Source: Escherichia phage HK022. From it: a stretch of DNA of 40,751 bases. The notes under the pieces were generated by a model. The model had not been told where the DNA came from. It worked only from the letters and a program-made list of their open reading frames with translations, and searched no databases. The position numbers and the translations under genes were made by a program. This document shows, piece after piece, positions 1 through 40,751 of this stretch; within the stretch, counting starts at the first letter, position 1; each line of letters starts with the position of its first letter. The stretch lies in the sequence record NC_002166.1; one strand, given 5' to 3'.

Positions 1-49
1 GTTTGAATTTAACGCTAACCCGATTTTTTTAGTTTTAAGGTGTTGACAT

Positions 50-535
50 ATGGCAGATAAACGAATCCGTTCAGACAGTTCGGCGGCAGCGGTTCAGGCC
101 ATGAAAAATGCAGCTGTGGACACCATCGATCCGCCGTCCCATGCAGGTTTGGAGAAAAAAGCCGAACCATTCTGGCATGACAATATCAGATCGAAAGCTC
201 TGGACAGCTGGACGCCTGCCGACCTTCTAGCCGCCGTAGAACTTGCTAATAATCAGCTCTATATCACCGTTTTACGCAAGGATTTACGCAAAGAAGAGCG
301 CATACGCGGGGAGGAGCGAGACGAAGGCCTTATAAAAGACCTCCGCAAGCAAATTGTTGAGCTACAACGAACTATCCTGGCTCAGCGCCGCGACCTCCAG
401 ATCCACTCCCACGCAACCAACGGCGAAAGTCGCGACCAGAAGAAACGTAATCAGAACGATCGTGATGCACGGAATACCAAAAACGAGCATCAGGACCAGG
501 ACGATAACCTGATCGCCTTTCCCAAGCACGGATAA
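50..535 (+). CDS. terminase small subunit
   Basis: 161-aa ORF directly upstream of the large terminase; charged N-terminal half and acidic C-terminal tail typical of P27-type small terminases; ATG at 50. Confidence 0.75.
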   Translation: MADKRIRSDSSAAAVQAMKNAAVDTIDPPSHAGLEKKAEPFWHDNIRSKALDSWTPADLLAAVELANNQLYITVLRKDLRKEERIRGEERDEGLIKDLRKQIVELQRTILAQRRDLQIHSHATNGESRDQKKRNQNDRDARNTKNEHQDQDDNLIAFPKHG

Positions 536-541
536 AAGACT

Positions 542-2056
542 ATGACGCGAGGTGAGCGTGTAATAGCGTTCATTGAGCGCTTTTGCATCGTGCCAGAAGG
601 CAAGCTTATCGGACAACCTATGCGGTTGGACACCTTTCAGAAAGAATTCATCCTGGCGGTTTACGACAATCCAGCCGGAACGGATATGGCGATCCTCAGC
701 ATCGCCCGAAAAAATGGTAAGACTGGCCTGATTGCCGGAATTCTGCTGGCTCACCTGGTGGGGCCTGAAGCGGTGCAGAACACGCAGATTGTCAGCGGTG
801 CACTCAGCCGGGAACAGGCGGCCATCGTTTTTAACCTCGCGGTGAAGATGGTTAACCTGAACCCCAAGCTGCAGGAGATTGTGCACATTACGCCCAGCGG
901 CAAAAAGCTGATCGGCCTGCCGTGTAACGTCGAATACAAGGCTTTATCCGCAGAAGGTAAGACGACGCACGGCCTTTCCCCCATTCTGGCCATTCTCGAT
1001 GAAACAGGGCAGGTTAGGGGCCCGCAGGATGATTTTATCGATGCAATAACTACGGCGCAGGGGGCTCATGAAAACCCGCTGCTAATCGTTATCAGTACGC
1101 AGGCAGCAAACGATGCTGACCTGCTTAGCATCTGGATTGATGATGCGGTCAAATCGAAAGATCCGCACATCGTGTGCCACGTTTATGAAGCGCCAAAAGA
1201 CGCTGATATCAGTAAACGCGAGTCATGGCTGGCTGCGAACCCGGCACTGGGAACATTCAGGTCAGAAAAAGACATGGCGCGCCAGGCTGAGAAAGCTGGC
1301 CGAATGCCAAGCTTCGAAAACACCTTCCGAAACCTCAACCTCAATCAGCGCGTGTCTACCGTATCGCCGTTTATCTCCCGCAGCGTGTGGGAGCTTTGCG
1401 GAGAGATGCCGATTAACACCCCGAGGAAGTGGTACGCGGGGCTGGATCTGTCAGCCAGGAACGACTTAACGGCGCTGGTTATCGCTGGTGAAGCAGATGA
1501 TGGTGTCTGGGATGTTTTCCCCTTCTTCTGGACACCGCAAAAGACTCTTGAAGAGCGAACCAAAACGGACCGAGCACCCTATGACGTTTGGGTGAGGGAG
1601 GGGCTGCTGCGCACCACGCCAGGAGCTTCGGTGGATTACTCATTCGTCGTTGCGGATATCGCTGAAATTATCGGTGATTTCGACCTTACCTCGATAGCTT
1701 TTGACCGCTGGCGCATTGACCAGTTCAGGAAGGATGCCGATGCCATTGGGCTGAGCCTCCCGCTGGTCGAGTTCGGCCAGGGCTTTAAGGATATGGGGCC
1801 AGCTGTAGACACGCTGGAGTCTCTGATGCTTAACGGGCGCGTGAGGCATGGCATGCACCCTGTATTAACGATGTGTGCTGTGAATGCGGTGGTGGTGAAA
1901 GATGCTGCTGGCAACCGCAAGCTCGATAAATCCAAAGCAACGGGCCGTATTGATGGCATGGTCGCAATGACAATGTCCGTTGGTGCTGCTAATGGGGAAG
2001 TTACCGAACAGGGTGGTGACTTCGACGACTTCATTTTCCGACCGCTGAGCATGTGA
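542..2056 (+). CDS. terminase large subunit
   Basis: 504-aa ORF; P-loop-like motif ARKNGKTG near N-terminus; position between small terminase and portal. Confidence 0.9.
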   Translation: MTRGERVIAFIERFCIVPEGKLIGQPMRLDTFQKEFILAVYDNPAGTDMAILSIARKNGKTGLIAGILLAHLVGPEAVQNTQIVSGALSREQAAIVFNLAVKMVNLNPKLQEIVHITPSGKKLIGLPCNVEYKALSAEGKTTHGLSPILAILDETGQVRGPQDDFIDAITTAQGAHENPLLIVISTQAANDADLLSIWIDDAVKSKDPHIVCHVYEAPKDADISKRESWLAANPALGTFRSEKDMARQAEKAGRMPSFENTFRNLNLNQRVSTVSPFISRSVWELCGEMPINTPRKWYAGLDLSARNDLTALVIAGEADDGVWDVFPFFWTPQKTLEERTKTDRAPYDVWVREGLLRTTPGASVDYSFVVADIAEIIGDFDLTSIAFDRWRIDQFRKDADAIGLSLPLVEFGQGFKDMGPAVDTLESLMLNGRVRHGMHPVLTMCAVNAVVVKDAAGNRKLDKSKATGRIDGMVAMTMSVGAANGEVTEQGGDFDDFIFRPLSM

Positions 2057-3330
2057 TGGAAGAACCTAAATACACGATTGACCTGCGAACCAATAACGGC
2101 TGGTGGGCAAGGCTGCAGTCCTGGTTTGTCGGCGGGCGTTTAGTCACCCCAAATCAGGGCTCACAGACGGGGCCTGTTTCGGCCCACGGACACCTGGGCG
2201 ATTCATCCATTAACGATGAACGGATACTGCAAATTTCGACTGTGTGGCGCTGCGTGAGCCTGATTTCAACGCTCACGGCATGCTTACCGCTTGATGTCTT
2301 CGAAACAGACCAGAATGACAACCGTAAAAAAGTGGATTTGAGCAATCCACTGGCGCGACTGCTGCGCTACTCACCGAATCAGTACATGACCGCCCAAGAA
2401 TTCAGGGAGGCCATGACGATGCAGCTCTGTTTCTACGGTAACGCATATGCACTTGTGGACCGCAACAGCGCAGGTGACGTGATCAGCCTTCTCCCGCTTC
2501 AGTCTGCCAATATGGATGTGAAGCTCGTCGGAAAAAAAGTGGTTTATCGCTATCAACGCGACAGCGAATACGCCGACTTTTCGCAGAAAGAGATTTTTCA
2601 CCTTAAAGGCTTCGGATTCACCGGGCTTGTAGGCCTGTCACCCATTGCTTTTGCCTGTAAATCGGCAGGTGTGGCAGTTGCGATGGAGGACCAGCAGCGA
2701 GATTTCTTTGCCAACGGCGCCAAGTCTCCGCAAATCCTCTCAACTGGCGAAAAAGTGCTAACTGAACAGCAGCGCTCCCAGGTCGAAGAGAATTTCAAAG
2801 AGATCGCCGGCGGCCCGGTAAAAAAACGCCTCTGGATTCTGGAAGCGGGTTTTTCTACATCGGCAATTGGCGTAACTCCGCAGGATGCCGAAATGATGGC
2901 GTCCCGAAAATTTCAGGTAAGTGAACTGGCGCGATTCTTTGGCGTACCGCCTCACCTTGTCGGCGACGTCGAGAAATCAACGAGCTGGGGATCGGGCATC
3001 GAGCAGCAGAATCTCGGCTTCCTGCAGTACACCCTGCAGCCCTATATCTCCAGGTGGGAAAACAGCATTCAGCGGTGGCTTATTCCTGCTAAGGATGTTG
3101 GCCGCATTCATGCTGAGCACAACCTCGACGGCCTGCTGAGGGGCGATTCGGCATCCCGCGCTGCCTTTATGAAGGCAATGGGAGAGGCAGGGCTACGCAC
3201 CATCAACGAGATGCGACGAACGGACAACCTCCCGCCATTGCCGGGTGGCGATGTGGCAATGCGCCAGTCGCAATACGTGCCGATCACCGATTTAGGAACC
3301 AACAAAGAGCCCCGTAATAACGGGGCTTAA
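2056..3330 (+). CDS. portal protein (HK97-type)
   Basis: 424-aa ORF following terminase; ATG at 2056 overlaps the terminase stop (TGATG); a GTG at 2053 is an alternative start. Confidence 0.85.
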   Translation: MEEPKYTIDLRTNNGWWARLQSWFVGGRLVTPNQGSQTGPVSAHGHLGDSSINDERILQISTVWRCVSLISTLTACLPLDVFETDQNDNRKKVDLSNPLARLLRYSPNQYMTAQEFREAMTMQLCFYGNAYALVDRNSAGDVISLLPLQSANMDVKLVGKKVVYRYQRDSEYADFSQKEIFHLKGFGFTGLVGLSPIAFACKSAGVAVAMEDQQRDFFANGAKSPQILSTGEKVLTEQQRSQVEENFKEIAGGPVKKRLWILEAGFSTSAIGVTPQDAEMMASRKFQVSELARFFGVPPHLVGDVEKSTSWGSGIEQQNLGFLQYTLQPYISRWENSIQRWLIPAKDVGRIHAEHNLDGLLRGDSASRAAFMKAMGEAGLRTINEMRRTDNLPPLPGGDVAMRQSQYVPITDLGTNKEPRNNGA

Positions 3331-3335
3331 TTTTT

Positions 3336-4025
3336 ATGGGGGCCGTAATGCCTGAAATCGTAAAAACGCTGTCCTTCGACGAGACAGAAATCAAATTCAC
3401 CGGTGACGGTAAACAGGGGATTTTTGAAGGCTACGCCTCTGTTTTTAATAACACCGATTCCGATGGCGACATCATTCTGCCCGGGGCGTTTAAAAACGCG
3501 CTGGCGAACCAGACCCGAAAAGTGGCGATGTTTTTTAACCACAGGACGTGGGAACTGCCGGTTGGCAAATGGGACAGCCTGGCTGAAGACGAAAAAGGCC
3601 TGTATGTGCGCGGTCAACTTACCCCAGGACACAGCGGCGCCGCTGACCTGAAAGCGGCAATGCAGCACGGTACGGTTGAAGGTATGTCGGTTGGCTTTTC
3701 CGTTTCGAAAGACGATTACACCATCATTCCAACAGGCCGCATTTTTAAGAATATCCAGGCTCTGCGCGAAATCAGCGTCTGCACTTTCCCCGCCAACGAA
3801 CAGGCTGGCATCGCAGCCATGAAAAGTGTCGATGGCATTGAAACGATTCGTGATGTGGAGAACTGGCTGAGGGATTCAGTCGGCCTCACCAAATCACAGG
3901 CAGTTGGGCTAATTGCCCGGTTTAAGTCAGCGATTCGGAGCGAGTCCGAGGGCGACGGAAACGAAGCACAAATAAACGCTCTGCTTCAGAGCATCAAATC
4001 TTTCCCTTCTAACTTAGGTAAATAA
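3336..4025 (+). CDS. prohead maturation protease (HK97 gp4-like)
   Basis: 229-aa ORF between portal and major capsid; start could be ATG 3336 or ATG 3348. Confidence 0.8.
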   Translation: MGAVMPEIVKTLSFDETEIKFTGDGKQGIFEGYASVFNNTDSDGDIILPGAFKNALANQTRKVAMFFNHRTWELPVGKWDSLAEDEKGLYVRGQLTPGHSGAADLKAAMQHGTVEGMSVGFSVSKDDYTIIPTGRIFKNIQALREISVCTFPANEQAGIAAMKSVDGIETIRDVENWLRDSVGLTKSQAVGLIARFKSAIRSESEGDGNEAQINALLQSIKSFPSNLGK

Positions 4026-4027
4026 TT

Positions 4028-5185
4028 ATGTCTGAACTCGCTCTCATTCAAAAAGCTATCGAAGAATCCCAGCAGAAAATGACCCAGCTTTTCGATGCGC
4101 AGAAAGCAGAAATCGAAAGCACAGGCCAGGTTTCCAAACAGTTGCAGTCCGACCTGATGAAAGTACAGGAAGAGCTGACCAAATCCGGCACTCGCCTCTT
4201 CGATCTGGAACAGAAACTGGCATCCGGCGCTGAGAATCCTGGTGAGAAGAAATCCTTCTCTGAACGGGCTGCTGAAGAGCTTATTAAGTCATGGGACGGT
4301 AAACAGGGCACCTTTGGCGCTAAAACGTTTAACAAGTCACTAGGCAGTGACGCTGATTCGGCTGGCTCACTGATCCAGCCTATGCAGATCCCAGGCATCA
4401 TCATGCCAGGCCTGCGCCGTCTTACCATTCGTGATCTGCTGGCTCAGGGCCGCACTTCCAGTAACGCTCTGGAATATGTGCGTGAAGAGGTGTTTACCAA
4501 TAACGCCGACGTGGTGGCAGAGAAAGCACTGAAGCCAGAATCGGATATCACCTTCAGCAAACAAACCGCGAACGTGAAGACCATCGCGCACTGGGTGCAG
4601 GCATCACGTCAGGTGATGGATGATGCGCCAATGCTTCAGTCCTACATTAACAACCGCCTCATGTACGGCCTGGCACTGAAGGAAGAGGGCCAGCTGCTGA
4701 ACGGCGACGGTACCGGGGATAACCTGGAAGGGCTGAACAAAGTGGCAACCGCCTATGACACCTCGTTGAATGCCACCGGCGACACCCGCGCTGACATTAT
4801 CGCTCACGCTATTTATCAGGTGACCGAGTCTGAGTTCAGCGCTTCCGGTATCGTCCTGAACCCGCGCGACTGGCACAACATCGCGTTGCTGAAAGACAAT
4901 GAAGGCCGCTATATCTTCGGTGGTCCTCAGGCATTCACCAGTAACATCATGTGGGGCTTGCCAGTGGTTCCGACTAAGGCGCAGGCCGCCGGCACCTTTA
5001 CCGTAGGCGGTTTCGATATGGCCTCACAGGTCTGGGATCGCATGGATGCCACCGTGGAAGTTAGCCGTGAAGACCGCGATAACTTCGTGAAAAACATGCT
5101 GACCATCCTGTGCGAAGAGCGTCTGGCGCTGGCACATTATCGCCCGACAGCAATCATCAAGGGCACCTTCTCTTCTGGCTCATGA
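4028..5185 (+). CDS. major capsid protein (HK97 fold)
   Basis: 385-aa ORF with long N-terminal coiled-coil-like delta region (residues ~1-100) followed by capsid domain; classic protease-capsid gene pair. Confidence 0.9.
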   Translation: MSELALIQKAIEESQQKMTQLFDAQKAEIESTGQVSKQLQSDLMKVQEELTKSGTRLFDLEQKLASGAENPGEKKSFSERAAEELIKSWDGKQGTFGAKTFNKSLGSDADSAGSLIQPMQIPGIIMPGLRRLTIRDLLAQGRTSSNALEYVREEVFTNNADVVAEKALKPESDITFSKQTANVKTIAHWVQASRQVMDDAPMLQSYINNRLMYGLALKEEGQLLNGDGTGDNLEGLNKVATAYDTSLNATGDTRADIIAHAIYQVTESEFSASGIVLNPRDWHNIALLKDNEGRYIFGGPQAFTSNIMWGLPVVPTKAQAAGTFTVGGFDMASQVWDRMDATVEVSREDRDNFVKNMLTILCEERLALAHYRPTAIIKGTFSSGS

Positions 5186-5192
5186 TGGAGGG

Positions 5193-5214
5193 GGCGGGGA
5201 AACCCGCCATTTTA
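5193..5214 (+). terminator. partial terminator/attenuator after the major capsid gene
   Basis: GGCGGG-gaaa-CCCGCC hairpin followed by ATTTTA. Confidence 0.4.
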
Positions 5215-5218
5215 ACGT

Positions 5219-5545
5219 ATGGCGATAGATGTTCTGGATGTAATTTCCCTCAGTCTGTTTAAGCAGCAGATTGAGTTTGAGGAAGACGACAGGGACGAGC
5301 TGATCACGCTGTACGCCCAGGCCGCTTTTGACTACTGCATGCGCTGGTGCGATGAACCAGCATGGAAGGTTGCGGCTGATATTCCTGCCGCCGTTAAGGG
5401 CGCCGTTCTGCTTGTCTTTGCTGACATGTTTGAACACCGGACGGCACAAAGCGAAGTGCAGCTTTATGAGAATGCAGCCGCCGAACGCATGATGTTCATT
5501 CATCGCAACTGGCGCGGAAAAGCCGAATCAGAGGAGGGCTCCTGA
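5219..5545 (+). CDS. head-tail connector protein (gp6-like)
   Basis: 108-aa ORF directly after capsid gene; position and size fit head-tail connector family. Confidence 0.65.
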   Translation: MAIDVLDVISLSLFKQQIEFEEDDRDELITLYAQAAFDYCMRWCDEPAWKVAADIPAAVKGAVLLVFADMFEHRTAQSEVQLYENAAAERMMFIHRNWRGKAESEEGS

Positions 5546-5781
5546 TGGAACCGGGACGATTCAGGCACCGGGTAAAAATTCTCACCTTCACGACTTCGCG
5601 CGATCCATCTGGTCAGCCGGTTGAATCGTGGACAGGTGGCAACCCGGTCCCGGCTGAGGTAAAGAGGATCAGCGGCAGAGAGCAGCTTTCAGGCGGCGCG
5701 GAAACGGCGCAGGCAACGATTCGCGTCTGGATGCGCGCAACGGAGCGAGTGGATAAAAAAGTGGGCAAAAATAGCTTATGA
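5545..5781 (+). CDS. short head-tail adaptor homolog (possibly a truncated paralog)
   Basis: 78 aa; N-terminal 70 residues align with the 110-aa adaptor at 5977..6309 (shared RHR..P..G....W.....V.AEV...S.RE pattern) but the conserved C-terminal segment is missing; ATG overlaps upstream stop. Confidence 0.5.
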   Translation: MEPGRFRHRVKILTFTTSRDPSGQPVESWTGGNPVPAEVKRISGREQLSGGAETAQATIRVWMRATERVDKKVGKNSL

Positions 5782-5975
5782 ACGAGCAACTGGTAAACGA
5801 ACTGATAGCAGTGATACGGGAACAAATCACAGCGCAGAGTGAGCAGACGGAAGCGATAAGCCGTCTGGCTGAATCAAATATGGCGCTTTGCGATGTCATT
5901 ATCCAGTCGCTGGCTGGTGAACTAGATGAAACTGCAGAGCAACAAACCTATCTGAGCGGTAAACCCAGGGGGTAA
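5778..5975 (+). CDS. hypothetical protein (65 aa, acidic, helical)
   Basis: ATG overlaps the stop of the upstream ORF (ATGA); lies between the two adaptor homologs. Confidence 0.4.
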   Translation: MNEQLVNELIAVIREQITAQSEQTEAISRLAESNMALCDVIIQSLAGELDETAEQQTYLSGKPRG

Positions 5976-5976
5976 C

Positions 5977-6309
5977 ATGCAGGCCGGGAAATTGCGCCAC
6001 AGGATTACTCTGCAGGAGCCAGTAAAAGTGCAGAACCCGACAACGGGAGCCGTAATTAATACCTGGCGAGATGTTGCGACTGTCCGGGCCGAAGTTTCAC
6101 CATTGTCAGCGCGTGAATTTATTGCTGCGCAGGCTTCTCAGGGTGAAATAACCACCCGTATTGTTATTCGCTACCGTGCCGGAGTTACCAGAAAACATCG
6201 CATCTTGTTTCGTGGTGCTGTGTATAACATCCATGGTGTTCTGCCCGATCCAAAAAGCGGACGTGAATACCTGACGCTTCCCTGTTCTGAGGGTGTTAAT
6301 GATGGCTGA
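5977..6309 (+). CDS. head-tail adaptor / head closure protein
   Basis: 110-aa ORF with GGGGGT RBS; full-length member of the head-tail joining family. Confidence 0.7.
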   Translation: MQAGKLRHRITLQEPVKVQNPTTGAVINTWRDVATVRAEVSPLSAREFIAAQASQGEITTRIVIRYRAGVTRKHRILFRGAVYNIHGVLPDPKSGREYLTLPCSEGVNDG

Positions 6310-6841
6310 TAGTGTTGAGGTAAGTCTTACCGGGCTTGAATCACTTCTTGGGAAAATGGAGGCCGTATCAGAAGTCACCCGTAATAAAGCCGGTCGGTTT
6401 GCATTGCGTAAGGCGGCAAACATTATAAGGGATCGGGCCAGAAGCAACGCGTCACGAGTTGATGATCCTCTGACTAAAGAAGCAATCCACAAAAATATCG
6501 TCGCCAGCTTCAGCAGCAAGCAATTCCGCAGGACAGGTGATCTGGCATTCCGTGTCGGGGTAATGGGCGGTGCCAGGCAGTATGCAAATACAAAGGCAAA
6601 CGTCAGAAAAGGCAGAGCGGGTAAAACATACAAAACCTCAGGAGATAAAGGCAATCCAGGAGGAGATACCTGGTACTGGCGTTTTCTTGAGTTTGGTACT
6701 GAGCACACATCAGCGCGGCCTATCCTCCGACCTGCAATGAACGGCGTAGATAATGACGTGATTAATGTTTTTTCTACGGAAATGGGAAAGGCTATTGATC
6801 GCGCTATCAGGCTGGCCATGAAGAAAGGAACCACTGCATGA
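6299..6841 (+). CDS. HK97 gp10-like neck/tail-completion protein
   Basis: 180 aa; ATG at 6299 or 6302 after GAGGGTG; start overlaps upstream stop. Confidence 0.65.
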   Translation: MMADSVEVSLTGLESLLGKMEAVSEVTRNKAGRFALRKAANIIRDRARSNASRVDDPLTKEAIHKNIVASFSSKQFRRTGDLAFRVGVMGGARQYANTKANVRKGRAGKTYKTSGDKGNPGGDTWYWRFLEFGTEHTSARPILRPAMNGVDNDVINVFSTEMGKAIDRAIRLAMKKGTTA

Positions 6842-7203
6842 TTGCCCCTATTTTTTCTGTTTGCGCGTCGAGTCCTGAAGTCACTGACTTACTCGGAAGC
6901 AATCCGGTAAGAATTTATCCTTTCGGAATTCAGGACGACAACGTGGTCTATCCCTATGTGGTCTGGCAGAACATCACCGGTTCTCCAGAGAACTACATTG
7001 CCCAGCGCCCTGACGCAGACTTTTTCACGCTGCAGGTGGATGCATATGCCGACACCGTGGATGAAGTGATTGCCGTGGCTACTGCGCTGCGGGATGCCAT
7101 TGAGCCGCACGCGCATATCACGCGCTGGGGCGGACAGGAAAGAGACCCCGAAACAAAGCGCTATCGCTACTCATTCGATGTTGACTGGATAGTCACTCGA
7201 TAA
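6838..7203 (+). CDS. tail terminator-like protein
   Basis: 121-aa ORF with ATG overlapping upstream stop; last gene before the major tail gene. Confidence 0.55.
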   Translation: MIAPIFSVCASSPEVTDLLGSNPVRIYPFGIQDDNVVYPYVVWQNITGSPENYIAQRPDADFFTLQVDAYADTVDEVIAVATALRDAIEPHAHITRWGGQERDPETKRYRYSFDVDWIVTR

Positions 7204-7216
7204 ACGTATTATTCAA

Positions 7217-7241
7217 CCACCGGCCTTGAGCCGGTTTTTTT
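7217..7241 (+). terminator. rho-independent terminator
   Basis: ACCGGC-cttga-GCCGGT hairpin followed by T7. Confidence 0.6.
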
Positions 7242-7257
7242 ATGACCGGAGATAACA

Positions 7258-7758
7258 ATGTCTGTATTGACGCAAGGTACGCAGCTCTTTGTGCTCGTAA
7301 AAGGCAAGGTGAGCGAAGTTGAATGTATCACTGCATTTTCACCCGGCAGCAATCCGGCTGACCAGATTGAAGACACCTGTCTTTCTGAACGCTTTGATCG
7401 CAGCTATAAGCGTGGTCTTCGAACGCCTGGCACAGCATCACTGACGCTTAACGCTGATCCTAAAAATACCAGCCACATCATGCTCTACAACCTGTCCATT
7501 TCGGACGACGAAGAGGATCAGGACCTGACCTTCGCGATTGGATGGTCAGACGGAACCGCATCGCCAACTGCGGCTGAAAATGGTGCATCCGGTGCAGTCG
7601 ATGGCCTGGTGCTACCTGATAGCCGCACATGGTTCGTATTCAAAGGCTATGTGTCCGACTTCCCGTTTGATTTTTCAGCAAACACGGTTGTTTCTACTTC
7701 TGCATCTATCCAGCGCTCCGGCTCTGCTGTATGGGTGCCAAAAGTCGTGACCCCATAA
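7258..7758 (+). CDS. major tail (tube) protein
   Basis: 166-aa ORF with GGAG RBS, positioned before the chaperone/tape-measure genes. Confidence 0.75.
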   Translation: MSVLTQGTQLFVLVKGKVSEVECITAFSPGSNPADQIEDTCLSERFDRSYKRGLRTPGTASLTLNADPKNTSHIMLYNLSISDDEEDQDLTFAIGWSDGTASPTAAENGASGAVDGLVLPDSRTWFVFKGYVSDFPFDFSANTVVSTSASIQRSGSAVWVPKVVTP

Positions 7759-7762
7759 AATC

Positions 7763-7785
7763 AGGGCGGCAACGCCCTTATTAAT
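7763..7785 (+). terminator. partial terminator after major tail gene
   Basis: AGGGCG-gcaa-CGCCCT hairpin followed by TATTAAT. Confidence 0.4.
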
Positions 7786-7796
7786 CAGGATTAATA

Positions 7797-8282
7797 ATGA
7801 AATTAACACTTGATGCACTCAAGGAGTCCGGCGCGTTTACCGGTCGCCCGGTTGAGAAAGAAATCACCTGGACGCAAGGCGATAAAAAAATCACCGCGAC
7901 CGTGTATGTTCGCCCGATGGGTTATCACACAGCAACGTCCGATGTGCTGGCTTTTGGTGGTAAGGTCGATGGTGTGGCAGGGCGTATCGCCGCATCCATC
8001 TGCGATGAACATGGTAAACCCATCTTCACCCCGGCTGACATTACTGGTGAGGCAGATCCTGAACGTGGTGCACTGGATGGCGGCCTGACGGTAGCACTGC
8101 TTCTGGCCATTCAGGAAGTTAACGATCTGGGAAAGACTTCGAGCTCAGCGCCGAAGACGAATTCTGGTGCGAGCTCGTCCTCAACGGAATCGGAGGCAGA
8201 ACAATCGCCGAAGCGCGGGAAGTCCTCTCATTCAAAGAGTCCCAACTCTGGGCAAAGTACCGGGAACGATACGGGAGTCTGA
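7797..8282 (+). CDS. tail assembly chaperone (lambda gpG analog)
   Basis: 161-aa ORF directly upstream of tape measure; contains slippery heptamer near its 3' part. Confidence 0.8.
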   Translation: MKLTLDALKESGAFTGRPVEKEITWTQGDKKITATVYVRPMGYHTATSDVLAFGGKVDGVAGRIAASICDEHGKPIFTPADITGEADPERGALDGGLTVALLLAIQEVNDLGKTSSSAPKTNSGASSSSTESEAEQSPKRGKSSHSKSPNSGQSTGNDTGV

Positions 8283-8458
8283 ACCCTATGTTGCGGGTTG
8301 AGTGGGGTGCCGGGCTGGTGAGCAGCATGATAGCCAACGTTAACAGAGACCCCAAGCGCCCACCATTCAACCCGACCGATTTCACACTTCACTTTACCAA
8401 AGTCAAAGCTGCTGATGGACCAATCTCGTTAGAGGAAGCCAGAGCCAGCTGGACATAA
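7797..8458 (+). CDS. tail assembly chaperone, frameshift-extended product (lambda gpGT analog)
   Basis: -1 frame is open from 8135 to stop TAA at 8456-8458 (107 codons, no internal Met-initiated ORF of 60 aa or more), giving a fusion of about 220 aa. Confidence 0.7.
8129..8135 (+). promoter_or_regulatory. programmed -1 ribosomal frameshift slippery heptamer G_GGA_AAG
   Basis: GGGAAAG in the 0 frame as G GGA AAG (codons 112-113 of the chaperone), the same heptamer used by lambda G/GT. Confidence 0.75.
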
Positions 8459-8477
8459 TGCCGCCAACGGAGAGTTT

Positions 8478-10898
8478 ATGGCTTCCAAATCACTGGGCAC
8501 GCTGACGATCGACCTGATTGCCAAAGTGGGCGGTTTTGTCTCAGGCCTCTCGCAGGCTGAGCGAGCTTCACAAAAATGGCGTAAGCAGGTAAAGGAGGAT
8601 GCCGCTGCCGCTGCAGCTGCCATGACCGGATTCGCAACAGCAGTCGGGGCTGCAGCCATCGGAGCCGGAGTGGCGGGGTATAACCTGCTCAAAACCACTT
8701 CACGTCAGATTACCGAATCAGACCGCTGGGCAAAGTCACTTAACATGTCCACGCAGTCCCTGTTAGCCTGGCAATATGCTGCAGAAAAAGCAGGTGTTTC
8801 CGGCGATCAGATGGCCGATATCTTTAAAGATGTCGGAGACAAAATCGGTGATGCCGTTCTTAATAAATCTGGTGAGGCGGTCGGTGCGCTGGACGCTCTG
8901 GGTTTGTCGGCTAAGAAACTGGCCGGAGAATCTCCCGACAAGCAACTCCTGGCTATCAGCGACGCACTGGAGAAAGTTAAGTCCAACGCCGAGAAGACTA
9001 CCATCCTGGAGAGTCTGGGTAATGACCTGTCAAAGATGCTGCCGCTCCTGGACAATGGCAGTGAAAAGCTGCGTCAGTATATGGATGCCGCGAAGAAGTT
9101 TGGTGTGGCGCCCGATGACGCAGATATTGAAAAGCTGGTCAGAGTCAACGCCCTGTTTGAGGATATGGAGACGCAGGTCAACGGCGTCAAAATTGAACTT
9201 GCTGCAGGGCTCGCCAGCGTAGATTTGAGTGGGCTCCAGAAGTCTATTGGAGATATGGGGGATGTATTTAAAGACCCGGCTGTTATTCAGGGTCTGACTG
9301 ATCTGGTTGGTGGGGTAGTGGACCTTGCCACCTGGCTGGTAAGGGTAGGAGCCGAGGCCGGAAAGCTGATAGACCAGTACAAAGGTGGGAGTTCGGTCGG
9401 CCTGAATGCCTCCATTCCAGAAATTGAACGGCGCATCAAGAACCTGAATGCAGATCTCGATGATAAAGGCATACTGGCGAGTTTCAACAGAATAGGTATG
9501 GACGTATCCGGTAAGGAGGCCGAAAGGGCTGAGCTCCAGAGGCGACTGGCCTTTTTGAGAAACTCCCAATCTACTCTACCGGAAATAAAACTGCCCGAGC
9601 CAGTCAAAACAAACTATACCCTTGGCGCCGGGGAAACAAACGGTAAGCCGCAAAAAAATACCTCTGGTCAGAAACTGGATTCAGCGTTTAAAAGCGCTGA
9701 GCGCAGTTACATGCGTCAGATTGAGCTGATCGATACCACCGGCAAAAAAACTGCTGTGGTGACCGAGCAGCAAAAACTGCAGTTCGATATAGCTGACGGC
9801 AAGTTGCAGGGGCTTAACGAAACCCAGAAGAAACGACTTGCGTCTCTGGCTCAGGAAGTTGATCGCCTTAATGCCGTCAAAAAAGCTAATGAAGAAAACG
9901 CGAAGGTAGCGGCGTTCGTGGCAAATCTGCAGGAGCAGAACGAGAATGCACGTGCAGATTTGGGCGTGGATATTCATGGGGCCGGACTCGGTGACAAGCA
10001 GCGTGAAAGGCTGAGGGAAAGGCTGAGTATAGAGCGCAGTTATCTCGATCAGCAGCGCGATCTGCAAAAGCAGTATCAGTCAGGAGATATCAGCCAGACA
10101 GTTTATGACCGCGAAACCCAGGCATTAAAGGATGCGCAAGCTGAGAGGCTGGGCATCCAGGAGGATTATTACAGTCAAATTGATGCGCTGCAGTCTGACT
10201 GGGTGACTGGCGCCAGAGACGGTCTCGCTGACTGGGTAGATGATTCAACTAACTATGCGACGCTGGCGGCGGACGCTATGAAAAGCGCGCTTTCCGGTAT
10301 CAGCAGCAATATCGTCGACATGCTCAACGGCAATAAAGCGAGCTGGAAAGACTGGGGTGTCAGTGTTCTGAAAATCATCGAACAGGTGATGGTTAACATG
10401 ATGATCGCCAATGCAGCCAGCTCGATAGGCTCATTGTTCGGTGGTGCCGCATCGTCTTCCGCCAGCAGCGGTACTGCGATTCAGTCCTACGGGGCGAGCC
10501 TGCAATTCAACGCCAAAGGCGGCGTTTACTCTTCTGCCGATCTCAGTCAGTACAGTAACTCTGTCGTCAGCTCTCCAACACTGTTTGCCTTTGCCAAAGG
10601 GGCCGGATTGATGGGGGAGGCTGGGCCGGAGGCTATTATGCCACTGACCCGCGCCGCTGACGGATCGCTGGGCGTGCGTGCTATGGGAATCTCAGGCTTA
10701 ACACCGGGTGGTAGTAGTGCTCCTCAGGTCAGTATTCAGATTGATGGCAATGGGAATACCCAGGCTCAGGCTAGCGGTGGATATGAGCAATTCGGGCGGG
10801 AGGTAGGTAGTTTTGTTGATCGGCGATACCGCGAGTTGATAGGCCGTGACCTTTCACCCGGTGGCGCGGTCTGGAATCTGGCAAAAGGAGGTCGGTGA
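8478..10898 (+). CDS. tail tape measure protein
   Basis: 806-aa ORF, Ala/Gly-rich N-terminal hydrophobic stretch, long coiled-coil centre, Gly/Ser-rich C-terminal part; GGAGAG RBS. Confidence 0.9.
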   Translation: MASKSLGTLTIDLIAKVGGFVSGLSQAERASQKWRKQVKEDAAAAAAAMTGFATAVGAAAIGAGVAGYNLLKTTSRQITESDRWAKSLNMSTQSLLAWQYAAEKAGVSGDQMADIFKDVGDKIGDAVLNKSGEAVGALDALGLSAKKLAGESPDKQLLAISDALEKVKSNAEKTTILESLGNDLSKMLPLLDNGSEKLRQYMDAAKKFGVAPDDADIEKLVRVNALFEDMETQVNGVKIELAAGLASVDLSGLQKSIGDMGDVFKDPAVIQGLTDLVGGVVDLATWLVRVGAEAGKLIDQYKGGSSVGLNASIPEIERRIKNLNADLDDKGILASFNRIGMDVSGKEAERAELQRRLAFLRNSQSTLPEIKLPEPVKTNYTLGAGETNGKPQKNTSGQKLDSAFKSAERSYMRQIELIDTTGKKTAVVTEQQKLQFDIADGKLQGLNETQKKRLASLAQEVDRLNAVKKANEENAKVAAFVANLQEQNENARADLGVDIHGAGLGDKQRERLRERLSIERSYLDQQRDLQKQYQSGDISQTVYDRETQALKDAQAERLGIQEDYYSQIDALQSDWVTGARDGLADWVDDSTNYATLAADAMKSALSGISSNIVDMLNGNKASWKDWGVSVLKIIEQVMVNMMIANAASSIGSLFGGAASSSASSGTAIQSYGASLQFNAKGGVYSSADLSQYSNSVVSSPTLFAFAKGAGLMGEAGPEAIMPLTRAADGSLGVRAMGISGLTPGGSSAPQVSIQIDGNGNTQAQASGGYEQFGREVGSFVDRRYRELIGRDLSPGGAVWNLAKGGR

Positions 10899-11236
10899 TG
10901 GCTATAGAAACATTCAGCTGGTGTCCGCGCCCGAACGCGGAGCAGGAAGTGACATTCCGACGGCGCACCGCGCAGTTCGGTGACGGATATCAGCAGGTTT
11001 CCGGCGACGGGATTAATCCCCGCTCGCAGAAATGGACTCTCCAGTTTACCGGTACCGAAACGTATATCGGGGCGATTAAAGACTTTCTCGATCGCCATGC
11101 GGGCGTGACGGCGTTTCAGTGGCGCCCGCCGCTTGAGCCTCTCGGGCTTTACCGCTGCGACACCTACACACCAACGCCACTTGGTGCCGGGTTATTTAAT
11201 CTTTCTGCAACTTTTGAACAGGCCTACAAACCATGA
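10898..11236 (+). CDS. M: minor tail protein M
   Basis: 112 aa; AAGGAGG RBS; ATG overlaps tape-measure stop; lambda gpM-like size and position. Confidence 0.8.
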   Translation: MAIETFSWCPRPNAEQEVTFRRRTAQFGDGYQQVSGDGINPRSQKWTLQFTGTETYIGAIKDFLDRHAGVTAFQWRPPLEPLGLYRCDTYTPTPLGAGLFNLSATFEQAYKP

Positions 11237-11988
11237 GTCTTAACGCAGATTTTCAGAAGCTCGAACCTGGCGATGTGGTCAGGCTTTTCGAAGTGGATGG
11301 CACGGCATTTGGTACAGGTGATGTGCTGCGATTTCACAGCTACAGTCTTGCGCACTCTGAAGCCGAAATTATCGCTGCTGGCGGTGATGAAAATAAACTG
11401 CCAGCAAAATCTATCTGGTGGCAGGGTGAGGAGTATAAAGCGTGGCCATGCCAGATTGAGGGGATCGAAGCTTCAACCTCGGGAAGTAGTGCCCAGCCGA
11501 AACTTTCGGTTGCTAACCTCGACAGTTCGATCACCGCGCTTTGCCTGGCTTACGACGATATGCTGCAGGCGAAGGTGACGATACATGACACCCTTGGTAA
11601 GTATCTCGATGCGAGAAACTTCACCGGAGGCAATCCGACAGCCGATCCGACCCAGGAGAAGCTGAAGGTTTTCTACATCGATGCAAAGAGCAGTGAAACC
11701 AATGAAGTTGTTGAGTTCACACTATCCAGCCCTATGGATCTGCAGGGGCTGATGATACCTACCCGCCAGCTTCATTCTCTGTGCACATGGTGCATCCGGA
11801 ACAAGTACCGAACCGGCGACGGCTGCGACTATGCCGGTACGCGCTATTTCGACAAAAACAACAACCAGGTAAGCGATCCGTCACTGGATGAATGCAACGG
11901 AACGCTGACGGCCTGCAAACTTCGGTTCGGTGAAAACAACGAACTCTCGTTTGGTGGGTTCCCGGGTACGTCGCTGATCAGGAGTTGA
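11233..11988 (+). CDS. L: minor tail protein L
   Basis: 251 aa; C-terminal cysteine cluster (C..C....C...C) as in lambda gpL. Confidence 0.85.
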   Translation: MSLNADFQKLEPGDVVRLFEVDGTAFGTGDVLRFHSYSLAHSEAEIIAAGGDENKLPAKSIWWQGEEYKAWPCQIEGIEASTSGSSAQPKLSVANLDSSITALCLAYDDMLQAKVTIHDTLGKYLDARNFTGGNPTADPTQEKLKVFYIDAKSSETNEVVEFTLSSPMDLQGLMIPTRQLHSLCTWCIRNKYRTGDGCDYAGTRYFDKNNNQVSDPSLDECNGTLTACKLRFGENNELSFGGFPGTSLIRS

Positions 11989-11989
11989 T

Positions 11990-12700
11990 ATGCGTCAGAA
12001 AACCATCGATGCGATTATGGCGCATGCTGCAGCTGAATATCCTCGTGAGTGCTGCGGTGTGGTGGCACAGAAGAGCCGGGTAGAGAAATATTTTCCATGT
12101 CGTAACCTCGCTACCGAGCCGACAGAACATTTTCACCTGTCGCCAGAAGACTATGCAGCTGCTGAGGACTGGGGTACGGTGATCGCCATCGTTCACAGTC
12201 ACCCTGACGCCACAACGCAGCCGAGCGAACTGGATAAAGCGCAATGCGACGCAACGCTTTTACCCTGGCATATTGTGAGCTGGCCGGATGGGGATTTACG
12301 CACCATCCAGCCGCGCGGAGAACTGCCACTGCTGGAGCGTCCGTTTGTGCTTGGACACTTCGACTGCTGGGGGCTGGTAATGAGCTATTTCCGGCAAACG
12401 CATGGTATCGAGCTCCACGATTACCGGGTGGATTATCCCTGGTGGGAAAACGCCTATCCGGACAATTTTTATCAGGATTGCTGGTATGAATGCGGATTCA
12501 GGGAGTTTGACGGCCCGCCTCAGGAAGGGGACCTCGTCATCATGCAGGTGCAGGCCGATAAGTGGAATCATGCCGGGATTTTACTGGAGGGTAACATGCT
12601 GCTGCACCACCTGTACGGACATCTGAGCCAGCGCGTGCCGTATGGGGGCTACTGGCAGGAAAGGACGATGAAGATTCTTAGACATCAGAATTTTATTTAA
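11990..12700 (+). CDS. K: tail assembly protein K (JAMM/MPN + NlpC/P60 domains)
   Basis: 236 aa; JAMM motif HSHPDATTQPSELD; downstream Cys in GHFDCWGLV and His in NHAGILL consistent with NlpC/P60. Confidence 0.85.
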   Translation: MRQKTIDAIMAHAAAEYPRECCGVVAQKSRVEKYFPCRNLATEPTEHFHLSPEDYAAAEDWGTVIAIVHSHPDATTQPSELDKAQCDATLLPWHIVSWPDGDLRTIQPRGELPLLERPFVLGHFDCWGLVMSYFRQTHGIELHDYRVDYPWWENAYPDNFYQDCWYECGFREFDGPPQEGDLVIMQVQADKWNHAGILLEGNMLLHHLYGHLSQRVPYGGYWQERTMKILRHQNFI

Positions 12701-12747
12701 CAAACTGTCACTGATACTATCGTGTAGCACACAGCAAGGAGAACGAT

Positions 12748-12972
12748 ATGTATACAGTTGGGTTTGGTTGGATCTTCGTCGGTATTTTTATTGGGTTAAT
12801 TCTCTGGTTTTTCATCAACCGCGCCAGCGTCAGAGCGAACAGGCAGGTTGAATTACTTGAGTCTATCGACCAGAAATTATCAAAAATAGTAGATCCAAAC
12901 TTCGAGGCAAATAACAAAGACCAGTCGAAAGAAAACTACCTTGAAGAAGCAAGGAAAAAAGCTGGGCTTTGA
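12748..12972 (+). CDS. small membrane protein (moron between K and I)
   Basis: 74 aa; AAGGAG RBS 6 nt upstream; one predicted TM helix (VGFGWIFVGIFIGLILWFFI) then charged tail; followed by its own terminator; lower GC than flanking tail genes. Confidence 0.5.
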   Translation: MYTVGFGWIFVGIFIGLILWFFINRASVRANRQVELLESIDQKLSKIVDPNFEANNKDQSKENYLEEARKKAGL

Positions 12973-12986
12973 GAGCGTAAATTAAT

Positions 12987-13010
12987 AAACCACCTACGGG
13001 TGGTTTTTTT
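12987..13010 (+). terminator. rho-independent terminator
   Basis: AAACCACC-tacg-GGTGGTTT hairpin plus T-run. Confidence 0.65.
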
Positions 13011-13021
13011 ATGGGGGCAGC

Positions 13022-13630
13022 ATGCAAGAGGTAATGACAAGAATTGAGCTAAGTGGCGTGCTAGCTAAGACATATGGAAGGGTTCATCACCGTCTGGTTC
13101 GCACTACTGCTGAAGCCATTAATGCACTCGCGAAAACCATCAATGGATTCGAGAAATTCTTAAACACAAGCAAAGCCCGAGGGCTGACGTATGCCGTTTA
13201 TAGAGATAAAAAGAATATTGGCGTTGATGATCTCGGCTTTCCCGTCACCGGCGAAGTGATCCGGATTGTCCCTGTAGTAATAGGGAGTAAAAAGGCTGGT
13301 CTTTTGCAGACGATCTTGGGGGCCGTGCTTATTACTGCTGCTGTGTTGACTGGACCCGGCGGTATTGGCGCTGCTTTCGCTGCTGGTGGATTGACGGGGT
13401 TTGCTGCTGCCACTGGTGCCTCGTTGGTCCTCGGTGGGGTTATTCAGCTGCTTTCACCGCAGCCATCAGGCATAGCCAGTAAACAAAGCGCAGATAACCG
13501 TGCATCGTATGCGTTTGGCGGGGTAACCAACACTGCAGCGCAAGGCTACCCGGTGCCTCTGCTTTATGGTAAGCGTCGAATCGGCGGAGCGATTATTTCT
13601 GCCGGAATTTATGTCGAAGATCAGCAGTGA
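13022..13630 (+). CDS. I: tail assembly protein I
   Basis: 202 aa; hydrophobic Gly/Ala-rich central segment; lambda gpI-like position between K and J. Confidence 0.8.
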   Translation: MQEVMTRIELSGVLAKTYGRVHHRLVRTTAEAINALAKTINGFEKFLNTSKARGLTYAVYRDKKNIGVDDLGFPVTGEVIRIVPVVIGSKKAGLLQTILGAVLITAAVLTGPGGIGAAFAAGGLTGFAAATGASLVLGGVIQLLSPQPSGIASKQSADNRASYAFGGVTNTAAQGYPVPLLYGKRRIGGAIISAGIYVEDQQ

Positions 13631-13714
13631 TACATAATGTGGGGAGCTAATATGAATAACGGGTACTTTGGTTTAAGTAGGGATAAAAAGCAGGTTGTGT
13701 TTTATGCGCCACTA

Positions 13715-13746
13715 TTCCAATTAAAGAAAGGCCGCATCTGCGGCCT
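13715..13746 (-). terminator. rho-independent terminator (minus strand)
   Basis: GGCCGC-agat-GCGGCC hairpin followed on the minus strand by TTTCTTTAATT; lies just 3' of the minus-strand ORF. Confidence 0.5.
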
Positions 13747-13750
13747 GGGG

Positions 13751-13972
13751 CTACTTATTCATGAATTGCTTCAGTTCAGTGGCAAGTTTTTCAAAAGGTG
13801 GATGGCTATACTGAGTAAGCTCTATAAGTAACTGGTTTTTATCTGAGTCAGGCAATCTGGCAAACAACAATCCAAATGCTAGCTTAAGAGCGGTAACCTC
13901 ATTTGCCACATCGGATACATCATTGCAATTAGTGGTTAGTTTTAGCCCGTCAATATGTCGAATCTGATTCAC
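13751..13972 (-). CDS. hypothetical protein (73 aa), opposite-strand moron between I and J
   Basis: GTG start at 13972 with AGGA 6 nt upstream; helical, mildly acidic protein; convergent with flanking tail genes. Confidence 0.45.
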   Translation of the reverse strand: MNQIRHIDGLKLTTNCNDVSDVANEVTALKLAFGLLFARLPDSDKNQLLIELTQYSHPPFEKLATELKQFMNK

Positions 13973-14101
13973 ATATATTCCTTATCCAGAGGTAATCAGC
14001 CATCCCTCCGTACCAGAGTGCGCCAGTGTCCCACCACTGGCGGGCTGAGTTATCACATTAACCAGGGTTTCCGATAAGCAACACCCTGATATTCAAACAG
14101 T

Positions 14102-14126
14102 AGCCACCTTCGGGTGGCTTTTTTTA
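14102..14126 (+). terminator. rho-independent terminator-like hairpin before J
   Basis: AGCCACC-ttcg-GGTGGCT plus T7; near-identical to the hairpin at 12987..13010. Confidence 0.55.
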
Positions 14127-14136
14127 TGGGCGCAAT

Positions 14137-17100
14137 ATGGCTACAGATAAAGTGTTAAAGGGCCGCAAGGGCGGCAGCTCCAGTTCCCGAACTCCTACCG
14201 AACAGCCTGATGATCTGCAATCTGTAGCGAAGGCAAAAATCCTCGTTGCGCTTGGGGAAGGTGAGTTTGCAGGGCAGCTCACCGGCAAAGATATCTACCT
14301 GGACGGAACAGCGCTGGAGAATGCTGACGGCTCCCAAAACTTCAGCGGGGTAACGTGGGAGTTTCGCGCGGGAACTCAGGCGCAAAAATATATTCAGGGT
14401 ATTCCCGGTACCGAAAACGAGATCAGCGTAGGAACTGAGGTATCAAGTGCCACAGCCTGGACGCGCACGTTTACCAATACGCAGCTTTCAGCAGTTCGCC
14501 TGCGTCTTAAATGGCCCTCGCTTTTCAAACAGGAGGACGACGGCGATCTGGTGGGTTACTCGGTCAATTATGCAATTGACCTGCAGACGGACGGCGGCGC
14601 ATGGCAGACGGTACTCAATACCAGCGTGACCGGAAAAACGACGTCTGGTTATGAGCGCAGCCATCGTATTGATTTACCGCAGGCTGGCAGCACTTGGACA
14701 ATCCGCCTGCGTAAGATTACCTCTGACGCCAACAGCGCGAAGATCGGCGACACGATGACGCTGCAGAGCTTCACTGAGGTGATTGACGCCAAGTTACGAT
14801 ATCCAAACACAGCGCTACTCTACATCGAATTCGATTCAAGTCAGTTTAACGGCTCTATCCCGCAGATCTCCTGCGAGCCCCGCGGCCGTGTTATCCGCGT
14901 TCCAGATACCTACGACCCTGAAACCCGCACTTATAGCGGTACATGGACCGGTGCGTTTAAGTGGGCATGGACGGATAACCCTGCGTGGATTTTTTACGAT
15001 CTGGTTGTTTCTGACCGGTTCGGCCTCGGGCACCGTTTGACCGCTGCGAATATTGATAAATGGACGCTTTATCAGGTTGCCCAGTATTGTGATCAGATGG
15101 TACCAGACGGCAAAGGGGGCAACGGTACCGAACCACGTTATACCTGCAACGTGTACATCCAGGACCGAAACGACGCTTATACAGTCCTGCGTGATTTTGC
15201 GGCCATATTCCGTGGCATGACGTACTGGGGAGGCGATCAGATCGTTGCTCTGGCCGATATGCCCCGAGATGTTGATTACAGCTACACGCGCGCCAACGTT
15301 GTTGGCGGTCGCTTCACCTATTCAAGCAGCACCACGAAAACCCGCTACACCACAGCGCTGGTTTCATGGTCAGACCCGGGTAACGCTTATGCCGACGCGA
15401 TGGAGCCGGTATTTGAGCAGGCGCTGGTAGCGCGATACGGCTTCAATCAGCTGGAAATGACAGCCATCGGCTGCACCAGGCAGTCAGAAGCGAACCGAAA
15501 GGGGCGCTGGGGCATTCTCACCAACAACAAGGATCGCGTTGTTTCGTTTGATGTCGGGCTGGACGGAAACATTCCGCAGCCTGGCTACATCATCGCCGTG
15601 GCAGACGAGCTGCTTTCCGGAAAGGTTATGGGCGGCCGCATCAGCGCCGTTAACGGTCGCGTTATCAAACTTGACCGCGTAGCTGATGCAGCACCAGGTG
15701 ATCGCCTTATTCTCAACCTTCCCTCCGGAGCGTCGCAGAGCAGGACCATTCAGGCCGTGAACGGGGAATCAGTCACAGTCACCACGGCATACAGTGAGAC
15801 GCCACAGGCCGAAGCTGTTTGGGTGGTTGAATCTGACGAGCTCTACGCGCAGCAGTATCGAGTTGTCAGCGTTTCCGATAACAATGATGGCACTTTCTCG
15901 ATTACCGGCGCATGGCACGACCCGGATAAATATGCCCGTATCGATACCGGAGCCATCATTGACCAACGGCCGGTGAGCGTGATCCCGCCGGGCAACCAGT
16001 CGCCGCCTGCGAATATCGTGATCAGCTCGTTTTCCGTGGTTCAGCAAAATATCAGCGTCGAAACAATGCGCGTGAGCTGGTACCAGGCGCAGAACGCTAT
16101 CGCCTATGAAGCACAATGGCGCCGCAACGACGGGAACTGGGTTAACGTGCCGCGCACCTCCACCACGTCATTCGACGTCCCGGGGATTTATGCCGGGCGC
16201 TACCTGGTGCGGGTGCGCGCAATCAATGCCGCAGAAATTTCATCCGGATGGGGCTATTCAGAAGAGAAAACGCTGACGGGTAAAGTGGGCAATCCACCGA
16301 AGCCGGTTGGCTTTATCGCCTCTGAAAACGTGGTGTTCGGTATCGAGCTGAACTGGGGATTCCCGGCGAATACCGACGACACGCTGAAGACGGAAATTCA
16401 GTACAGCCTGACCGGTACTGAAGACGATGCCATGCTGCTGGCCGATGTGCCTTACCCGCAGCGCAAATATCAGCAGATGGGCCTTAAGGCTGGGCAGATT
16501 TTCTGGTACCGCGCGCAGCTGGTTGACCGCAGCGGTAACGAGTCAGGTTATACCGGCTGGGTTCGTGGGCAGGCCAGTATCGATGTTTCTGACATCACAG
16601 ATGTGATCCTTGAAGACATCAAAGGGTCTGAGACGTTCAAAGACCTGATCGAGAACGCTGTGGACAGCAATGAAAAAATTGCTGGCATGGCTGACGACAT
16701 CAAACAGGCCAACGATGAACTTGAACTCCAGGCGCAGGAAATCGCAAAAAACGCGCAGGACATCGGGCAGGTTCAGACCAGCGTTAATGAGCTTTCTAGC
16801 ACGGTCGGTGATGTGTCGTCTTCTCTCTCAGATCTTGAGCAGACTGTTGCGACTGCTGATACCGCACTGGGCCAGCGAATCGACAGCATCAGCGTATCTA
16901 TGGACGGCATGACGGGCGGGGTGAAGAACTCTGCTATCGCAATTATCCAGAACGGGCTGGCACAAGTGGCTACGCGTAAATCGTTGTCAGCTTCGGTCGC
17001 AGGGAACAGTGCGCAGCTGGATCGTATTGATGAGGTAATCGTTAACGAGAAGGAGGCAACGGCGCGTTCTCTGCTGAGCCTGCAGACGGATGTCAACGGC

Positions 17101-17688
17101 AACAAGGCATCCATAAACAGCCTGAATCAGACGTTCTCCGACTATCAGCAGGCTACGGCCACGCAGATAAACGGCATAACGGCGACGGTGAACGGGAATA
17201 CCTCCGCCATCACCACTAACGCTCAGGCGATAGCCAACGTTAATGGCGACCTCAGCGCGATGTACAACATCAAGGTTGGCGTTTCCAGCAACGGTCAGTA
17301 TTACGCCGCGGGGATGGGTATCGGCGTGGAGAATACGCCATCCGGCATGCAGTCGCAGGTTATCTTCCTGGCTGATCGCTTCGCCGTCACCACGGCAGCC
17401 GGTAACAGCGTGGCTTTGCCGTTTGTGATCCAGAATGGACAGACATTCATCCGGGCCAGTTTCATCCAGGACGGCACTATCAGCAACGCAAAGATTGGTA
17501 ATTTTATCCAGTCGAACAATTATGTTGCTGGTTCTGCTGGCTGGAAGCTTGATAAAGGGGGGACGTTTGAGAACTACGGTTCGACTGCTGGTGAGGGAGC
17601 CATGAAACTGACAAATCAGACGATCAGCGTCAAAGATGGCAGTAATGTTCTTAGGGTGCAGGTTGGCCGATTAACGGGAGTATTCTGA
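14137..17688 (+). CDS. J: host specificity protein J (central tail fibre / tail tip)
   Basis: 1183-aa ORF after I; size and position match lambda gpJ; C-terminal part likely receptor-binding. Confidence 0.9.
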   Translation: MATDKVLKGRKGGSSSSRTPTEQPDDLQSVAKAKILVALGEGEFAGQLTGKDIYLDGTALENADGSQNFSGVTWEFRAGTQAQKYIQGIPGTENEISVGTEVSSATAWTRTFTNTQLSAVRLRLKWPSLFKQEDDGDLVGYSVNYAIDLQTDGGAWQTVLNTSVTGKTTSGYERSHRIDLPQAGSTWTIRLRKITSDANSAKIGDTMTLQSFTEVIDAKLRYPNTALLYIEFDSSQFNGSIPQISCEPRGRVIRVPDTYDPETRTYSGTWTGAFKWAWTDNPAWIFYDLVVSDRFGLGHRLTAANIDKWTLYQVAQYCDQMVPDGKGGNGTEPRYTCNVYIQDRNDAYTVLRDFAAIFRGMTYWGGDQIVALADMPRDVDYSYTRANVVGGRFTYSSSTTKTRYTTALVSWSDPGNAYADAMEPVFEQALVARYGFNQLEMTAIGCTRQSEANRKGRWGILTNNKDRVVSFDVGLDGNIPQPGYIIAVADELLSGKVMGGRISAVNGRVIKLDRVADAAPGDRLILNLPSGASQSRTIQAVNGESVTVTTAYSETPQAEAVWVVESDELYAQQYRVVSVSDNNDGTFSITGAWHDPDKYARIDTGAIIDQRPVSVIPPGNQSPPANIVISSFSVVQQNISVETMRVSWYQAQNAIAYEAQWRRNDGNWVNVPRTSTTSFDVPGIYAGRYLVRVRAINAAEISSGWGYSEEKTLTGKVGNPPKPVGFIASENVVFGIELNWGFPANTDDTLKTEIQYSLTGTEDDAMLLADVPYPQRKYQQMGLKAGQIFWYRAQLVDRSGNESGYTGWVRGQASIDVSDITDVILEDIKGSETFKDLIENAVDSNEKIAGMADDIKQANDELELQAQEIAKNAQDIGQVQTSVNELSSTVGDVSSSLSDLEQTVATADTALGQRIDSISVSMDGMTGGVKNSAIAIIQNGLAQVATRKSLSASVAGNSAQLDRIDEVIVNEKEATARSLLSLQTDVNGNKASINSLNQTFSDYQQATATQINGITATVNGNTSAITTNAQAIANVNGDLSAMYNIKVGVSSNGQYYAAGMGIGVENTPSGMQSQVIFLADRFAVTTAAGNSVALPFVIQNGQTFIRASFIQDGTISNAKIGNFIQSNNYVAGSAGWKLDKGGTFENYGSTAGEGAMKLTNQTISVKDGSNVLRVQVGRLTGVF

Positions 17689-17689
17689 A

Positions 17690-17992
17690 ATGGCTTATGG
17701 AATACAGACCTGGGATGCTTCAGGAAAACCCAACAACTATGGCATCAAACCCGTTTCCGTCGTTGGGCGAATACAGCTGGCTGCCGGGCAAACCTCAGGC
17801 AGCTGGTCTTTTACGGTGCCCTCAGGAATGAAAGTTGGTTTTGTTCTTTCACTTGATGAAGGAGGTAACAGCGTAGGGCGGCGCATTGTCGCGTCAGGGA
17901 GCACAATAACCGTAAGCGCTGCATCTTCTGTAGGTCTGGGTAATTATCCGGCCTCAAAGTGTGAAGTGGTCGTTTTCATGGAGAAAGCATAA
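17690..17992 (+). CDS. hypothetical protein (100 aa), tail accessory region
   Basis: ATG 2 nt after J stop; shares a G.xxWD(A/S)SGK motif with the next ORF. Confidence 0.5.
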   Translation: MAYGIQTWDASGKPNNYGIKPVSVVGRIQLAAGQTSGSWSFTVPSGMKVGFVLSLDEGGNSVGRRIVASGSTITVSAASSVGLGNYPASKCEVVVFMEKA

Positions 17993-18630
17993 TGGCCGAA
18001 TTTGGCGCGATGATATTAATGGACAACGGGAACCCATTTGTAACGCCCCAGTCAACGCCTTTTTGTCTTTACGGCAAGTACACTTTCAACTCCTCTGCTA
18101 ATGGCAGTTCGCAGCAGGTTGCTCAGAATATTGCATTAAATGCTGACTACCCTGTGATGGTATTTATCAGGACCACAAATACCGCCCAGCCCACGCCAGT
18201 AATATCTTACCGGAACGGCGGAAATATATATGTCGCGGGGGTTAATCCCTATAACCAGAGCTTCACGTTAACCGCATATATTTTTGCCATATTTCCCCAG
18301 ACGTTACCGAAATGGGGGATGGCCATCTGGGATTCGAGCGGGAAGCTGGTACTCACTAATGAGTCCCGCGTGCTGTCAGACTTGCAGACAATCGGAACGC
18401 CTGGAGCAAACGGCGGGATTAACATTGACCAGACGCTTGATGGTTCATGGGCAGTGGCTCCATCAAGGCTGGGGCAAGTGAACAGAAACGACGCTTACTC
18501 ATCTTGTAGGTATTCAGGCACAAGTACAAGAATAAACGCCGGTACAGCCGCAAATACACCTGGCGGTGCTGGAGGGGTGATAAATAATGGAATTATCCTG
18601 ACAGCAATTAAAACAGACGCCTATGACTGA
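17992..18630 (+). CDS. hypothetical protein (212 aa), tail accessory region
   Basis: ATG overlaps upstream stop (TAATG); GGAGA RBS; Gly/Asn/Thr-rich, fibre-like composition. Confidence 0.5.
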   Translation: MAEFGAMILMDNGNPFVTPQSTPFCLYGKYTFNSSANGSSQQVAQNIALNADYPVMVFIRTTNTAQPTPVISYRNGGNIYVAGVNPYNQSFTLTAYIFAIFPQTLPKWGMAIWDSSGKLVLTNESRVLSDLQTIGTPGANGGINIDQTLDGSWAVAPSRLGQVNRNDAYSSCRYSGTSTRINAGTAANTPGGAGGVINNGIILTAIKTDAYD

Positions 18631-18737
18631 TTGTTTTGAGCGATCAATAACAAATAATTTATCTATCTAATCAATTATACCCATCGATTATGTATTGGTA
18701 TCTTCGAAGCTACTGAATACCTCTGGATACTATCAAA

Positions 18738-18971
18738 ATGAAAAGGCTAATTATCTGCATAGCGGGCGCTTTAATGCTGTCTGGTTGCGCTGGTGTACTT
18801 GAGAAACAGAAACCGATTTGCAGCGGCACGGCATATATGGGTGGCCATGAGAATACCGTTATGATTTACGCCGTTCGAAAGCAAAACAACCAGACGCAAT
18901 ACCGGGCCGGATATCCCTTTAACTGGCGCTGGGTAAGTGCGAACACATTCACAAGCACGACATGTAAATAA
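18738..18971 (+). CDS. cor: small lipoprotein, Cor-like (candidate superinfection exclusion)
   Basis: 77 aa; signal peptide with lipobox LSGC (Cys17); AT-rich upstream region; followed by a terminator; same position as cor in phi80/N15-type phages. Confidence 0.6.
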   Translation: MKRLIICIAGALMLSGCAGVLEKQKPICSGTAYMGGHENTVMIYAVRKQNNQTQYRAGYPFNWRWVSANTFTSTTCK

Positions 18972-18991
18972 CTCATGATTTTCAATGCAAA

Positions 18992-19016
18992 CCTCGCCTC
19001 GGCGGGGTTTTTTATT
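18992..19016 (+). terminator. rho-independent terminator
   Basis: CCTCGCC-tc-GGCGGGG hairpin plus T6. Confidence 0.6.
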
Positions 19017-19029
19017 GCCTGGAGAAAAT

Positions 19030-20130
19030 ATGCTTTATAACACTGGAACCATCGCCATTAACGGAAACAGCGCCACCGGCACGGGCACGAACTGGACGGC
19101 ACCCGCCAGCCAGGTTCGCGCTGGCCAGACGATTATCGTGATGTCTAACCCGGTGCAGCTGTTTCAGATTTCATCCGTGAACAGCGCCACGTCAATGACG
19201 GTTACTCCAGCTGCTTCCCCGGCGCTGAGCGGCCAGAAGTATGGAATTCTTGTGTCGGACATTATCTCGGTTGATGGGCTGGCACAGGCCATGTCACAGC
19301 TCATCAAAGAGTACGACGAGAATATTGGCGCGTGGGAGACCTTCGCCAGCACCTCAGCAAACCAGCTGGTCACTGTGACAATCAACGGCACCAGCCTCAG
19401 CATTCCTGCCATCGGTGGTCTCGCCCGGAAAGGGGCAAATAGCGATATCACAGAGCTGAAAGGGCTAAGTACAGCATTGAGTGTTGCTCAGGGTGGGACA
19501 GGTGGCAAAAACGCTACGGACGCAGCAAATAATATTGGTGTTGGGCCTGCCAGTTATCCATTATTTTCTGGAGCGACCGTTTCGACAACAGGCTATGCAA
19601 TTCTCGGAGCGCAAAATACTTCGCGAGAAGCAACGGATGTTGGGGCACGCGTTCAGCTTGAAGCGTCTATTGCTGCAAACGCTCCCGCAGTAATCATACA
19701 AAGGAATAATCAGAATAATCAGACAGGACAAATACGCTCAGTACTGCCATCAACATCTGGCACACTTGCTGTGCAGGGAACATCAGGAAGAGACTATAAA
19801 AAGAACATTTCTCCTGCGAATCCAGAAGAGGCTTTAGGAAGAATACTTGCGCTTGAGCTTGTCAATTTTGTTTACAAGGATGATGAGAAGGATCGCCAGA
19901 GATTTGGGATTATTGCGGAAGACGCAGAAGTTATTGCTCCACAATATATTAAACACAACCAAGAACCGATTCCAGGAACGGAGGTTTTCAATGAAGATGG
20001 ACACAAGATAGGAGAGGAGTTCCGTGATCGCCCATCAGTAGACAATAATCCTATTGTGATGGACCTGATTGGGTGTATTCATGGGTTGCAAAGACAAATT
20101 ACCGATCTTAGACAGGAGCTTGTTGACTAA
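19030..20130 (+). CDS. tail fibre protein with C-terminal intramolecular chaperone-like domain
   Basis: 366 aa from ATG 19030 (GGAGAA RBS); the track's upstream start at 18985 would read through the terminator; C-terminal segment RFGIIAEDAEVIAPQYI resembles the self-cleaving chaperone domain of tail fibres and tailspikes. Confidence 0.7.
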   Translation: MLYNTGTIAINGNSATGTGTNWTAPASQVRAGQTIIVMSNPVQLFQISSVNSATSMTVTPAASPALSGQKYGILVSDIISVDGLAQAMSQLIKEYDENIGAWETFASTSANQLVTVTINGTSLSIPAIGGLARKGANSDITELKGLSTALSVAQGGTGGKNATDAANNIGVGPASYPLFSGATVSTTGYAILGAQNTSREATDVGARVQLEASIAANAPAVIIQRNNQNNQTGQIRSVLPSTSGTLAVQGTSGRDYKKNISPANPEEALGRILALELVNFVYKDDEKDRQRFGIIAEDAEVIAPQYIKHNQEPIPGTEVFNEDGHKIGEEFRDRPSVDNNPIVMDLIGCIHGLQRQITDLRQELVD

Positions 20131-20452
20131 AGCCTTTTAGTAAAATCTTGATTTCAGGAATCAAAACTTCCATTGGTTAGATAGGTTGGATTAGTGAAAA
20201 AACCGCAAATCCTAGACCGACAGAGCGAGGAACATTCACGGATTGTTTACAATATGCAATGCTGCAGTCACGCAATAATTAACGGGCTGCGGCAGCGGCC
20301 AGGTTGTTCATGCCCTGGCGAGTGCAGAAAGTATATAATTTAATAATGCGGTCACCACATGTTTTGCCCGATTTTGGTTGCCGTACTGATAGCCTCAGCC
20401 GGTTCTTTGAATAATCTTGCGGTAGCCAGACTCCAACTCCCACTCCTTTGAC

Positions 20453-20492
20453 AAAAAATTAGCGCAAGAAGACAAAAATCACCTTGCGCTAA
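20453..20492 (-). terminator. rho-independent terminator downstream of int (lambda tI/sib-like position)
   Basis: TTAGCGCAAG / CTTGCGCTAA 10-bp inverted repeat with 14-nt loop, followed on the minus strand by T6; about 230 nt beyond the int stop. Confidence 0.5.
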
Positions 20493-20501
20493 TGCTCTGT
20501 C

Positions 20502-20730
20502 TCAGGTCACTAATACTATCTAAGTAGTTGATTCATAGTGACTGGATATGTTGCGTTTTGTCGCATTATGTAGTCTATCATTTAACCACAGATTAGTGTA
20601 ATGCGATGATTTTTAAGTGATTAATGTTATTTTGTCATCCTTTAGGTGAATAAGTTGTATATTTAAAATCTCTTTAATTATCAGTAAATTAATGTAAGTA
20701 GGTCATTATTAGTCAAAATAAAATCATTTG
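20502..20730. other. attP region with lambda-type Int arm sites
   Basis: P-arm CAGGTCACTA (20503..20512) and inverted ATAGTGACTG (20535..20544); IHF-like site between them; P'-arm AGGTCATTAT / TAGTCAAAAT / AAATCATTTG at 20700..20730; spacing places the core near 20639..20653. Confidence 0.65.
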
Positions 20731-21797
20731 TCGATTTCAATTTTGTCCCATTCCCGTCCACGGCTGTCCCTATACCGCGCCGCCATTGAATCTGATTTAT
20801 GCCCGAGAAGACGTTGAGCAAACTTATCGCCAATCTGGTTCCGGTATAGCCTCGCTGACAGGCTACGCAGTTCATGGAATGTTGGCGGGTTTCCATCAAA
20901 TGAGAGTCCAGATGCATTTCTCGCCTTTGTAAAATACTTTGATACTGTTTTCGGGGAAAGCGGATCGTGATGCTTTGATGCGATTATAGTTTCACTGCTG
21001 CTGGCCTCCCTGCATTGCTGTAGTGTATCAGCCAATGAGATATTGAGCGCGTCAATCGTTAGCGTTAGTGGAATGGCGAGTTTAGCCCCTGTTTTACTCT
21101 GTTCAATGTGAAGATGGTTGTCGTTTATGTCTGACCATTTCATTCTGCACAAATCGCCTACTCTCTGCCCTGTAACGACAGCCAAATCCATTGCCAGTCT
21201 CAGCCAGATTGGGAGCGGTTCGGCTGCATGGTATATCGCGACATATTCATTAGCTGTCAGTCTTGAACGCCTTACTTCTGATTTTGCTGTGCGGGTTGCT
21301 GTTACCGGATTCGTAGCCACATGCCCCTCGGCTATTGCCTCACGAAAAACGTCAACAAGGGTTGACCTGATCAATTTTGCGGAAGCCGATTTGCCTTCTG
21401 CTACGTAGGTGTTTAGCATTGCTGCCACCTCTTTCGTTGATATGTCAGCGAGCGGTTTGTCCGGCAATTTTCTTCGGATTGCTCTGATTTTGCTGGCGTA
21501 GTCGAGTAGAGTTTTCGGCCTGATACCCCTCTCGCTGAGGATTGTTTCATATCGGTCAAGCCACGCATGAAGAGTGATTGCGTCAGCGCCTTTAATTCTG
21601 TCTATCAGTGACTCACGCCTGTTCCCGGATAGCAACTCAATGTTGGCCTGTATAGCTTCAGTGATTGCGATTCGCCTGTCTCGGCCTAATCCAAACTCTT
21701 TACCCGTCCTTGGGTCCCTGTAGCAGTAATATCCATTGTTTCTTATATAAAGGTTAGGGGGTAAATCCCGGCGCTCATGACTTCGCCTTCTTCCCAT
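20724..21797 (-). CDS. int: tyrosine integrase (lambda Int family)
   Basis: 357 aa; N-terminal arm-binding region and C-terminal catalytic region closely resemble lambda Int as recalled (e.g. HELRSLSARLY, LLGHKSD). Confidence 0.95.
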   Translation of the reverse strand: MGRRRSHERRDLPPNLYIRNNGYYCYRDPRTGKEFGLGRDRRIAITEAIQANIELLSGNRRESLIDRIKGADAITLHAWLDRYETILSERGIRPKTLLDYASKIRAIRRKLPDKPLADISTKEVAAMLNTYVAEGKSASAKLIRSTLVDVFREAIAEGHVATNPVTATRTAKSEVRRSRLTANEYVAIYHAAEPLPIWLRLAMDLAVVTGQRVGDLCRMKWSDINDNHLHIEQSKTGAKLAIPLTLTIDALNISLADTLQQCREASSSETIIASKHHDPLSPKTVSKYFTKARNASGLSFDGNPPTFHELRSLSARLYRNQIGDKFAQRLLGHKSDSMAARYRDSRGREWDKIEIDK

Positions 21798-21993
21798 TTC
21801 TGATCCTCTTCAAAAGGCTACCTGTTACTGGTCGATTTAAGTCAACCTTTACCGCTGATTCGTGGAACAGATACTCTCTTCCATCCTTAACCGGAGGAGG
21901 GAATATCCTGCATTCGCGCACCCATCGACGAACTGTTTCAAGGCTTCTTGGGCGTCGCTGGCGAGCGTTCCACTCCTGAAGTGTTAAGTACAT
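21775..21993 (-). CDS. xis: excisionase
   Basis: 72 aa from ATG 21993 (MYLTLQEWNARQRRPRSLETVRRWVRECRIFPP...), essentially the lambda Xis sequence as recalled; overlaps int start. Confidence 0.9.
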   Translation of the reverse strand: MYLTLQEWNARQRRPRSLETVRRWVRECRIFPPPVKDGREYLFHESAVKVDLNRPVTGSLLKRIRNGKKAKS

Positions 21994-22097
21994 CGCAAAG
22001 TCTCCGCAATTACACGCAAGAAAAAGCCGCATTGATGCGGCGATGGTAGGTCTGGATATCTTGAGAAATGAACAGGCCTCATCGAGTGTGAGGCGGG

Positions 22098-22442
22098 TTA
22101 GTCCTTGCGTAGCTCGCTGATTCTTCTGTAAGTCTCTGGTGCTTTGTTTCCGTGTATCTTCATTTCAGACTTCAACAGAGCAACGAGGGAATCCCATTCG
22201 TTGAGGATTCCTTTGAATGACGGAACGCGCTTTGCAACCTTGTCGAATGAATCTCTGATTTCTGGAATCTGCTCAACAAGTGCAACGCATCGCCGGAAGT
22301 CTGCTGCGTCATGGGGAGCGCCGAAGTGATGACCATAGATATTCTTTTTCAGTCCACATGCGATTGAGGCAAGAGTTGCGCTACTGATGCCGACATCGCC
22401 AGTCGATTGCCATTTCAAAATCTTCATAGCCAAATCTGACAT
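22098..22442 (-). CDS. hypothetical protein (114 aa)
   Basis: ATG 22442 with GGAGA 6 nt upstream; preceded on the minus strand by a terminator. Confidence 0.5.
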   Translation of the reverse strand: MSDLAMKILKWQSTGDVGISSATLASIACGLKKNIYGHHFGAPHDAADFRRCVALVEQIPEIRDSFDKVAKRVPSFKGILNEWDSLVALLKSEMKIHGNKAPETYRRISELRKD

Positions 22443-22454
22443 TTCTTGTCTCCA

Positions 22455-22479
22455 ATAAAAAACCGCCATCAGGCGGTTT
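22455..22479 (-). terminator. rho-independent terminator in leftward operon
   Basis: CCGCC-tgat-GGCGG hairpin followed by T6 on the minus strand. Confidence 0.6.
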
Positions 22480-22648
22480 GGTGTTCTTTCAGTTCTTCAA
22501 TTCGAATATTGGTTACGTCTGCATGTGCTATCTGCGCCCATATCATCCAGTGGTTATAGCAGTCGTTGATGTCCTCTGCTTCGATAACTCTGTTGAATGG
22601 TTCTCCATTCCATTCACCTGTGACTCGGAAGGCATTTATCATCTCCAT
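22469..22648 (-). CDS. hypothetical small protein (59 aa)
   Basis: ORF below the 60-aa track cut-off; stop codon lies inside the terminator hairpin; weak RBS. Confidence 0.3.
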   Translation of the reverse strand: MEMINAFRVTGEWNGEPFNRVIEAEDINDCYNHWMIWAQIAHADVTNIRIEELKEHQTA

Positions 22649-22707
22649 AAAACAAAACCCGCCGTAGCGAGTTCAGATAAAAGAAATCCCCGCGAATGCG
22701 AGGATTG

Positions 22708-22992
22708 TCATTCATTGTCGATATTCACCTTTATCGCGAACACCTTTACCGGTTTATCACCGAAGTGCGGATGTGTGATTGTCTTGATTTCATATCCGTC
22801 ATACGGGACGTCAATTCTACGACTGGAGTCGTCGCGCTTCGGATATCCCTTTGTGATAATCAGTCGGTCATAATCCCTGAACATAATTCGCTTATTCCAG
22901 TAGTCATTACACAGTCGATACTCTTCCGTTTTCTCCCTGCGAATCATGGCATCGAAGTATTCACCTTTGACGGCAAGTTGCAGGTTAGCCAC
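22708..22992 (-). CDS. hypothetical protein (94 aa)
   Basis: GTG start with AGGAGG 6 nt upstream; start overlaps stop of upstream gene. Confidence 0.5.
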   Translation of the reverse strand: MANLQLAVKGEYFDAMIRREKTEEYRLCNDYWNKRIMFRDYDRLIITKGYPKRDDSSRRIDVPYDGYEIKTITHPHFGDKPVKVFAIKVNIDNE

Positions 22993-23350
22993 GGTTAACC
23001 TCCTGCGGCGGTTCCGGTAGCGGCATCCAGTGTGACGGTTTCCACGACGCCCCAGGAATTAGCCACCCATCATTAGCGTCAGGATGCCCCGGGATGTAAG
23101 TCGCCCATTTCATTCGCCAGTCACCTTTCCTGTCAAACTCCCTGGCAACAAGAACGGCTGTTTTGCTATCCGGCATTCGCTCACTACAGCTTATCCAACC
23201 ATCCGGAGTTACCGGATAGTTGCCAGCCTTACGCATGGCAATCTCCACGATTTCAACCATATCTCCTGGCAGAATTTTACAAAGCTGGCCAAAGCGCCTC
23301 TGCTGCCTGGCATACTCGAGGATGTGCTCCAGTTTGGTTCGATTAATCAT
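22985..23350 (-). CDS. hypothetical protein, DUF551-like C-terminus
   Basis: 121 aa; C-terminal W.PLPEPP motif typical of DUF551 phage proteins; AAGGGGGA RBS. Confidence 0.55.
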   Translation of the reverse strand: MINRTKLEHILEYARQQRRFGQLCKILPGDMVEIVEIAMRKAGNYPVTPDGWISCSERMPDSKTAVLVAREFDRKGDWRMKWATYIPGHPDANDGWLIPGASWKPSHWMPLPEPPQEVNRG

Positions 23351-23712
23351 GATTTATCCCCCTTAAGCATGGCTGCACGGCAGGCATTCCAGCCTCTCAC
23401 CTCTGCAATAGCGGCAACAGCATCGACCGCGTACATGCTAAGAGGGTTAGGCATTGTTTTTTCTTCAGGTACTACTGGCACTGGAGGGGCGGCATAAACA
23501 GGAATAACGTCCGCTTGCTCTTTATTGCTTTCATCCGTTAAAGCCCAGAATAATTTCCCGGCCGGATGTTTGAAAATATAAGCAACTGGATCTGCTTCCA
23601 GCGATGCCAGTGCAATTTCATAAGCACGGCGCTCAATATTGTCTCGAACGTCCAAGCTGCCTATGCGCTCTTTGATTTCTTTAATCAGTTCTTTGTCGGT
23701 AAAAGTGGTCAT
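23347..23712 (-). CDS. hypothetical protein (121 aa)
   Basis: ATG 23712 with AGGAGA 5 nt upstream; stop overlaps downstream start (ATGA). Confidence 0.5.
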   Translation of the reverse strand: MTTFTDKELIKEIKERIGSLDVRDNIERRAYEIALASLEADPVAYIFKHPAGKLFWALTDESNKEQADVIPVYAAPPVPVVPEEKTMPNPLSMYAVDAVAAIAEVRGWNACRAAMLKGDKS

Positions 23713-23713
23713 A

Positions 23714-24421
23714 TCACTCTCCTTTGATGCGAATGCCAGCAAGCCAGTTTCTTATGCCGATATATTCAGCGTTCCTGAAACCGCTTTTTACATATATAAA
23801 TGGCAAGCGAAGATTGTGACCATTGACTGCCAGGTAGTCTTTACAACCCTGTTCGGTGAAACAGCAGGTAACGAATTCATCAATATCTTTCACAGCAACG
23901 CGCCGCCATTTTTCTGGTGGCTCTCGAAAGTTTTCGTGAAGTAGTTCGAGACGACGACTTTGGCGTTTATTGGCTTCATTGCCATCTTCATCAACCCAGA
24001 CAATCCGGTCATAGTCATAATCAGCATCAACAACGATTTCGCGCTTTTGATACACACAAAACATAGGGTCTGACGTTATTCGATTATCCTGTGTTCGAAT
24101 ATTTTCACCGATGATGCCAAACGAATCTGGTGCAGAGTTTGTCTGCAACTCTTCGATACGTTCAGCCATAGCAGCACACTCTTCAAAGTTGCTTAATGCT
24201 TTTCGCTCCCATTCGGCGCATTGTTTTTCCAGTTCTGCTATGCGCTTACTCCCATCCGAGATAACGCCCTCGTAATACTCACGCTGCTCGTTGAGTTTTG
24301 ATTCAAGTTCACCGAACTTACGGACAAGATATTCAGCGTTTGTTTCGTTAACCTTTAAATCTCGTGGGATGCATTTACCTTTCAGAAATCCATCCATCTC
24401 AATTAGTGACATTTGTTTCAT
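23714..24421 (-). CDS. hypothetical protein (235 aa) with N-terminal coiled coil
   Basis: ATG 24421 (track start at 24439 is GTG); translationally coupled to neighbours. Confidence 0.5.
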
Positions 24422-24582
24422 TTCTTCCCACTCCGCCACATCGCATTCAGATATTTGTTTTGATTCACTGATGGAAAAGAATTTCTCTTTAGCAATTCCT
24501 CTCTCGATGGCATTGGCTTTACGCGTTGGCGAATAATCATTTCTGCCGGAAGAATTCCTGGATTGTATGCAAGTCCTCTCAT
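24418..24582 (-). CDS. hypothetical small protein (54 aa)
   Basis: ATG 24582 with GAGGA 7 nt upstream; stop overlaps next start (ATGA); below track cut-off when started here. Confidence 0.35.
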
Positions 24583-24592
24583 GGTAAATTCC

Positions 24593-24886
24593 TCAGTCAT
24601 TACTGATAGCGCCATAGCGTGAGCGGTAATTACGCAGGCGCGGGTCAATTTCAGGGAAGTGGGTATATGTGGCTTTGCGGAATGGTCGGATTGATGTCTG
24701 GTAAATTCGCTCGCGTTCTTCTTTCTCTGCAAGCCATATACAATGGCGAAATTCCTTTTCCTCTTTCGTTTCCTGCGGTAGCGACATTATCCGGTTGTAG
24801 TTTTTCCTGAATTTATCCAGCACCTCCGATACGGAATTGCCGGAACAGCGGCGCGCGTCATCCGCACCATACAGAGGCGCAGGCAT
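24593..24886 (-). CDS. hypothetical protein (97 aa)
   Basis: ATG 24886 with AAGGA upstream; basic protein. Confidence 0.4.
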
Positions 24887-24909
24887 AATGGAATCCTTAT
24901 GTTGCTAAT

Positions 24910-25293
24910 TTAGAAGGGAATTGAATCGTCGTATTCAGGATGATTTTGATGATTGCTACTTTGTTGCTGTTGGCTGTTTCCTGAAGTTGCAAATCCAATC
25001 TTTGCATTCAGTAATTCAAGAGTGATTGATTGACCATTTTGCCCCTGATAAACATCAACCCTGATGTTTTCTCCGGTAATTTCTACAATGCCACCTTCAA
25101 CAAGAACACTACGGTAGTAATCCGCTTGCGCTCCCGGCTTGGCAAATACAACGGCGCTGTAGTTTGTCCATTCTTTCTTTTTTGTCTGGCGATCGTAATA
25201 CTGAACGCCAGCACGGATGTTGAATCCGATATTTTCCCCGGCCTGAAACTCTCTTGCGGGCTTGTTTAGTCTTACAGTAATCGAATGTGCCAT
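24910..25293 (-). CDS. single-strand DNA-binding protein-like
   Basis: 127 aa from ATG 25293 (overlaps erf-like stop, TAATG); C-terminal acidic tail ...PEYDDSIPF resembles the SSB DDDIPF tail; Gln-rich linker. Confidence 0.6.
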   Translation of the reverse strand: MAHSITVRLNKPAREFQAGENIGFNIRAGVQYYDRQTKKKEWTNYSAVVFAKPGAQADYYRSVLVEGGIVEITGENIRVDVYQGQNGQSITLELLNAKIGFATSGNSQQQQSSNHQNHPEYDDSIPF

Positions 25294-25898
25294 TAAGCAG
25301 CCGCTCCTTCTAATTCGTCTCGTCTGATGTTGTAAACGTCCTGCGCTTTGTGCTGCTCCGGTGTTCCTTCGAGCATCTTCCACGCTTTGGCGAACGCCTG
25401 TTTAAGCTCTTCCACGGTGTTTTTTTGCATTGCTGCGTCAGTGAATGCTTTTAGAACCTGTTCAGGTGTAGGTGATGGGTTTGATTGCTTTGCTGCTGCG
25501 TTCTGCTGATGTTTATGTTCGTCGGTATCTGCATCTTTCGCATCATCAATGCCGAACAAACCATTGAGGCAATACTTGCGTGCATAAGAGCTTGTAGCTC
25601 CAGTAACTTGTGCAGAATCCATTCCTTTCTTGCTTTCTTCCTCTCGTGCAAGGGCGGTTGCTGTATGACTGTTTTCGCCATCAGTAATAGTTGCTGTTGC
25701 TTTCACGTAATACCGATCACCAATCAACACAACTTCATCGCTGATTGATAAAAACAGGCCATTCAGTAACGGCTTAACACCCTCAAGAATGTCTTCGCAG
25801 CTTCTGTATTTATATTTACCGAATGAGTTGTACTGATTCTTTGGCGCGTTCAGATTCTCCTGAATGGCTGCCAGTCTTGCGTAAAATTCTTTGCTCAT
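25293..25898 (-). CDS. erf: Erf-family single-strand annealing protein
   Basis: 201 aa from ATG 25898; N-terminus MSKEFYARLAAIQENLNAPKNQYNSFGKYKYRSCEDILEGVKPLL matches my recollection of P22 Erf. Confidence 0.6.
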   Translation of the reverse strand: MSKEFYARLAAIQENLNAPKNQYNSFGKYKYRSCEDILEGVKPLLNGLFLSISDEVVLIGDRYYVKATATITDGENSHTATALAREEESKKGMDSAQVTGATSSYARKYCLNGLFGIDDAKDADTDEHKHQQNAAAKQSNPSPTPEQVLKAFTDAAMQKNTVEELKQAFAKAWKMLEGTPEQHKAQDVYNIRRDELEGAAA

Positions 25899-25908
25899 AT
25901 GTTTGTTC

Positions 25909-26079
25909 TCAGAATGGACATGGCCCAAGGAAATAACGCTGATTTAATACTTCAGTCTTTGCCGCATTCAAAAATACGCGAACACCTTCACGATCTCCCT
26001 TCTGGCGATACATTAACGCCTGCTGCGTGTACATGCGTCTCTGTAACTTGCTCTCCTTCACTGTGGTTGCAAGTGACAT
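25909..26079 (-). CDS. hypothetical small protein (56 aa) upstream of erf
   Basis: ATG 26079 preceded by AAGGAG with 6-nt spacer; not in the ORF track (under 60 aa); overlaps the weaker track ORF 25988..26173. Confidence 0.4.
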   Translation of the reverse strand: MSLATTVKESKLQRRMYTQQALMYRQKGDREGVRVFLNAAKTEVLNQRYFLGPCPF

Positions 26080-26291
26080 GAATATCTCCTTCGTTACCGA
26101 TTAATTCTTTCATCTGACGAATGAATTCTTCGTCTGACCAGTTATCTGTAAAACTCATTTCCTGCGATACCATGGAAGGTTGATAGCTGATTTCATCGCT
26201 TTATTTGCTTCAAGCCACATTTTTGAATCACCAATAAATCTGGCTATTACTGCTTTGTTCTGTGCAGCACGAAGCATCTGGTGATTGATGG

Positions 26292-26426
26292 CTATTTCAT
26301 TGCGCATAACGCCTCCAGTTGTTTCTTTGCTGCTCTGATTAATTGTTTAACTCGGCGTGATAATTCAGATTCGTGCGGGTAGAAAGCGGACATGACGCCG
26401 CTACCCGCGAGCTGAAAGTGCATCAT
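26292..26426 (-). CDS. cIII: CIII-like protein
   Basis: 44 aa from tandem ATGs at 26426/26423 with AAGGAG 6 nt upstream; central HESELSRRVKQLIRAAKK resembles the lambda CIII amphipathic core (PSESLLERITRKLRDGWKR). Confidence 0.5.
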   Translation of the reverse strand: MMHFQLAGSGVMSAFYPHESELSRRVKQLIRAAKKQLEALCAMK

Positions 26427-26492
26427 GGGTAACTCCTTATATTTGATTGCATAACGAAAACGCCTCGAGTGAAGCGTTATTGTTATGCATAT

Positions 26493-26516
26493 AAAAAGGC
26501 CCTCACATCGGAGGGC
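26493..26516 (-). terminator. rho-independent terminator upstream of cIII-like gene (tL1-like)
   Basis: GCCCTC-cgatgt-GAGGGCC hairpin followed by T5 on the minus strand. Confidence 0.5.
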
Positions 26517-26600
26517 AAAGAAGATTTCCAATAATCAGAACAAGTCGGCTCCTGTTTAGTTACGAGCGACATTGCTCCGTGTATTCACTCGTTGGAATGA

Positions 26601-27657
26601 GGCTTTGTTGAATAAATCAGATTTCGGGTAAGTCTCCCCCGTAGCGGGTTGTGTTTTCAGGCAATACGCACGCTTTCAGGCATACCTGCTTTCGTCATTT
26701 TGTTCAGCGCTCGTACCAGGGCCATAGCCTCTGCAACCTGACCATCGTAGTCACGCAGTGTCAGTGAACCCCCGAACAGCTGTTTTACCCGGTACATCGC
26801 CGTTTCCGCTATCGAGCGACGGTTGTAATCTGTTGTCCATTTCCACCGCGCATTACTCCCGGTCATTCGCTGATTAGCCACTGCACGGTTACGGTCTGCA
26901 TATTCACCGGGCCAGTAACCCGCACCTTTTCGGGGAGGGATAAGCGCGCTGATTTTCTTACGCCGCAGTTCATCGTGACATAGCCGGGTATCGTAAGCGC
27001 CATCGGCGGCGGCTGACCTGATTTTCCGGTGGGTTTGCCGGATTAACCCGGGGAAGGCCTCTGAGTCCGTAACGTTGTTCAGCGACAGGTCAGCGCAGAT
27101 GATTTCATGTGTTTTACTGTCAACGGCGAGATGCAGCTTACGCCAGATACGGCGGCGTTCCTGGCCATGCTTTTTGACTTTCCACTCGCCTTCACCGAAG
27201 ACCTTCAGCCCGGTGGAATCAATTACCAGGTGTGCGATTTCACCCCGGGTGGGCGTTTTGAAACTGACATTAACCGACTTTGCCCGCCTGCTGACACAGC
27301 TGTAATCCGGGCAGCGTAGCGGAACGTTCATCAGAGAAAAAATGGAATCAATAAAGCCCTGCGCAGCGCGCAGGGTCAGCCTGAATACGCGTTTAATGAC
27401 CAGCACAGTCGTGATGGCAAGGTCAGAATAGCGCTGAGGTCTGCCTCGTGAAGAAGGTGTTGCTGACTCATACCAGGCCTGAATAGCTTCATCATCCAGC
27501 CAGAAAGTTATGGAGCCACGGTTGATGAGGGCTTTATTGTAGGTGGGCCAGTTGGTGATTTTGAACTTTTGCTTTGCCACGGAACGGTCTGCGTTGTCGG
27601 GAAGATACGTGATCTGATCCTTCAACTCAGCAAAAGTTCGATTTATTCAACAAAGCC
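26601..27657 (-). mobile_element. IS903-like insertion sequence (IS5 family), 1057 bp
   Basis: Perfect 18-bp terminal inverted repeats GGCTTTGTTGAATAAATC (26601..26618 and 27640..27657); flanked by 9-bp direct repeat TTGGAATGA (26592..26600 and 27658..27666). Confidence 0.9.
26657..27580 (-). CDS. IS903-type transposase
   Basis: 307 aa from GTG at 27580 (track extends to a TTG at 27625); ends ...MTKAGMPESVRIA as in IS903 transposase. Confidence 0.85.
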   Translation of the reverse strand: MAKQKFKITNWPTYNKALINRGSITFWLDDEAIQAWYESATPSSRGRPQRYSDLAITTVLVIKRVFRLTLRAAQGFIDSIFSLMNVPLRCPDYSCVSRRAKSVNVSFKTPTRGEIAHLVIDSTGLKVFGEGEWKVKKHGQERRRIWRKLHLAVDSKTHEIICADLSLNNVTDSEAFPGLIRQTHRKIRSAAADGAYDTRLCHDELRRKKISALIPPRKGAGYWPGEYADRNRAVANQRMTGSNARWKWTTDYNRRSIAETAMYRVKQLFGGSLTLRDYDGQVAEAMALVRALNKMTKAGMPESVRIA

Positions 27658-27724
27658 TTGGAATGAATACACAGTGCAGTGTTTATTCTGTTGTTTGCGT
27701 GAAAATGAAACCCGCCTGAGCGGG

Positions 27725-28063
27725 TTATGACCACTTTTTGTTTGGGTTTCGCTGGTGAGCGTGATTAACAACTCTGTGCATTACATCCTCATATTTTTCA
27801 TCTTCAATTTTTTCGACATCGCGAGGAAATGGTGTTGCTAATGCTTTGTCAACTTTGTCCATTGGGTCTTCATTAATCTTATATTCAGGACCGTCATCTA
27901 TAGCATTAAATCCAGGTGTCACACCGTTTTTTAATGCATATGCTATCCTTTTTTCCCATCTCGCTATTCTCCTCCTGTCTCGAGATGTAAGACCTCTATC
28001 AGATACTTTTCTGTTTTGTCCGCTGTCAGGATTAACATAAATAGTCTTTTTCACCATAAGCAT
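27725..28063 (-). CDS. nun: Nun-like arginine-rich transcription termination factor (N-position protein)
   Basis: 112 aa from first ATG (track start 28069 is TTG); arginine-rich motif RKVSDRGLTSRDRRRIARWEKR; acidic centre; C-terminus ...NPNKKWS; no SD, as for N-like genes. Confidence 0.75.
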   Translation of the reverse strand: MLMVKKTIYVNPDSGQNRKVSDRGLTSRDRRRIARWEKRIAYALKNGVTPGFNAIDDGPEYKINEDPMDKVDKALATPFPRDVEKIEDEKYEDVMHRVVNHAHQRNPNKKWS

Positions 28064-28239
28064 ACCCAATAAGCACCGTACGGTAGTTTACTGTACAATT
28101 TTATTTTTTGGACTGCATGTATTTTGTTTCCTAATGGGTTTGAATCTTTGCAATAAATACTTCTATTTTTTCGAACGACTTCTATATCAAAAAGCTGCTT
28201 TGCTTTTTGTGACTAAAAGCAAAAAAGCCTTCTCGCTAA

Positions 28240-28310
28240 TGAGCAGCATTGCCGTTCATCCTGAACCCGCCGCGCTCCCGACGCATGGTTTAAAGACGCG
28301 CCGTTCGTCT
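28240..28310 (-). promoter_or_regulatory. putL-like cis-acting RNA element
   Basis: GC-rich segment immediately downstream of the predicted pL start, sharing sequence blocks with the element at 29460..29520. Confidence 0.5.
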
Positions 28311-28315
28311 ATGGG

Positions 28316-28344
28316 CTTATGATGTACTTAAAGTTCATTAATGT
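28316..28344 (-). promoter_or_regulatory. candidate pL promoter
   Basis: minus-strand TTGGTA (-35), 17-nt spacer, TATAAG (-10); flanked by operator-like repeats. Confidence 0.4.
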
Positions 28345-28421
28345 AAAGTACCAATAGTACATTTTATGGGTATAAAAAGCTCACTACATCATAAGTTAGT
28401 GAACTTTAAGGAAATTTATTT

Positions 28422-29129
28422 TTATCCGAATCGCTTGTAATCGATTGACTGCCTAATGAGGACTTTGGCTAGAATGTGAAGTTGCTCTTCTTCACCTTCT
28501 TCTATGTACCATCGATCATAAGCGGCATTGTCAGAGATGACGGCAAGCCTGTTCTTTTGCATTTGCAGGCGCTTAACGTGCATTGTTTTCCCGTATACAA
28601 ACACATAAATGCCATCGCCATCAAAACAGGTTATGGATACATCAACAAAGATCTCATCTCCCGGATTGATGGTTCCCTCCATGCTGTCACCGCGAACCGT
28701 GATGACTTTTACGCTTTCCTGTGGCCTTCCATTAAATAAAATTCTTGCCTGCTCGGTCGTATATTCAATTGCTCTTATCTTTTCTATAAATTCATTGGAA
28801 ACCATGGTTCCTGGCCCGGCGCTCGCCTGAACATCCAATACATCAACACGATAATAATCATTTGATCTTGATAGATGATTTACCGTGATACCGTCATCAT
28901 CAGCATAGCCATGCAGATATGCAGCAGTAGTTCCCAGCACCGAAGCCAGAGATTCCATCTTGTCTTTTCTTGGTATTGACTCCCCGTTGAACCATTTACT
29001 AATGGCTTTTGGTGTGACCTTAAGCCTGACAGCTAAATCAGCCTGCCTACCATGCAAAGGTAATCCCGCTTTATCACAGGCCAGCGCAAGCCTCTGCGAG
29101 AAAGTTTCACGCTCTTTCTGTTGAACCAT
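28422..29129 (-). CDS. cI: CI-type repressor (HTH + S24 LexA-like peptidase domain)
   Basis: 235 aa from ATG 29129; N-terminal HTH, Ala-Gly cleavage site (ASAGPG), catalytic Ser in GDSMEG and Lys in HVKRL; longer track ORF would overlap pR and cro. Confidence 0.85.
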   Translation of the reverse strand: MVQQKERETFSQRLALACDKAGLPLHGRQADLAVRLKVTPKAISKWFNGESIPRKDKMESLASVLGTTAAYLHGYADDDGITVNHLSRSNDYYRVDVLDVQASAGPGTMVSNEFIEKIRAIEYTTEQARILFNGRPQESVKVITVRGDSMEGTINPGDEIFVDVSITCFDGDGIYVFVYGKTMHVKRLQMQKNRLAVISDNAAYDRWYIEEGEEEQLHILAKVLIRQSIDYKRFG

Positions 29130-29136
29130 AAGTTCA
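29122..29136. promoter_or_regulatory. operator-like palindrome TGAACCATAAGTTCA (copy 1)
   Basis: 15-bp sequence with perfect TGAAC/GTTCA arms; centre overlaps the cI ATG. Confidence 0.45.
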
Positions 29137-29149
29137 ACTATATTAGGTA

Positions 29150-29178
29150 TTGACTGTACTATCAGTTCCGTCATAATA
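29150..29178 (+). promoter_or_regulatory. candidate pR promoter
   Basis: TTGACT (-35), 16-17 nt spacer, CATAAT/ATAATA (-10), 30 nt upstream of cro ATG. Confidence 0.55.
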
Positions 29179-29193
29179 TGAACCATAAGTTCA
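29179..29193. promoter_or_regulatory. operator-like palindrome TGAACCATAAGTTCA (copy 2)
   Basis: Identical 15-mer directly downstream of the pR -10 element. Confidence 0.45.
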
Positions 29194-29208
29194 CCACAGG
29201 AGAGAAGC

Positions 29209-29439
29209 ATGAACGAAGTTACGTTTGGAGAAGTTATCAAATCCGTTCGAGTTTCTGTTGTGGCTGATGTTTGTGGACTTACGCCAAAAGCCATCTATAA
29301 GTGGCTTGAGCGTGGTTCTCTGCCGCGTACCGAGTTCACTGGTGAAACCGAATATGCGGATAAGATCGCCAAGGCATCAGGCGGCAAGTACTCAGCAGCA
29401 CAGATTCGCCGTATCGGTAAACAGCAGTTTGTTATGTAA
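29209..29439 (+). CDS. cro: Cro-like repressor
   Basis: 76 aa; AGGAGA RBS; HTH (GLTPKAIYKWLERG); divergent from cI across the operator region. Confidence 0.7.
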   Translation: MNEVTFGEVIKSVRVSVVADVCGLTPKAIYKWLERGSLPRTEFTGETEYADKIAKASGGKYSAAQIRRIGKQQFVM

Positions 29440-29459
29440 TAAAAATGTACTTTTAGTAC

Positions 29460-29520
29460 CGAACGGCCCGGTATACGGTCGGGTGCCCGGCGTGGTCAAG
29501 GATGACTGTCAATGGTGCAC
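29460..29520 (+). promoter_or_regulatory. putR-like cis-acting RNA element
   Basis: GC-rich structured segment between cro and cII; shares CGAACGGC, GTCGGG, GCCCGGCG and GGTCAAGGATGACTGTCAATGGTGC-like blocks with 28240..28310. Confidence 0.5.
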
Positions 29521-29560
29521 GATAAAAACCCAAATTATTTACCTATGGAGATAGTAAGAA

Positions 29561-29857
29561 ATGACACAAACAAGTTACAGCAAGCCAACACAGCGAGAAA
29601 TTGATCGCGCTGAAACTGATTTACTCATCAACCTGTCAACGCTTACCCAGCGCGGTCTGGCAAAGATGATTGGCTGTCATGAATCGAAGATAAGCAGAAC
29701 GGACTGGAGATTTATTGCTTCGGTCTTGTGTGCTTTCGGAATGGCATCAGACATCAGTCCGATTAGCAGGGCTTTTAAGTATGCGCTTGATGAAATCACA
29801 AAGAAAAAATCCCCGGCCGCCACCGAGGATTTTAAGCAAATTGATATGCAATTCTGA
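29561..29857 (+). CDS. cII: CII transcriptional activator
   Basis: 98 aa; C-terminus [18 protein letters not shown] parallels lambda CII KKRPAATERSEQIQMEF; GGAGA RBS. Confidence 0.85.
29570..29583 (-). promoter_or_regulatory. candidate CII-binding site of a pRE-like promoter (TTGC-N6-TTGT)
   Basis: minus-strand TTGCTGTAACTTGT within the first codons of cII, same position as the lambda TTGC-N6-TTGC. Confidence 0.35.
29804..29828 (-). terminator. candidate terminator of an oop-like antisense RNA
   Basis: minus-strand CCTCGG-uggcgg-CCGGGG hairpin followed by ATTTTTT, inside the 3' end of cII. Confidence 0.35.
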
Positions 29858-29889
29858 GGGAATTACTGGATCAATCCACAGGAGTAATT

Positions 29890-30036
29890 ATGACAAAACA
29901 ACTCAGTCCTTACCAGGACAAAATTCACAAACACATACTACGTGATCGCTTCCTGTCCAGCTTCAAGCAGCCTGGTCGATTCCGGGCTGAGTTGGAAAAA
30001 GTGAAGCTGATGCAGAAGGAGAAAGGTCATGAGTAA
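29890..30036 (+). CDS. hypothetical small protein (48 aa) between cII and the O-like gene
   Basis: GGAG 5 nt upstream of ATG 29890; stop overlaps the O-like start; basic protein; below track cut-off. Confidence 0.35.
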
Positions 30037-30928
30037 CATATCTAATCTAGCCGAAGCCAGAGAGGCCAGAAGGCTACAACAACCGCATCAAAGCAGCGGT
30101 AAGGGGTATGCCTTGCTGCACCGTAAAATTATGGATGTGCCGTTTTACAAGGATGCAGAAGCAGCGCATCTGTGGGTTCACTTAATCCTCAAAGCAAAGC
30201 ATACGCCTGAGTATGTAATGACTGACGCAGGAGAAATTCTGGTAGGTAGAGGGAAGCTACTTGGCGGTAGAAACTCTCTGGCGTTTGAAACAGGGCTCAA
30301 ACCAGATCGCGTTCAGTACCTGCTTAGAAAGTTCAAAAAACTCGGCATGATTGACTGGGTTTCACACGGTAAATTCTCAGTTTTCTCGGTAGAGAAATAT
30401 GACGATTATCAGTCAAATTTTGTACCAGCAGATTACCAGCAAATTACCACCTCAAAGCCAGCAATATCAATGTCTGTAAGCAATACTGTCCCAGCAGATT
30501 ACCAGCAAATTACCACAGATAAAGAATATAATAATATTATCTCTAATACTGACGTATTAGAGAGTGCCACAGCAGACAAAAAGTCTGACAAGAAAAAACC
30601 TTCCGTTAGCTGTCAGGATGTTGTCGATGCTTACCACGAAATCCTTCCTGAAGCGCCAAGAATCCGCGCACTGAATGACAAGCGTAAAAACCAGATCCGA
30701 ACGTTCTGGCGCAAAGCCGGAGTGATAACCCGCCAGCTTGACGGGCATGGGTTCACGATGCAGGACTGGAGAAATTATTTGAGCTACGTAGGCGAAAATT
30801 GCCGATGGATGTTCGAAGAGCGTCCAAACCATCAACGCGGAACCGTCTGGCACAAAAAGGGATTTGATTTCCTGCTTAACGATAATACCTACCTGAAAGT
30901 TCGTGAGGGTGAACACGATGACCGATAA
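30029..30928 (+). CDS. replication initiator (O-like / P22 gp18-like)
   Basis: 299 aa; contains the iteron array inside its coding sequence (repeated peptide [10 protein letters not shown]); followed by the helicase gene. Confidence 0.75.
30425..30516. repeat. candidate replication origin iterons
   Basis: Two perfect 26-nt direct repeats CCAGCAGATTACCAGCAAATTACCAC (30425..30450 and 30491..30516), each with two 11-nt sub-iterons, followed by an AT-rich stretch (30517..30545). Confidence 0.55.
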
Positions 30929-32354
30929 TTTTTATGCGCCGCCCCATAGCATCGAGGCAGAGCAGGCGGTGATTGGTGGATTGCTTCTGGATGATGACAG
31001 CAGTGAGCGCGTCCAGAAAGTCCTGGCGATGCTGAAGCCTGATTCATTTTACAGCCGACCACACAAAATCATTTTCGAAGAAATAACCAGAATGCACCGG
31101 GAGCAAAAGCCAGTAGATGGCCTGACGCTTTTCGATGAACTGGAGCGTAAATCGTTAACGGCGTCTGTTGGCGGTTTTGCTTATATCGCTGAGATCGCAA
31201 AGAACACGCCAAGCGCAGCAAACATCGTTGCCTATGCAATGCAGGTTCGAGAAACCGCAATGGAACGCTACGCCATCAACCGCATGACTGAAGCGACGGA
31301 ATTGCTCTATTCCCGCAACGGAATGACTGCAACGCAGAAGTACGAAGCTATTCAGTCGATTTTCACGCAACTGACAGACCATGCAAAAACCGGATCGCGT
31401 CGCGGCCTTCGTTCATTTGGTGAGGTCATGGAAGACTGGGTTAGCGACCTTGAGAAGCGATTTGACCCATCAGGCGAACAACGGGGAATGAGCACAGGGA
31501 TCCCATCGCTGGACAGGATGCTGTCACCGAAAGGTCTGGTGAAAGGCTCTCTGTTTGTCATTGGCGCTCGCCCTAAGATGGGTAAAACGACGCTATACAG
31601 CCAGATGGCAATCAACTGCGCAGTGCATGAGAAAAAGCCCGCTCTGATGTTCAGCCTTGAAATGCCCGGTGACCAGATACTGGAAAAACTGGTGGGACAG
31701 AAGTCAGGTGTTAACCCGAATATTTTTTACCTTCCGGCGACAAATGACGCTGATGACGGCTATCAGGGTGATTACGATGGTGACTTCAACAGGGCGATCG
31801 AAACAGCAAATCGCTTGAGTGAAATCGATATGCTTTACATCGACGACACGCCTGGATTATCTCTGGCACAAATCGTCAGCGAAAGCCGTCGAATCAAGCG
31901 AGAAAAAGGATGTGTTGGCATGATTCTGGTCGATTACCTGACACTAATGACCGCTGAGAAGGCCGATCGTAACGACCTTGCTTACGGCATGATCACCAAA
32001 GGATTGAAGAACCTTGCCAAAGAGCTTGATTGCGTTGTTGTGCTTCTGACACAGCTTAACCGCGCACTGGAAAGCCGAACCAATAAACGCCCATTACCAA
32101 GTGACTCGCGCGATACAGGGCAGATTGAACAGGATTGCGATTATTGGGTGGGGATCCATCGTGAAGGTGCTTTTGATGACAGTGTTCCACCTGGTGAAAC
32201 CGAACTAATCCTTCGTCTCAATCGTCATGGCAATACCGGCACGGTGTATTGCATTCAGGCAAATGGCGCTATTTATGACACAGACCAACAGTCTGCTGAA
32301 ATGCGCCGCCGTGAACGCGAGGAACCGCAATCCAAGAAGAAAGGAGGATTCTGA
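30918..32354 (+). CDS. replicative DNA helicase (DnaB family)
   Basis: 478 aa from ATG 30918 (GAGGG RBS); Walker A GARPKMGKTT and DnaB-like C-terminal domain. Confidence 0.9.
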   Translation: MTDNFYAPPHSIEAEQAVIGGLLLDDDSSERVQKVLAMLKPDSFYSRPHKIIFEEITRMHREQKPVDGLTLFDELERKSLTASVGGFAYIAEIAKNTPSAANIVAYAMQVRETAMERYAINRMTEATELLYSRNGMTATQKYEAIQSIFTQLTDHAKTGSRRGLRSFGEVMEDWVSDLEKRFDPSGEQRGMSTGIPSLDRMLSPKGLVKGSLFVIGARPKMGKTTLYSQMAINCAVHEKKPALMFSLEMPGDQILEKLVGQKSGVNPNIFYLPATNDADDGYQGDYDGDFNRAIETANRLSEIDMLYIDDTPGLSLAQIVSESRRIKREKGCVGMILVDYLTLMTAEKADRNDLAYGMITKGLKNLAKELDCVVVLLTQLNRALESRTNKRPLPSDSRDTGQIEQDCDYWVGIHREGAFDDSVPPGETELILRLNRHGNTGTVYCIQANGAIYDTDQQSAEMRRREREEPQSKKKGGF

Positions 32355-32435
32355 TGACCATCTACATCACTGAGCTAATAGCAGGGTTATCGTTACTAAT
32401 GGTTCTTACTGTATATATTATTAAGTATATTCTTT

Positions 32436-33047
32436 ATGCGAATAAAAAAACTAATTGATCACGATGAGCTTCTGTCAACATTATCATATGACTCAGAAAC
32501 AGGAATATTTAAATGGCTAAAAACAAATTCAGTAGTAAGAGTAAAAGGTAGTATTGCTGGAGGTGTTAGTGGTGGTTATATATGCATTAGCATAAATAAT
32601 GTTTTGTATTATGCGCATAGACTTGCTTGGTTCTATGTATACAAAAAATGGCCTCCTAAGTTTATTGATCATGTAAATGGGAACAGACTTGACAATAGGA
32701 TTTCAAATCTAAGACTGGCAACAGAAGAGCAGAATGCAAGAAACATTGTAGGGAATAGATTAAACACATCCGGTGCAATTGGAGTGTCTTGGTATAAGCC
32801 AACTGGCAGGTGGAAGTCTTATGTTGGTTATAAAAATAAGACAATATCGTTAGGGTATTTCGATAGCAAAGAAGATGCAGCATTCATAGCAGCACTAGCA
32901 AGAAAGAAACTATATGGAACTTATGCGAGTAAAGCACTTAATTGCGAGCATGAGCTTTTATCTCAATTTAATAATGATGAGGATAAACTTGCGGAATATC
33001 TTAAGGAAAAATCTAAAAGGACTCGAAAGCGTGTTAAAAACAGATAA
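32436..33047 (+). CDS. HNH endonuclease with AP2-like DNA-binding domain
   Basis: 203 aa; HNH core (HRLAW...IDHVNGNRLDNRISNLRLAT..EQN) plus AP2-like segment (GVSWYKPTGRWKSYVGYKNKTISLGYF); region markedly AT-rich. Confidence 0.7.
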   Translation: MRIKKLIDHDELLSTLSYDSETGIFKWLKTNSVVRVKGSIAGGVSGGYICISINNVLYYAHRLAWFYVYKKWPPKFIDHVNGNRLDNRISNLRLATEEQNARNIVGNRLNTSGAIGVSWYKPTGRWKSYVGYKNKTISLGYFDSKEDAAFIAALARKKLYGTYASKALNCEHELLSQFNNDEDKLAEYLKEKSKRTRKRVKNR

Positions 33048-33049
33048 AG

Positions 33050-33076
33050 GCCTGCTGGTAATCGCAGGCCTTTTTA
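33050..33076 (+). terminator. rho-independent terminator
   Basis: GGCCTGC-tggtaat-GCAGGCC hairpin plus T5. Confidence 0.65.
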
Positions 33077-33094
33077 TTTGGGGGAGAGTAAATC

Positions 33095-33301
33095 GTGGTT
33101 GAGTTGATTTTCTCTGCATTGAGGCTTCTCGGTGCTCTGTGGATGGTGGCGACGTTCATTGTGGTTGCTGGCTGTTTTGTCCGGTTGGTAGGCGAAGGTA
33201 AAGACCTGGTGGGTGTGCTTTTCGGTAGCATTTTCCTGTGGGTGATTATCGGTGTTATGCCTGTCGCTGTAGCCAAAATGGCGTGGCGTTTTGTGAGTTG
33301 A
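33095..33301 (+). CDS. small membrane protein (68 aa)
   Basis: GTG start with GGGGAGAG upstream; two hydrophobic helices. Confidence 0.4.
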   Translation: MVELIFSALRLLGALWMVATFIVVAGCFVRLVGEGKDLVGVLFGSIFLWVIIGVMPVAVAKMAWRFVS

Positions 33302-33318
33302 ACTGAGGGTAAGTATCG

Positions 33319-33636
33319 ATGGACGAATCAAGAAAGCAGTTTGAAGAAAGTTGGTTGCGACGTGGAGGCGAATCATCAGACCTTATCCGTTACCCTGAAA
33401 ATCACCATGAAATTGGCAGTGGTGATATTGGTGGTCAATACGTGATGGACGATGTTCAAGGCCACTGGCAAACGTGGCAGGCATCGCGAGCAGCTATCGA
33501 GATTGAGTGTCCTGGAGAAAGAGAGCGTGAGGCATTTTCTACCGATTTCGAGGATGGGGTCACATTTGGTTATAACAACGCAATTAGTGAATGCGAAGGA
33601 CGGATTCGCGCTGCTGGAGTCAAAGTGAAGGAGTGA
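33319..33636 (+). CDS. hypothetical protein (105 aa)
   Basis: ATG with GAGGGTAAG upstream; acidic. Confidence 0.5.
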   Translation: MDESRKQFEESWLRRGGESSDLIRYPENHHEIGSGDIGGQYVMDDVQGHWQTWQASRAAIEIECPGEREREAFSTDFEDGVTFGYNNAISECEGRIRAAGVKVKE

Positions 33637-33640
33637 GTAT

Positions 33641-33895
33641 ATGCCATTTATAAAATTAACCATGCAATGCAGCATCTATCAGCCACCAAGCACAGGCGTG
33701 ATAGAAAGCACCAGAAGTGCATATGAGCCCTTGTACGTTAACTCTGACAACATCGAAACCCTATTTGAGGCCGGGATTACGATTGTAAGAATGGCAAGTG
33801 GTGAGCGGTTCGATGTTATTGAGAAACCAGAAGCTATTTTGGCGTTAATTAATCCATGTGTGCAGAAGGTGAGCAATGAGGAAACTAACGTTTGA
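33641..33895 (+). CDS. hypothetical protein (84 aa)
   Basis: AAGGAG RBS upstream of ATG 33641. Confidence 0.45.
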   Translation: MPFIKLTMQCSIYQPPSTGVIESTRSAYEPLYVNSDNIETLFEAGITIVRMASGERFDVIEKPEAILALINPCVQKVSNEETNV

Positions 33896-34316
33896 ACTAA
33901 GAAGCCCCATCCATCAGCAGAACGCCATTCAAGCCATCCAGCAAATCCTTCCAGACCCAACAAAACCAATCGTAGTAACCATTCAGGAGCGCAACCGCAG
34001 CTTAGACCAAAATCGGAAGCTTTGGGCTTGCCTTGGTGACGTCTCTCGTCAGGTTGAATGGCATGGTCGCTGGCTGGATGCAGAAAGCTGGAAGTGTGTG
34101 TTTACCGCAGCATTAAAGCAGCAGGACGTTGTTCCTAACCTTGCCGGGAATGGCTTTGTGGTAATAGGCCAGTCAACCAGCAGGATGCGTGTAAGCGAAT
34201 TTGCGGAGCTATTAGAGCTTATACAGGCATTTGGTACAGAACATGGCGTTAAGTGGTCAGACGAAGCGCGACTGGCTCTGGAGTGGAAAGCGAGATGGGG
34301 AGACAGGGCGGCATGA
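33876..34316 (+). CDS. ninB: NinB (Orf-family recombination mediator)
   Basis: 146 aa; [15 protein letters not shown] motif as in lambda NinB. Confidence 0.85.
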
Positions 34317-34495
34317 GACGACAGCGACGAAGTATCACCGACATCATCTGTGAAAACTGCAAATACCTTCCAACGAAACGCTCCAGAAATAAACGCAAGC
34401 CAATCCCAAAAGAATCTGACGTAAAAACCTTCAACTACACGGCTCACCTGTGGGATATCCGGTGGCTTAGAGAACGTGCGAGGAAAACAAGGTGA
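34313..34495 (+). CDS. ninE: NinE
   Basis: 60 aa from ATG 34313 (overlaps ninB stop): [30 protein letters not shown]..., matching lambda NinE as recalled. Confidence 0.75.
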
Positions 34496-34662
34496 TTGAC
34501 CAAAATCGAAGTTACGAACAAGAAAGCGTCGAGCGGGCTTTAACGTGCGCTAACTGCGGTCAGAAGCTGCATGTGCTGGAAGTTCACGTGTGTGAGCACT
34601 GCTGCGCAGAACTGATGAGCGATCCGAATAGCTCAATGTACGAGGAAGAAGACGATGAATGA
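34492..34662 (+). CDS. ninF: NinF
   Basis: 56 aa from GTG 34492: [38 protein letters not shown]...; under track cut-off; matches lambda NinF as recalled. Confidence 0.65.
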
Positions 34663-35380
34663 GTTAATAAATGGCAATGCCATCAAAATGACAAGCATTG
34701 AAATCGCTGAGTTGGTAGAAAGCCGCCATAGCAATGTAAAAGTATCCATAGATAGATTGGTGAAACGTGGCGTTATCAAGCCTCCTGCATTGCAGCACAC
34801 TAACATAATCAATGATTTAGGTGTTATTACCGGGAAGCGTGATTTCTACGTCTTCGAGGGCGAACAAGGTAAGCGAGACAGCATTATTGTCGTCGCTCAG
34901 TTGTCGCCGGAATTCACCGCTCGTCTTGTTGACCGTTGGCGAGAGCTTGAAGAAGCTGCGGTTAATATCCCCAAAACGCTACCAGAAGCGTTGCGCCTTG
35001 CTGCTGACCTTGCTGAGCAGAAAATGCAACTGGAAAACCAGCTCGCAATTGCCGCACCTAAAGTTGAGTTTGCCGATCGCGTTGGCGAGGCCAGCGGAAT
35101 TTTGATTGGAAACTTTGCAAAGGTTGTCGGTATTGGTCCAAACAAACTGTTTGCGTGGATGCGTGATCACAAAATCCTTATTGCTTCAGGTTCCCGGCGC
35201 AATGTGCCAATGCAGGAATATATGGATCGCGGCTATTTCACAGTGAAAGAAACAGCGGTCAACACAAATCACGGAATACAGATATCGTTCACCACAAAAA
35301 TCACCGGGCGTGGTCAACAGTGGCTGACCAGAAAGTTGCTCGATAACGGAATGCTGAAAGTAACAGGGGAGGCTGCTTAA
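34655..35380 (+). CDS. Rha-family regulatory protein / antirepressor-like (Rha N-terminal + KilA-C-like domain)
   Basis: 241 aa; ATG overlaps ninF 3' end. Confidence 0.7.
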   Translation: MNELINGNAIKMTSIEIAELVESRHSNVKVSIDRLVKRGVIKPPALQHTNIINDLGVITGKRDFYVFEGEQGKRDSIIVVAQLSPEFTARLVDRWRELEEAAVNIPKTLPEALRLAADLAEQKMQLENQLAIAAPKVEFADRVGEASGILIGNFAKVVGIGPNKLFAWMRDHKILIASGSRRNVPMQEYMDRGYFTVKETAVNTNHGIQISFTTKITGRGQQWLTRKLLDNGMLKVTGEAA

Positions 35381-35670
35381 TGGCTAACCTACGCAAAGAA
35401 GCGCGCGGCAGAGAATGCCAGGTACGTATTTACGGCGTATGCAATGGTAATCCTGAAACTACAGTTCTGGCACATTACCGGATGGCTGGAATTTGCGGAA
35501 CGGGAATGAAGCCTGAAGACCTGATCGGTGCATGGGCTTGTAGTGACTGCCACGCGGAGATCGACCGACGCACCCATAATCTCGACAACAAAGACGCCAG
35601 ACTTTACCACCTCGAAGGCGTGATCAGGACGCAGGCGATACTGCTGAAGGAGGGGAAGATTAAGCCATGA
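35380..35670 (+). CDS. DUF1364-family zinc-binding protein (YbcO-like)
   Basis: 96 aa; Cys/His-rich (C..C...C..C.DCH); ATG overlaps upstream stop. Confidence 0.55.
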   Translation: MANLRKEARGRECQVRIYGVCNGNPETTVLAHYRMAGICGTGMKPEDLIGAWACSDCHAEIDRRTHNLDNKDARLYHLEGVIRTQAILLKEGKIKP

Positions 35671-36029
35671 ACGAATATCAGTTTGTGCTTCCATACCCGC
35701 CGTCGCTGAACACCTACTGGCGAAGAAGGGGAAGCCAATACTACATCAGCGATAAAGGCCAGAAATACCGAAAAGACGTTCAGCAAATCATCCGCCAACT
35801 CAAGTTAGACATTTTCACCAAATCACGACTCCGCATCAAAGTAATCGCAGACGTTCCAGACTCCCGCCGCCGCGACCTCGATAACATCCTGAAAGGTTTA
35901 CTCGACTCCCTTATCCACGCCGGATTTGCGGAAGACGACGAGCAATTCGATGACATTCGCGTAATTCGTGGTGTGAAAGTACCAGGCGGACGGCTTGGAA
36001 TAAAAATCACAGAACTGGAGAGCGTATGA
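35667..36029 (+). CDS. rusA: Holliday junction resolvase RusA
   Basis: 120 aa; N-terminal LPYPPSLNTYWR signature; catalytic Asp-rich region. Confidence 0.9.
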   Translation: MNEYQFVLPYPPSLNTYWRRRGSQYYISDKGQKYRKDVQQIIRQLKLDIFTKSRLRIKVIADVPDSRRRDLDNILKGLLDSLIHAGFAEDDEQFDDIRVIRGVKVPGGRLGIKITELESV

Positions 36030-36214
36030 ACGCCACAATTCAAACGATACCAGAACTGCTTATCCAGACACGAGGCAATCAGACCGAAGTGGCGAGGATG
36101 CTTTCCTGCGCAAGAGGAACAGTGCTCAAGTACAACCGAGACAGCAAAGGCGAGCGTCACGTAATAGTTAACGGCGTCCTGATGGTCAAACAGGGCAAGA
36201 GGGGAAGACCATGA
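36026..36214 (+). CDS. ninH: NinH-like small DNA-binding protein
   Basis: 62 aa; GNQTEVARML.C.RGTV motif as in lambda NinH. Confidence 0.7.
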   Translation: MNATIQTIPELLIQTRGNQTEVARMLSCARGTVLKYNRDSKGERHVIVNGVLMVKQGKRGRP

Positions 36215-36834
36215 GACTCGAAAGCGTAGCTAAATTTCACTCGCCAAAAAGCCCGATGATGAGCGACTCACCACGGACCACGGCTTCTGACTCTCTTTCC
36301 GGTACTGATGTGATGGCTGCTATGGGGATGGCGCAATCACAAGCCGGATTCGGAATGGCTGCATTCTGCGGTAAGCATGAACTCAGCCAGAACGACAAAC
36401 AAAAGGCTATCAACTATCTGATGCAATTTGCACACAAGGTATCGGGGAAATACCGTGGTGTGGCAAAGCTTGAAGGAAATACTAAGGCAAAGGTACTGCA
36501 AGTTCTCGCAACATTCGCTTATGCGGATTATTGCCGTAGTGCCGCGACACCGGGCGCAAGATGCAGAGATTGCCACGGTACTGGCCGGGCCGTTGATATT
36601 GCCAAAACAGAGCAGTGGGGGAGAGTTGTCGAGAAAGAGTGCGGAAGATGCAAAGGCGTCGGCTATTCCAGGATGCCAGCAAGCGCCGCATATCGCGCTG
36701 TAACGATGCTAATCCCAAACCTTACCCAACCCACCTGGTCACGCACTGTTAAGCCGCTGTATGACGCTCTGGTGGTGCAATGCCACAAGGAAGAGTCAAT
36801 CGCAGACAACATTTTGAATGCGGTCGCACGTTAG
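36211..36834 (+). CDS. Q: late gene antiterminator Q
   Basis: 207 aa; begins MRLESVAKFHSPKSPMMSDSPR... with Cys4 zinc motif (C..C...C..C); matches lambda Q almost residue for residue as recalled. Confidence 0.9.
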   Translation: MRLESVAKFHSPKSPMMSDSPRTTASDSLSGTDVMAAMGMAQSQAGFGMAAFCGKHELSQNDKQKAINYLMQFAHKVSGKYRGVAKLEGNTKAKVLQVLATFAYADYCRSAATPGARCRDCHGTGRAVDIAKTEQWGRVVEKECGRCKGVGYSRMPASAAYRAVTMLIPNLTQPTWSRTVKPLYDALVVQCHKEESIADNILNAVAR

Positions 36835-36876
36835 CAGCATGATTGCCACGGATGGCAACATATTAACGGCATGATA

Positions 36877-36905
36877 TTGACTTTTTGAATAAAGTTGGGT
36901 AAATT
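36877..36905 (+). promoter_or_regulatory. late promoter pR' (with qut region downstream)
   Basis: TTGACT (-35), 17-nt spacer, TAAATT (-10), same arrangement as lambda pR' as recalled. Confidence 0.6.
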
Positions 36906-36940
36906 TGACCCAACGATGGATAAATGCACTCGTTAAATAA

Positions 36941-36970
36941 AGCCCTGAGTTAATAGCTCTGGGCTTTTTG
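36941..36970 (+). terminator. candidate pR'-proximal terminator
   Basis: AGCCCTGAG / CTCTGGGCT imperfect hairpin followed by T5. Confidence 0.45.
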
Positions 36971-37266
36971 CGTTTTAAGCACGGCCTTTCTGAAAGCACA
37001 TCAAACCAAATACCAGACAGACAATACCCTCACCTTATCCGCTGTGGCTACGGTGCGGTGTGCTTTGTATAAAAGAAAACCAGCTCAATGTCTGGCTTCG
37101 TGAAAGCGGGTGGCAGGAGGTTGCGCTAACAACCTCATGCCGTTTTGCCCGTGCATATCGGTCACGAACAAATCTGATTACTAAACACAGTAACCTGGAT
37201 TTGTTCTATCAGTAATCGACCTTATTCCTAATTAAATAGAGCAAATCCCCTTATTGGGGGTAAGAC

Positions 37267-37590
37267 ATGAAGATGCCAGAAAAAAATGACCTGTTAGCCG
37301 CCATTCTCGCGGCAAAGGAACAAGGCATCGGGGCAATCCTTGCGTTTGCAATGGCGTACCTTCGCGGCAGATATAATGGCGGTGCGTTTACAAAAACAGT
37401 AATCGACGCAACGATGTGCGCCATTATCGCCTGGTTCATTCGTGACCTTCTCGGCTTCGCCGGACTAAGTAGCAATCTCGCTTATATAACGAGCGTGTTT
37501 ATCGGCTACATCGGTACTGACTCGATTGGTTCGCTTATCAAACGCTTCGCTGCTAAAAAAGCCGGAGTAGAAGATGGTGGAAATCAATAA
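37267..37590 (+). CDS. S: holin S (class I, dual-start motif MKM)
   Basis: 107 aa; Met1-Lys2-Met3 dual start; three TM segments; matches lambda S as recalled. Confidence 0.9.
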
Positions 37591-38050
37591 TCAACGTAAG
37601 GCGTTCCTCGATATGCTGGCATGGTCAGAGGGAACTGATAACGGACGTCAGAAAACCAGAAATCATGGTTATGACGTCATTGTAGGCGGAGAGCTATTCA
37701 CTGATTACTCCGATCACCCTCGCAAACTTGTCACGCTAAACCCCAAACTCAAATCAACAGCCGCCGGACGCTACCAGCTTCTTTCCCGTTGGTGGGATGC
37801 CTATCGTAAGCAGCTTGGCCTGAAAGATTTCTCTCCGAAAAGCCAGGACGCTGTGGCATTGCAGCAGATTAAAGAGCGTGGCGCTTTACCGATGATTGAT
37901 CGCGGTGATATTCGTCAGGCAATCGACCGTTGCAGCAATATCTGGGCTTCACTGCCGGGGGCTGGTTATGGTCAGTTCGAGCATAAGGCTGACAAACTGA
38001 TTGCAAAATTCAAAGAAGCTGGCGGAACGGTCAGAGAGATTGAGGTATGA
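37574..38050 (+). CDS. R: endolysin R (lytic transglycosylase)
   Basis: 158 aa; start overlaps S; matches lambda R as recalled ([24 protein letters not shown]...). Confidence 0.9.
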
Positions 38051-38484
38051 GCAGAGTAACCGCGATTATCTCCGCTCTGGTTATCTGCATCATCGTCTGC
38101 CTGTCATGGGCTGTTAATCATTACCGTGATAATGCAATCGCCTACAAAGAACAGCGCGACAAAGCCGCATCCACTATTGCTGACATGCAGAAGCGTCAAC
38201 GTGATGTAGCAGAACTCGATGCCAGATATACAAAGGAGCTTGCTGATGCTAACGCGACTATCGAAAGTCTCCGTGCTGATGTTTCTGCTGGGCGTAAGCG
38301 CCTGCAAGTCGCCGCCACCTGTGCAAAGTCAACGACCGGAGCCAGCGGCATGGGCGATGGAGAAAGCCCAGGACTTACAGCAGATGCTGAACTCAATTAT
38401 TACCGTCTCCGAAGTGGAATCGACAGGATAACCGCGCAGGTTAACTACCTGCAGGAATACATCAGGACGCAATGCCTGAAATAA
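38047..38484 (+). CDS. Rz: i-spanin Rz
   Basis: 145 aa; N-terminal TM anchor ([16 protein letters not shown]) and coiled-coil periplasmic domain. Confidence 0.85.
38246..38431 (+). CDS. Rz1: o-spanin Rz1 (lipoprotein embedded in Rz, +1 frame)
   Basis: 61 aa from ATG 38246; lipobox LLGVSAC; Pro-rich mature part; entirely inside Rz; start codon choice uncertain. Confidence 0.65.
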
Positions 38485-38516
38485 TTTTTTTTGCAAATCA
38501 CAAAGTCAATTTAATG

Positions 38517-38540
38517 AGCCTCGCGATGCGGGGCTTTTTT
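38517..38540 (+). terminator. candidate terminator after lysis cassette
   Basis: AGCCTCGC-gat-GCGGGGCT hairpin (one G-U pair) followed by T6. Confidence 0.45.
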
Positions 38541-38690
38541 ACATCTGCAGTAAACGCGCATTCTCGTGCGCATATCAACCAAGAGCTTTTCGGGATATGA
38601 GACAGAGACAGGACGGTGGCTTACATCGTGCCGCTCTTGGGCTGTCCATGTCTGCGAGAACTGGCTCATATCACCAAAAAGGTAAATACG

Positions 38691-39419
38691 ATGTCCAATA
38701 TCATCCCGATTGATTTCGAAGGCCATCCCATGCGTTTTTCTGACGATGGCTGGTTTGACGCGACTGCGGCAGCTGACAAGTTCAACAAGGAGCCGGCTCA
38801 GTGGCTTAGGCTTCCTGAGACTGTCCGTTACATCGAGGCGTTAAAGAGTAGATATGGGAATATCACATATGTAAAAACCAGCCGCGCTCGCAAAGACCGT
38901 GGCGGCGGAACATGGCTTCACCCAAAACTGGCGGTCAGATTTGCTCGATGGCTTTCTGTAGATTTTGAGATCTGGTGTGATGAGCAAATTGACGCAATCA
39001 TTCAGGGTTCCGTTCATCATATCGACGATGAAAGAATAAAGGCTATTTTCCTTCTGGATAAATCTCAGCCATGGGAAAAGAGGTTTAGCGATCCGTTTTA
39101 TTCTGCGATGTTCAAAATGTCAGGGCTGCCCCGTCATCGACCAGGTCGTCGCCCCGCACTATTTGGGATGATCAGTGCCAAGTGGGTATATGGCCCGGTA
39201 TTACCACCAGAAGTATATGCAGAGGTTAAAAGACGGCTGGCTGCAGGAGACAAAATCCATCAGCACCTTAAACCTGACGCGCTGACATTGGTTGAGCGAC
39301 AGATCATTGCCGTTACCAGCATTGCCAATGGGTGCTCTGATTATCGTGATTTCGAAGCGCGTTGCATGTCGGCATTCCCGGTGAAAGGGCAGATGAAATT
39401 GCTCTATGCGGCGGCCTGA
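38691..39419 (+). CDS. KilA-N domain protein
   Basis: 242 aa from ATG 38691; N-terminal KilA-N-like segment (IPIDFEGHPMRFSDDGWFDATAAADKF...WLHPKLAVRFARWLS). Confidence 0.55.
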   Translation: MSNIIPIDFEGHPMRFSDDGWFDATAAADKFNKEPAQWLRLPETVRYIEALKSRYGNITYVKTSRARKDRGGGTWLHPKLAVRFARWLSVDFEIWCDEQIDAIIQGSVHHIDDERIKAIFLLDKSQPWEKRFSDPFYSAMFKMSGLPRHRPGRRPALFGMISAKWVYGPVLPPEVYAEVKRRLAAGDKIHQHLKPDALTLVERQIIAVTSIANGCSDYRDFEARCMSAFPVKGQMKLLYAAA

Positions 39420-39421
39420 TC

Positions 39422-39679
39422 ATGAGCACCCGAATAATAGAATGCGCCTCCAGAGCGGGGCGCGACTTCTCTGAGTTTCTGAAAGGTGAGAAAGACATGA
39501 TGCAGGCATTGTCATCTGTTGATCAGTTTGGCGAGCAACTCCGTATTAACGGTTGCGTCAACCATCACTTTGTCAGCTACATGATGCGTAATGCGGTCAT
39601 GCAGGCATTCATGGACATGGCAAAAGCCGTGAGGAAAGAAGAGCGCCGGCGTAAGCGAGCCGAAGAAAAAGCGAAGTAA
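39422..39679 (+). CDS. hypothetical protein (85 aa)
   Basis: ATG 39422 2 nt after upstream stop; basic C-terminal tail. Confidence 0.4.
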   Translation: MSTRIIECASRAGRDFSEFLKGEKDMMQALSSVDQFGEQLRINGCVNHHFVSYMMRNAVMQAFMDMAKAVRKEERRRKRAEEKAK

Positions 39680-40071
39680 CCATTACAAAGCTCATCTGCG
39701 GGTGGGCTTGATAATGAAACCGGAGTTAATTTCTGGTCACTAATTAACGGCAGCACCGCGAAACAACCCAAGCCAGAAAGTGGGGAAATAACACTGGCAG
39801 CCACTGAAAGATAAACCTCCTGCCTTATGGCAAAAAAGATTCTTTGTGGTGGCGGACTGATGGAAAGACATCGGTTATTGCAGAGGCCATTCAATGAGTG
39901 GTCTCGACAATGGCTTATACCCTACACGGGATAACTTAACTGATATCCCTTTTAACGGATAAACGGAGCCAACAATGGCAGAGATTATTCTCATGACTGA
40001 AGAACAGAAATTCCAGTTAGAGATTTACAAACTGGTCATGAACCAGAACGCCGCCGTGCATGGAGACTGGC

Positions 40072-40413
40072 ATGAACAAAGAGCCCCGCGTATATGGCAG
40101 CCGATGGGATAAGGCCCGTCTGCGTTTTCTCCAGCAGCACCCACTGTGTGTGATGTGCGAGCAGCAGGGGCGCATAACACCAGCAACGGTGGTCGACCAT
40201 ATCGTGCCCCACAAACTGAAAGATGCGCTTAAGTCAGGTAACCCTCTGGCCATATCGAAAGCACAGCTCCTGTTCTGGAGTAAAGAGAACTGGCAGCCAC
40301 TGTGCAAAGCGCATCATGACTCAACGAAACAGAGAATGGAGAAGAGCGGCGCGGTAATCGGTTGTGATGCCAACGGCTACCCGCTCGATCCTGCGTCTCA
40401 CTGGAGCACGTAA
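40072..40413 (+). CDS. HNH endonuclease (terminase-associated)
   Basis: 113 aa from ATG 40072 (GGAG 6 nt upstream); Cys/His motifs (C..C...DHIVPH...C..HH); sits immediately before the terminase genes on the circular map. Confidence 0.8.
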   Translation: MNKEPRVYGSRWDKARLRFLQQHPLCVMCEQQGRITPATVVDHIVPHKLKDALKSGNPLAISKAQLLFWSKENWQPLCKAHHDSTKQRMEKSGAVIGCDANGYPLDPASHWST

Positions 40414-40616
40414 TGAAAGACCTCATCATTGAATACCGAGACGGTAAGTTTGTTCAGCTGGCGATTGATGGCGTGGAGATGAAGCGCGTAACGTCTATCC
40501 ACTTCTCCCACACCGTAGGCGAGGACGTACCGACATTGACCGTCTCAGGACATGTGTGGTCCGAGTATGGGAAAGGCGATCACAAACTCGAACAGGTAGA
40601 CAAACATTCGGCATAG
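40413..40616 (+). CDS. hypothetical protein (67 aa)
   Basis: ATG overlaps the HNH stop; no recognisable motif. Confidence 0.4.
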   Translation: MKDLIIEYRDGKFVQLAIDGVEMKRVTSIHFSHTVGEDVPTLTVSGHVWSEYGKGDHKLEQVDKHSA

Positions 40617-40751
40617 CGCGGCGGCGGCAAGTCGATTATCTATCATGTGAAATCATTTCAAATGCAACGATATCAAATGAGAATGAATCGCATTCAGGGC
40701 GGGGGGGGGATCAAATCTTCAAAACCTTTGCCCTAAATGACCGCCGCCAAA

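Follow-up and report, generated by a model that had tools for sequence, protein, structure and literature searches.

The attachment site attP of coliphage HK022: lambda-type integrase arm sites around a different core

The attP of coliphage HK022 was described by Yagil et al. in 1989 (J Mol Biol 207:695, cited in PMC6814406 and PMC7736782), and has been in use since that year for mapping the specificity determinants of its integrase, Int. Binding and recombination at the site are covered by Yagil 1989, Kolot & Yagil 1994 and Yagil, Dorgai and Weisberg 1995 (as cited in PMC7736782, PMC6007267 and the mv4 preprint). The bacterial partner, attB-HK022, is given in PMC7736782 as a 21-bp site in which a 7-bp overlap, the same in attP, separates two 7-bp Int sites. 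PMC6814406 places HK022 integration between torS and torT and counts 73 bp from the int stop codon to the junction. The attB of lambda lies between gal and bio. The HK022 att system underlies the CRIM integration vectors as well as HK022-Int tools for genome engineering and gene therapy, and it explains the control that the prophage exerts over torS/torCAD. In 2019 a new analysis of attP dealt with the effect that it has on torS.

We analysed a stretch of DNA of 40,751 bp, referred to here in its entirety as the window. A sequence-only reading of this DNA had proposed an attP at 20502-20730 with lambda-type Int arm sites, a different core and therefore a different attB. Our analysis supports that overall reading, but the site was already known, since it is the attP of HK022 itself (Yagil et al. 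1989). We regard it as practically certain that window positions 20504-20730 are the attP of coliphage HK022, a textbook site, and as judged from its sequence the whole window is almost certainly the HK022 genome. The identity with HK022 established by alignment rests on a 2.7-kb record spanning int, xis and attP.

The attP region and its likeness to HK022 and lambda

We compared positions 20131-20760 with phage records by megablast. Phage mEp235 matched at 100% identity over all 630 bp, and its record labels the region 'prophage attachment site (type HK022)'. The same query matched GenBank X51962 ('Coliphage HK022 int and xis genes') at 99.6%; this record carries annotations for sib, an attP site at 243-469, int, xis and tL4. 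A blastn alignment of 20260-22976 with the whole 2,715-bp X51962 record contained no mismatches and two single-base gaps, neither of which falls in attP. On the window, the annotated attP spans 20504-20730, at most 2 bp away from the range first proposed. In 20260-20470, outside attP, the window contains two single bases that the 1989 record lacks; they are probably corrections of the older X51962 sequence. Across 22000-40751 the best single phage records (mEp506, HK75, mEpX2, mEp235 and HK97) cover 52-60% at ~97% identity, a patchy coverage typical of lambdoid mosaicism.

The elements of the region are as follows (window coordinates, strand, description).

20445-20506, minus: sib/tI hairpin on the int-sense strand, just outside the P arm; direct folding dG -32.1 kcal/mol, z -6.2
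20504-20730, plus: attP (POP'), equal to the annotated attP of X51962 (record 463 = window 20724)
20504-20513, plus: P1 arm-type Int site AGGTCACTAA, same as lambda P1
20521-20533, minus: H1 IHF site AATCAACTACTTA, 0 mismatches to WATCAANNNNTTR, same as lambda
20535-20544, minus: P2 arm-type Int site CAGTCACTAT, the sole perfect consensus match in the window, same as lambda
20547-20573, plus: predicted Xis-binding region with the X1/X2 homologues, TATGTTGCGTTTT...ATTATGTAGTCT, almost the same as in lambda; the assignment uses positional homology only
20599-20611, minus: H2 IHF site AATCATCGCATTA, 1 mismatch to the consensus, located where lambda has H2 (TATCAATATATTA)
20637-20643, plus: C core-type Int site ATCCTTT (lambda: CAGCTTT)
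20644-20650, plus: O, the 7-bp overlap AGGTGAA (strand-exchange segment), same in attP, attB, attL and attR (lambda: TTTATAC)
20651-20657, plus: C' core-type Int site TAAGTTG (reverse complement CAACTTA), same as lambda C'
20679-20691, plus: H' IHF site TATCAGTAAATTA, which fits WATCARNNNNTTR, 1 mismatch to the IHF consensus, at the lambda H' position
20700-20730, plus: arm-type Int sites P'1 AGGTCATTAT, P'2 TAGTCAAAAT and P'3 AAAATCATTTG, the last overlapping the int stop codon
20724-21797, minus: int, 357 aa, with a product 100% identical to HK022 Int; the 3'-terminal codons overlap P'3
21775-21993, minus: xis, 72 aa, 71/72 identical to lambda Xis, with a Pfam Exc match

The names X1 and X2 follow established usage for lambda attP.

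To place these elements against lambda, window 20470-20760 was aligned with lambda 27549-27869 (J02459) using MAFFT. From upstream of P1 through P'3 there is no internal gap, and the lambda coordinate equals the window coordinate plus 7085 throughout. With this constant offset, the 15-bp crossover core annotated in J02459 at 27724-27738 maps exactly onto window 20639-20653. The core had been predicted at about 20639-20653, and both the gapless alignment and the lysogen junctions described below show that position to be right. The two phages share the same set, order, orientation and spacing of P1, H1, P2, the X sites, H2, COC', H' and P'1-3. Aligning the site with both the lambda and the HK022 attP, as the sequence-only reading had suggested, yields lambda-type arms in the one case and a base-for-base match in the other.

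Identity to lambda varies strongly along the site. The segment from sib/tI to P1 is identical (35/35), and the P arm (P1-H1-P2) and P' arm retain 48 of 52 and 27 of 32 positions. The X/F/H2 interior falls to 54/87 and the interior between the core and P'1, including H', to 19/41; the segments from H2 to the core and from the core to P'1 are just 46-62% identical. In the 21-bp core 12 positions are shared, and in the overlap one of the seven (HK022 AGGTGAA, lambda TTTATAC). P1, P2, H1 and the C' half-site are identical to their lambda counterparts, as is the sib/tI hairpin, while P'1 and P'2 each differ from lambda by one base (C-to-T changes). Since TAAGTTG is common to both phages as C', the divergence of the core sits in C and the overlap. 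Neither the lambda core GCTTTTTTATACTAA, which has no occurrence anywhere in the 40,751 bp, nor the lambda overlap is carried by this attP. The 'int 4' binding feature of J02459 (27814-27854) does not coincide with P'1-P'3, which by sequence lie at 27785-27814; apparently the old annotation is offset here.

The core of the window reads ATCCTTT, AGGTGAA, TAAGTTG, with CTT triplets placed symmetrically at -7 to -5 and +5 to +7 around position 20647. This agrees with the 7+7+7 core architecture given in PMC7736782 and with the CTT requirement of core sites stated in bioRxiv 10.1101/2023.11.06.565760. The three predicted IHF sites H1, H2 and H' have 0, 1 and 1 mismatches to the consensus, and all three are at lambda-homologous positions.

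The strings from which the arm sites were first recognised each occur once in the window: CAGGTCACTA at 20503, ATAGTGACTG at 20535, AGGTCATTAT at 20700, TAGTCAAAAT at 20710 and AAATCATTTG at 20721, together with the proposed core 15-mer CCTTTAGGTGAATAA at 20639-20653. The P and P' arm motifs had been read as those of lambda attP, and all of them are at, or at most one base from, the coordinates that this reading implied. The spacing from P1 to P'1 is indeed exactly that of lambda, but the figure of 198 bp given for it does not hold: it is 196 bp measured from AGGTCA to AGGTCA, or 197 bp from the starts of the strings. We also considered the arm-site consensus as a stand-alone statistic. Allowing up to two mismatches, MAGTCACTAT matches the whole window 55 times against 47.7 expected, and three of the matches fall within 206 bp at attP (Poisson P ~0.003). 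With no enrichment across the window and single motifs that are too degenerate, this statistic was dropped. As the consensus is uninformative by itself, support for the arm sites comes from their lambda-homologous positions and from identity with the HK022 attP as published.

Host site, crossover point and lysogens in E. coli

In E. coli MG1655 the attB reads GCA CTTTAGGTGAA AAAGGTT, with the 11-bp block at NC_000913.3 1056189-1056199, between torS and torT. The full 21-bp site, GCACTTTAGGTGAAAAAGGTT, occupies 1056186-1056206 and divides into GCACTTT-AGGTGAA-AAAGGTT; the unoccupied site reads GGTGCACTTTAGGTGAAAAAGGTTGAG, that is GGTGCA CTTTAGGTGAA AAAGGTTGAG. The same sequence was published in PMC5512741 for the wild-type attB-HK022 oligonucleotides. 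The block common to attP and attB is only 11 bp, CTTTAGGTGAA, at window 20640-20650. A search of E. coli genomes for the core thus finds a host locus that shares it, and the expectation that a different core implies a different bacterial site is borne out: attB is the torS-torT intergenic region, not the gal-bio region used by lambda. As an attB sequence the 15-mer CCTTTAGGTGAATAA was rejected, as attB matches it at 13 of 15 positions and the exact common block is 11 bp. Outside E. coli we found no exact 21-bp attB; a search of one-genome-per-species contigs gave three records with an exact match, all labelled E. coli.

The published distance of 73 bp can be placed on the window directly. It corresponds to 20651-20723, so the junction falls at 20650/20651, the right edge of the overlap 20644-20650.

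To locate the crossover in natural lysogens, megablast comparisons were made for 20600-21200, against 5,426 complete E. coli genomes, and for 20250-20680. The P'-int side (20600-21200) matched 191 records at an identity of at least 95%. Among the matches listed, nearly all on this side start at query position 41, which is window 20640, and matches on the P side (20250-20680) stop at window 20657. Strain CUPF12 has both hybrid sites, attL (BOP') and attR (POB'), at torS-torT, and the same break-points recur across the genomes listed. Its attL, which is int-proximal and adjoins torS, reads ...GGTCGGTGCA CTTTAGGTGAA TAAGTTGTATATT..., that is GGTGCA-CTTTAGGTGAA-TAAGTTG. Its attR, tail-proximal and adjoining torT, reads ...TTTTGTCATC CTTTAGGTGAA AAAGGTTGAGTCGC..., that is GTCATC-CTTTAGGTGAA-AAAGGTTGAG.

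A 301-bp probe for the empty site was uninterrupted in 5,215 of 5,417 matching complete E. coli genomes, so that about 200 genomes (~3.7%) are interrupted at torS-torT. This number is consistent with the 191 HK022-type P'-int matches. The occupancy of 'roughly 5%' quoted in PMC6814406 is likewise consistent with ~3.7%.

Strain EC5931 (NZ_CP104592.1) carries in its chromosome an intact POP' flanked by int and a P22-like tailspike gene. Both Int and Xis are encoded a second time 40 kb away, adjoining a frameshifted torS. EC5931 is a tandem double lysogen at torS-torT in which attP has been regenerated at the internal junction, as the Campbell model leads one to expect for a tandem lysogen. Its POP' is a natural variant attP: it is identical to the window at 20633-20676, which includes the 21-bp core, and at the P' arm sites, and departs from it chiefly in the stretch between the X sites and the core and at a few positions of the P arm.

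Integrase, excisionase and flanking elements

The Int protein encoded beside attP is identical to HK022 Int at 357 of 357 residues and to lambda Int at 265 of 355 (75%). Pfam assigns it an arm-binding domain (Arm-DNA-bind_1 PF09003, residues 1-68), a SAM-like domain (PF02899) and a catalytic domain (Phage_integrase PF00589, residues 179-346), and the nearest solved structures are the lambda Int tetramer and intasome (PDB 5j0n, 1z1g and 1z1b). The catalytic residues R212, K235, H308, R311, H333 and Y342 are all intact. By domain, identity to lambda Int is 91% in the arm-binding part (1-64), 69% in the core-binding part (65-175) and 72% in the catalytic part (176-356). A 91% identical arm-binding domain, compared with ~70% elsewhere, fits arm recognition that has been kept and core recognition that has diverged. 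The proposal that Int is diverged, with lambda-like arm recognition and an altered core specificity, is supported by the protein and by the overlap, which differs at six of seven positions.

At positions 99, 282, 283, 287 and 319, the residues of this Int are D, P, K, K and R, and those of lambda Int are N, S, G, R and E. We take these to be the five specificity positions of Dorgai, Yagil and Weisberg (1995). Published work bears this out in part: the specificity difference between the two integrases is described in PMC6007267 as coming down to 'just five key residues', and PMC7736782 gives R as residue 319 of HK022 Int. N99D and H329R are reported in PMC10863862 to shift lambda Int toward the HK022 attB.

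Xis had been described as lambda-identical. It is nearly so, but the identity is not complete, with one substitution (G59S) in 72 residues. The open reading frame list extends the xis frame to an upstream ATG at 22032. Directly upstream of the xis start, on the minus strand at 22006-22019, is a TTGC-N6-TTGC box, TTGCGTGTAATTGC, the counterpart of the cII-binding site that the mEp235 record annotates for its pI promoter.

The sib/tI hairpin is base-for-base that of lambda over 20460-20499, and retroregulation of int is thus presumably conserved. A scan of 20100-20800 for terminators of a simple pattern returned none; it missed sib/tI because the stem and loop are too long. Between the tail-fibre gene and sib, ~320 bp (20131-20450) have no lambda counterpart and are 100% common to mEp235; the only open reading frame in this interval encodes 54 aa (20279-20443, minus strand). 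On the other side, over the P' arm and the int end (20677-20734, minus strand), there are two sigma-70-like hexamer pairs directed toward the core, TCGACA-18-AATAAT and ATGACC-18-GATAAT. PMC6814406 reports that an outward-reading prophage promoter in this stretch drives torS in lysogens, and describes no clear -10/-35 elements for it.

From the literature and by analogy, we infer that binding by Int, IHF and Xis, the chemistry of strand exchange and the roles of the cofactors are as in lambda; for recombination at attP, the natural lysogen junctions stand beside the cited literature as its basis. Int would act as a heterobivalent tyrosine recombinase, with its N-terminal domain on the arm sites P1, P2 and P'1-P'3, and IHF would bend the DNA at H1, H2 and H'. 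On either side of the overlap at 20644-20650, the inverted C (ATCCTTT) and C' (TAAGTTG) sites would be occupied by the core-binding and catalytic domains of Int. By bridging arm and core sites, Int would form an intasome able to capture the naked 21-bp attB in torS-torT. Strand exchange would then proceed in order at the borders of the identical 7-bp overlap, via a Holliday junction, and yield attL on the torS side, by int, and attR on the torT side. Excision would be directed by Xis bound to the conserved X sites of the P arm.

Alternative readings and comparison with known systems

The lambda-like arms, xis gene and C' half-site could be taken to mean that this is an attP of lambda specificity, with a diverged lambda core still aimed at the gal-bio attB. 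The overlap speaks against this, as partner sites need overlap identity and six of the seven positions differ from lambda. The window has no copy of the lambda core string, Int carries HK022-type residues at all five of the positions listed above, and the attL/attR junctions already refute this reading, as every lysogen junction found is at torS-torT; we attach virtually no probability to it. Hardly any is left, too, for a crossover elsewhere in 20131-20723, with the lambda-homologous position being misleading, an outcome that the sequence-only reading had itself named as one that would overturn it. When this was checked against the lysogens, many independent E. coli genomes turned out to lose homology to the phage at 20640 (int side) and at 20650/20657 (tail side); 20640-20650 is the sole block common to attP and attB, and the junction published in PMC6814406 falls at its right edge.

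A decayed, non-functional att relic in a mosaic phage might be suspected from P'1 and P'2, each one base off lambda, and from the single mismatch to the IHF consensus in each of H2 and H'. Yet the sequence is that of the HK022 attP used experimentally, about 200 natural lysogens have precise junctions, and the POP' regenerated in the tandem lysogen matches the window at the core and the P' arm sites. Int is also intact, with every catalytic residue present, and we consider decay exceedingly improbable. It is very unlikely, too, that this copy of attP differs in function from the laboratory HK022 site, whether because of the two additional bases upstream of sib or because promoter-like elements in the P' arm act in ways beyond the published torS read-out promoter; were that so, attP would double as a host-regulatory element.

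The preferred reading is therefore the known HK022 site, for which the reasoning from sequence alone was accurate and from which no new biology follows. The correspondence with HK022 (X51962; NC_002166, Juhala et al. 2000) is complete in the att module: attP is the same base for base, Int at every residue, the Xis region is the same, and the attB at torS-torT is shared. Phages mEp235 and mEp506 and the HK022-type prophages at torS-torT share the core and the Int type with HK022, and their attL and attR are in the same register. The remainder of their genomes is mosaic, as in the P22-like tailspike phage of EC5931, and coverage of the early region in the mEp phages is 53-60%. Compared with lambda, HK022 is a classic natural case of a recombinase that has switched its target, in which the accessory layout of arms, Xis and spacing has been kept and the core and overlap are new.

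Follow-up and report, generated by a model that had tools for sequence, protein, structure and literature searches.

Eight small leftward genes, mosaic in origin, between the recombination module and xis of phage HK022

Gene content and signals of the block

Positions 22098-24886 of the Escherichia phage HK022 genome (NC_002166.1; the window analysed is the whole 40,751 nt record) are filled by eight consecutive minus-strand open reading frames (ORFs) of, in the direction of reading, 97, 54, 235, 121, 121, 94, 59 and 114 aa. The initial annotation had described seven or eight packed minus-strand ORFs of 54 to 235 aa; eight is the number found, and the size range is exact. There is no novelty in the sequence itself: GenBank has included HK022 for a long time, with locus tags (HK022p30 onward) on the ORFs. 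Gene starts were refined from Shine-Dalgarno sequences and overlaps. Every one of the eight ORFs matches a PHROG family (E values of about 1e-37 to 1e-54) and three (Abc2, DUF2737 and DUF551) pass Pfam cut-offs, which places their status as real genes, all members of catalogued families, far beyond chance.

Table 1. Genes, domain and hairpins of the block, ordered along the direction of reading
Feature	Position	Strand	Remarks
abc2	24593..24886	-	97 aa; AAGGA Shine-Dalgarno 7 nt upstream
DUF2737 gene	24418..24582	-	54 aa, pI 11; GAGGAA Shine-Dalgarno overlapping abc2 stop
Ea22-type gene	23714..24421	-	235 aa; ATG overlaps DUF2737 stop as ATGA
V3-type C-terminal domain (within Ea22-type gene)	23717..24139	-	141 aa
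YfdT-like mosaic gene	23347..23712	-	121 aa; AAAGGAGAG Shine-Dalgarno; ATG 1 nt past Ea22 stop
DUF551 gene, YfdS-like	22985..23350	-	121 aa; ATGA overlap with upstream stop
ASCH-like gene	22708..22992	-	94 aa; GTG start behind AGGAGG Shine-Dalgarno; 8-nt overlap with upstream gene
tL4 terminator hairpin	22678..22706	-	annotated 'tL4 terminator' in X51962.1; stem and T-run in scan
Second terminator-like hairpin with T-run	22645..22674	-	immediately before 59-aa gene
59-aa acidic gene (phrog_676)	22469..22648	-	
Palindromic hairpin AAACCGCC/GGCGGTTT	22460..22479	.	across 59-aa gene stop; T-runs on both strands
ORF114 = HK022p30	22098..22442	-	114 aa
Two terminator-like hairpins	22026..22094	-	between ORF114 and xis; from scan

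The junctions among the first six genes are, in order, a 10-nt gap, an ATGA overlap, a 1-nt gap, a further ATGA overlap and an 8-nt overlap, an arrangement that, as far as the sequence can tell, is fit for coupled translation. The earlier description of the whole block as tightly packed and translationally coupled thus holds for these five junctions, all overlapping or at most 10 nt wide, but not for the last two genes: the spacers before the 59-aa gene (59 nt) and ORF114 (26 nt) both carry hairpins. The HK022 int/xis record X51962.1 (2,715 bp), which aligns at 99.93% to positions 22976-20260 of the window and contains an identical (100%) ORF114, was used to place tL4. The tL4 terminator and the second hairpin fold at -24.7 kcal/mol (z -4.6), and the palindromic hairpin at -13.2 kcal/mol (z -3.5); the two hairpins before xis, with a fold z of -2.0 only, provide weaker evidence. 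The 59-aa gene and ORF114 are each bracketed by terminator-like hairpins, tL4 among them. Over the region from 20 to 29 kb, 18 terminator-like sites were observed against 9.0 +/- 3.4 expected.

Some antisense ORFs also match PHROG families, and were set aside as by-products of the sense genes. One of them, 22696-22998 on the plus strand, is disrupted in phage HC6, while the sense frame is uninterrupted in each of the four homologues that were checked. A search of Rfam over 20-30 kb for non-coding RNA returned chance-level matches only.

Relatives of the individual genes

The most upstream gene is abc2, a point missed in the initial annotation. It matches Pfam PF11043 over positions 1-97 of 97 (207.4 bits against a cut-off of 25) and phrog_656, 'abc2 anti-RecBCD'; 87 of its 97 residues (~90%) are identical to those of P22 Abc2 (PDB 8B1T chain A), including Pro68, the PpiB site. 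Abc2 is a structurally and biochemically characterised RecBCD modulator and partner of Erf, and both its mechanism and the role of Pro68 have been described (PMC9836394). By homology to the solved complex, HK022 Abc2 would bind RecC, change how RecBCD responds to Chi, and redirect the enzyme for the phage Erf recombinase. Upstream of abc2 come an SSB-like gene, then a gene for Erf (PF04404, 151 bits; 25293-25928) and, farther on, kil and cIII. Given this close identity to a protein that works with Erf, abc2 belongs to the recombination module. The block does lie between xis and the recombination genes, as had been proposed, but the boundary of the recombination module falls at ~24582 and not at 24886. 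The P22 module (erf, abc1, abc2) likewise has erf upstream of its abc2; HK022 differs in having no abc1 in the P22 position, since the SSB-like gene is the sole ORF between erf and abc2.

The neighboring DUF2737 gene (Pfam PF10930, 105.3 bits, cut-off 25) is contiguous with abc2 in P22-like phages as it is in HK022, and is 100% identical in phage HK620; the two genes are contiguous in 141 of the 229 phage records that match either. In a comparison with P22 and with the 'ea' genes of P22, HK620 and Sf6, the genes farther downstream differ from those of HK022.

The 235-aa protein has a composite architecture, in which a distinct N-terminus of 39 aa is followed by a short helical stalk and a 'V3' C-terminal domain. 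Its residues 40-235 align at 96% identity with residues 120-315 of the Ea22 protein of Stx2 phage 1717 (196 aa, including the whole C-terminal domain), a protein classed as V3 (PMC10834534, Table 1). The Ead_Ea22 domain of the 1717 protein occupies residues 2-145, whereas the HK022 protein aligns from residue 120 only; its match to Pfam Ead_Ea22 (PF13935) covers profile positions 113-139 alone and, at 25.8 bits, lies below the cut-off of 27. Compared to the V3 proteins of P27 and 1717, some 119 N-terminal residues, carrying most of the Ead_Ea22 signature and the coiled coil, are replaced by 39 unrelated ones. The HK022 protein has lost most of the Ea22 signature while keeping the V3 domain. 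By analogy with its homologues the protein may bias the lysis-lysogeny decision. The V3 Ea22 of phage P27 is reported to be tetrameric; the pro-lysogenic role of Ea22 comes from ea22 deletions in lambda and Phi24B, and not from a V3 phage. Neither property need transfer to HK022, because its protein lacks some 119 residues found at the start of the V3 proteins. Close relatives of the HK022 protein form more than 7,800 clusters.

The next two genes are best considered together. The N-terminal 42 aa of the YfdT-like protein (phrog_5117, with segmental matches across phages) share 83% identity with YfdT of the cryptic E. coli K-12 prophage CPS-53 and 93% with the start of a 290-aa DUF551 protein in phage 720R6. 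With similarity to YfdT confined to residues 1-42, we regard this as a shared N-terminal module and not as orthology. The DUF551 protein matches PF04448 over residues 51-116 (79.5 bits, cut-off 22) and is weakly similar (25% identical) to YfdS, itself a DUF551 protein; a sequence search of the PDB found no relative. The two genes correspond to consecutive parts of phrog_60 (positions 113-183 and 203-284) and to the two ends of the single 720R6 protein. The CPS-53 genes yfdS and yfdT, like the HK022 pair, lie near an excisionase gene; CPS-53 has its two genes in the opposite order, YfdT beyond the shared residues is unrelated, and the partners yfdQ and yfdR are absent from HK022. Genetic studies connect yfdS and yfdT with replication initiation and oxidative stress (PMC4776307), and the HK022 pair might touch either process.

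The ASCH-like gene belongs to phrog_625; its homologues form 669 clusters, to which NCBI gives the name 'ASCH domain-containing'. The HK022 protein gave nothing against Pfam ASCH (PF04266) at E <=0.1; 14 of 36 homologues match that profile weakly, at sub-threshold scores (best E 0.029). Across the family K21, E24 and R26 never vary and at least 90% of members have G19, the spacing of the ASCH octapeptide GxKxxExR (PMC6803910). In HK022 the segment reads R19-E-K21-T-E-E24-Y-R26, with arginine at the glycine position of the motif. The 'GKER' ASCH proteins (EOLA1, TthASCH and the TRIP4 ASCH domain; YqfB is of the GKTR type) are, at ~95-110 aa, of comparable size to members of this family; EOLA1 shares both the spacing and the numbering of G19-x-K21-x-x-E24-x-R26, and conserved aromatics at positions 12-13 are a further likeness to the GKER type. 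Set against these likenesses are the sub-threshold profile match and the arginine for glycine. By extension from experiments on homologues, it could bind or deacetylate RNA or nucleosides (N4-acetylcytidine).

The 59-aa gene matches phrog_676 at 8e-38 and nothing in Pfam, NCBIfam or the PDB; in E. coli prophages its homologue bears the label hypothetical. A possible identity with DUF5405 was rejected: that is a different gene, of 93 aa, absent from HK022. ORF114 was likewise considered as a YfdT and shows no similarity to it, YfdT matching the 121-aa YfdT-like gene instead. ORF114 has the motif P43-x-D45-x-x-D48-x-x-R51-C52, and its predicted structure reached a pLDDT of 93 from a 10-sequence alignment; for the two of the eight proteins with confident models, a fold search outside AFDB returned no structural relative. 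Going by experiments on homologues, ORF114 and the two small proteins may act by binding host partners.

These relationships modify the view that most of the genes lack recognisable motifs, with one DUF551-like and one coiled coil named. DUF551 is confirmed, and to it are added relatives in Abc2, DUF2737, the Ea22 V3 domain, YfdT, YfdS and ASCH. The block was also described as being of unknown function; seven of its genes are without an experimentally established function, but abc2 is not among them. As had been supposed, the genes do not all match well-characterised housekeeping phage functions.

Position in the early-left operon

In lambda, the distal part of the PL operon includes, between xis and the recombination genes, the exo-xis or 'ea' region (orf60a, orf63, orf61, orf73, ea22 and ea8.5), and the corresponding region of Stx phages occupies the same place. 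The HK022 block matches it in position, in accord with the initial annotation, and is mosaic; in both, the genes are small, early, mosaic and (in HK022 presumably) dispensable, and the Ea22-type proteins end in the same K-G-E tripeptide. Differences in content exist: the conserved exo-xis cassette (the TraR/DksA-like orf73 and the ZapA-like and DUF1382 genes of phage 1717) is absent from HK022 by Pfam search, and exo-bet-gam is replaced there by a recombination module of Erf, SSB and Abc2. We consider it highly probable that these genes make up the promoter-distal part of HK022's early-left (PL) operon, a mosaic cargo region of eight real genes positionally equivalent to the exo-xis region.

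In HK022 the put RNA makes RNA polymerase termination-resistant. Polymerase that starts at PL, so modified, would read leftward through erf and ssb, then across the block, past tL4 and the other terminators inside it, towards xis-int; the read-through step draws on established HK022 and lambda biology. The seven genes other than abc2 would, to judge from experiments on their homologues, be dispensable modulators directed at the host.

Competing readings and distribution

The initial annotation suggested that regions such as this often hold anti-restriction and anti-defence genes. For the HK022 block that remains conjecture, and it seems to us somewhat unlikely that, besides Abc2, at least one unassigned gene encodes a dedicated inhibitor of host immunity (restriction-modification, abortive infection or a RecBCD-linked sensor). 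There are reasons to entertain the idea. Abc2 itself counters RecBCD; the V3 domain has fusion partners in other proteins, namely a Lar restriction-alleviation domain and a MazZ-type dATP/dGTP pyrophosphohydrolase; relatives carry Lar-like genes in equivalent regions; and a systematic screen found counter-defence genes and triggers of abortive infection in accessory regions adjoining abc2. Virulent phages of the Jersey and Kaguna types likewise have homologues of the DUF2737 and ASCH-like genes, which argues against a purely lysogeny-related role. However, no known defence or anti-defence family other than Abc2 was matched in Pfam, PHROG, NCBIfam or PADLOC: PADLOC gave noise (E >=0.015), NCBIfam nothing meaningful, the PHROG 'host takeover' category nothing besides abc2, and PDB sequence searches with seven ORFs and two family profiles Abc2 as sole match. 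Moreover, what experiments on relatives have revealed lies in other areas: the lysis-lysogeny balance for Ea22, and for YfdS/YfdT the initiation of replication and oxidative stress.

Two further readings concern parts of the block. The hairpins that bracket ORF114 and the 59-aa gene invite the interpretation that both are morons, autonomous cargo that the prophage expresses to the lysogen's advantage, and not early lytic genes. Homologues of ORF114 lend this some color: in a Mannheimia phage the gene is flanked by annotated terminators and adjoins xis-int, and in Vibrio phage K74 it is a lone opposite-strand gene in the tail module. Yet the minus strand showed no sigma-70-like promoter ahead of either gene, both are oriented as the PL operon, and tL4 is a named terminator of that operon; we judge this reading improbable. 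Marginally less probable still is that some of the genes are functionless remnants, the candidates being an N-terminally truncated Ea22, the two pieces of a divided DUF551 protein and an ASCH copy whose motif is damaged, as the missing ~119 residues, the two ends of one 720R6 protein and R19 would indicate. Against decay, the frames are all intact with good ribosome-binding sites, the split arrangement is also kept in E. coli HZ13, and other genomes have the 235-aa Ea22-type architecture as well, at 97% identity (P0001). Standalone V3 domains are, in addition, common, so that a short stalk need not mean that function has been lost.

Early-left cargo, the reading that we prefer, makes the block ordinary in kind and under-studied. 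It serves chiefly as a pointer, its pieces being common in E. coli genomes and Shiga-toxin phages: they occur in 4,210 of 5,426 complete E. coli genomes (~78%) and in 597 phage records, none of which covers 80% or more of the block. Ea22-type proteins influence whether Shiga-toxin prophages remain quiescent or are induced and produce toxin. The two confident models and the hypothesis of ASCH-type N4-acetylcytidine deacetylation offer concrete targets for biochemistry; they are not a surprise in themselves. HK022p30, p33 and p34 are mentioned by name in the notes of the phage 1717 record.

Gene order and coding capacity of the block

Eight minus-strand genes occupy positions 22098-24886 in uninterrupted series. 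Gene starts, set by reading the strand sequence, bear out the gene count, size range and coordinates of the initial annotation, which had listed seven or eight ORFs of 54 to 235 aa. It had also described the ORFs as translationally coupled: this holds for the first six genes but not for the last two, the 59-aa gene and ORF114 (a 114-aa gene, HK022p30), which lie behind spacers of 59 and 26 nt.

Genes of the block and neighboring features
Feature	Position	Strand	Description
abc2	24886-24593	-	97 aa; AAGGA Shine-Dalgarno
DUF2737	24582-24418	-	54 aa; Shine-Dalgarno overlapping abc2 stop
Ea22-type	24421-23714	-	235 aa; ATGA overlap
YfdT-like	23712-23347	-	121 aa; start 1 nt past stop, AAAGGAGAG
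DUF551	23350-22985	-	121 aa; ATGA overlap
ASCH-like	22992-22708	-	94 aa; GTG behind AGGAGG, overlap 8 nt
59-aa gene	22648-22469	-	59 aa; after 59-nt spacer
ORF114	22442-22098	-	114 aa; GGAG, after 26-nt spacer
Antisense ORF	22696-22998	+	100 aa; phrog_20945, E 1.4e-61
Antisense ORF	23084-23497	+	137 aa; phrog_23547
SSB-like gene	24910-25293	-	phrog_44; between erf and abc2
IS903-like insertion sequence	26600-27658		between cIII and putative nun ORF
DDE transposase	26657-27625	-	within IS903-like element
Putative nun ORF	27725-28069		beyond IS903-like element; taken to be nun

All eight genes match PHROG families (E from 8e-38 to 3e-54) and are therefore not chance ORFs. Two long antisense ORFs also have PHROG matches; we take them as by-products. 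Phage HC6 has a disrupted version of the ORF that lies opposite the ASCH-like gene, while all four homologues examined keep the ASCH-like sense frame open, an in-frame insertion included. The two antisense families probably owe their existence to strand errors by gene callers in some phage records.

Relatives of the individual genes

The initial annotation began the block one gene too early: abc2 is a member of the recombination module. It matches Pfam PF11043 (207 bits). Compared with the P22 Abc2 chain of 8B1T, the RecBCD-Abc2-PpiB complex, 87 of its 97 residues are identical, Pro68 included. Abc2 docks on RecC close to the Chi-recognition region and is believed to channel RecBCD-processed DNA to Erf (PMC9836394). 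The SSB-like gene sits where P22 carries abc1; its product ends in DDSIPF, similar to the acidic tip at the C-terminus of bacterial SSB. The DUF2737 gene (105 bits) directly adjoins abc2 in 141 of the 229 phage records matching either gene; hundreds of virulent siphophages of Salmonella and E. coli also carry its core, and the link to abc2 is therefore not obligatory. A literature search for the DUF2737 family found no study. Homologues of the ASCH-like gene, and likewise of the DUF2737 core, are found in virulent siphophages of the Jersey and Kaguna types (for example locus L012, Salmonella phage F118P13, Jerseyvirus; hits H172-H197), so neither family is limited to temperate lambdoid phages.

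Residues 40-235 of the Ea22-type protein are 96% identical to residues 120-315 of the Ea22 protein of phage 1717, which is classed as variant V3 (PMC10834534). In the phage 1717 protein the Pfam Ead_Ea22 signature runs from residue 2 to residue 145, and HK022 retains just its tail (25.8 bits, below the 27-bit cut-off). Judged by sequence, the 235-aa product is a V3-domain protein with a swapped N-terminus and not a canonical Ea22. The V3 domain, its 141-aa C-terminal part, is not covered by any Pfam family; it forms 1,476 representative clusters at 50% identity, standing alone or at varied positions within proteins of up to 640 aa, with DUF551, Ead_Ea22, MazZ-type pyrophosphohydrolase, DUF3850 and Lar as occasional fusion partners. 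An AlphaFold2 model (71-sequence alignment; pLDDT 94.4, pTM 0.81) predicts a four-stranded alpha/beta unit, with which a search of a viral structure library returned solely uncharacterised phage proteins; an earlier study had reported that AlphaFold and ESMFold disagreed over the V3 C-terminal region (PMC10834534). Because the residues invariant in the alignment (Q17, R20, T22, R80, T91, T95, H108, N109, R122, N123, E125 and R130) are mostly polar, we infer that they may form a ligand or active site.

All Ea22 proteins end in the tripeptide K-G-E, the significance of which has been called unknown (PMC7093339). In HK022 (23714-23725) its codons, AAA GGA GAG, form the AAGGAG Shine-Dalgarno of the YfdT-like gene, and conservation of the '+GE' end may for this reason stem from a ribosome-binding site or a recombination junction, not from protein function.

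At 83% identity, the first 42 residues of the YfdT-like protein match YfdT, encoded by the cryptic prophage CPS-53 of K-12; long DUF551 ('EaA') proteins begin with a segment that matches its first 45. The DUF551 gene (79.5 bits) shows a weak likeness to YfdS. The two genes match successive parts of one PHROG profile and correspond to opposite ends of one 290-aa protein of phage 720R6, and so are a case of module shuffling. In K-12, multicopy inhibition of replication initiation needs yfdS or yfdT, together with yfdQ and yfdR, and yfdS mutants are sensitive to H2O2 (PMC4776307).

The ASCH-like family comprises 669 homologue clusters, named 'ASCH domain-containing' by NCBI; Pfam lends weak support (matches for 14 of 36 homologues, best E 0.029). 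K21, E24 and R26 are invariant and G19 nearly so, which is the GxKxxExR octapeptide of ASCH with numbering identical to that of EOLA1 (PMC6803910). GKER-type ASCH proteins have lately been reported as N4-acetylcytidine deacetylases on tRNA. Codon 19 in HK022 (22936-22938) is AGG, encoding Arg, where at least 90% of the family has the motif Gly.

Terminators and the xis-proximal genes

The 59-aa gene and ORF114 are each flanked on both sides by terminator-like structures. Two stem-loops, each with a T-run, occupy the 59-nt spacer (-24.7 kcal/mol, z -4.6), and the first of them falls, by alignment, at the exact position of the 'tL4 terminator' feature of X51962.1; the stop codon of the 59-aa gene lies within a palindromic hairpin (z -3.5), and the interval from ORF114 to xis contains two weaker hairpins. 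The 59-aa protein is acidic, with its PHROG family as sole match.

Relatives of ORF114 occur in 281 phage records, at identities down to 30% (Arthrobacter phages), and have the signature W...G.vG.SS / P.D..DF.RC / WD. Excisionase or integrase genes neighbour ORF114 not only in HK022 but also in phage 1717, two E. coli prophages, Salmonella SE1 and a Mannheimia phage. In the last (vB_MhS_1152AP2, locus L006, 2944-3409) the homologue (34% identity) has annotated rho-independent terminators on both sides and directly precedes excisionase and integrase, a layout like that of HK022 despite the distance between hosts. A role in excision is nevertheless unlikely, because homologues in Vibrio and Klebsiella phages are located elsewhere. 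Public protein sets also contain chimeras of the ORF114 C-terminal part with N-termini of Kil, Erf, Ea22 or MazZ-type pyrophosphohydrolase (P0135, P0137, P0148, P0153, P0167 and P0168); these look like deletion products within decaying prophages, with an endpoint inside ORF114.

Proposed working and genomic surroundings

Most likely the block is distal cargo of the PL operon. Termination resistance in HK022 is conferred by put RNA; resistant polymerase would pass tL4 and the other hairpins towards xis-int, and the first six genes would be translated as a coupled train. Abc2 would reprogramme RecBCD, and the remaining genes would encode dispensable host-directed proteins. By analogy with homologues, the Ea22-type protein might bias the lysis-lysogeny decision, the YfdS/YfdT relatives might act in replication or stress, and the ASCH-like protein in RNA or nucleoside binding or deacetylation. 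An anti-defence role of the block is possible, its direct support being confined to Abc2.

The window is confirmed as coliphage HK022: GenBank record X51962.1 (2,715 bp, 'Coliphage HK022 int and xis genes') aligns with 22976-20260 at 99.93% identity and contains an identical ORF114, and RefSeq notes for Stx2 phage 1717 name HK022p30, HK022p33 and HK022p34 as relatives of three block genes. Public HK022 records already include the block with its ORFs and one of the terminators; worth pursuing are the two confident orphan folds (V3 and ORF114, pLDDT 93 from a 10-sequence alignment) and the ASCH hypothesis. In the phage collection searched, which lacks the complete HK022 record, no entry covers 80% or more of the block for that reason. 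Among 5,426 complete E. coli genomes, 4,210 contain block families.

Further upstream, the same strand carries the SSB-like gene, erf, kil and cIII, followed by the IS903-like insertion and the ORF that we take to be nun. The IS903-like element has imperfect 34-nt terminal inverted repeats; since its place in the early-left operon is upstream of the block, it could alter the transcription that reaches the block.

Follow-up and report, generated by a model that had tools for sequence, protein, structure and literature searches.

The leftward early (pL) operon of Escherichia phage HK022 lies on the minus strand of the sequence analysed here (NC_002166.1, 40,751 nucleotides, all of which is referred to below as the window), and runs from the pL promoter through the putL antiterminator RNA and nun to cIII and kil. 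Non-coding DNA between nun and cIII is occupied by an insertion sequence (IS), which is separated by 58 bp from the preceding nun stop codon and by 175 bp from the cIII start that follows, and carries a transposase gene co-oriented with pL transcription. Annotations were mapped from GenBank X16093 (‘Lambdoid phage HK022 nun gene and immunity region’) and from O276, a laboratory hybrid consisting of lambda carrying the HK022 immunity region (King and Perez, PMC6256539). The principal features, in window coordinates and in the order in which they are transcribed from pL, are:

28319..28347, minus strand: pL promoter, -35 TTTACA and -10 CATCAT (promoter scan, coinciding with the mapped O276 annotation)
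28241..28303, minus strand: putL antiterminator RNA (identical to the annotated putL of O276)
27725..28063, minus strand: nun, 112 amino acids, the gene preceding the IS on the pL transcript (mapped from X16093 and O276)
27709..27726, minus strand: terminator-like hairpin directly following the nun stop codon and preceding the IS in the pL direction (terminator scan)
26601..27657, minus strand: IS903B (IS5 family, IS903 group), complete, 1057 bp (100% identity to copies labelled IS903B)
26499..26516, minus strand: tL2a intrinsic terminator stem-loop, forming the 3' end of a homologue of the lambda small RNA PreS (terminator scan; O276 annotation)
26478-26459, minus strand: further terminator-like hairpin in the pL direction (terminator scan)
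26292..26426, minus strand: cIII, 44 amino acids, the first protein-coding gene after the IS (X16093; Pfam cIII, E 2.5e-30)
26155-26307, minus strand: kil (X16093 and O276 annotations, mapped)

The components of the element and of its target site are:

26592..26600, no strand assigned: left copy of the target-site duplication, TTGGAATGA (present as a single copy in HK75, mEp235 and lambda)
26601..26618, no strand assigned: terminal inverted repeat distal to the transposase start, GGCTTTGTTGAATAAATC (sequence)
26657..27580, minus strand: transposase gene, GTG start, 307 codons plus stop, element positions 78-1001 (Pfam, NCBIfam, residues)
27357..27375, minus strand: terminator-like G+C-rich hairpin within the transposase gene, CCCTGCGCGCTGCGCAGGG followed by CTTTATTGAT (terminator scan; co-directional with the gene and with pL)
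27640..27657, no strand assigned: terminal inverted repeat proximal to the transposase start, the exact reverse complement of 26601-26618 (sequence)
27658..27666, no strand assigned: right copy of the target-site duplication, TTGGAATGA (sequence)

A sequence-only reading of this DNA had described a 1057-bp element with perfect 18-bp terminal inverted repeats, and re-inspection of 26601-27657 agrees: the repeats match perfectly over 18 bp, with similarity decaying further inward. Their sequence, GGCTTTGTTGAATAAATC, is one that we take to be the canonical IS903/IS903B repeat, and both ends match those of annotated IS903 and IS903B copies when these are aligned end to end. The flanking direct repeats reported in the same reading are likewise present, TTGGAATGA directly adjoining both ends as a perfect 9-bp match (chance expectation at one fixed position, ~4e-6). 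When the element and one repeat copy are deleted in silico, the sequence ...CCGTGTATTCACTCGTTGGAATGAATACACAG... results, and the inverted repeat that had been seen to reappear upon removal of the element is real, and larger than the 9+9 bp originally described. The element is an intact, complete IS903-type insertion sequence, resident in coliphage HK022, which it entered by a standard staggered 9-bp cut.

The claim of an undisturbed 307-amino acid transposase frame also stands, no interruption being found between the GTG at 27580 and the end of the stop codon at 26657 on the minus strand; a TTG located 15 codons upstream of this GTG is the mechanical open reading frame start given in the program-made list. 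The protein matches Pfam families DDE_Tnp_1_5 (E 3e-40) and DDE_Tnp_1 (E 6e-33), both above their cut-offs, as well as the NCBIfam IS5 family transposase equivalog (357.6 bits, against a cut-off of 140). It contains D121, D193 and E259, presumably the catalytic DDE triad in IS903 numbering, and the Y-2-R-3-E-6-K signature of IS4/IS5-type transposases at residues 252-266 (YNRRSIAETAMYRVK). The exact 307-amino acid protein occurs on at least 1000 contigs, where it is labelled IS903B family. Given this intact sequence, and its identity to a widely spread allele, we infer that the HK022 copy would be competent for transposition. The O276 record labels the equivalent of 27357-27375, the hairpin within the gene, as a ‘predicted transcription terminator in IS903 element’.

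Assignment of the element to the IS903 group, as first proposed, holds, and can be refined to IS903B by current naming. Over its entire 1057 bp, the element is 100% identical to many plasmid and chromosomal copies in Citrobacter, Salmonella and E. coli, which NCBI labels ‘IS5-like element IS903B family transposase’. PMC8796155 tabulates the ISfinder entry for IS903B as 1057 bp long, with a 307-amino acid open reading frame at 78-1001, and the frame in HK022, counted from 27657, has exactly these coordinates. The published target duplication of both IS903 and IS903B is 9 bp. Compared by way of the labelled copies and the tabulated entry, the HK022 element thus shares its length, frame position and 9-bp duplication with IS903B (ISfinder; GenBank X02527), and no difference between the two is detectable. 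The element is present at ≥80% coverage in 1,536 of 5,426 complete E. coli genomes, and is therefore very common.

The IS903 of Tn903, for which the ISfinder reference is V00359 and whose name is the one used in the HK022 literature, likewise comprises 1057 bp, with 18-bp inverted repeats, a 9-bp duplication and a 307-amino acid transposase. While the HK022 copy shares this architecture, it differs in sequence: a Tn903-derived fragment (the kanamycin cassette in SopEPhi) is only 96.0% identical over the 227 bp available, indicating that HK022 carries an IS903B-type allele rather than that of Tn903. The copy in phage P7, annotated as IS903, is 99.5% identical to the HK022 element.

The insertion itself is already published, and has been known since the HK022 immunity region was first sequenced: PMC6256539, with reference to Oberto et al. 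1989, locates an IS903 in HK022 between the cIII and nun genes. X16093, the record of Oberto et al. 1989, matches the window over 3500 bp except at 2 bases, and the stock from which it was sequenced already contained the IS. Both differences belong to a GC/CG swap at 26999-27000, inside the IS; since O276 agrees with the window at these positions, the swap in X16093 is probably an old gel-reading error. This near-identity also bears on the flanking genes, which the sequence-only reading had called nun-like and cIII-like. Their placement on either side of the element was right, but the reserve in the naming was unnecessary, as the match to X16093 identifies them as the genuine nun and cIII genes of HK022. 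O276 contains a 100% identical IS copy at the identical site, labelled ‘IS903 transposase’, and its flanks are identical to those of HK022 from window position 26489 rightwards; being derived from HK022, it does not represent an independent insertion event.

Relatives that lack the insertion provide the empty site. The comparison with such genomes suggested by the earlier reading reveals an uninterrupted site with one TTGGAATGA in HK75, mEp235 and lambda; HK75 and mEp235, both of which carry nun, have the exact ...CCGTGTATTCACTCGTTGGAATGAATACACAG... sequence, as do lambda, phage 434 and more than 300 other phage records. These empty sites, with their single TTGGAATGA, prove a precise insertion accompanied by a 9-bp duplication. 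The junction between IS and flank was found in 0 of 5,426 complete E. coli genomes and in 0 of the 120 related IMG/VR contigs examined, and phage records yielded no independent occurrence of the insertion, O276 being a derivative. From its absence in all of the E. coli genomes and IMG/VR contigs examined, the event appears private to the HK022 lineage. A recent transposition is plausible, given the perfect duplication, the perfect terminal repeats, and the lack of the insertion in any relative.

These observations raise the question of whether HK022 acquired the element during laboratory propagation, rather than carrying it as a natural phage. Such an origin would account for a junction that none of the natural relatives, E. 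coli prophages or viral contigs examined shares, and for a perfect duplication and terminal repeats around an element identical to a circulating allele. We nevertheless consider it distinctly unlikely: Tn903 kanamycin cassettes, a common laboratory source, are only 96% identical over the 227 bp available for comparison, the IS was already in the stock behind the X16093 record of Oberto et al. 1989, and the E. coli K-12 laboratory hosts are not known to carry IS903.

The site does not appear to have been chosen for its sequence. The published preferred target of IS903, WTTYA-N9-TRAAW, is a statistical preference, rather than a criterion for membership of IS903 or IS903B, and the HK022 site matches it at only 5 of the 10 specified positions; as ~25% of all genome positions score at least as high, this is not a preferred target, and the palindromic motif is ruled out as the reason for site choice. 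The split inverted repeat was also considered as the symmetric target signature of the transposase, and rejected, its centre lying ~3.5 bp off that of the duplication.

An insertion within the early-left operon might be expected to interfere with the genes beyond it, and the sequence-only reading had cautioned that the IS could be polar on downstream genes unless antitermination reads through. HK022 has no N protein; its pL transcripts form putL RNA, which binds RNA polymerase. RNA polymerase modified in this way efficiently resists both intrinsic and Rho-dependent terminators for at least 10 kb downstream (PMC9378689). In HK022, a single transcript includes putL and the IS, with putL no more than 662 nt before the point of entry, so that pL transcripts would acquire putL RNA before polymerase reaches the element. 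The put-modified polymerase would then be expected to pass both the hairpin within the IS and any Rho-dependent polarity arising over 1 kb of poorly translated RNA. Since such a polymerase is terminator-resistant, cIII, kil, erf and int/xis should not be silenced by the IS. With putL less than 700 nt ahead of the IS on the same transcript, and with the published properties of put, antitermination through putL is most likely the read-through for which the earlier caution had allowed, and IS903B would behave as a tolerated passenger in HK022.

The opposite outcome, in which the IS lowers expression of cIII, kil, erf and int/xis despite putL, making HK022 a partial early-left mutant, appears highly unlikely. 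It could draw on the terminator-like hairpin that the IS brings into the pL direction, and Rho classically acts on weakly translated RNA, of which the IS would contribute ~1 kb. Against this, putL is located upstream on the same transcript, and put must in any case overcome natural pL terminators: of the four terminator-like hairpins found by the scan in the pL direction (after nun, inside the IS, at tL2a, and at 26478-26459), three are not part of the element. Moreover, in the classical literature HK022 lysogenizes and recombines normally. That O276 is viable does not prove that leftward transcription reads through, since plaques can form without the pL-operon genes. The joint best explanation of the locus is very probably that IS903B is a resident copy, carried as a tolerated passenger in the pL operon; HK022 would thereby illustrate how a terminator-resistant polymerase, modified by put RNA, enables a phage to tolerate a foreign insert of 1 kb amid the genes of an early operon.

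In addition to entering non-coding DNA, the element separated the two arms of a predicted RNA hairpin immediately adjacent to a small RNA homologue:

27667..27682, minus strand: 5' arm of the hairpin in pL-transcript sense, which additionally includes the duplicated bases 27661-27666 (sequence, folding, alignment)
26569..26590, minus strand: 3' arm of the hairpin in pL-transcript sense; inner-stem arm 26577-26590 (sequence, folding, alignment)
26490..26577, minus strand: PreS homologue, intact, +1 G at 26577, 3' end after the tL2a stem-loop (alignment to lambda)

The reconstructed site is predicted to form a hairpin of ~20 bp, with 14 contiguous and 6 outer pairs (dG ~-24 kcal/mol; z ~-6 relative to shuffled sequences). 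The hairpin that is split in HK022 is kept in more than 300 phages. A second allele occurs among IMG/VR relatives (120 contigs, loci L005-L124, underlie the comparison), in which the stem has been replaced wholesale by CATAGCAGA...TCTGCTATG, a sequence that still pairs, between identical flanks; the two alleles differ at nearly every stem position. When 12 variants are aligned, 97% of cells are paired, as against 23-53% in slid controls. Eight pairs have changed on both sides, as expected of compensatory substitution, and since one allele swap accounts for every such change, the covariation counts as a single event.

Two further attributes considered for the hairpin were discarded. Two G-U pairs on the minus strand had hinted at selection on the pL-transcript strand, an idea dropped because both strands of 35 variants fold about equally well. 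Nor does the hairpin qualify as an intrinsic terminator, there being no U-run after it on the pL strand, and the terminator scan calling neither strand. Rfam returned no match at the gathering threshold in the HK022 window, the hairpin and PreS included, and literature on lambda tL2 and on pL processing sites yielded nothing on the hairpin.

The small RNA in question is the lambda LPR1/PreS, an Hfq-dependent sRNA located between ral and ea10 whose 3' end is formed by tL2a (bioRxiv 10.1101/2024.10.31.621285). In lambda, PreS is ~88 nt long, accompanied by a stronger processed form of ~68 nt; it is made in the lytic cycle only, where it activates translation of dnaN (same preprint). The cloning primer P810 sets its +1 at the G of GAGCAATGTCGCTCGTAACT (supplement to bioRxiv 10.1101/2024.10.31.621285). 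HK022 is not mentioned in the preprint (bioRxiv 10.1101/2024.10.31.621285). Aligned with lambda 34011-33924, the HK022 homologue is identical at 83 of 88 positions, including all of nucleotides 1-68; the five differences fall in the loop and tail of tL2a, leaving its stem intact. When the lambda segment spanning hairpin and sRNA (34048-33924) is compared with HK022 minus the IS, identity extends from upstream of the hairpin through sRNA nucleotide 68. The arrangements differ in that 1066 bp, made up of the IS and one copy of the duplicated sequence, separate the hairpin arms in HK022, and in the gene upstream of the hairpin-sRNA-tL2a block, which is nun in HK022 and ral in lambda.

In HK022, the +1 of PreS (26577) is the last base of the inner stem of the hairpin, IS903B ends 24 nt before that base, and the target duplication spans -15 to -23. 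What is new at this locus is thus a small observation, drawn from sequence comparison: IS903B, 24 nt upstream of the predicted PreS homologue of HK022, has split the conserved putative hairpin that abuts it. In a search for a promoter belonging to PreS itself, no sigma-70-like site was found upstream of +1, either in lambda or in the empty site, and HK022 offers only a 7/12 hybrid; the PreS 5' end is therefore probably generated by processing of pL read-through RNA. A plausible hypothesis is that the hairpin serves as a processing or 3'-protection element for PreS. Owing to the duplicated bases, HK022 still has 6 bp of the hairpin directly ahead of +1. The 7/12 hybrid is a weak promoter-like site (TCAACA-17-GTGAAT; window 26583-26611, minus strand) composed of an IS terminal repeat (-35) and target DNA (-10), and it ends 5 nt before the PreS +1. 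Between the transposase stop codon (26657) and tL2a, the scan found no terminator-like site.

It is conceivable, then, that the IS has rewired PreS in HK022, altering how, when or how much of it is made. By one route, loss of the hairpin would change processing of the 5' end or stability of the precursor; by another, transcription from the transposase gene or the IS end would run into PreS and stop at tL2a, resulting in expression outside the lytic programme. The proximity of the IS to +1 (24 nt, with the duplication at -15 to -23) speaks for such an effect, as does the fact that the now-split hairpin is kept in more than 300 phages and occurs in two allelic forms between which 8 pairs have changed in a compensatory manner. 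Also in its favour are a 5' end that, with no sigma-70-like promoter upstream of +1 in lambda or in the empty site, probably arises by processing of the pL transcript, the terminator-free stretch between the transposase stop and tL2a, and the weak hybrid promoter-like site created at the IS end. Several points weigh against rewiring, however: the body of PreS is unchanged, including both base-pairing regions mutated by the preprint authors; the 6-bp remnant is retained upstream of +1; the abundant lambda form is ~68 nt, which places its 5' end ~20 nt inside PreS and farther from the IS; the match of the hybrid promoter is poor; the covariation traces to a single allele swap; and HK022 has remained healthy through decades of propagation with the IS in place. 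On balance, we regard rewiring of PreS as a tentative and rather unlikely possibility. Loss of the hairpin next to PreS may nonetheless leave room for a real phenotypic effect on HK022.

Were PreS rewired, HK022 would represent a natural mutant for PreS 5'-end formation and for the role of the upstream hairpin. HK022 and either HK75 or lambda constitute a natural pair, with and without an interrupted hairpin, suited to the question of how the PreS 5' end is formed. The adjacency to PreS leaves classification of the element as an ordinary IS903-type insertion unchanged.

Elsewhere among the lambdoid phages, similarity to the PreS block, a conserved segment, stops at a few discrete points (query positions 94/95, 105 and 114), at or just beyond the 5' edge of the hairpin (RNA sense; window 27667-27700), suggesting that the hairpin marks a boundary between mosaic modules.

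Several observations concern the relatives. In the HK75 locus, Rfam detects only the cIII thermoregulator (Lambda_thermo, 88 bits, HK75 locus 1965-2023), and nothing at the hairpin or PreS; in the HK022 window, no Lambda_thermo match reaches the gathering threshold in the cIII 5' region (26380-26440). This cIII 5' region is common to HK022 and mEp235, and differs from that of HK75. In phage 434 (OL657226, 31631-31780), the nun 3' end, the terminator, the hairpin and the PreS block all match, at 98% over 150 nt, and the record lists a ‘Nun C-terminal peptide-containing protein’. Phage 434 relies on N, and this protein looks like a vestige of nun. In the pL operon of mEp235 (locus 3004-3650), genes for an N antiterminator and for Nun are annotated side by side.

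Follow-up and report, generated by a model that had tools for sequence, protein, structure and literature searches.

Organisation of the immunity region

In the window, i.e., the whole stretch of 40,751 nucleotides that was analysed, the immunity region is laid out with cI, pL, putL, nun and then IS903 on one side, and with cro and putR on the other. Annotations from GenBank record X16093.1 and from the record of O276, a laboratory HK022/lambda hybrid, were transferred to the window by constant offsets, which we checked by alignment. The cI repressor gene, recognised as an open reading frame and by annotation, occupies 28422-29129 on the minus strand, and to its right lie cro (29209-29439) and cII. 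The promoter pL (28319-28347, minus strand), found both in the annotation and in a promoter scan, has the -35 element TTTACA (28342-28347) and the -10 element CATCAT (28319-28324) at a spacing of 17 nt and is overlapped by the oL operators. A preliminary description of this DNA, made from the raw sequence, had drawn attention to an open reading frame to the left of pL and cI, a position that is confirmed by the annotations of both X16093.1 and O276. This frame lies on the minus strand at 27725-28063 and is the subject of the analysis below.

The element putL (28241-28303, minus strand) is identified by annotation, by its two stem-loops, by its similarity to putR and by the literature, which describes it as a cis-acting antiterminator RNA that serves HK022 as an alternative to N and nut (PMC9378689). 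Its counterpart putR lies downstream of cro at approximately 29464-29520 on the plus strand, a position taken from the O276 annotation. The two sites are clearly related in sequence, and folding predicts two hairpins for each. The folding energies are no better than those of shuffled sequences (z = -0.87 for putL and -0.01 for putR), so the put assignment rests on annotation and literature. A scan of the whole window with Rfam gave no match, and no Rfam family detects put RNA. Downstream of putL, at 28188-28221, the GenBank record of 1989 marks an A/T-rich hairpin (GCTTTT...AAAAGC) as a 'putative nutL equivalent'. This hairpin bears no similarity to lambda boxB and sits just upstream of a remnant of an N gene (described below); later work has assigned antitermination to putL and not to this hairpin.

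Two further elements concern the expression of the frame at 27725-28063. The O276 record places a nun-specific promoter at 28090-28118 on the minus strand (-35 at 28113-28118, -10 at 28090-28095), inside the N remnant. A sigma-70 consensus scan did not detect this annotated promoter, although the same scan found pL. Promoters of nun were reportedly described by King et al. 2000. At the other end, a terminator-like GC hairpin followed by a T-run (27709-27726, minus strand; 7-bp stem with 5 GC pairs, tail TCATTTTCAC) begins inside the nun stop codon; it is a predicted element, called from its match to the consensus.

Identity of the open reading frame and its translation start

The X16093.1 record is entitled 'Lambdoid phage HK022 nun gene and immunity region', and all of its 3500 bases align to 26123-29622 of the window with 2 mismatches (99.94% identity). 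Its 'nun gene product (AA 1-112)' (positions 1603-1941; CAA34221.1) maps exactly to 27725-28063, which holds 112 codons plus the stop. In a megablast comparison with phage records, the 1001 bases from 27500 to 28500 were 100% identical to both X16093.1 and O276. It is for 26123-29622 that near-identity to HK022 is shown; for the remainder of the window, the phage collection yielded only mosaic relatives (mEpX2, HK140 and mEp506), which match at 94-98% identity, with 59-74% coverage.

At the protein level, a search of all PDB chain sequences with the nun product returned two matches. One is chain N of 6ALG ('Transcription termination factor nun'), to which the product is identical at 109/109 residues (E=4.9e-72), and the other is chain B of 1HJI ('NUN-PROTEIN'), a peptide solved with lambda boxB RNA, to which its arginine-rich motif (ARM) is identical at 26/26 residues. 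PHROG 5632, 'Nun-like transcription termination factor', matches the product from one end to the other (E=2e-70). Searches of Pfam and NCBIfam with it gave no match; since neither Nun nor put is represented by a model in Pfam, NCBIfam or Rfam, we base the family assignment on PDB, GenBank and PHROG.

We consider it practically certain that the frame is nun of coliphage HK022, a lambda-superinfection-exclusion factor, and that the window is HK022 itself or a near-identical isolate. The gene is already known and well studied, and the main finding is thus not new: the frame is the archetype of its family, in its native genome. Research on nun, on the RNA that it targets, on the structure of Nun bound to polymerase and on the exclusion that it brings about goes back to 1987-1989. 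The preliminary description had proposed HK022 Nun for a frame with the motif RKVSDRGLTSRDRRRIARWEKR, an acidic centre and HQRNPNKKWS as its C-terminus. All three features are present in the minus-strand product, and the proposal is borne out by the 100% identity to both PDB chains and by the nun annotation of X16093.1. The ARM and the KKWS terminus, read from raw sequence, thus led to the right gene, which makes the locus useful as a positive control.

The deposited coding sequence may not begin at the true start. The minus-strand frame ending at 27725 extends over 27725-28069 (114 codons) when read from a TTG, and counts 112 codons from its first ATG at 28063; the in-frame candidate starts are TTG 28069, ATG 28063, ATG 28057 and GTG 28054. 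Homologs at approximately 65% identity, from Citrobacter and metagenomes, begin with MAKKT or MKKKT and align with the MVKKT that starts at ATG 28057. In addition, the numbering of the literature and of PDB counts 109 residues from Val, with W108 penultimate, as against the 112 codons of the deposited coding sequence. Judged from these alignments and the numbering, the true start is probably ATG 28057 and not ATG 28063. Most likely, nun comprises 110 codons, and the protein would lose its Met to give a mature form of 109 residues. The product of 112 residues given in the preliminary description thus agrees with the annotation of 1989 but is probably 2 codons too long.

The arginine-rich motif and the arrest tail

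The ARM region of the product, DRGLTSRDRRRIARWEKRIAYALKNG (27923-28000, minus strand), corresponds to the 1HJI_B peptide in complex with lambda boxB RNA. The segment that arrests RNA polymerase lies at the C-terminus (residues 87-109 in literature numbering; 27728-27796, minus strand) and was delimited from the cryo-EM literature and from conservation. The tail ends in ...RVVNHAHQRNPNKKWS and includes H98, H100, R102, K106, K107 and the penultimate W108. Both parts are strongly conserved: the ARM core RRR..R..K is invariant in 5/5 aligned homologs, and the tail RVVNHAHQRN..KKW is likewise invariant in aligned homologs, in each case down to 41% identity. The relatives at approximately 65% identity also keep both the ARM and the tail.

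The conserved tail coincides with what is visible in the structure of the protein on its target. In the cryo-EM transcription elongation complex, only the 23 Nun residues 87-109 are seen, and these carry all known determinants of arrest; W108 occupies a pocket to which beta' D329 contributes (PMC5386594). Kang et al. 2017 mutated R94, N97, H98, H100, R102, K106, K107 and W108, all of them in the tail (PMC5386594). The H98A, K106A/K107A and W108A proteins are defective at physiological Nun levels and have substantial activity at saturating concentration, with K106A/K107A and W108A keeping 66% to >70% of arrest activity in vitro under the latter condition (PMC5386594).

Mode of lambda exclusion according to the literature

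The identity of nun, its motifs and context, the lack of a lambda boxB and the presence of put are read here from sequence, while binding, arrest and exclusion are taken from the literature. In the published scheme, Nun, a protein of approximately 12 kDa, acts as a superinfection-exclusion factor, which the repressed prophage would produce. When lambda or lambda imm434 enters the cell, the arginine-rich helix near the N-terminus of Nun binds the boxB hairpin in the nutL and nutR RNA of that phage, where it competes with lambda N, and Nun becomes tethered to the polymerase on lambda DNA. The C-terminal 23 residues then thread into the active-site cleft, which puts them between the lid and rudder of beta', the hybrid of RNA and DNA and the duplex downstream, and translocation is blocked. 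Arrest is stimulated by NusA, B, E and G, and the arrested complex is removed by Mfd, so that early transcription of lambda terminates prematurely.

Published work on the identical protein gives this scheme its foundation. Exclusion of lambda and of lambda imm434 has been established to need nut and the Nus factors, arrest is stimulated by NusA, B, E and G plus boxA, and Mfd clears the arrested complexes (PMC5386594, PMC4124055). Termination proper consists in the release of the arrested polymerase, and this release depends on host Mfd (PMC5386594). The concentration of Nun in lysogens is estimated at approximately 100 nM, which is tuned to nut-bearing complexes only (PMC5386594, PMC4124055). 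The mechanism outlined in the preliminary description (Nun binds lambda boxB and arrests transcription, for which its C-terminal Lys-Lys-Trp is required) agrees with these studies, as does the exclusion of lambda by a lysogen that it expected (PMC5386594, PMC4124055).

HK022 itself remains unharmed because it lacks a lambda-type boxB, its own early transcripts being antiterminated by the cis-acting putL and putR RNAs and not by an N protein. In the whole 40751-base window, the lambda boxB GCCCTGAARAAGGGC has 0 matches with up to 2 mismatches, and a boxA-like octamer occurs once, at 13885 in a tail-gene region, which is chance level. Given the absence of boxB and the occurrence of boxA at chance level, the phage offers Nun no target of its own.

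Nun compared with N, and alternative readings

Nun and lambda N have much in common. Each is a small, basic and largely unstructured protein that recognises one and the same hairpin, lambda boxB, by an arginine-rich helix at its N-terminus. The gene of each lies just downstream of pL, and each protein relies on Nus factors. They differ in outcome, N bringing about antitermination and Nun arrest, and in the genome that they act on, since Nun works in trans on a rival phage and not on its own DNA. The resemblance in sequence ends beyond the N-terminal third: in a BLASTP comparison, Nun residues 19-75 alone, ARM included, align with lambda N (30% identity over 60 aa, pairwise E=3e-4), and the Nun tail ...NHAHQRNPNKKWS has no counterpart in N.

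That the frame is a chance one or a degraded pseudogene can be dismissed altogether, given that it is intact, that its product is identical to a protein that has been expressed, purified and structurally solved, and that its protein sequence is conserved across 20 clusters, Citrobacter included. Another reading, in view of the shared map position downstream of pL and the weak similarity of the ARM to the N-terminus of lambda N, would be a processive antiterminator of the N type that acts on the early transcription of HK022 itself, as N does in lambda. We regard this as extremely improbable and have rejected it. The product does not match the Pfam model of lambda N (N36, PF11438), and phrog_271 (N-like) is not among the three PHROG families that match it at E<=0.01. 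Its similarity to N is confined to residues 19-75, and the phi21-type N of mEp235 does not align with it anywhere. The outcome that the preliminary description had named as speaking against Nun, namely, N-type antiterminators as the best homologs, has thus not materialised. Moreover, no cognate boxA-boxB nut sites (no lambda boxB) were found after pL and pR in the window, which has the put RNAs instead. HK022 uses these (PMC9378689) and, according to the literature, has no need for a phage-encoded antiterminator, and nun mutants grow and lysogenize normally (PMC4124055).

A different possibility is that Nun has a second role besides the exclusion of lambda, in host or prophage transcription or directed at other nut-bearing elements, and that this explains its retention in prophages that encode N, including the Stx1a phages. 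In many phages, and probably also in a few hundred of the 5426 complete E. coli genomes, a nun homolog at 91-98% identity does lie directly after an intact N, and over-expression of Nun is toxic and leads to non-specific arrest of the host polymerase (PMC5386594, PMC4124055). However, the exclusion of lambda-type competitors accounts for the conservation equally well, and the sequence gives no pointer to another target. We consider a second role unlikely, though less so than an antiterminator of the N type, and retain the exclusion of lambda as the function of nun.

A remnant of N and the origin of the HK022 arrangement

The preliminary description had stated that the frame occupies the position of N. 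This is right as regards the map but incomplete, since the truncated 3' end of an N gene lies between putL and nun. The remnant (28072-28185, minus strand) comprises approximately 38 codons of a phi21-type N gene and was found by tblastn and by its match to the C-terminal end of phrog_271, 'anti-termination protein N-like' (E=2.1e-6). It has neither a start codon nor an ARM and encodes EVVRKNRSIYCKDSNPLGNKIHAVQKIKLYSKLPYGA. By tblastn, it is near-identical to amino acids 63-100 of the N protein of mEp235, and the part upstream of it is degraded and contains a stop. The mEp235 protein begins with MVTIVWKESKGTAKSRYKARRAELIAERR, which we take to be the N-terminus of the phi21 N type. In E. coli NZ_LR882493.1, PGAP annotates the equivalent stretch as a pseudogene 'missing N-terminus'. 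In the literature searched we found no prior mention of the remnant; it may already be described in Oberto 1989, Juhala 2000 or King 2000.

In several relatives, N is intact at this place. Unlike in HK022, nun follows directly after an intact N in mEp235, mEpX1, PA28 and Stx1a-converting phages, and a Nun-like gene does so in Hafnia phage Pocitis76; the loci examined were those of mEp235 (L003, 2518-3164), PA28 (L008, 1694-2339) and Pocitis76 (L009, 2240-2767). Of 5426 complete E. coli genomes, 337 match positions 27708-28310 of the window at least in part. An evenly sampled listing of these matches suggests that most of the 337 cover 27708-28183, i.e., nun plus the 3' end of N, and that the others have a short stretch only. 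The same evenly sampled matches suggest that complete E. coli genomes most often have the N-nun tandem. By contrast, the combination of putL, N remnant and nun was found only in HK022, in HK75, in the laboratory hybrid O276 and in 1 of the 5426 complete E. coli genomes, namely, NZ_LR882493.1 with its pseudogene.

The boundaries of these matches locate a recombination joint. Homology to the N-nun phages stops at approximately 28183, and matches to the putL module that lack nun start at approximately 28180, which places the joint between put and N-nun at approximately 28180-28183. One of the prophages with a putL module and no nun also has a truncated N. We infer from this layout that the loss of N in HK022 may go back to an exchange in which the put module took the place of nutL and of the 5' portion of N. 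More precisely, a pL-putL module may have supplanted nutL together with the first two-thirds of a phi21-type N, leaving the 38-codon remnant with the annotated nun promoter. Nun would then not have 'substituted' for N, contrary to what is occasionally stated (PMC9378689).

Relatives of Nun and of its C-terminal tail

A search of 5.8 billion proteins returned 20 Nun clusters, the largest of which has 556 member sequences on 860 contigs; the named entries come from E. coli and Citrobacter. Nun is a narrow enterobacterial prophage family. The homologs in mEp235, mEpX1, HK75, PA28, Stx1a-converting phages and E. coli and Citrobacter prophages resemble Nun of HK022 at 61-98% identity, with ARM and tail conserved. 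Several database relatives (P0011, P0012, P0016, P0017, P0019 and P0020) are truncated or seemingly frameshifted, and P0019 (89 aa, from E. coli) has neither ARM nor tail; nun, this suggests, decays in some prophages.

The tail also occurs on other proteins. Phage 434, which has a lambda-type N and nut, encodes directly after N a protein of 289 aa, gp48 (OL657226.1; locus L010, 2718-3587), whose last 14 residues, VNHAHQRNPNKKWS, are identical to those of Nun. In its record, the protein is annotated as 'Nun C-terminal peptide-containing protein'. It shares with Nun the arrest tail and the slot immediately downstream of N and differs in its unrelated head of approximately 275 aa, and it has no Pfam match. 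The family phrog_12139 matches the Nun tail (E=2.6e-4), and gp48 probably belongs to it. In the literature searched, no prior mention of this Nun-tail protein of phage 434 was found, which does not show it to be undescribed.

Hafnia phage Pocitis76 provides a second case. Its ORF43 (locus L009, 2501-2767) encodes 88 aa that are 41% identical to Nun and is preceded by an N gene that is presumably P22-like. The product begins with MDAQARRREKRKAKQEEWKKQNP, which matches the Pfam model N36 for the lambda N ARM (E=2.4e-9), and ends with MYRVVNHAHQRNRHKKW. ORF43 thus has the Nun arrest tail and the slot right after N but, unlike Nun, an ARM of the lambda N type, and we regard it as a putative natural head-swap variant of Nun. 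Taken at the level of sequence, these proteins suggest that the Nun arrest tail may be a module capable of fusion with various heads.

We put forward a joint proposal for these arrangements, tentatively and in the knowledge that it may well be wrong: nun would be an accessory exclusion gene that ancestrally lay just after N, and the Nun C-terminal peptide would be a portable module that jams RNA polymerase. If true, the slot after N holds exclusion factors in which one tail is combined with varied heads, namely, the ARM of Nun, the lambda N ARM in Pocitis76 and the head of 275 aa in phage 434. The N remnant, the N-nun tandem and the tail on other proteins are modest leads for the study of recombination in phages between heads that target RNA and a tail that arrests polymerase.

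Insertion of IS903 downstream of nun

IS903 (26601-27657, minus strand; 1057 bp) is separated from the downstream end of nun by 67 bp. It was identified by its transposase open reading frame, by its terminal inverted repeats and by the O276 annotation, and the HK022 record and O276 share the insertion. It is bordered by a 9-bp target duplication, TTGGAATGA, at 26592-26600 and 27658-27666, and homology to HK75 picks up again at 27658, right after the element. The flanks of IS903 (26569-26600 and 27658-27682) form a 22-nt inverted repeat with 82% complementarity, and the element may therefore have landed in a hairpin, possibly a terminator, that is intact in HK75.

Follow-up and report, generated by a model that had tools for sequence, protein, structure and literature searches.

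The window analysed here, a stretch of 40,751 nucleotides of Escherichia phage HK022 (NC_002166.1), contains the nun/immunity region of the phage, in which pL, cI and nun lie on the minus strand and pR, cro and cII on the plus strand (Table 1); Pfam matches were obtained for the S24/HTH repressor, CII and a DDE transposase. A G+C-rich segment at 28240-28310, transcribed from the minus strand, had been proposed in a sequence-only reading to be a putL candidate paired with a related element after cro. The segment has 57% G+C and begins 8 nt after the annotated pL -10 (28324-28319), in agreement with the claim that it starts a few nucleotides past that hexamer.

Table 1. Features of the HK022 early region around the two put elements (window positions).
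Feature	Position	Strand	Basis
Terminator-like hairpin and T-run directly 3' of nun; candidate target of putL-modified polymerase	27709..27726	-	consensus scan only
nun, first pL-operon gene, in N's place	27725..28063	-	X16093, O276 and HK75 annotation; ORF
U-run +87..+92 (28226-28221) and +93, GGCUUUUUUG	28220..28226	-	position computed from PMC9378689
putL structured core A3-C72	28241..28310	-	HK022 identity 100%, O276 annotation, numbering, R1 94.2 bits
putL arm II (stem II) G36-C72	28241..28277	-	PMC9378689; 8/12 pairs covary
putL arm I lower helix S2: A9-G14 (28304-28299) with C30-G35 (28283-28278)	28278..28304	-	PMC9378689; pairs invariant in relatives
putL bulge C26-G29	28284..28287	-	PMC9378689
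putL third strand U21-C25 (minor-groove triplex)	28288..28292	-	PMC9378689
putL arm I upper helix S1: A3-G7 (28310-28306) with C15-U19 (28298-28294)	28294..28310	-	PMC9378689 pairs, covariation
pL -10 CATCAT	28319..28324	-	O276 and X16093 annotation; consensus scan
pL -35 TTTACA	28342..28347	-	O276 and X16093 annotation; consensus scan
cI	28422..29129	-	
pR promoter: -35 TTGACT (29150-29155), -10 CATAAT (29172-29177)	29150..29177	+	annotation, consensus scan
cro	29209..29439	+	
putR, paralogous antiterminator RNA between cro and cII	29457..29520	+	O276 29464-29520, HK75 29459-29520, R1 63.6 bits
cII	29561..29857	+	

The putL RNA of HK022 has reportedly been studied by King et al. in 1996 (Cell 87:893) and by Banik-Maiti et al. 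in 1997 (JMB 272:677). Comparison of window positions 26123-29622 with the record of the HK022 nun/immunity region (X16093) revealed 3498 equal bases out of 3500, the mismatches being two adjoining bases (26999-27000, GC vs CG) within an IS903 copy. A megablast search of a phage collection with positions 27700-29600 yielded a full-length match of 100% to X16093, as well as matches to U02466 (HK022 cro/cII, 100%), O276 (99.9%) and HK75 (95.8%). The O276 record, which is near-identical here, annotates a misc_RNA putL, described as an antiterminator RNA, at 28241-28303 on the minus strand and putR at 29464-29520 on the plus strand; both are annotated in HK75 too, at equivalent coordinates.

The residue numbering of the cryo-EM structure of putL (PDB 7XUE; Hwang et al. 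2022, PMC9378689) was also compared with the window. All the putL residues named in that paper (n = 29/29, including A3, G7, A9, C10, G12, U28, G35, G42-G45, A63-U65, U68 and C72) agreed with the window bases when position +1 was placed at 28312, whereas at most 10 of the 29 agreed at alternative offsets, indicating that 28312 is the pL start. In pL transcript numbering, the flagged segment therefore runs from +3 to +73, in near-exact agreement with the structured core of the cryo-EM study, in which A3 and C72 are the outermost paired residues and the model spans U2-U74 (28311-28239). On the basis of sequence, annotation and numbering, the segment is almost certainly the HK022 putL, the left-operon "polymerase utilization" RNA that brings about terminator read-through without a phage protein; none of the results spoke against this assignment. 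The proposal of a putL candidate paired with a post-cro element was thus borne out, and a reading of the letters alone had located a genuine regulatory RNA and placed its ends almost exactly; the element itself is already known, and the window provides no new discovery in this respect.

Several other sites were observed in the surroundings of the two elements. An A+T-rich hairpin just past putL (28188-28221), to which X16093 gave in 1989 the now superseded label "put. nutL equivalent", is located directly 3' of the U-run of the backtrack pause reported to be suppressed by putL, 21 nt past stem II (PMC9378689). Homology to the N-carrying phages mEpX1 and mEp235 ends at about 28183, which suggests a mosaic junction at this hairpin. 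Between putL and nun, the O276 annotation places a separate nun promoter on the minus strand (-10 28090-28095, -35 28113-28118), implying that nun can be expressed without pL activity, as in a prophage. Downstream of nun, the pL operon carries an IS903-type insertion (26601-27657) with imperfect terminal inverted repeats (26600-26633 and 27625-27658) and a DDE transposase ORF on the minus strand (26657-27625), annotated in O276 as the IS903 transposase. On the rightward side, the distal cI operator "OFR" (29445-29459, transferred from HK75) directly precedes putR and abuts its 5' edge; this repressor site and the antiterminator RNA might be coupled. Terminator-like sites were found downstream of both put elements, for example at 27726-27709 (minus strand) and 33046-33073 (plus strand), as consensus matches only.

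The same place in a lambdoid early operon could be occupied by a nut-type site, with boxA and boxB recruiting a phage N-like protein and host Nus factors. The label in X16093 just downstream of putL speaks for such a site, as does the presence of N adjoining nun in mEpX1 and mEp235; however, the homology to these relatives ends before putL is reached, and no N ORF was found between pL and nun, the latter being the first gene of the operon. The boxA sequence CGCTCTTA was absent from the plus strand, and no CGCTCTT was observed on the transcribed strand adjoining pL or pR, in accordance with the earlier remark that no canonical boxA accompanies the early promoters. The lambda-type arrangement of boxA followed by a boxB hairpin, together with an N gene, was not detected at this locus, and antitermination without a phage factor has been published (PMC9378689). 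We consider a nut-type site very improbable.

A protein-coding sequence or a cI operator, instead of an RNA element, was given an equally low probability. A 62-aa ORF on the plus strand (28134-28322) does overlap the segment, and some relatives bear the annotation "hypothetical protein" or "translation protein" over the put sequence, but this frame is antisense to pL, the differences among relatives track base-pairing and not codons, and the annotated OL operators are situated upstream of putL, at or beyond the -10.

The putL assignment was further examined through its resemblance to the post-cro element. Every sequence block quoted in the sequence-only reading was found in the window: the 25-mer GGTTCAGGATGAACGGCAATGCTGC (minus strand, 28267 to 28243) and its partner GGTCAAGGATGACTGTCAATGGTGC (plus strand, 29494-29518) each occur only once, and GCGCGGCG occupies 28275 to 28268. 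The composite pattern GAACGGC-N(6-26)-GTCGG-N6-GGCG, which captures the blocks shared by both elements, occurs exactly twice (28268-28306, minus strand, and 29461-29492, plus strand) and in none of 100 dinucleotide-preserving shuffles. When the 71-nt segment was aligned against the whole window on both strands, the best local match was the region 29401-29600 (score 35), the runner-up scoring 26; 2000 shuffles of putR compared with the segment had a mean score of 13.4 (sd 2.35, maximum 28), placing the putL/putR alignment about 9 sd above the shuffles. The R1 covariance model, built from 21 put sequences, detected exactly two copies in the window, putL (94.2 bits) and putR (63.6 bits); since both were training sequences, the informative result is the next match, at only 10.7 bits (E = 0.4).

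In putL, some 70 nt were recognised to form a two-armed fold containing conserved G-U wobbles and the non-canonical pairs A9-G35, G43-A64 and C44-A63. The lower helix of arm I includes A9-G35 and G12-U32, and its pair 14-30 is G-C in putL and C-G in putR. Because the 3-7:15-19 helix crosses that of 9-14:30-35, arm I would formally be an H-type pseudoknot with linkers of 1 nt, 0 nt and residues 20-29, the third supplying the minor-groove triplex strand; this putative topology follows from the pair list of PMC9378689, a paper that does not use the word. A -10-like AACCAT was located at +23 to +28 (28290-28285), within the stretch U21-G29, as that paper requires. The sequence TAAACCATGC, which contains this hexamer, was invariant in all the putL-type sequences (n = 13/13) and absent from all the putR-type ones, a distribution that agrees with the σ-dependent pause idea put forward there. 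In arm II, U68 is bulged, G42-U65 is a wobble, G43-A64 and C44-A63 are non-canonical, and residues 51-55 make up the apical loop.

Two adjacent stem-loops had been expected for both elements, and the minimum free energy folds had two adjacent hairpins for putL and a 5' hairpin plus a long stem for putR. These folds were no more stable than those of shuffled sequence (z = 0.14 for putL and -0.01 for putR), so that free energy is uninformative and thermodynamic stability could not be used as evidence. The two-stem-loop picture is that of the 1996-97 model, to which cryo-EM and covariation add the 3-7:15-19 pairing and a third strand in arm I. Strong evidence of compensatory change came from aligning the two copies: seven pairs (3-19, 4-18, 5-17, 14-30, 37-71, 40-67 and 48-58) were altered on both sides with pairing kept. 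Common to putL and putR were the bulged U68, the G12-U32 and G42-U65 wobbles and the non-canonical pairs A9-G35, G43-A64 and C44-A63. As the MAFFT alignment A2 misregisters the apical helix of putR as well as the residue that pairs there with position 14, these were compared by explicit indexing.

The comparison was extended to 21 distinct put sequences (13 putL-type, seven putR-type and one hybrid from Pantoea phage PdC23) drawn from phages of Escherichia, Salmonella, Erwinia, Enterobacter and Pantoea and from IMG/VR contigs. With the cryo-EM-type structure imposed on this set, 90.5% of the cells paired, vs 24-49% when the 3' partners were slid by one to three columns; the former figure is inflated by the relatedness of the sequences and by the derivation of the structure from one of them. 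Changes on both sides were observed in 12 of the 22 pairs, and the covariation score of 0.425 was reached in none of 500 shuffles (0.149 in shuffles). Four of the five pairs of S1 covary across the set, and S1 was the sole covarying helix that RNAalifold recovered unaided; the program missed arm II, with its bulged and non-canonical pairs, and also proposed an invariant 31-34:41-44 helix that is probably spurious. The older stem I extension of 1996-97 fared poorly: no variation was seen at pairs 15-29 and 16-28, and 12 of the 13 putL-type sequences cannot form 17-27. Judged from sequence comparison, the revised cryo-EM fold of arm I is independently supported over the extended stem I. A chance resemblance of two G+C-rich spacers devoid of RNA function, the least probable of the explanations, would be in keeping with the uninformative folding energies, but is practically irreconcilable with the alignment score, the absence of the composite pattern from shuffles, the both-sided changes that keep pairing and the conservation of the element across phages of five genera.

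The second copy, putR, shares with putL the two-armed architecture, including the wobble and non-canonical pairs, and differs from it in several respects. The linker after S1 has 3 nt in putR and 10 in putL, because of which putR lacks the triplex strand, the U28 bulge and AACCAT; arm II has an extra U before the apical helix and a 4-nt loop. Their placement also differs, since putL, from 28310 on, is at the 5' end of its transcript, just after the pL -10, whereas putR begins about 270 nt past the pR start. In the putR-type elements and in that of PdC23, both arm I helices are kept by compensatory changes, and the third linker has only 2-3 nt, which is too short for triplex formation, for contact by U28 or for the σ-pause element. 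These elements may constitute a structurally distinct subclass, with the put family being wider than its annotation suggests, a view that we hold tentatively and rate at slightly below even. The single hybrid put of PdC23 (OL396571, L007:1470-1537, 53.6 bits) is unannotated in its record, and combines a putR-like arm I with a very short linker and an arm II whose apical part is identical to that of putL.

To describe the distribution of the element, phage and bacterial collections were screened. The put element was conserved in Escherichia, Salmonella, Erwinia, Enterobacter and Pantoea phages, those of Salmonella being P22-like, and of 5426 complete E. coli genomes, 131 contained a putL-like sequence, most matches being 80-90% identical; none of the 12 E. 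coli matches listed had an annotated feature beneath it. A loose pattern scan of IMG/VR returned 120 stretches, about 13 of which were real put loci according to the covariance model, and the remainder were chance matches in G+C-rich contigs. Two IMG/VR sequences (L108:780-849 and L127:2112-2181) present a put-like arm I, ACUGAACGGCACAG...UGUCGG, with a compensating A14-U pair and an unrecognisable arm II; they did not reach the E <= 0.01 threshold of the model and may represent either a divergent put or a chance match. At three loci (L010:1407-1505, L005:1315-1671 and L011:861-1241), genes for a "translation protein" or "hypothetical protein" are annotated across putL-like sequence; in these records a non-coding RNA locus has probably been mis-annotated. 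A scan of Rfam 15 gave no match to either put copy at the gathering threshold, and only weak unrelated matches at E <= 10 (rsmX, mir-4679 and ctRNA), with nothing named put. Since put is the classic example of an RNA able to reprogram bacterial RNA polymerase unaided, its correct recognition matters for annotation.

The present results concern the identity and position of the element, the conservation of its fold and the presence of exactly two copies, while polymerase binding and antitermination have been published for the same sequence. Transcription from pL starts at 28312, and nt 3-72 of the nascent RNA fold into a V-shaped, two-armed structure. In arm I, nt 3-7 pair with 15-19 and 9-14 with 30-35; the minor groove of the former helix accommodates nt 21-25, while 26-29 are bulged. 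Arm II is formed by the 36-72 helix. According to the literature on putL (PMC9378689), the folded RNA binds its own polymerase where the transcript leaves the exit channel, through contacts with the β' zinc-binding domain and the β flap tip, and counteracts the swivelling that favours pausing. Because the RNA remains associated with the enzyme, the polymerase passes intrinsic and Rho-dependent terminators kilobases downstream with no phage antitermination protein, and putR acts likewise on the pR operon. Terminators of both kinds at least 10 kb away are read through without a phage protein, and mutations in the zinc-binding domain encoded by host rpoC block put action (PMC9378689). Cis-acting read-through and anti-pausing that require the β' zinc-binding domain have been reported for the same sequence (PMC9378689 and its references 9-17), and the decisive experiments, including a comparison of read-through between put+ and a put- substitution at +43 to +47, are already in print.

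When set against known systems, the segment showed no differences from the published HK022 putL, with which it shares sequence, position after pL, residue numbering and annotation. A putL-like antiterminator RNA of phage HK639 is said to have been described by King et al. in 2011 (J Bacteriol 193:5784). In the HK639 sequence (HM208537), arm I is nearly identical to that of putL and the GGCG...CAAU core of arm II is kept, whereas the lower part of arm II is swapped for compensating pairs; a single put copy was found within the stretch examined. Lambda N/nut resembles put in its place in a lambdoid early operon and in producing a processive, terminator-resistant polymerase, but the lambda nut RNA needs N and Nus factors, whereas the put RNA acts alone and binds the β' zinc-binding domain directly. 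RfaH/ops and the lambdoid Q/qut system likewise modify RNA polymerase processively against pausing or termination, and the anti-swivelling effect of put has been likened to that of RfaH (PMC9378689); in contrast to put, an RNA-only effector, these two systems consist of protein factors loaded at DNA sites.

Follow-up and report, generated by a model that had tools for sequence, protein, structure and literature searches.

The segment between cro and cII is the putR element of coliphage HK022, a phage with two polymerase-utilisation (put) antiterminator RNAs; we assign this reading a probability of about 97%. Membership of the segment in the put family is established here by sequence identity, map position, a covariation-based secondary structure and the absence of both nut sites and N. 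The put RNAs of HK022 have been described before (King et al., 1996, Cell 87:893; Banik-Maiti et al., 1997; both as cited in PMC9378689), and the two factor-independent antiterminator RNAs of the phage sit downstream of PL and PR (PMC9378689). The original prediction, a tool-less reading of the letters that took the segment for a putR candidate and for the partner of a putL-like element, had the identity right, as borne out by the match to HK022, the annotation of phages O276 and HK75 and the literature (PMC9378689), but its candidate status does not stand: going by the papers cited there, the element has been described since 1996, and putR at this site is already known, a textbook element. 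A known 60-nt regulatory RNA was thereby located correctly, with coordinates (29460-29520) that are right to within about 4 nt; the finding itself advances no open question.

Sequence identity and map position

The window, i.e., the whole stretch of 40,751 nt that was analyzed, was compared by megablast over positions 28000-30100, where it is 100% identical to X16093 and U02466 over 1623 and 907 bases, respectively, the two partial HK022 records on which the identity across the immunity region is based. In the same search, phage O276 is 99.7% and HK75 96.2% identical, and both HK022 records as well as O276 match a 91-nt stretch containing putR at 100% identity. The misc_RNA annotated in O276 as 'putR, antiterminator RNA' corresponds to window positions 29464-29520 and the 'putR site' of HK75 to 29459-29520, and the annotated putL of both phages corresponds to 28241-28303. 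The element thus agrees, by identity or similarity, with the experimentally defined putR and putL. Rfam 15 holds no put family, and for this reason it is silent at putR: nothing was returned there either at the gathering threshold over the whole window or at E up to 10 over 28100-29700, where the only matches near putL were rsmX and mir-4679, both at chance level.

The features of the rightward transcript are as follows.

29150-29177, + strand: pR promoter, TTGACT-16-CATAAT (-35/-10), best sigma-70 match of a consensus scan (10/12)
29209-29439, + strand: cro, upstream neighbour; ORF, 100% identical to the annotated cro of U02466 and X16093
29457-29520, + strand: putR antiterminator RNA, whole element; model match 29453-29523, annotation in O276 and HK75
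29561-29857, + strand: cII, downstream neighbour; Pfam Phage_CII, E 5e-33, annotated cII in U02466
33046-33073, + strand: candidate intrinsic terminator of the rightward transcript; terminator scan

putR lies inside the 121-nt gap between the 76-aa ORF of cro, for which a Pfam search gave no family, and the 98-aa ORF of cII, starting 18 nt past the cro stop codon (29437-29439) and ending 40 nt before the cII ATG (29561). The start at 29457 follows the boundary seen for putL by cryo-EM, an analogy that would assign the first strand of the 5' helix to the element and make the full putR 29457-29520. The pR hexamers are annotated at this same place in O276 and X16093, and a pR start near 29184 would place putR at about +273; in the literature, the distance from the PR start to putR is about 270 nt (PMC9378689). 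putR is therefore located on the early transcript downstream of pR and in the sense orientation (+), and the ORFs, the promoter and the annotation bear out the earlier placement on the pR transcript, downstream of cro and upstream of cII.

Some 3.5 kb downstream of putR, the hairpin at 33046-33073 has a 10-bp stem, 6 of its pairs being GC, with UUUUUAUUU after it. A put-modified polymerase would have to read through this candidate terminator, which is a plausible downstream target of putR. The same hairpin, strong and terminator-like in both directions, forms the end of an ORF at 32436-33073 that encodes an HNH endonuclease with an AP2 domain (203 aa) and comes after the gene of the DnaB-like helicase in the rightward operon. 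Additionally, a 109-aa ORF with a TTG start (29225-29554, +), in a frame other than that of cro, spans putR; it is probably spurious, since put is conserved in its structure and the indels between copies have lengths that are not multiples of three.

Relation to putL and covariance-model searches

The partner element is located on the leftward transcript.

28241-28312, - strand: putL; R1 and R2 models, annotation in O276 and HK75

Its 5' end presumes a pL transcript start at 28312; numbering of putL follows the residue identities given in PMC9378689, so that A3-C72 corresponds to 28310-28241. In a pairwise alignment, putR and putL show a mean column identity of 76%, and the blocks GAACGGC, GTCGGG, GGCG, AGGATGA and CAATG are identical in both.

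Two covariance models were run. For R2, 20 putL-type sequences from other phages were used, HK022 and all putR-type sequences being excluded, and the model was applied to the whole window with filters off (81.5 kb of strands searched). It matches putL at 28238-28314 (-) with 90.1 bits and putR at 29453-29523 (+) with 45.3 bits (E about 1.3e-9), and its third-best match reaches 7.5 bits (E 2.3), leaving only these two sites in the 40.7-kb window. The related structured RNA that had been proposed at 28240-28310, and that lies on the minus strand, is thus recovered by a model that also finds putR. R1, in which all put types are included, gives 71.8 bits for putR and 92.8 bits for putL, and a search with it found no third put copy in the window.

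Family members were collected by scanning viral contigs with a pattern of conserved blocks, which yielded at least 120 stretches; these included, the loci listed comprise 64 distinct variants of put-like sites. The collecting pattern fixes GAACGGC, GTCGG, GGCG and CAAT, and the corresponding columns are invariant by construction; therefore, only the free columns are informative, and the covarying pairs described below lie outside the fixed blocks.

Secondary structure of putR

The pairing of putL seen by cryo-EM (PMC9378689) was transferred onto an alignment of 48 sequences (A2) and pairs were counted. In putL numbering, the transferred fold consists of a pseudoknot-type 5' helix (A3-G7 with C15-U19), stem I (C10-G14 with C30-G34) and the lower and upper parts of stem II. 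The equivalents in putR are the following.

29457-29461 with 29469-29473, + strand: pseudoknot-type helix, UACCG with CGGUA, equivalent of putL A3-G7/C15-U19
29464-29481, + strand: stem I, CGGCC (29464-29468) with GGUCG (29477-29481), 100% paired across the family
29482, + strand: junction G between the stems, equivalent of putL G35, column invariant in A2
29483-29520, + strand: stem II, covariation and RNAalifold giving the same helices
29483-29488 with 29514-29520, + strand: lower stem II, GUGCCC with GG-U-GCAC, bulged U at 29516
29494-29498 with 29503-29507, + strand: upper stem II, GGUCA with UGACU, loop AGGA (29499-29502)

Pairing in the four helices reaches 92.9% over the 48 distinct sequences of the family, compared with 26-46% when the partners are slid by 1-3 columns, and 12 of the 21 modelled pairs are changed on both sides. 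The covariation score of 0.458 was reached by none of 500 shuffles (shuffle mean 0.143), and the window's own putR forms all 21 pairs. With no structure supplied, RNAalifold arrives at stem I and at the lower and upper helices of stem II, and it gives 8 compensatory pairs. The pseudoknot-type helix, whose putL equivalent has been described by cryo-EM (PMC9378689), occupies alignment columns 5-9 and 17-21, and four of its five pairs are changed on both sides across the family. Stem I encloses the 3' strand of this helix (CGGUA) together with a 3-nt linker, UAC (29474-29476); it contains one covarying pair (GC in 31 sequences, CG in 16, UG in 1) and appears both in the RNAalifold prediction and in the single-sequence minimum-energy fold. 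In stem II, pairing amounts to 92.7% for the lower helix, where 5 pairs are changed on both sides, and to 90.8% for the upper helix, where 2 pairs are; in putR, the internal loop GGCGU/GUCAAU separates the two. Covariation thus backs two stem-loops, the second carrying an internal loop and a bulge. The conserved unpaired nucleotides (AA before stem I, the junction G and GGCG...CAAU) are all present in putR, in columns whose invariance in A2 is partly due to construction. The junction G is the counterpart of putL G35, which contacts the β' zinc-binding domain (PMC9378689).

Folding energy adds nothing to this picture. The single-sequence folding energy of putR is not better than that of shuffled sequences (z = +0.37 and +0.74), and minimum-energy folding, in which the pseudoknot is not representable, gives no significant result overall (z = +0.37, -0.26 and +0.74). 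The structural support accordingly comes from homology and covariation. A further apparent covariation in putR-type sequences, between the nucleotide 5' of ACCG and the C or U at 29476, was inconsistent by eye and was dropped.

Differences between putR and putL

putR and putL have in common the AA before stem I, the 5' extension helix, a 5-bp stem I with a G-U pair, the junction G, the bulged U of stem II, the GGCG/CAAU internal loop and a 5-bp upper helix. They differ in the loop of stem II, which is AGGA in putR and GGA in putL; in the distance from the promoter, which is about 270 nt for putR whereas putL is located at +1; and in the linker, which has 3 nt in putR and 10 nt in putL (U20-G29, 28293-28284, -). 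At this point the alignment of the two shows an 11-column gap, putR being a net 7 nt shorter. In putL, the U20-G29 segment comprises the third strand of a triplex (U21-C25) and a bulge (C26-G29) and contains a -10-like sigma-pause motif, and U28 inserts into a β' pocket and is essential, its mutation inactivating putL (PMC9378689). Neither the U21-C25 triplex strand nor the C26-G29 bulge with U28 has a counterpart in putR. putR is thus a member of the put family that falls outside the structural subtype of putL.

The cryo-EM structure with the E. coli elongation complex is of putL only (Hwang et al., 2022; PMC9378689), and the supplements to that work contain no text on a putR model. Since putR lacks the U20-G29 linker, the details of its contact with the polymerase have to be inferred, and the interface is not explained by the published putL structure. 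It is tempting to treat putR-type elements, which keep the pseudoknot helix and stems I and II with a 3-nt linker, as a distinct minimal structural subclass of put RNA, a proposal that we consider doubtful and offer tentatively; if it were true, putR would dock or fold at RNA polymerase in a manner for which the putL structure does not account.

Two further observations concern the leftward leader. Directly downstream of putL, positions 28189-28233 (-) form an AU-rich hairpin (-17 kcal/mol, z = -2.8) that carries the label 'put. nutL equivalent' in the 1989 HK022 record. The transcript also has a U6 tract (28226-28221) whose end is 21 nt past stem II of putL, a position that matches a backtracked pause reportedly suppressed by putL.

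Alternative explanations

One competitor, which the original prediction itself had named as a refutation, is an ordinary lambda-type nutR, in which boxA and a boxB hairpin recruit the N protein and Nus factors. The map position between cro and cII is that of lambda nutR, and the 'put. nutL equivalent' label in the left leader points the same way; however, boxA (CGCTCTTTA, up to 2 mismatches) was not found on the + strand over 29185-29560, nor was a CGCUCUUUA-like boxA present on the transcript, and matches to boxA across the window occur at chance level (119 observed, 114 expected). A boxB hairpin with a 5-bp stem and a GA..A pentaloop was likewise absent from both leaders, and there is no cognate N protein, the gene in the position of N being nun.

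27725-28069, - strand: nun, in lambda N's position; phmmer match to PDB chain 6ALG_N, E 4.9e-72

The title of that chain is 'Transcription termination factor nun', and Nun is annotated in O276, HK75 and X16093; a Pfam search gave no family for it. HK022 is moreover reported to encode no antitermination factor (PMC9378689). With boxA and boxB absent between the pR start and cII or in the leaders, and Nun in place of N, the nutR reading was rejected and has a vanishingly small probability. Protein-independent antitermination, as originally proposed, is correspondingly supported by the absence of boxA and boxB, by Nun in the place of N and by the literature (PMC9378689). A GC-rich hairpin upstream of cII, where lambda has tR1, would also suit a transcription terminator or attenuator, but an intrinsic terminator has its GC-rich hairpin directly before a U-run, and the sequence after stem II is GAUAAAAACCCAAAU (GAUAAAAACCC), not a U-run. 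The terminator scan found nothing at 29440-29560, and the two-domain architecture and conserved unpaired nucleotides common to putR and putL are not features of terminators. A tR1 analogue was rejected on the missing U-run and the empty scan, and we regard it as exceedingly improbable.

The segment could instead act as DNA, for example as an extended CI operator (OFR) or as a site related to pRE and CII. Such a reading draws on the annotated OFR operator (29445-29459), which abuts and overlaps the 5' end of putR, and on the pE promoter just downstream of it. A DNA site would not, however, need the compensatory changes seen in 12 pairs of the helices, the other early operon contains a related copy, encoded on the opposite strand, and putR is conserved beside unrelated cro and cI alleles where an OFR-like sequence is not. 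Because of the helix compensation and the conservation next to unrelated immunity alleles, a DNA-level site was rejected and merits hardly any credence, and the segment is read as the antiterminator RNA putR.

The operator-like palindrome annotated as OFR in HK75 (ATGTACTTTTAGTAC) extends into the UACCG strand of the putR pseudoknot helix. As RNA, it can fold into the hairpin GUACU-UUU-AGUAC, which would compete with that helix and is the one predicted by the minimum-energy fold; where the immunity region is of another kind, phages have ACCG conserved and not the palindrome. In HK022, the overlap of OFR with the DNA encoding the 5' helix strand could couple CI occupancy to the formation of put.

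nun is the first gene of the pL operon, downstream of putL, and an N-type antiterminator was not found. Downstream of nun, an IS903-type DDE transposase is inserted in the pL operon (26657-27625, -; Pfam DDE_Tnp_1_5, E 3e-40). It contains a terminator-like hairpin of its own at 27375-27357 and is missing from HK75.

Distribution and paired arrangement

Identity among putR-type copies from Escherichia, Salmonella and Erwinia phages is 94-100%. In Erwinia phage phiEt88 (locus L008, 2505-2573), putR is 94% identical, and the flanking sequence is 49% identical on the cro side and 55-56% on the cII side. putR of phiEt88 is thus a sharp island of conservation, and the element is a discrete module that has been exchanged or conserved across host genera. 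Both types are present in 27 of the viral loci listed, and in all 27 the copies are divergent, 1.15-2.6 kb apart and flank the immunity region. HK022 shows this paired and divergent arrangement, with putL at 28238-28314 (-) and Nun, not an N-type factor, at the N position. Among the matches listed (L012-L131), 83 loci, some of them incomplete, have a putL-type copy alone.

The put family is widespread, and its core measures 53 nt in the putR type, 58-63 nt in the putL type and 50 or 55 nt in PdC23-like elements (L044 and L045). At two loci (L025, 5149, -; L028, 6756, +), a putL-type variant has a wholly different upper stem II (GAGCCAAUGGA[A/C]GGUUC) and also a different lower stem II (CCCCAU/AUGCGGG), with stem I identical to that of the common type. 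putR was also found in 41 of 5426 complete E. coli genomes (RefSeq) at 95-100% identity, two of the places being on plasmids; no annotated feature covers putR in the ten RefSeq matches listed from these 41 genomes. The family alignment made here, with its 64 distinct variants, could seed a curated RNA family.

Proposed mechanism and comparison with known antiterminators

The put RNA is the classic case of a protein-free RNA that turns RNA polymerase termination-resistant. It acts alone and in cis by binding the β' zinc-binding domain at the RNA exit channel (PMC9378689; reviewed in PMC8632103), remains associated with the polymerase over at least 10 kb and counteracts swiveling and pausing (PMC9378689; PMC8632103). 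For HK022, the cis-acting read-through depends on the β' zinc-binding domain, and the polymerase is kept termination-resistant (PMC9378689). By extension, a polymerase starting at pR would transcribe cro and then the putR segment of ~65 nt, and the nascent RNA would fold into two stem-loops, stem I being lengthened by the pseudoknot-type 5' helix and stem II carrying the conserved internal loop and the bulged U. Still bound, the RNA would keep the polymerase non-swiveled and pause-resistant, and intrinsic as well as Rho-dependent terminators would be suppressed over many kilobases. Such read-through would allow cII, the replication genes and the nin/Q region to be expressed without a phage antitermination protein. 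The contact of putR with the polymerase is modelled on that of putL, and its terminator read-through activity is taken from the literature. On these premises, recognizing putR explains early-operon expression in HK022 without an N protein.

The element described here does not differ from the published HK022 putR: the sequence is the same, and O276 and HK75, both near-identical phages, have their putR annotated at this position. The sole addition concerns the 5' boundary, which may be moved out to 29457 if the cryo-EM boundary of putL is taken as a guide. In Gram-positive hosts, the EAR RNA acts in cis and is needed for processive antitermination of a long operon. This RNA of the Bacillales (Irnov and Winkler, 2010, as cited in PMC8632103) resembles putR in function but is not known to be related to it in sequence or structure. 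The single putL-like antiterminator RNA of the HK639 type (King et al., 2011, J Bacteriol, as cited in PMC9378689) has the same family core and was found by the same pattern and models; in the HK639 locus (HM208537), only one copy is annotated and found, in the left operon. Unlike that of putR, its lower stem II (ACCAUA/UAUGG) has no bulged U.

Antitermination at the lambda nut sites requires boxA, boxB, the N protein and Nus factors. putR occupies the same map position as lambda nutR and has the same outcome, processive read-through of early terminators, but here the task falls to the put RNA alone, acting on the β' zinc-binding domain.

Follow-up and report, generated by a model that had tools for sequence, protein, structure and literature searches.

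Sequence anatomy and relatives of a probable iteron-type replication origin within gene O of Escherichia phage HK022

The genome of Escherichia phage HK022 (NC_002166.1), a stretch of 40,751 bp referred to here as the window, was analyzed around an O-like gene in its right half. Over its 900 bp, the 299-amino-acid open reading frame at 30029-30928 matches the O gene of HK022 in record U02466.1 at 100% identity, and the gene order of that record, cro, cII, orf48, O (annotated "DNA replication") and P, is also the order found in the window. The genes of the region that bear on the analysis are the following:

28422-29294, minus strand: S24/HTH repressor gene
29209-29439: cro
29561-29857: CII gene (Pfam Phage_CII, E value 5e-33)
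30029-30928, plus strand: O-like replication initiator gene, 299 amino acids, an open reading frame that would contain the origin
30918-32354, plus strand: P gene, DnaB-like replicative helicase, with its start as in U02466.1 (the mechanically called open reading frame begins at 30903)

The initiator falls into the HK022 O protein family, matching phrog_345, "replication initiation O-like," over residues 2-299 with an E value of 1.3e-87 in PHROGs, where further matches were to DnaD-like families (E value 7e-21). No Pfam or NCBIfam family was matched by O at curated cutoffs, and sequence searches of the PDB gave nothing significant; the sub-threshold Pfam matches were all to winged helix-turn-helix families, Phage_rep_org_N and DnaD_N among them. 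The product of gene P, presumed to be the partner of O, matched Pfam DnaB_C (E value 2.7e-60) and the DnaB N-terminal domain (E value 6.1e-32) when read from 30903 to 32354. An Rfam search over the whole window gave nothing significant. Oberto et al. 1994 is said to be the original sequence paper for HK022 cro-cII-O-P.

Within O, the coding regions of two predicted domains enclose a set of repeats, an AT-rich tract, and a palindrome:

30029-30418, plus strand: coding region of the N-terminal domain (aa 1-130), predicted winged helix-turn-helix and presumed iteron reader
30421-30453, plus strand: iteron block 1, TGTACCAGCAG ATTACCAGCAA ATTACCACCTC, with CCA cores at 30425, 30436, and 30447
30454-30486, plus strand: 33-bp spacer (3 x 11 bp) between the blocks, variable in sequence, with the blocks staying in helical phase
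30487-30519, plus strand: iteron block 2, TGTCCCAGCAG ATTACCAGCAA ATTACCACAGA, with CCA cores at 30491, 30502, and 30513
30517-30547, no strand assigned: AT-rich tract, presumed DNA-unwinding element, from A+T content and duplex stability
30540-30563, no strand assigned: perfect palindrome TCTCTAATAC-TGAC-GTATTAGAGA, with 10-bp arms around a 4-nt loop, closing the putative origin on the right
30602-30925, plus strand: coding region of the C-terminal helical domain (aa 192-299), AlphaFold2 pLDDT 80-92, helical to aa 296

The 26-nt sequence CCAGCAGATTACCAGCAAATTACCAC occurs on the plus strand at 30425-30450 and again at 30491-30516, a start-to-start spacing of 66 bp, and has no third copy in the window, also when three mismatches are tolerated. 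Across 100 dinucleotide-preserving shuffles none was expected by chance, even at 3 mismatches, and the two perfect direct repeats claimed in an earlier, sequence-only reading of this DNA are therefore real. The repeat lengthens to 30 nt with one mismatch (30421-30450 versus 30487-30516) and to 35 nt at 91% identity. That reading had divided each repeat into two 11-nt sub-iterons; sub-repeats of this length, CAGATTACCAG and CAAATTACCAC, are present in the blocks, but their number has to be revised, the better register being three 11-bp units per block (TGTACCAGCAG / ATTACCAGCAA / ATTACCAC..). There are thus six CCA cores, at offsets 0, 11, 22, 66, 77, and 88, with the consensus T[A/C]CCA[G/C]. 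The units are direct repeats without dyad symmetry, and within the putative origin the core is found on the plus strand only. No second cluster of cores was found elsewhere in the window, and no sigma-70-like promoter was found near the repeats. There is no DnaA box near the putative origin either, the sole match in the window lying at 6219. Both blocks code for one 10-amino-acid peptide, at aa 132-141 and aa 154-163 of the 299-aa frame; the earlier claim that the repeats encode a duplicated peptide in the linker of the initiator agrees with the AlphaFold2 model, in which the linker spans aa 124-191.

The AT-rich tract that had been noted after the repeats was likewise recovered. A+T makes up 80% of positions 30517-30561 and 50.5% of the window, and by nearest-neighbor free energy no 30-mer is less stable than 30518-30547, which ranks 1 of 40,721. 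The right boundary had been drawn at 30545 and had to be moved, as it cuts through the palindrome at 30540-30563; the element extends to 30563. Perfect short-loop inverted repeats of at least 10 bp number two in the window, with 0.15 expected, and the palindrome is one of them. The other, at 33046-33073, is an ordinary G+C-rich terminator. As single-stranded DNA the palindrome would fold at about -7.5 kcal/mol, with a z score of about -6.6, on either strand.

The AlphaFold2 model of O had a mean pLDDT of 61. Its alignment was shallow and its confidence moderate because homologue searches gave mostly near-identical sequences. The predicted N-terminal domain consists of a helix at aa 43-55, a β-hairpin at aa 57-78, helices at aa 81-88 and aa 92-104, and a wing at aa 108-123, with pLDDT values of about 65-84. 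Next comes a segment of low confidence, aa 124-191, predicted to be a disordered linker, and the iterons, the AT-rich tract, and the palindrome (aa 131-179) lie wholly inside the part of the gene that codes for it. The model fits a flexible linker whose sequence would be free to serve the DNA. A Foldseek search of the PDB gave as best matches the winged-helix domains of CRP, CooA, and CodY, with E values of about 0.02 (0.017 or higher), which are not significant; because these matches are to generic winged helices only, they do not place the domain in a particular initiator fold family. PDB, Foldseek, and profile searches matched the N-terminal domain significantly neither to λ O nor to any initiator of solved structure, in sequence or in fold. 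The C-terminal domain is presumed to be a helicase-recruiting module that is swapped independently of the origin.

The layout was then compared among relatives, comprising the O-like genes of annotated phages and 51 loci in bacterial genomes, the latter collected with a search profile that left out Pseudomonas sequence. In 42 of 58 O-like genes the best internal direct repeat falls in the linker region, its two copies offset by exactly 66 bp. When the scan took register into account, 49 O-like genes showed the full arrangement of 3 x 11 bp, a 33-bp spacer, 3 x 11 bp, an AT-rich tract, and a palindrome; they come from phages and from prophages of Enterobacterales, with protein identities as low as about 40%, and in 47 of them the six CCA cores stand in exact register. 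The 45 bp after block 2 are 69-84% A+T in the relatives, against 47-64% for the genes. The cores fall into classes: TACCAG in HK022, GTCCAA in class B (ST64T, HK629, and the phage L 11-mer), GTCCAG in Klebsiella phage Chronis, TGCCAA in ST11-VIM1phi8.1 and Erwinia phage 59, as well as ATCCAA, TCCCAG, and others, so that at least six iteron classes exist. Remoter relatives have 11-bp repeats of unrelated sequence or 12-bp variants.

Several features of these genes separate selection on DNA from selection on protein. A period of 11 bp means that the same core is read in three frames, and the differences between block 1 and block 2 were nonsynonymous in 123 codons and not so in 21. Between genes of the same core class whose N-terminal domains are 30-50% identical, the iterons keep 88% nucleotide identity and the spacer 47%; across genomes with a strongly diverged spacer and N-terminal domain, the blocks remain 88-97% identical in nucleotides. 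Among 92 close HK022-class proteins, the spacer has 13.7 variant residues per column and the iteron-encoded peptides have 0.4, and there is no amino acid variation at all in the AT-rich tract, making the iteron peptides and the tract at least as conserved as the folded domains. Because the core is read in three frames, the block differences are mostly nonsynonymous, and the iterons outlast the spacer, this comparative evidence indicates that the constraint is on the DNA and not on the peptide.

In 49 of 49 relatives there is, at the position of the palindrome, a perfect 9- to 10-bp inverted repeat with a loop of exactly 4 nt (T-N-A-M), and the arms vary widely (ACTTACTACC/GGTAGTAAGT, ACTCAATATC/GATATTGAGT, and ATCATTATC/GATAATGAT are examples), as do the peptides they encode. 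Over the 29 distinct sequences, 96.9% of cells are paired, against 60.6% in shuffles, and 0 of 500 shuffles match the observed value, in an alignment that was built by choosing the best inverted repeat of each gene and is therefore fitted to the structure. Even with an alignment so fitted, chance falls far short of explaining why every gene has a perfect 9-bp inverted repeat in one fixed place. All ten pairs have changed on both sides among the 29 sequences, which constitutes compensatory change, and the inner nine contain no one-sided (G-U type) cells, only Watson-Crick pairs. Because G-U pairs are missing from these nine, the element was taken as a DNA palindrome, and its reading as an RNA hairpin was dropped. 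A reading as an intrinsic terminator was also dropped, the stem being AT rich and the tail mixed.

The iterons of a gene go with its N-terminal domain. Among the relatives, iteron identity tracked N-domain identity (Spearman 0.55, Mantel p about 0.0005), a correlation of which part could be linkage because the iterons adjoin the DNA coding for that domain, and it did not track C-domain identity (Spearman 0.03, p 0.27). The iterons adjoin the C-domain coding DNA equally, and the observed junctions lie to their right. No pair among the relatives compared had N-terminal domains at least 80% identical and iterons below 80%. Co-variation with the dinucleotide 5' of the CCA core is strongest at a set of residues that includes Y97, R100, and K104, all in the predicted recognition helix at aa 92-104, and W110, V111, and E122 in the wing. 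Position 97 is tyrosine in 27 of 27 TA/TG/TC-class genes and is S, A, or T in 20 of 20 GT/AT/AG-class genes. This covariation, which is confounded by phylogeny, is suggestive only.

Natural chimeras give the same division. From 30535 to the end of the gene, HK022 and HK629 differ by two mismatches, and upstream they are about 50% identical with different iterons; the mosaic junction, at about 30530-30537, lies inside the AT-rich tract just before the palindrome. In Erwinia phage 59 an N-terminal domain of the HK022 family and class-D iterons are joined to a C-terminal domain 70% identical to that of λ O (E value 9e-65), and a λ P-like loader follows the chimeric gene in place of the helicase. 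As far as their sequences tell, these chimeras fit a view in which the N-terminal domain and the origin form one module and the C-terminal domain and its partner another. Such a two-module division of labor is classical for lambdoid phages.

The number of blocks also varies. Close relatives of HK022 O are 299 amino acids long with two blocks, 321 with three, and 343 with four, by tandem gain of a 22-aa/66-bp module, and the Chronis-like class includes 298-aa forms along with 276/277-aa forms that have a single block. The linker tolerates gain or loss of 22-aa modules. Two blocks predominate by far, and the one-block variants (276-277 aa) form one cluster, present on up to 10 contigs. It may be that two blocks are not strictly required, or the one-block prophages may be defective.

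Closely related phages already carry an annotation at this place. The record of VT2-Sakai (AP000422) labels the same two repeats "ori iteron 1/2" and has O protein binding them, and in HK620 (NC_002730) a rep_origin is annotated on them, with block 1 as its first piece. Both sets of features map exactly to window positions 30421-30450 and 30487-30516, and the O genes of these two phages are 98-99% identical to the window. The records mark two repeats of about 30 bp only, without the 11-bp cores, the AT-rich tract, or the palindrome, and as far as they show, the annotation was made by analogy. The origin of HK022 is in that sense already known, having been inferred and annotated in sister phages; the finding is sound but not new, and since those phages already carry the annotation, little is added as discovery.

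The sequence-only reading had likened the locus to the λ origin inside O, and the likeness holds for the layout. The λ element (iterons at 39034-39118 and palindrome at 39162-39189) lies within initiator gene O, between a domain that reads the origin and a domain that recruits the partner, downstream of cro and cII. Repeats are followed by an AT-rich tract of about 40 bp and, to its right, by a palindrome with a 4-nt loop (GTCAGAGAATTC-TGGC-GAATCCTCTGAC). In λ too, the N-terminal domain and iterons swap together, as do the C-terminal domain and its partner. The likeness does not extend to the iterons or to the protein that would read them. λ has four iterons of 18-19 bp, imperfect inverted repeats with dyad symmetry to which O dimers bind (PMC5043065, PMC7466680), whereas HK022 has six direct 11-bp units without such symmetry. 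Between HK022 O and λ O, BLASTP found nothing, the Pfam family Phage_rep_O was not matched, and a profile of the N-terminal domain aligned to that of λ O with an hhalign probability of 0.4%. A full-length alignment to λ O at 97.5% probability was set aside, as it does not reflect homology of the N-terminal domains and is caused by the λ-type C-terminal domain of Erwinia phage 59. The partner also differs, being a phage DnaB-like helicase in HK022 and not a loader of host DnaB of the λ P type. By analogy, the HK022 element would work like oriλ, yet it belongs to a separate, already recognized group with VT2-Sakai, HK620, and L, one whose partner protein is, like that of P22, a DnaB-like helicase of the phage. 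The main proposal of the earlier reading, an iteron-type origin in an O-like gene, fared well: every feature that the oriλ pattern predicts at the sequence level was found, and by the same analogy the element would bind O and serve replication.

Other known origins share some of these properties. P22 genes 18 and 12 resemble HK022 in pairing an initiator with a phage DnaB-like helicase, in having orf48 upstream, and in carrying the origin inside the initiator gene. The annotated P22 origin (NC_002371, 32840-32984) ends exactly at a palindrome, CCCCC-TAAA-GGGGG, with TAAA as its loop. Unlike in HK022, the P22 repeats are about 20 bp long, built on TCGGTAAA/TTTACCGA, and dyad in character. The match of O to P22 gp18 is weak (BLASTP E value 1e-5, 22% identity over aa 80-294), and the hhalign probability for the N-domain profile, 5%, is not significant. 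In gene 18 of phage L, Casjens and co-workers described six 11-bp repeats, TGTCCAACGGA, and proposed them as the likely origin (bioRxiv 10.1101/2020.10.05.325894 / PMC8022706); they also cite genetic evidence by which the replication region of L functions only as a whole (PMC8022706). Phage L has the same family architecture as HK022, and class-B relatives (ST64T, HK629, and others) contain its 11-mer exactly, in two triplets 66 bp apart. It differs in its core, GTCCAA versus TACCAG, and in an N-domain class about 50% identical. The iteron origins of plasmids (those of pPS10/pSC101 RepA, F RepE, R6K π, and RK2 TrfA) also combine phased direct repeats, winged-helix initiators, and an AT-rich unwinding element (PMC5043065). 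Their iterons, however, are 17-22 bp long, intergenic, and usually accompanied by DnaA boxes, unlike the 11-bp units of HK022, which lie inside the coding sequence of the initiator with no DnaA box nearby. The study of Stx-phage O and origin concerns λ-type O proteins, and the searchable literature contained no experiments on an HK022-type origin, so that an origin function for this element rests on analogy together with comparative evidence.

Given the sequence anatomy, conservation, co-variation, domain layout, and module exchange described above, positions 30421-30563, in the linker-coding part of O, are very likely the vegetative (theta) replication origin of HK022. The gene context of cro, cII, orf48, O, and a DnaB-like P is, by its sequence, that of a P22-like replication module, and it supports this reading. 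We infer the binding of O, the unwinding, the loading of the helicase, and any role of the palindrome from the comparisons, and the steps would be as follows. The winged-helix domain of O would read six sites phased at 11 bp and grouped in two triplets 66 bp apart, a spacing that would bring all six nearly onto one face of the helix. The resulting O-DNA array would put stress on the AT-rich tract at 30517-30547, which would melt in supercoiled DNA, and the opened stretch would end at the palindrome, 30540-30563, which may take the form of a hairpin or cruciform. Recruitment of the phage's own DnaB-like helicase, the product of gene P, would then fall to the C-terminal domain of O.

Other explanations of the repeats were weighed against the comparative data. 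They could be O-binding sites mainly for control, through titration, autoregulation, or handcuffing-like copy control, with initiation elsewhere in the genome. In iteron plasmids the same repeats act both in initiation and in negative control (PMC5043065), and a block number that ranges from 1 to 4 among close relatives is what a dosage-type element would be expected to show. We nevertheless regard a mainly regulatory role as very unlikely: the least stable duplex and a conserved palindrome come directly after the repeats, an arrangement shared with oriλ and the annotated origin of P22, and the window offers neither a second core cluster nor a nearby sigma-70-like promoter to regulate. Slippage or unequal crossing-over could instead have duplicated a stretch of disordered linker with no DNA function, or a peptide motif could be under selection at the protein level. 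The module of 66 bp divides evenly into codons, its copy number is polymorphic (276/277, 298/299, 321, and 343 aa), and the region is predicted to be disordered, all as such a history would have it. It would not account for a sub-period of 11 bp, which is no multiple of 3 and puts the core in three frames, for block differences that are mostly nonsynonymous, or for blocks still 88-97% identical beside a diverged spacer and N-terminal domain. With six cores in register in 47 of 49 genes and a repeat class that tracks the DNA-binding domain, an origin of the repeats in protein or chance duplication is scarcely credible.

The right half of the element invites a separate doubt, namely, that the AT-rich tract and palindrome are chiefly a recombination junction for module exchange, or that the palindrome is a weak terminator of leftward transcription, neither being a working part of the origin. 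The HK022/HK629 junction does lie inside the tract, at about 30530-30537, and in a consensus scan the minus strand of the palindrome came up as terminator-like, with TAATATTATT after the hairpin. A junction driven by homology, however, does not call for the structure to be kept, and here it has been, by compensatory changes between differing arms. As an intrinsic terminator the palindrome would be poor, with just 3 G-C pairs in its stem and a tail of mixed A/T, and exclusive Watson-Crick pairing, with no G-U in the inner nine pairs, points to DNA rather than RNA. In oriλ, as in the P22 origin that has been annotated, a palindrome stands in the equivalent place, and we give these two explanations hardly any weight.

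For the palindrome within an origin at 30421-30563, a wider role can be suggested tentatively. It would have been selected for its structure and not its sequence, and it could be a general working part of lambdoid origins, a proposal we hold to be possible but doubtful, made because of the compensatory pairing in the 49 relatives and the equivalent position in oriλ and P22, whose initiators show no detectable relation in their N-terminal domains. It might, for instance, extrude as a hairpin or cruciform on melting of the AT-rich tract and mark the site of helicase loading or a stop to unwinding. The defense system Lamassu has been reported to detect structure at the λ origin (bioRxiv 10.1101/2025.04.02.646746), and a transient structure of the palindrome could be a target of such structure-sensing systems at phage origins. 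The conservation of structure in the palindrome may be the sole aspect of the element worth follow-up.

With the cores, the presumed unwinding element, and the palindrome placed exactly, there are defined targets for mutagenesis and for studies of incompatibility and interference. With at least six iteron classes, compatible phage-derived replicons of swappable specificity could be built, and the direct 11-mers of HK022 set beside the dyad 19-mers of λ offer a natural system in which to ask how two recognition modes would open one kind of origin. The segment is also widespread, being found in 374 of 5,426 complete E. coli genomes and in Shiga-toxin phages, among them VT2-Sakai and Stx1/Stx2 converting phages. 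In phages of this kind, replication drives the dosage of the toxin genes.

To the right of the AT tract in the inferred HK022 origin lies a perfect palindrome:

30540-30563, palindrome with 10-bp arms and a 4-nt loop

The palindrome is present at the equivalent position in the related O-like loci, L003 to L057, and was kept by 49 of 49 relatives. Across these 49 relatives its arms vary by compensatory changes, and the inner nine pairs are free of G-T pairs. Counterparts occupy the equivalent place in both oriλ and the annotated P22 origin, and the VT2-Sakai and HK620 records, in which the two repeats of a near-identical O gene are annotated as the origin, leave the palindrome without annotation. 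Measured over 50 bp, duplex stability elsewhere in the window falls to the level of the origin AT tract at 20640-20724 and 32386-32461, and in no further regions.

The iteron array varies in both block number and unit spacing. A 66-bp module, comprising an iteron block and its spacer and encoding 22 amino acids, differs in copy number among the initiator proteins, giving forms of 276/277, 298/299, 321, and 343 amino acids with one, two, three, and four blocks, respectively. These variants were drawn from the initiator homologues P0001, P0002, P0004, and P0006 of the HK022 class and P0136 and P0143 of the Chronis-like class. Other relatives depart from the usual spacing or are natural chimeras:

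L032 and L033 (Leclercia / Silvania prophages), gene positions about 415-515, 12-bp-spaced variant
L009 (Erwinia phage vB_EhrS_59), 986-1936, chimeric initiator; also loci L050-L053 and L057

The L032 and L033 cores are of the TTACCA type and are spaced at 12 bp rather than the usual 11 bp, with about 80 bp from block to block instead of 66, and both the AT tract and the palindrome are retained. The chimeras join an N-domain of the HK022 family and TGCCA-type iterons to a C-domain that shares 70% identity with the λ O C-domain. The downstream partner in L009 is a λ P-like loader, replacing the DnaB-like helicase, and a sequence similar to the left arm of the λ palindrome, GTCAGAGAATTTC, is retained immediately past the phage's own palindrome.

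Several further features lie outside the origin:

26657-27625, minus strand, IS-type DDE transposase gene (Pfam DDE_Tnp_1_5, E 3e-40; DDE_Tnp_1)
29806-29833, minus strand, terminator-like hairpin and T-run overlapping the end of cII
29890-30036, plus strand, orf48, 48 amino acids (Pfam DUF2740), overlapping the O start
32436-33047, plus strand, HNH endonuclease gene with an AP2 domain, directly after the helicase gene
33046-33073, perfect 10-bp inverted repeat AAAGGCCTGC..GCAGGCCTTT and T-run, after the HNH gene

In HK022, P22, HK620, and Klebsiella phages alike, a conserved orf48 precedes the initiator. Its label of "tail protein" in PHROGs and in several RefSeq records is implausible because the gene belongs to the replication module. 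The cII hairpin matches in position the oop RNA terminator of λ-like phages; an Rfam search of the entire window at the gathering threshold returned no match. The transposase gene, which has the immunity region to its right, resembles an insertion sequence carried in the phage genome. The HNH/AP2 product resembles a homing endonuclease. The inverted repeat that follows its gene is, apart from the origin palindrome, the window's only perfect one of 10 bp; together with its T-run it is a canonical intrinsic terminator.

What the first reader, a model, noticed from the sequence alone, without database searches (positions are those of the whole stretch)
32355..33076. AT-rich free-standing HNH-AP2 endonuclease between helicase and nin genes
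GC content drops sharply across this 203-aa gene, which combines an HNH nuclease core with an AP2-type DNA-binding domain and has its own terminator. This is typical of a mobile homing endonuclease that has invaded the early-right operon.
Basis: partly seen in the sequence, partly recalled or inferred. Interest (0 to 1): 0.55.

Follow-up and report, generated by a model that had tools for sequence, protein, structure and literature searches.

The report
HNH-AP2 homing endonuclease cassette in tR2 boundary
An AT-rich 665-bp cassette carrying an intact HNH-AP2 endonuclease gene sits inside a short conserved junction sequence of a lambda-like phage; it looks like an ordinary selfish homing endonuclease gene of a class already described and already annotated in many E. 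coli phages.

Summary
ORF 32436..33047 (203 aa) lies in the lowest-GC stretch of the window (34% against 49.5%). It has a canonical HNH_3 nuclease core with the catalytic residues intact, followed by an AP2 DNA-binding domain.

Relatives show a precise empty site. HK75, Sf6, lambda, P22 and about 400 phage records carry an uninterrupted 81-bp "boundary sequence" (bsq6: the ninA mini-ORF plus terminator tR2) after the last replication gene. Here a ~665-bp cassette (32381..33045) splits it.

So the terminator at 33046..33073 is the resident tR2, not the gene's own. No promoter-like site was found on the gene's strand.

The same cassette, at least 97.5% identical, occupies exactly this site in 17 phage records, 126 of 5426 E. 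coli genomes and about 30 IMG/VR contigs. It is flanked there by 7 upstream and 8 downstream sequence classes. All 31 full-length copies are intact (pN/pS about 0.27).

This is the signature of a free-standing homing endonuclease gene, but cleavage and homing are untested. Passive exchange through the conserved arms is not excluded.

The AP2-HNH class is published and public records already name this gene an HNH or homing endonuclease. Low novelty, modest interest.

The parts
30903..32354 (+). DnaB-like replicative helicase, the last replication gene (context, not part of the insertion).
   Evidence: Pfam DnaB_C 2.7e-60 and DnaB 6e-32. phrog_19 6e-138.
32354..32380 (+). Left arm of lambdoid boundary sequence bsq6 (ATGACCATCTACATCACTGAGCTAATA). 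These are the first 9 codons of the 27-aa 'ninA' mini-ORF. Its ATG overlaps the helicase stop codon (TGATG).
   Evidence: Identical in HK75 (empty site) and in PA28, WGPS6 and F578 (occupied sites), despite unrelated upstream genes. Annotated 'bsq6; boundary sequence' in Sf6.
32354..32458 (+). 34-aa hydrophobic mini-ORF, a remodelled ninA: 9 resident codons plus 25 codons supplied by the cassette. It is preceded by a strong Shine-Dalgarno sequence (AAAGGAGGA) and overlaps the HNH start codon by 23 nt.
   Evidence: Read from the sequence. Weak match of aa 1-12 to phrog_5907. Whether it is translated is not known.
32381..33045 (+). Inserted AT-rich cassette of about 665 bp. The junctions are ambiguous by a few bases because of CAG/ATAA microhomology.
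   Evidence: Gap opposite HK75 in alignment A1. GC 0.340, the lowest in the window. 98-100% identical copies in 17 phage records and 126 E. coli genomes. No terminal inverted repeats or target-site duplication.
32436..33047 (+). HNH-AP2 endonuclease ORF, 203 aa.
   Evidence: ORF listing. Pfam and PHROGs matches. AlphaFold model with mean pLDDT 89.7. Intact in 31 of 31 full-length copies, pN/pS about 0.27.
32607..32741 (+). HNH_3 nuclease core (aa 58-102), with H61/R62, D78-H79, N87, N91, R93 and N100; N103 lies just beyond the Pfam-matched stretch.
   Evidence: Pfam HNH_3 8e-16. D78, H79, N87, N91, R93 and N103 are invariant in a 101-sequence alignment. D78/H79/N100 align with D74/H75/N96 of I-HmuI, PDB 1U3E. 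Foldseek gives 1u3e probability 0.99 over 109 columns.
32775..32918 (+). AP2-type DNA-binding domain (aa 114-161): a three-stranded sheet packed on a helix.
   Evidence: Pfam AP2 1.6e-6, but below the gathering score. Model strands 117-120, 125-132 and 135-142 plus helix 145-163. Superposes on Arabidopsis TEM1 AP2 at 1.0 A over 48 columns and on AtERF1 at 1.2 A over 51 columns.
33046..33088 (+). Right arm of bsq6. It holds the resident intrinsic terminator tR2 (stem-loop 33046..33073 plus T run) and ends in GGGGGAGAG.
   Evidence: Terminator scan. The same sequence is annotated as a terminator at the empty site in HK75 and as 'tR2, homology to phage lambda' in Sf6. Conserved in all occupied loci.
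33095..33301 (+). 68-aa membrane-like protein, the first nin-region gene in this phage (context).
   Evidence: phrog_1165 1e-35. Present directly after tR2 in HK75, which lacks the cassette.

Best explanation
A free-standing homing endonuclease gene of the AP2-HNH class sits inside the lambdoid boundary sequence bsq6. It lies between the start of the ninA mini-ORF and terminator tR2, at the junction of the replication and nin modules of an HK022-type phage.

Shown here:
- It is a roughly 665-bp AT-rich cassette that relatives lack precisely.
- It encodes an intact I-HmuI-like HNH_3 nuclease fused to an AP2 DNA-binding domain.
- The protein is under purifying selection.
- The cassette always occupies the same nucleotide position, whatever genes surround it.

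Inferred:
- The gene is transcribed early from pR, together with the replication genes. It lies upstream of tR2 and has no promoter of its own.
- Translation is probably weak, perhaps coupled to the upstream mini-ORF.
- In a cell that also holds a lambdoid genome with an uninterrupted bsq6 (a co-infecting phage or a resident prophage), the enzyme nicks or cuts at or near that sequence.
- Recombinational repair (Red/Orf/Rap or RecA) using the cassette-bearing genome as template then copies the cassette into the broken site.
- The GC-rich tR2 stem is a plausible docking site for the AP2 domain.
For: 1. Precise empty site. HK75 reads ...CTAATA|ACAGGCCTGC..., where the window carries 665 extra bases. 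Sf6 annotates those 81 bp as boundary sequence bsq6 with tR2.

2. Sporadic occupancy. bsq6 is found in 404 phage records and the cassette in 17. The surrounding region is found in 2012 E. coli genomes (2946 places) and the cassette in 126 genomes (138 places).

3. Same site, different backgrounds. In about 30 IMG/VR loci plus 3 Stx phages, the ATG-to-GGGGGAGAG unit is 731 bp in every locus where both junctions were found (732 in one). There are 7 upstream and 8 downstream flank classes. In 230 of 325 locus pairs both 600-bp flanks are unrelated, yet the cassette averages 98.9% identity.

4. Foreign composition. GC is 0.34 against 0.495, the lowest in the genome.

5. Protein family. HNH_3 8e-16 and phrog_99 7e-72. 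D78/H79/N100 align with I-HmuI D74/H75/N96, and the key residues are invariant across 101 homologues. The model has pLDDT 89.7 and matches I-HmuI and plant AP2 domains.

6. Maintained function. 31 of 31 copies are intact, with 9 synonymous and 9 non-synonymous variants (pN/pS about 0.27). None touches a catalytic residue.

7. Signs of the homing-gene life cycle. Some E. coli genomes hold split or 5'-truncated copies, and one metagenomic phage holds a chimeric copy.

8. Family behaviour. Homologues occur in 2347 phage records at 3589 places, often several per genome, and are commonly annotated as HNH homing endonucleases.

9. Literature. AP2-HNH is a described class of homing endonuclease genes (PMC1524935 and PMC10448857, both citing Magnani et al. 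2004). Phage nuclease genes are reported to sit at boundaries of genetic exchange (PMC10448857).
Against: - No cleavage or homing has been shown for this protein, and the target site is only guessed from the insertion point.
- Free-standing phage homing endonucleases often cut at a distance from their own insertion site.
- The cassette is flanked by two conserved arms (27 nt and about 43 nt) of a sequence already regarded as a lambdoid recombination hot spot. Ordinary homologous recombination could therefore produce the same pattern without any nuclease activity.
- The flank matches far outnumber the cassette copies across E. coli genomes (2946 against 138 places), which suggests that empty bsq6 sites coexist with the cassette in the same polylysogenic genomes, so conversion is at best conditional; the coexistence itself was not counted genome by genome.
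- There is no Shine-Dalgarno sequence before the HNH ATG.
- The AP2 match is below Pfam's gathering score.
Confidence: 0.6

Rival explanations
1. Passive mosaic module. The cassette entered bsq6 once by illegitimate recombination from an AT-rich donor. It has since been passed among lambdoid phages only by ordinary Red- or RecA-mediated recombination through the conserved arms of the boundary sequence. The nuclease serves some other purpose, such as attacking competing phages or host DNA, or stimulating recombination generally. It does not cut its own empty site.
For: - Both arms of bsq6 are conserved in all occupied and empty sites, and bsq6 is annotated as a module boundary.
- Flank classes are shuffled on both sides independently. 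This is what recombination at either arm would give.
- Empty and occupied sites appear to coexist within E. coli genomes, judging from the aggregate counts.
- Lambda Red is reported to recombine diverged lambdoid sequences efficiently (PMC2327257).
Against: - The left arm is only 27 nt, which is marginal for efficient homologous exchange unless a nearby break stimulates it.
- The cassette is far more uniform (at least 97.5% identical) than the backgrounds it sits in, with no relatives between 60% and 95% identity. This argues for a recent, efficient spread.
- The protein family is the one typical of homing endonucleases.
Confidence: 0.27
2. Domesticated protein. The HNH-AP2 protein now works for the phage, as a DNA-binding regulator or as a nicking enzyme that helps replication or recombination at the replication/nin junction. 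It no longer moves as a selfish element.
For: - Purifying selection, with all copies intact.
- Co-transcribed with the replication genes and positioned before the recombination genes ninB/orf.
- AP2 domains elsewhere act as sequence-specific regulators (PMC10448857 discussion).
Against: - Only about 4-5% of lambdoid phages with the site carry it, so it is dispensable.
- The closest relatives of this phage, mEp235 and HK75, lack it.
- The catalytic residues are retained.
Confidence: 0.08
3. Decaying relic. A dead homing endonuclease gene with no activity, carried along as a hitch-hiker.
For: - A few E. coli copies are split or truncated.
- There is no obvious ribosome-binding site.
Against: - 31 of 31 full-length copies have an open reading frame and pN/pS is about 0.27.
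- All invariant family residues are present.
- The structure model is confident.
Confidence: 0.04
4. Packaging-associated HNH protein, of the kind that assists terminase at cos (HK97 gp74 type).
For: It belongs to the HNH superfamily, and this is an HK97-like phage.
Against: - The window has a separate gp74-like HNH ORF at 40060..40413, next to the genome end.
- The gene studied here lies about 7 kb away in the early operon, has a different domain architecture (HNH_3 plus AP2), and is absent from the closest relatives.
Confidence: 0.01

Closest known systems
AP2-HNH homing endonuclease genes (class defined by Magnani, Sjolander and Hake 2004; examples include phage RB49 ORF040c and the 'IPA-HNH' genes of ICP1-like vibriophages)
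   Same: An N-terminal HNH nuclease followed by a C-terminal AP2 DNA-binding domain. The genes are free-standing, variably present among related phages, and lie at boundaries of genetic exchange (PMC1524935, PMC10448857).
   Different: This one sits in temperate lambdoid phages and prophages, at one fixed intergenic site (bsq6/tR2). It has a canonical Pfam HNH_3 core, whereas the ICP1 IPA-HNH genes escape that profile. It also carries a basic helical tail of about 35 aa (aa 165-203) that most homologues lack.
I-HmuI (Bacillus phage SPO1, PDB 1U3E)
   Same: The HNH core has an aligned D-H...N catalytic set (D78/H79/N100 against D74/H75/N96). The N-terminal beta-sheet region before the core is also similar.
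   Different: I-HmuI is encoded inside a group I intron and uses a C-terminal helix-turn-helix instead of AP2. It is a strand-specific nickase (from my own knowledge). Identity is only about 19%.
Free-standing T4 HNH homing endonuclease MobE
   Same: An intergenic, intron-less HNH gene thought to spread by cutting genomes that lack it, followed by recombinational repair (PMC2790892).
   Different: MobE has no AP2 domain. It occurs in a lytic T-even phage, and its target lies in a neighbouring essential gene rather than in a terminator-containing boundary sequence.
Lambdoid 'morons'
   Same: A compositionally foreign extra gene inserted between two conserved genes of a lambdoid phage (PMC1524935 discussion, PMC3594210).
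   Different: Morons are defined as independent transcription units with their own promoter and terminator. Here no promoter-like site was found on the gene's strand, and the terminator is the resident tR2.
Identical gene in public records (e.g. Escherichia phage PA28 gp34, Stx2 phages 1717 and WGPS6, many E. coli prophages)
   Same: 98-100% nucleotide identity and the same insertion site. Already named 'HNH endonuclease' or 'homing endonuclease'.
   Different: The flanking genes differ: ren, other helicases, other nin genes. None of the annotated phage records holds this exact combination of helicase, cassette and 68-aa gene. A few E. coli prophages do.

Membership tests
HNH_3 endonuclease (Pfam PF13392; I-HmuI-like) | Profile match above the curated cut-off | tested here: met
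   57.8 bits against a cut-off of 24.8, E=8e-16, aa 58-102, full profile length.
HNH_3 endonuclease (Pfam PF13392; I-HmuI-like) | Catalytic beta-beta-alpha-metal residues present (Asp-His general base pair, metal-binding Asn) | tested here: met
   D78-H79 and N100 align with I-HmuI D74-H75 and N96. D78, H79, N87, N91, R93 and N103 are invariant in 101 homologues. The roles of the I-HmuI residues are from my own knowledge.
HNH_3 endonuclease (Pfam PF13392; I-HmuI-like) | Fold similarity to a solved member | tested here: met
   Foldseek hit to 1u3e_M with probability 0.99 over 109 columns, though the E-value is a modest 0.029. The model has pLDDT 89.7.
HNH_3 endonuclease (Pfam PF13392; I-HmuI-like) | Metal-dependent DNA nicking or cleavage | not testable with these tools
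   Needs purified protein.
AP2 DNA-binding domain (Pfam PF00847) | Profile match above the curated cut-off | tested here: not met
   28.7 bits, below the cut-off of 33.3, although E=1.6e-6. Many homologues do carry a precomputed PF00847 hit.
AP2 DNA-binding domain (Pfam PF00847) | Three-stranded antiparallel sheet packed against a helix, superposable on solved AP2 domains | tested here: met
   Strands 117-120, 125-132 and 135-142 plus helix 145-163. TEM1 AP2 (7et5) at rmsd 1.0 A over 48 columns, probability 1.00. AtERF1 (1gcc) at rmsd 1.2 A over 51 columns.
Free-standing homing endonuclease gene | Present or absent among close relatives, with a precise empty site | tested here: met
   HK75, mEp235, HK620, Sf6, lambda and P22 carry an uninterrupted bsq6. 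Occupancy is about 4-5%.
Free-standing homing endonuclease gene | Near-identical gene at the same site in otherwise unrelated genomic backgrounds | tested here: met
   7 upstream and 8 downstream flank classes. In 230 of 325 pairs both flanks are unrelated while the cassette is 98.9% identical.
Free-standing homing endonuclease gene | Enzyme cleaves the allele lacking the gene, at or near the insertion site | not testable with these tools
   No biochemical data were found for this protein.
Free-standing homing endonuclease gene | Nuclease-dependent over-transmission with co-conversion of flanking markers | not testable with these tools
   Requires phage crosses. Sequence similarity ends at the bsq6 arms, so co-conversion tracts cannot be read from these data.
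Moron (independent lambdoid transcription unit) | Own promoter and own terminator flanking the inserted gene | tested here: not met
   No promoter-like site on the + strand in 32000-33500. The terminator is the resident tR2, present at empty sites.
Insertion sequence / transposon | Terminal inverted repeats and target-site duplication | tested here: not met
   No repeats at the cassette ends. The only perfect inverted repeat is the tR2 hairpin. No transposase domain was found.

The most novel reading that the evidence does not exclude
The endonuclease recognises the lambdoid boundary sequence bsq6 itself, with the AP2 domain docking on the GC-rich tR2 stem. bsq6 is one of the most conserved non-coding junctions of lambdoid phages and is present in about 37% of complete E. 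coli genomes. On this reading, the breaks the enzyme makes would spread the cassette and would also actively drive module exchange between replication and nin regions. That would give a nuclease-based cause for one of the classic lambdoid mosaic junctions. A side possibility is that the cassette preserves a translated hydrophobic mini-ORF (ninA) and uses it for translational coupling.
Probability: 0.35. Interest if true: 0.45.

Novelty: already known. Interest (0 to 1): 0.25.

Why it matters
As it stands, this is a tidy textbook case. It shows a selfish nuclease gene wedged into a conserved terminator-containing junction of temperate phages, including Shiga-toxin phages.

Its practical value is threefold:
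- It corrects the anatomy. The terminator belongs to the phage, and the true insertion is 32381..33045.
- It defines a candidate 81-bp homing site that could be tested directly.
- If the enzyme does cut bsq6, it would link homing endonucleases to a known lambdoid recombination hot spot. This idea is already established for other phage groups (PMC10448857).

Tried and rejected
1. Own terminator or moron unit. Rejected: the hairpin is the resident tR2, present at empty sites, and there is no + strand promoter-like site.

2. Transposon or insertion sequence. Rejected: no terminal inverted repeats or target duplication.

3. Internal duplication. A 43-nt imperfect direct repeat links the ORF start (32434-32471) to the start of the C-terminal tail (32921-32957). 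This suggested that the tail arose by partial duplication. It is not significant: 59 of 2000 shuffles score as well, other cassette pieces score nearly the same, and the protein-level test gives 64 of 2000.

4. Defence-system membership. PADLOC gave only a weak 'homing endonuclease' hit (E=7.6e-4).

5. NCBIfam gave nothing for the HNH protein, the mini-ORF or the 68-aa neighbour.

6. Literature on this specific gene. Searches for HK022, Stx phage or lambdoid together with HNH or homing found no experimental work on it. Magnani et al. 2004 (PMC520932) is not held, and Juhala et al. 2000 was not available to read, so I could not check how the original HK022 paper described the gene.

7. Other insertions at the same site. 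The extra 270-bp gene in Stx2-86 and F578 lies before bsq6, not inside it. HK97 has a variant bsq6 with a different hairpin and no insertion.

Full report
**What is there.** The window is a complete HK97/HK022-type lambdoid phage genome.
- Its nearest annotated relatives are mEp235, HK75, HK106 and HK97.
- The length (40751 bp) and a Nun-type arginine-rich motif (SRDRRRIARWEKRIAYALKNGV) on the minus strand near 28 kb match what I remember of phage HK022. That identification rests on memory and was not confirmed against a record.
- Gene order around the finding is: O-like replication protein (30029..30928), DnaB-like helicase (30903..32354), the 203-aa ORF (32436..33047), a 68-aa membrane-like protein (33095..33301), two small ORFs, then NinB (33876..34316).

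**Checking the observation.**
- GC falls from about 0.49 to 0.31-0.37 across the ORF and recovers right after it.
- The 665 bases at 32381..33045 have GC 0.340 and the ORF has GC3 0.245. This is the lowest-GC stretch of that length in the genome, about 3.4 sd below the mean; only 0.08% of windows are as low.
- The protein matches Pfam HNH_3 over the full profile (E=8e-16) and AP2 at E=1.6e-6. The AP2 score of 28.7 bits is below Pfam's gathering score of 33.3. PHROGs places the protein in phrog_99, 'HNH endonuclease', at 7e-72.
- A hairpin followed by a T run lies at 33046..33073.
- So the composition, the ORF, the domains and the physical presence of a terminator are all confirmed.

**The protein.**
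- An alignment of 101 homologues at 37-60% identity shows Y18, G23, R62, A64, W65, D78, H79, N87, N91, R93, N103, G140 and A148 invariant.
- A sequence search of the PDB aligns residues 58-115 with I-HmuI (1U3E). This puts D78-H79 on D74-H75 and N100 on N96. To my knowledge these are the metal-ligand, general-base and metal-ligand residues of I-HmuI.
- An AlphaFold2 model built on that alignment is confident (mean pLDDT 89.7, pTM 0.76). It shows an N-terminal beta-sheet region, the beta-beta-alpha core, then three strands and a long helix, and finally two less confident helices in a basic tail.
- Foldseek against the PDB returns plant AP2 domains: TEM1 at rmsd 1.0 A over 48 columns and AtERF1 at 1.2 A over 51 columns, both with probability 1.00. 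It also returns I-HmuI (probability 0.99, 109 columns).
- The AP2 assignment therefore fails Pfam's sequence threshold but is met structurally.

**The insertion and its site.**
- Megablast of 31800-33700 against the phage collection found no record covering 80% of the query.
- Many relatives (HK75, mEp235, HK629, HK630, HK620) match the helicase end and the 68-aa gene in two pieces, with about 665 bp missing between them. A set of Stx phages matches only the middle part at 99-99.5%.
- Aligning the window with HK75, PA28, WGPS6 and F578 gives the exact anatomy. HK75 reads TGATGACCATCTACATCACTGAGCTAATA|ACAGGCCTGCTGGTAATCGCAGGCCTTTTTATTTGGGGGAGAG. The window has 665 additional bases at the bar.
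- The junction is ambiguous by a few bases (GCAGG/ACAGG on the left, ATAA on the right).
- In Sf6 the uninterrupted 81 bp are annotated as 'bsq6; boundary sequence'. They contain 'tR2, homology to phage lambda' and a 27-aa gene 45 'similar to phage 21 NinA'. HK75 also annotates the hairpin as a terminator.
The cassette is wedged between codon 9 of the ninA mini-ORF and the tR2 stem.
- No promoter-like site is predicted on the + strand, and there are no terminal inverted repeats or target duplications. The gene is a passenger of the pR early-right transcript and lies just before tR2.

**Distribution.**
- The boundary sequence occurs in 404 phage records, including lambda, P22, H-19B, Sf6 and many Stx phages. 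The cassette occurs in 17 of them, all Stx or EHEC phages at 98.8-99.4% identity. No DNA relatives fall between 82% and 98%, apart from three short hits of about 65 nt in unrelated phages.
- In 5426 complete E. coli genomes, the flanking region matches in 2012 genomes (2946 places) and the cassette in 126 genomes (138 places). Identity is always at least 95%. PGAP names the gene 'HNH endonuclease'. A few copies are split into 'AP2 domain-containing protein' plus an HNH fragment, or are 5'-truncated.
- About ten E. coli prophages carry the same helicase plus cassette as the window.
- IMG/VR gave 30 further loci. Wherever both junctions could be found, the distance from the ninA ATG to GGGGGAGAG is 731 bp (732 in one locus).
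- The 300 bp upstream fall into 7 unrelated classes and the 300 bp downstream into 8, in many combinations.
- Of 325 pairs among 26 loci with long flanks, 230 have both 600-bp flanks unrelated, yet the cassette unit averages 98.9% identity (minimum 97.5%). Where the flanks are homologous they are less similar than the cassette: 98.2% against 99.2% upstream and 95.4% against 99.6% downstream.
- At the protein level the family is very large: 1607 hits in the metagenomic protein collection and 2347 phage records with 3589 places. It is often present in several copies per genome and is widely annotated as HNH homing endonuclease.
- There is a gap between the lambdoid clone (at least 98% identical) and everything else (62% or less).
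- The 62% hit, P0004, is a chimera in a metagenomic lambdoid phage. Its first 279 nt, starting at the ninA ATG, are identical to this cassette. The rest is a different, higher-GC HNH-AP2 gene that abuts rusA with no tR2. This shows recombination between family members in the nin region.

**Is the gene functional?** All 31 full-length copies in hand have an open frame. They form 10 alleles with 9 synonymous and 9 non-synonymous variant codons. This gives pN/pS of about 0.27, and no change touches an invariant residue. The numbers are small, but they point to purifying selection rather than decay.

**Mechanism.** The pattern is the standard signature of a free-standing homing endonuclease gene. 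It consists of:
- foreign composition;
- a precise empty site;
- about 4-5% occupancy;
- a nearly clonal sequence at one nucleotide position in many unrelated backgrounds;
- an intact nuclease under selection;
- occasional degraded and chimeric copies.

This fits the published AP2-HNH class (PMC1524935 and PMC10448857, both citing Magnani et al. 2004). It also fits the observation that phage nuclease genes occupy boundaries of genetic exchange (PMC10448857).

I therefore favour active homing, with confidence 0.6. The proposed sequence of events is:
1. Early expression from pR.
2. A nick or cut in or near the uninterrupted bsq6 of a co-resident lambdoid genome.
3. Repair from the cassette-bearing copy by Red/Orf/Rap or RecA.

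The steps after 'intact nuclease' are inference. The main rival, at 0.27, is that the cassette is exchanged passively through the 27-nt and roughly 43-nt arms of a sequence already regarded as a lambdoid recombination hot spot. On that view the nuclease does something else. The data here cannot separate the two, because similarity between backgrounds ends exactly at the arms and no co-conversion tracts can be read.

**Side observations on expression.**
- The ninA ATG at 32354 overlaps the helicase stop (TGATG) and has a strong Shine-Dalgarno sequence (AAAGGAGGA). SD-like sequences also precede it in the other backgrounds.
- After the insertion, this ORF continues for 25 cassette-encoded codons as a hydrophobic 34-aa peptide. 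It ends 20 nt beyond the HNH ATG, which itself lacks a Shine-Dalgarno sequence.
- Translational coupling, giving low HNH expression, is plausible but untested.
- The hydrophobic character of both versions of the peptide may simply reflect the hairpin and T run in empty sites and the AT-richness of the cassette. HK97's variant hairpin gives a similar peptide.

**Novelty and verdict.** The gene is already annotated as an HNH or homing endonuclease in many public records. The domain class has been described since 2004. The idea of nuclease genes at exchange boundaries is also published.

What this analysis adds:
- the corrected anatomy, with tR2 as a resident feature and the insertion placed inside bsq6;
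- occupancy figures;
- a concrete candidate homing site.

Interest is low to moderate (0.25). It would rise somewhat if the enzyme were shown to cut bsq6 and so to promote lambdoid module exchange.

Noticed in passing
window 32354..32458 (+): A 34-aa hydrophobic mini-ORF (MTIYITELIAGLSLLMVLTVYIIKYILYANKKTN). Its first 9 codons are the conserved 'ninA' start of empty sites. It has a strong Shine-Dalgarno sequence, is coupled to the helicase stop codon, and overlaps the HNH start codon, which has no Shine-Dalgarno sequence. The HNH gene may be translated by coupling to it.
   Followed up: partly
window 35380..35670 (+) and 40060..40413 (+): Two further HNH-type genes in the same genome. One is a 96-aa DUF1364-type nin-region protein, which HK75's RefSeq record names 'HNH endonuclease'. 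The other is a 117-aa HK97 gp74-like HNH protein next to the right genome end, presumably the packaging-associated one.
   Followed up: no
window 27500..28750 and 20015..21150: Two other low-GC islands (minima 0.37 and 0.38). The first contains a Nun-type arginine-rich motif on the minus strand. The second spans the gap between the tail-fibre gene end and the integrase gene, which is probably the attP region.
   Followed up: partly
window 33641..33895 (+): An 84-aa ORF matching the flagellar FlbD family (Pfam 9.7e-6, just above the cut-off; phrog_8458 5e-40). This is an odd passenger in the nin region and is shared with Sf6 gene 49.
   Followed up: no
L008 4919..5516: A metagenomic lambdoid phage with a chimeric HNH gene. 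Its first 279 nt (ninA start plus the 5' part of the cassette) are identical to the window. The rest comes from a different, higher-GC HNH-AP2 gene that runs straight into rusA, with no tR2.
   Followed up: partly
L039 660..745 (HK97): HK97 has the same 27-nt left arm, followed by a different hairpin (GGGCTATTTACACAGTAGCCC plus a T run). The region is still annotated as a small ORF (gp56). This is a second allele of the boundary sequence, and none of the occupied sites examined carries it.
   Followed up: partly
window 32914..33102 (+): A 62-aa ORF in another frame overlaps the 3' end of the HNH gene. It runs in frame into the old ninA C-terminus (…GLLVIAGLFIWGRVNRG). This is probably chance.
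   Followed up: no
window 32930..33044 (aa 165-203 of the HNH protein): A basic, helical C-terminal tail of about 35 aa (…KSKRTRKRVKNR). Most homologues lack it: they are 160-175 aa long and cover about 80% of the query. It is modelled with lower confidence.
   Followed up: no
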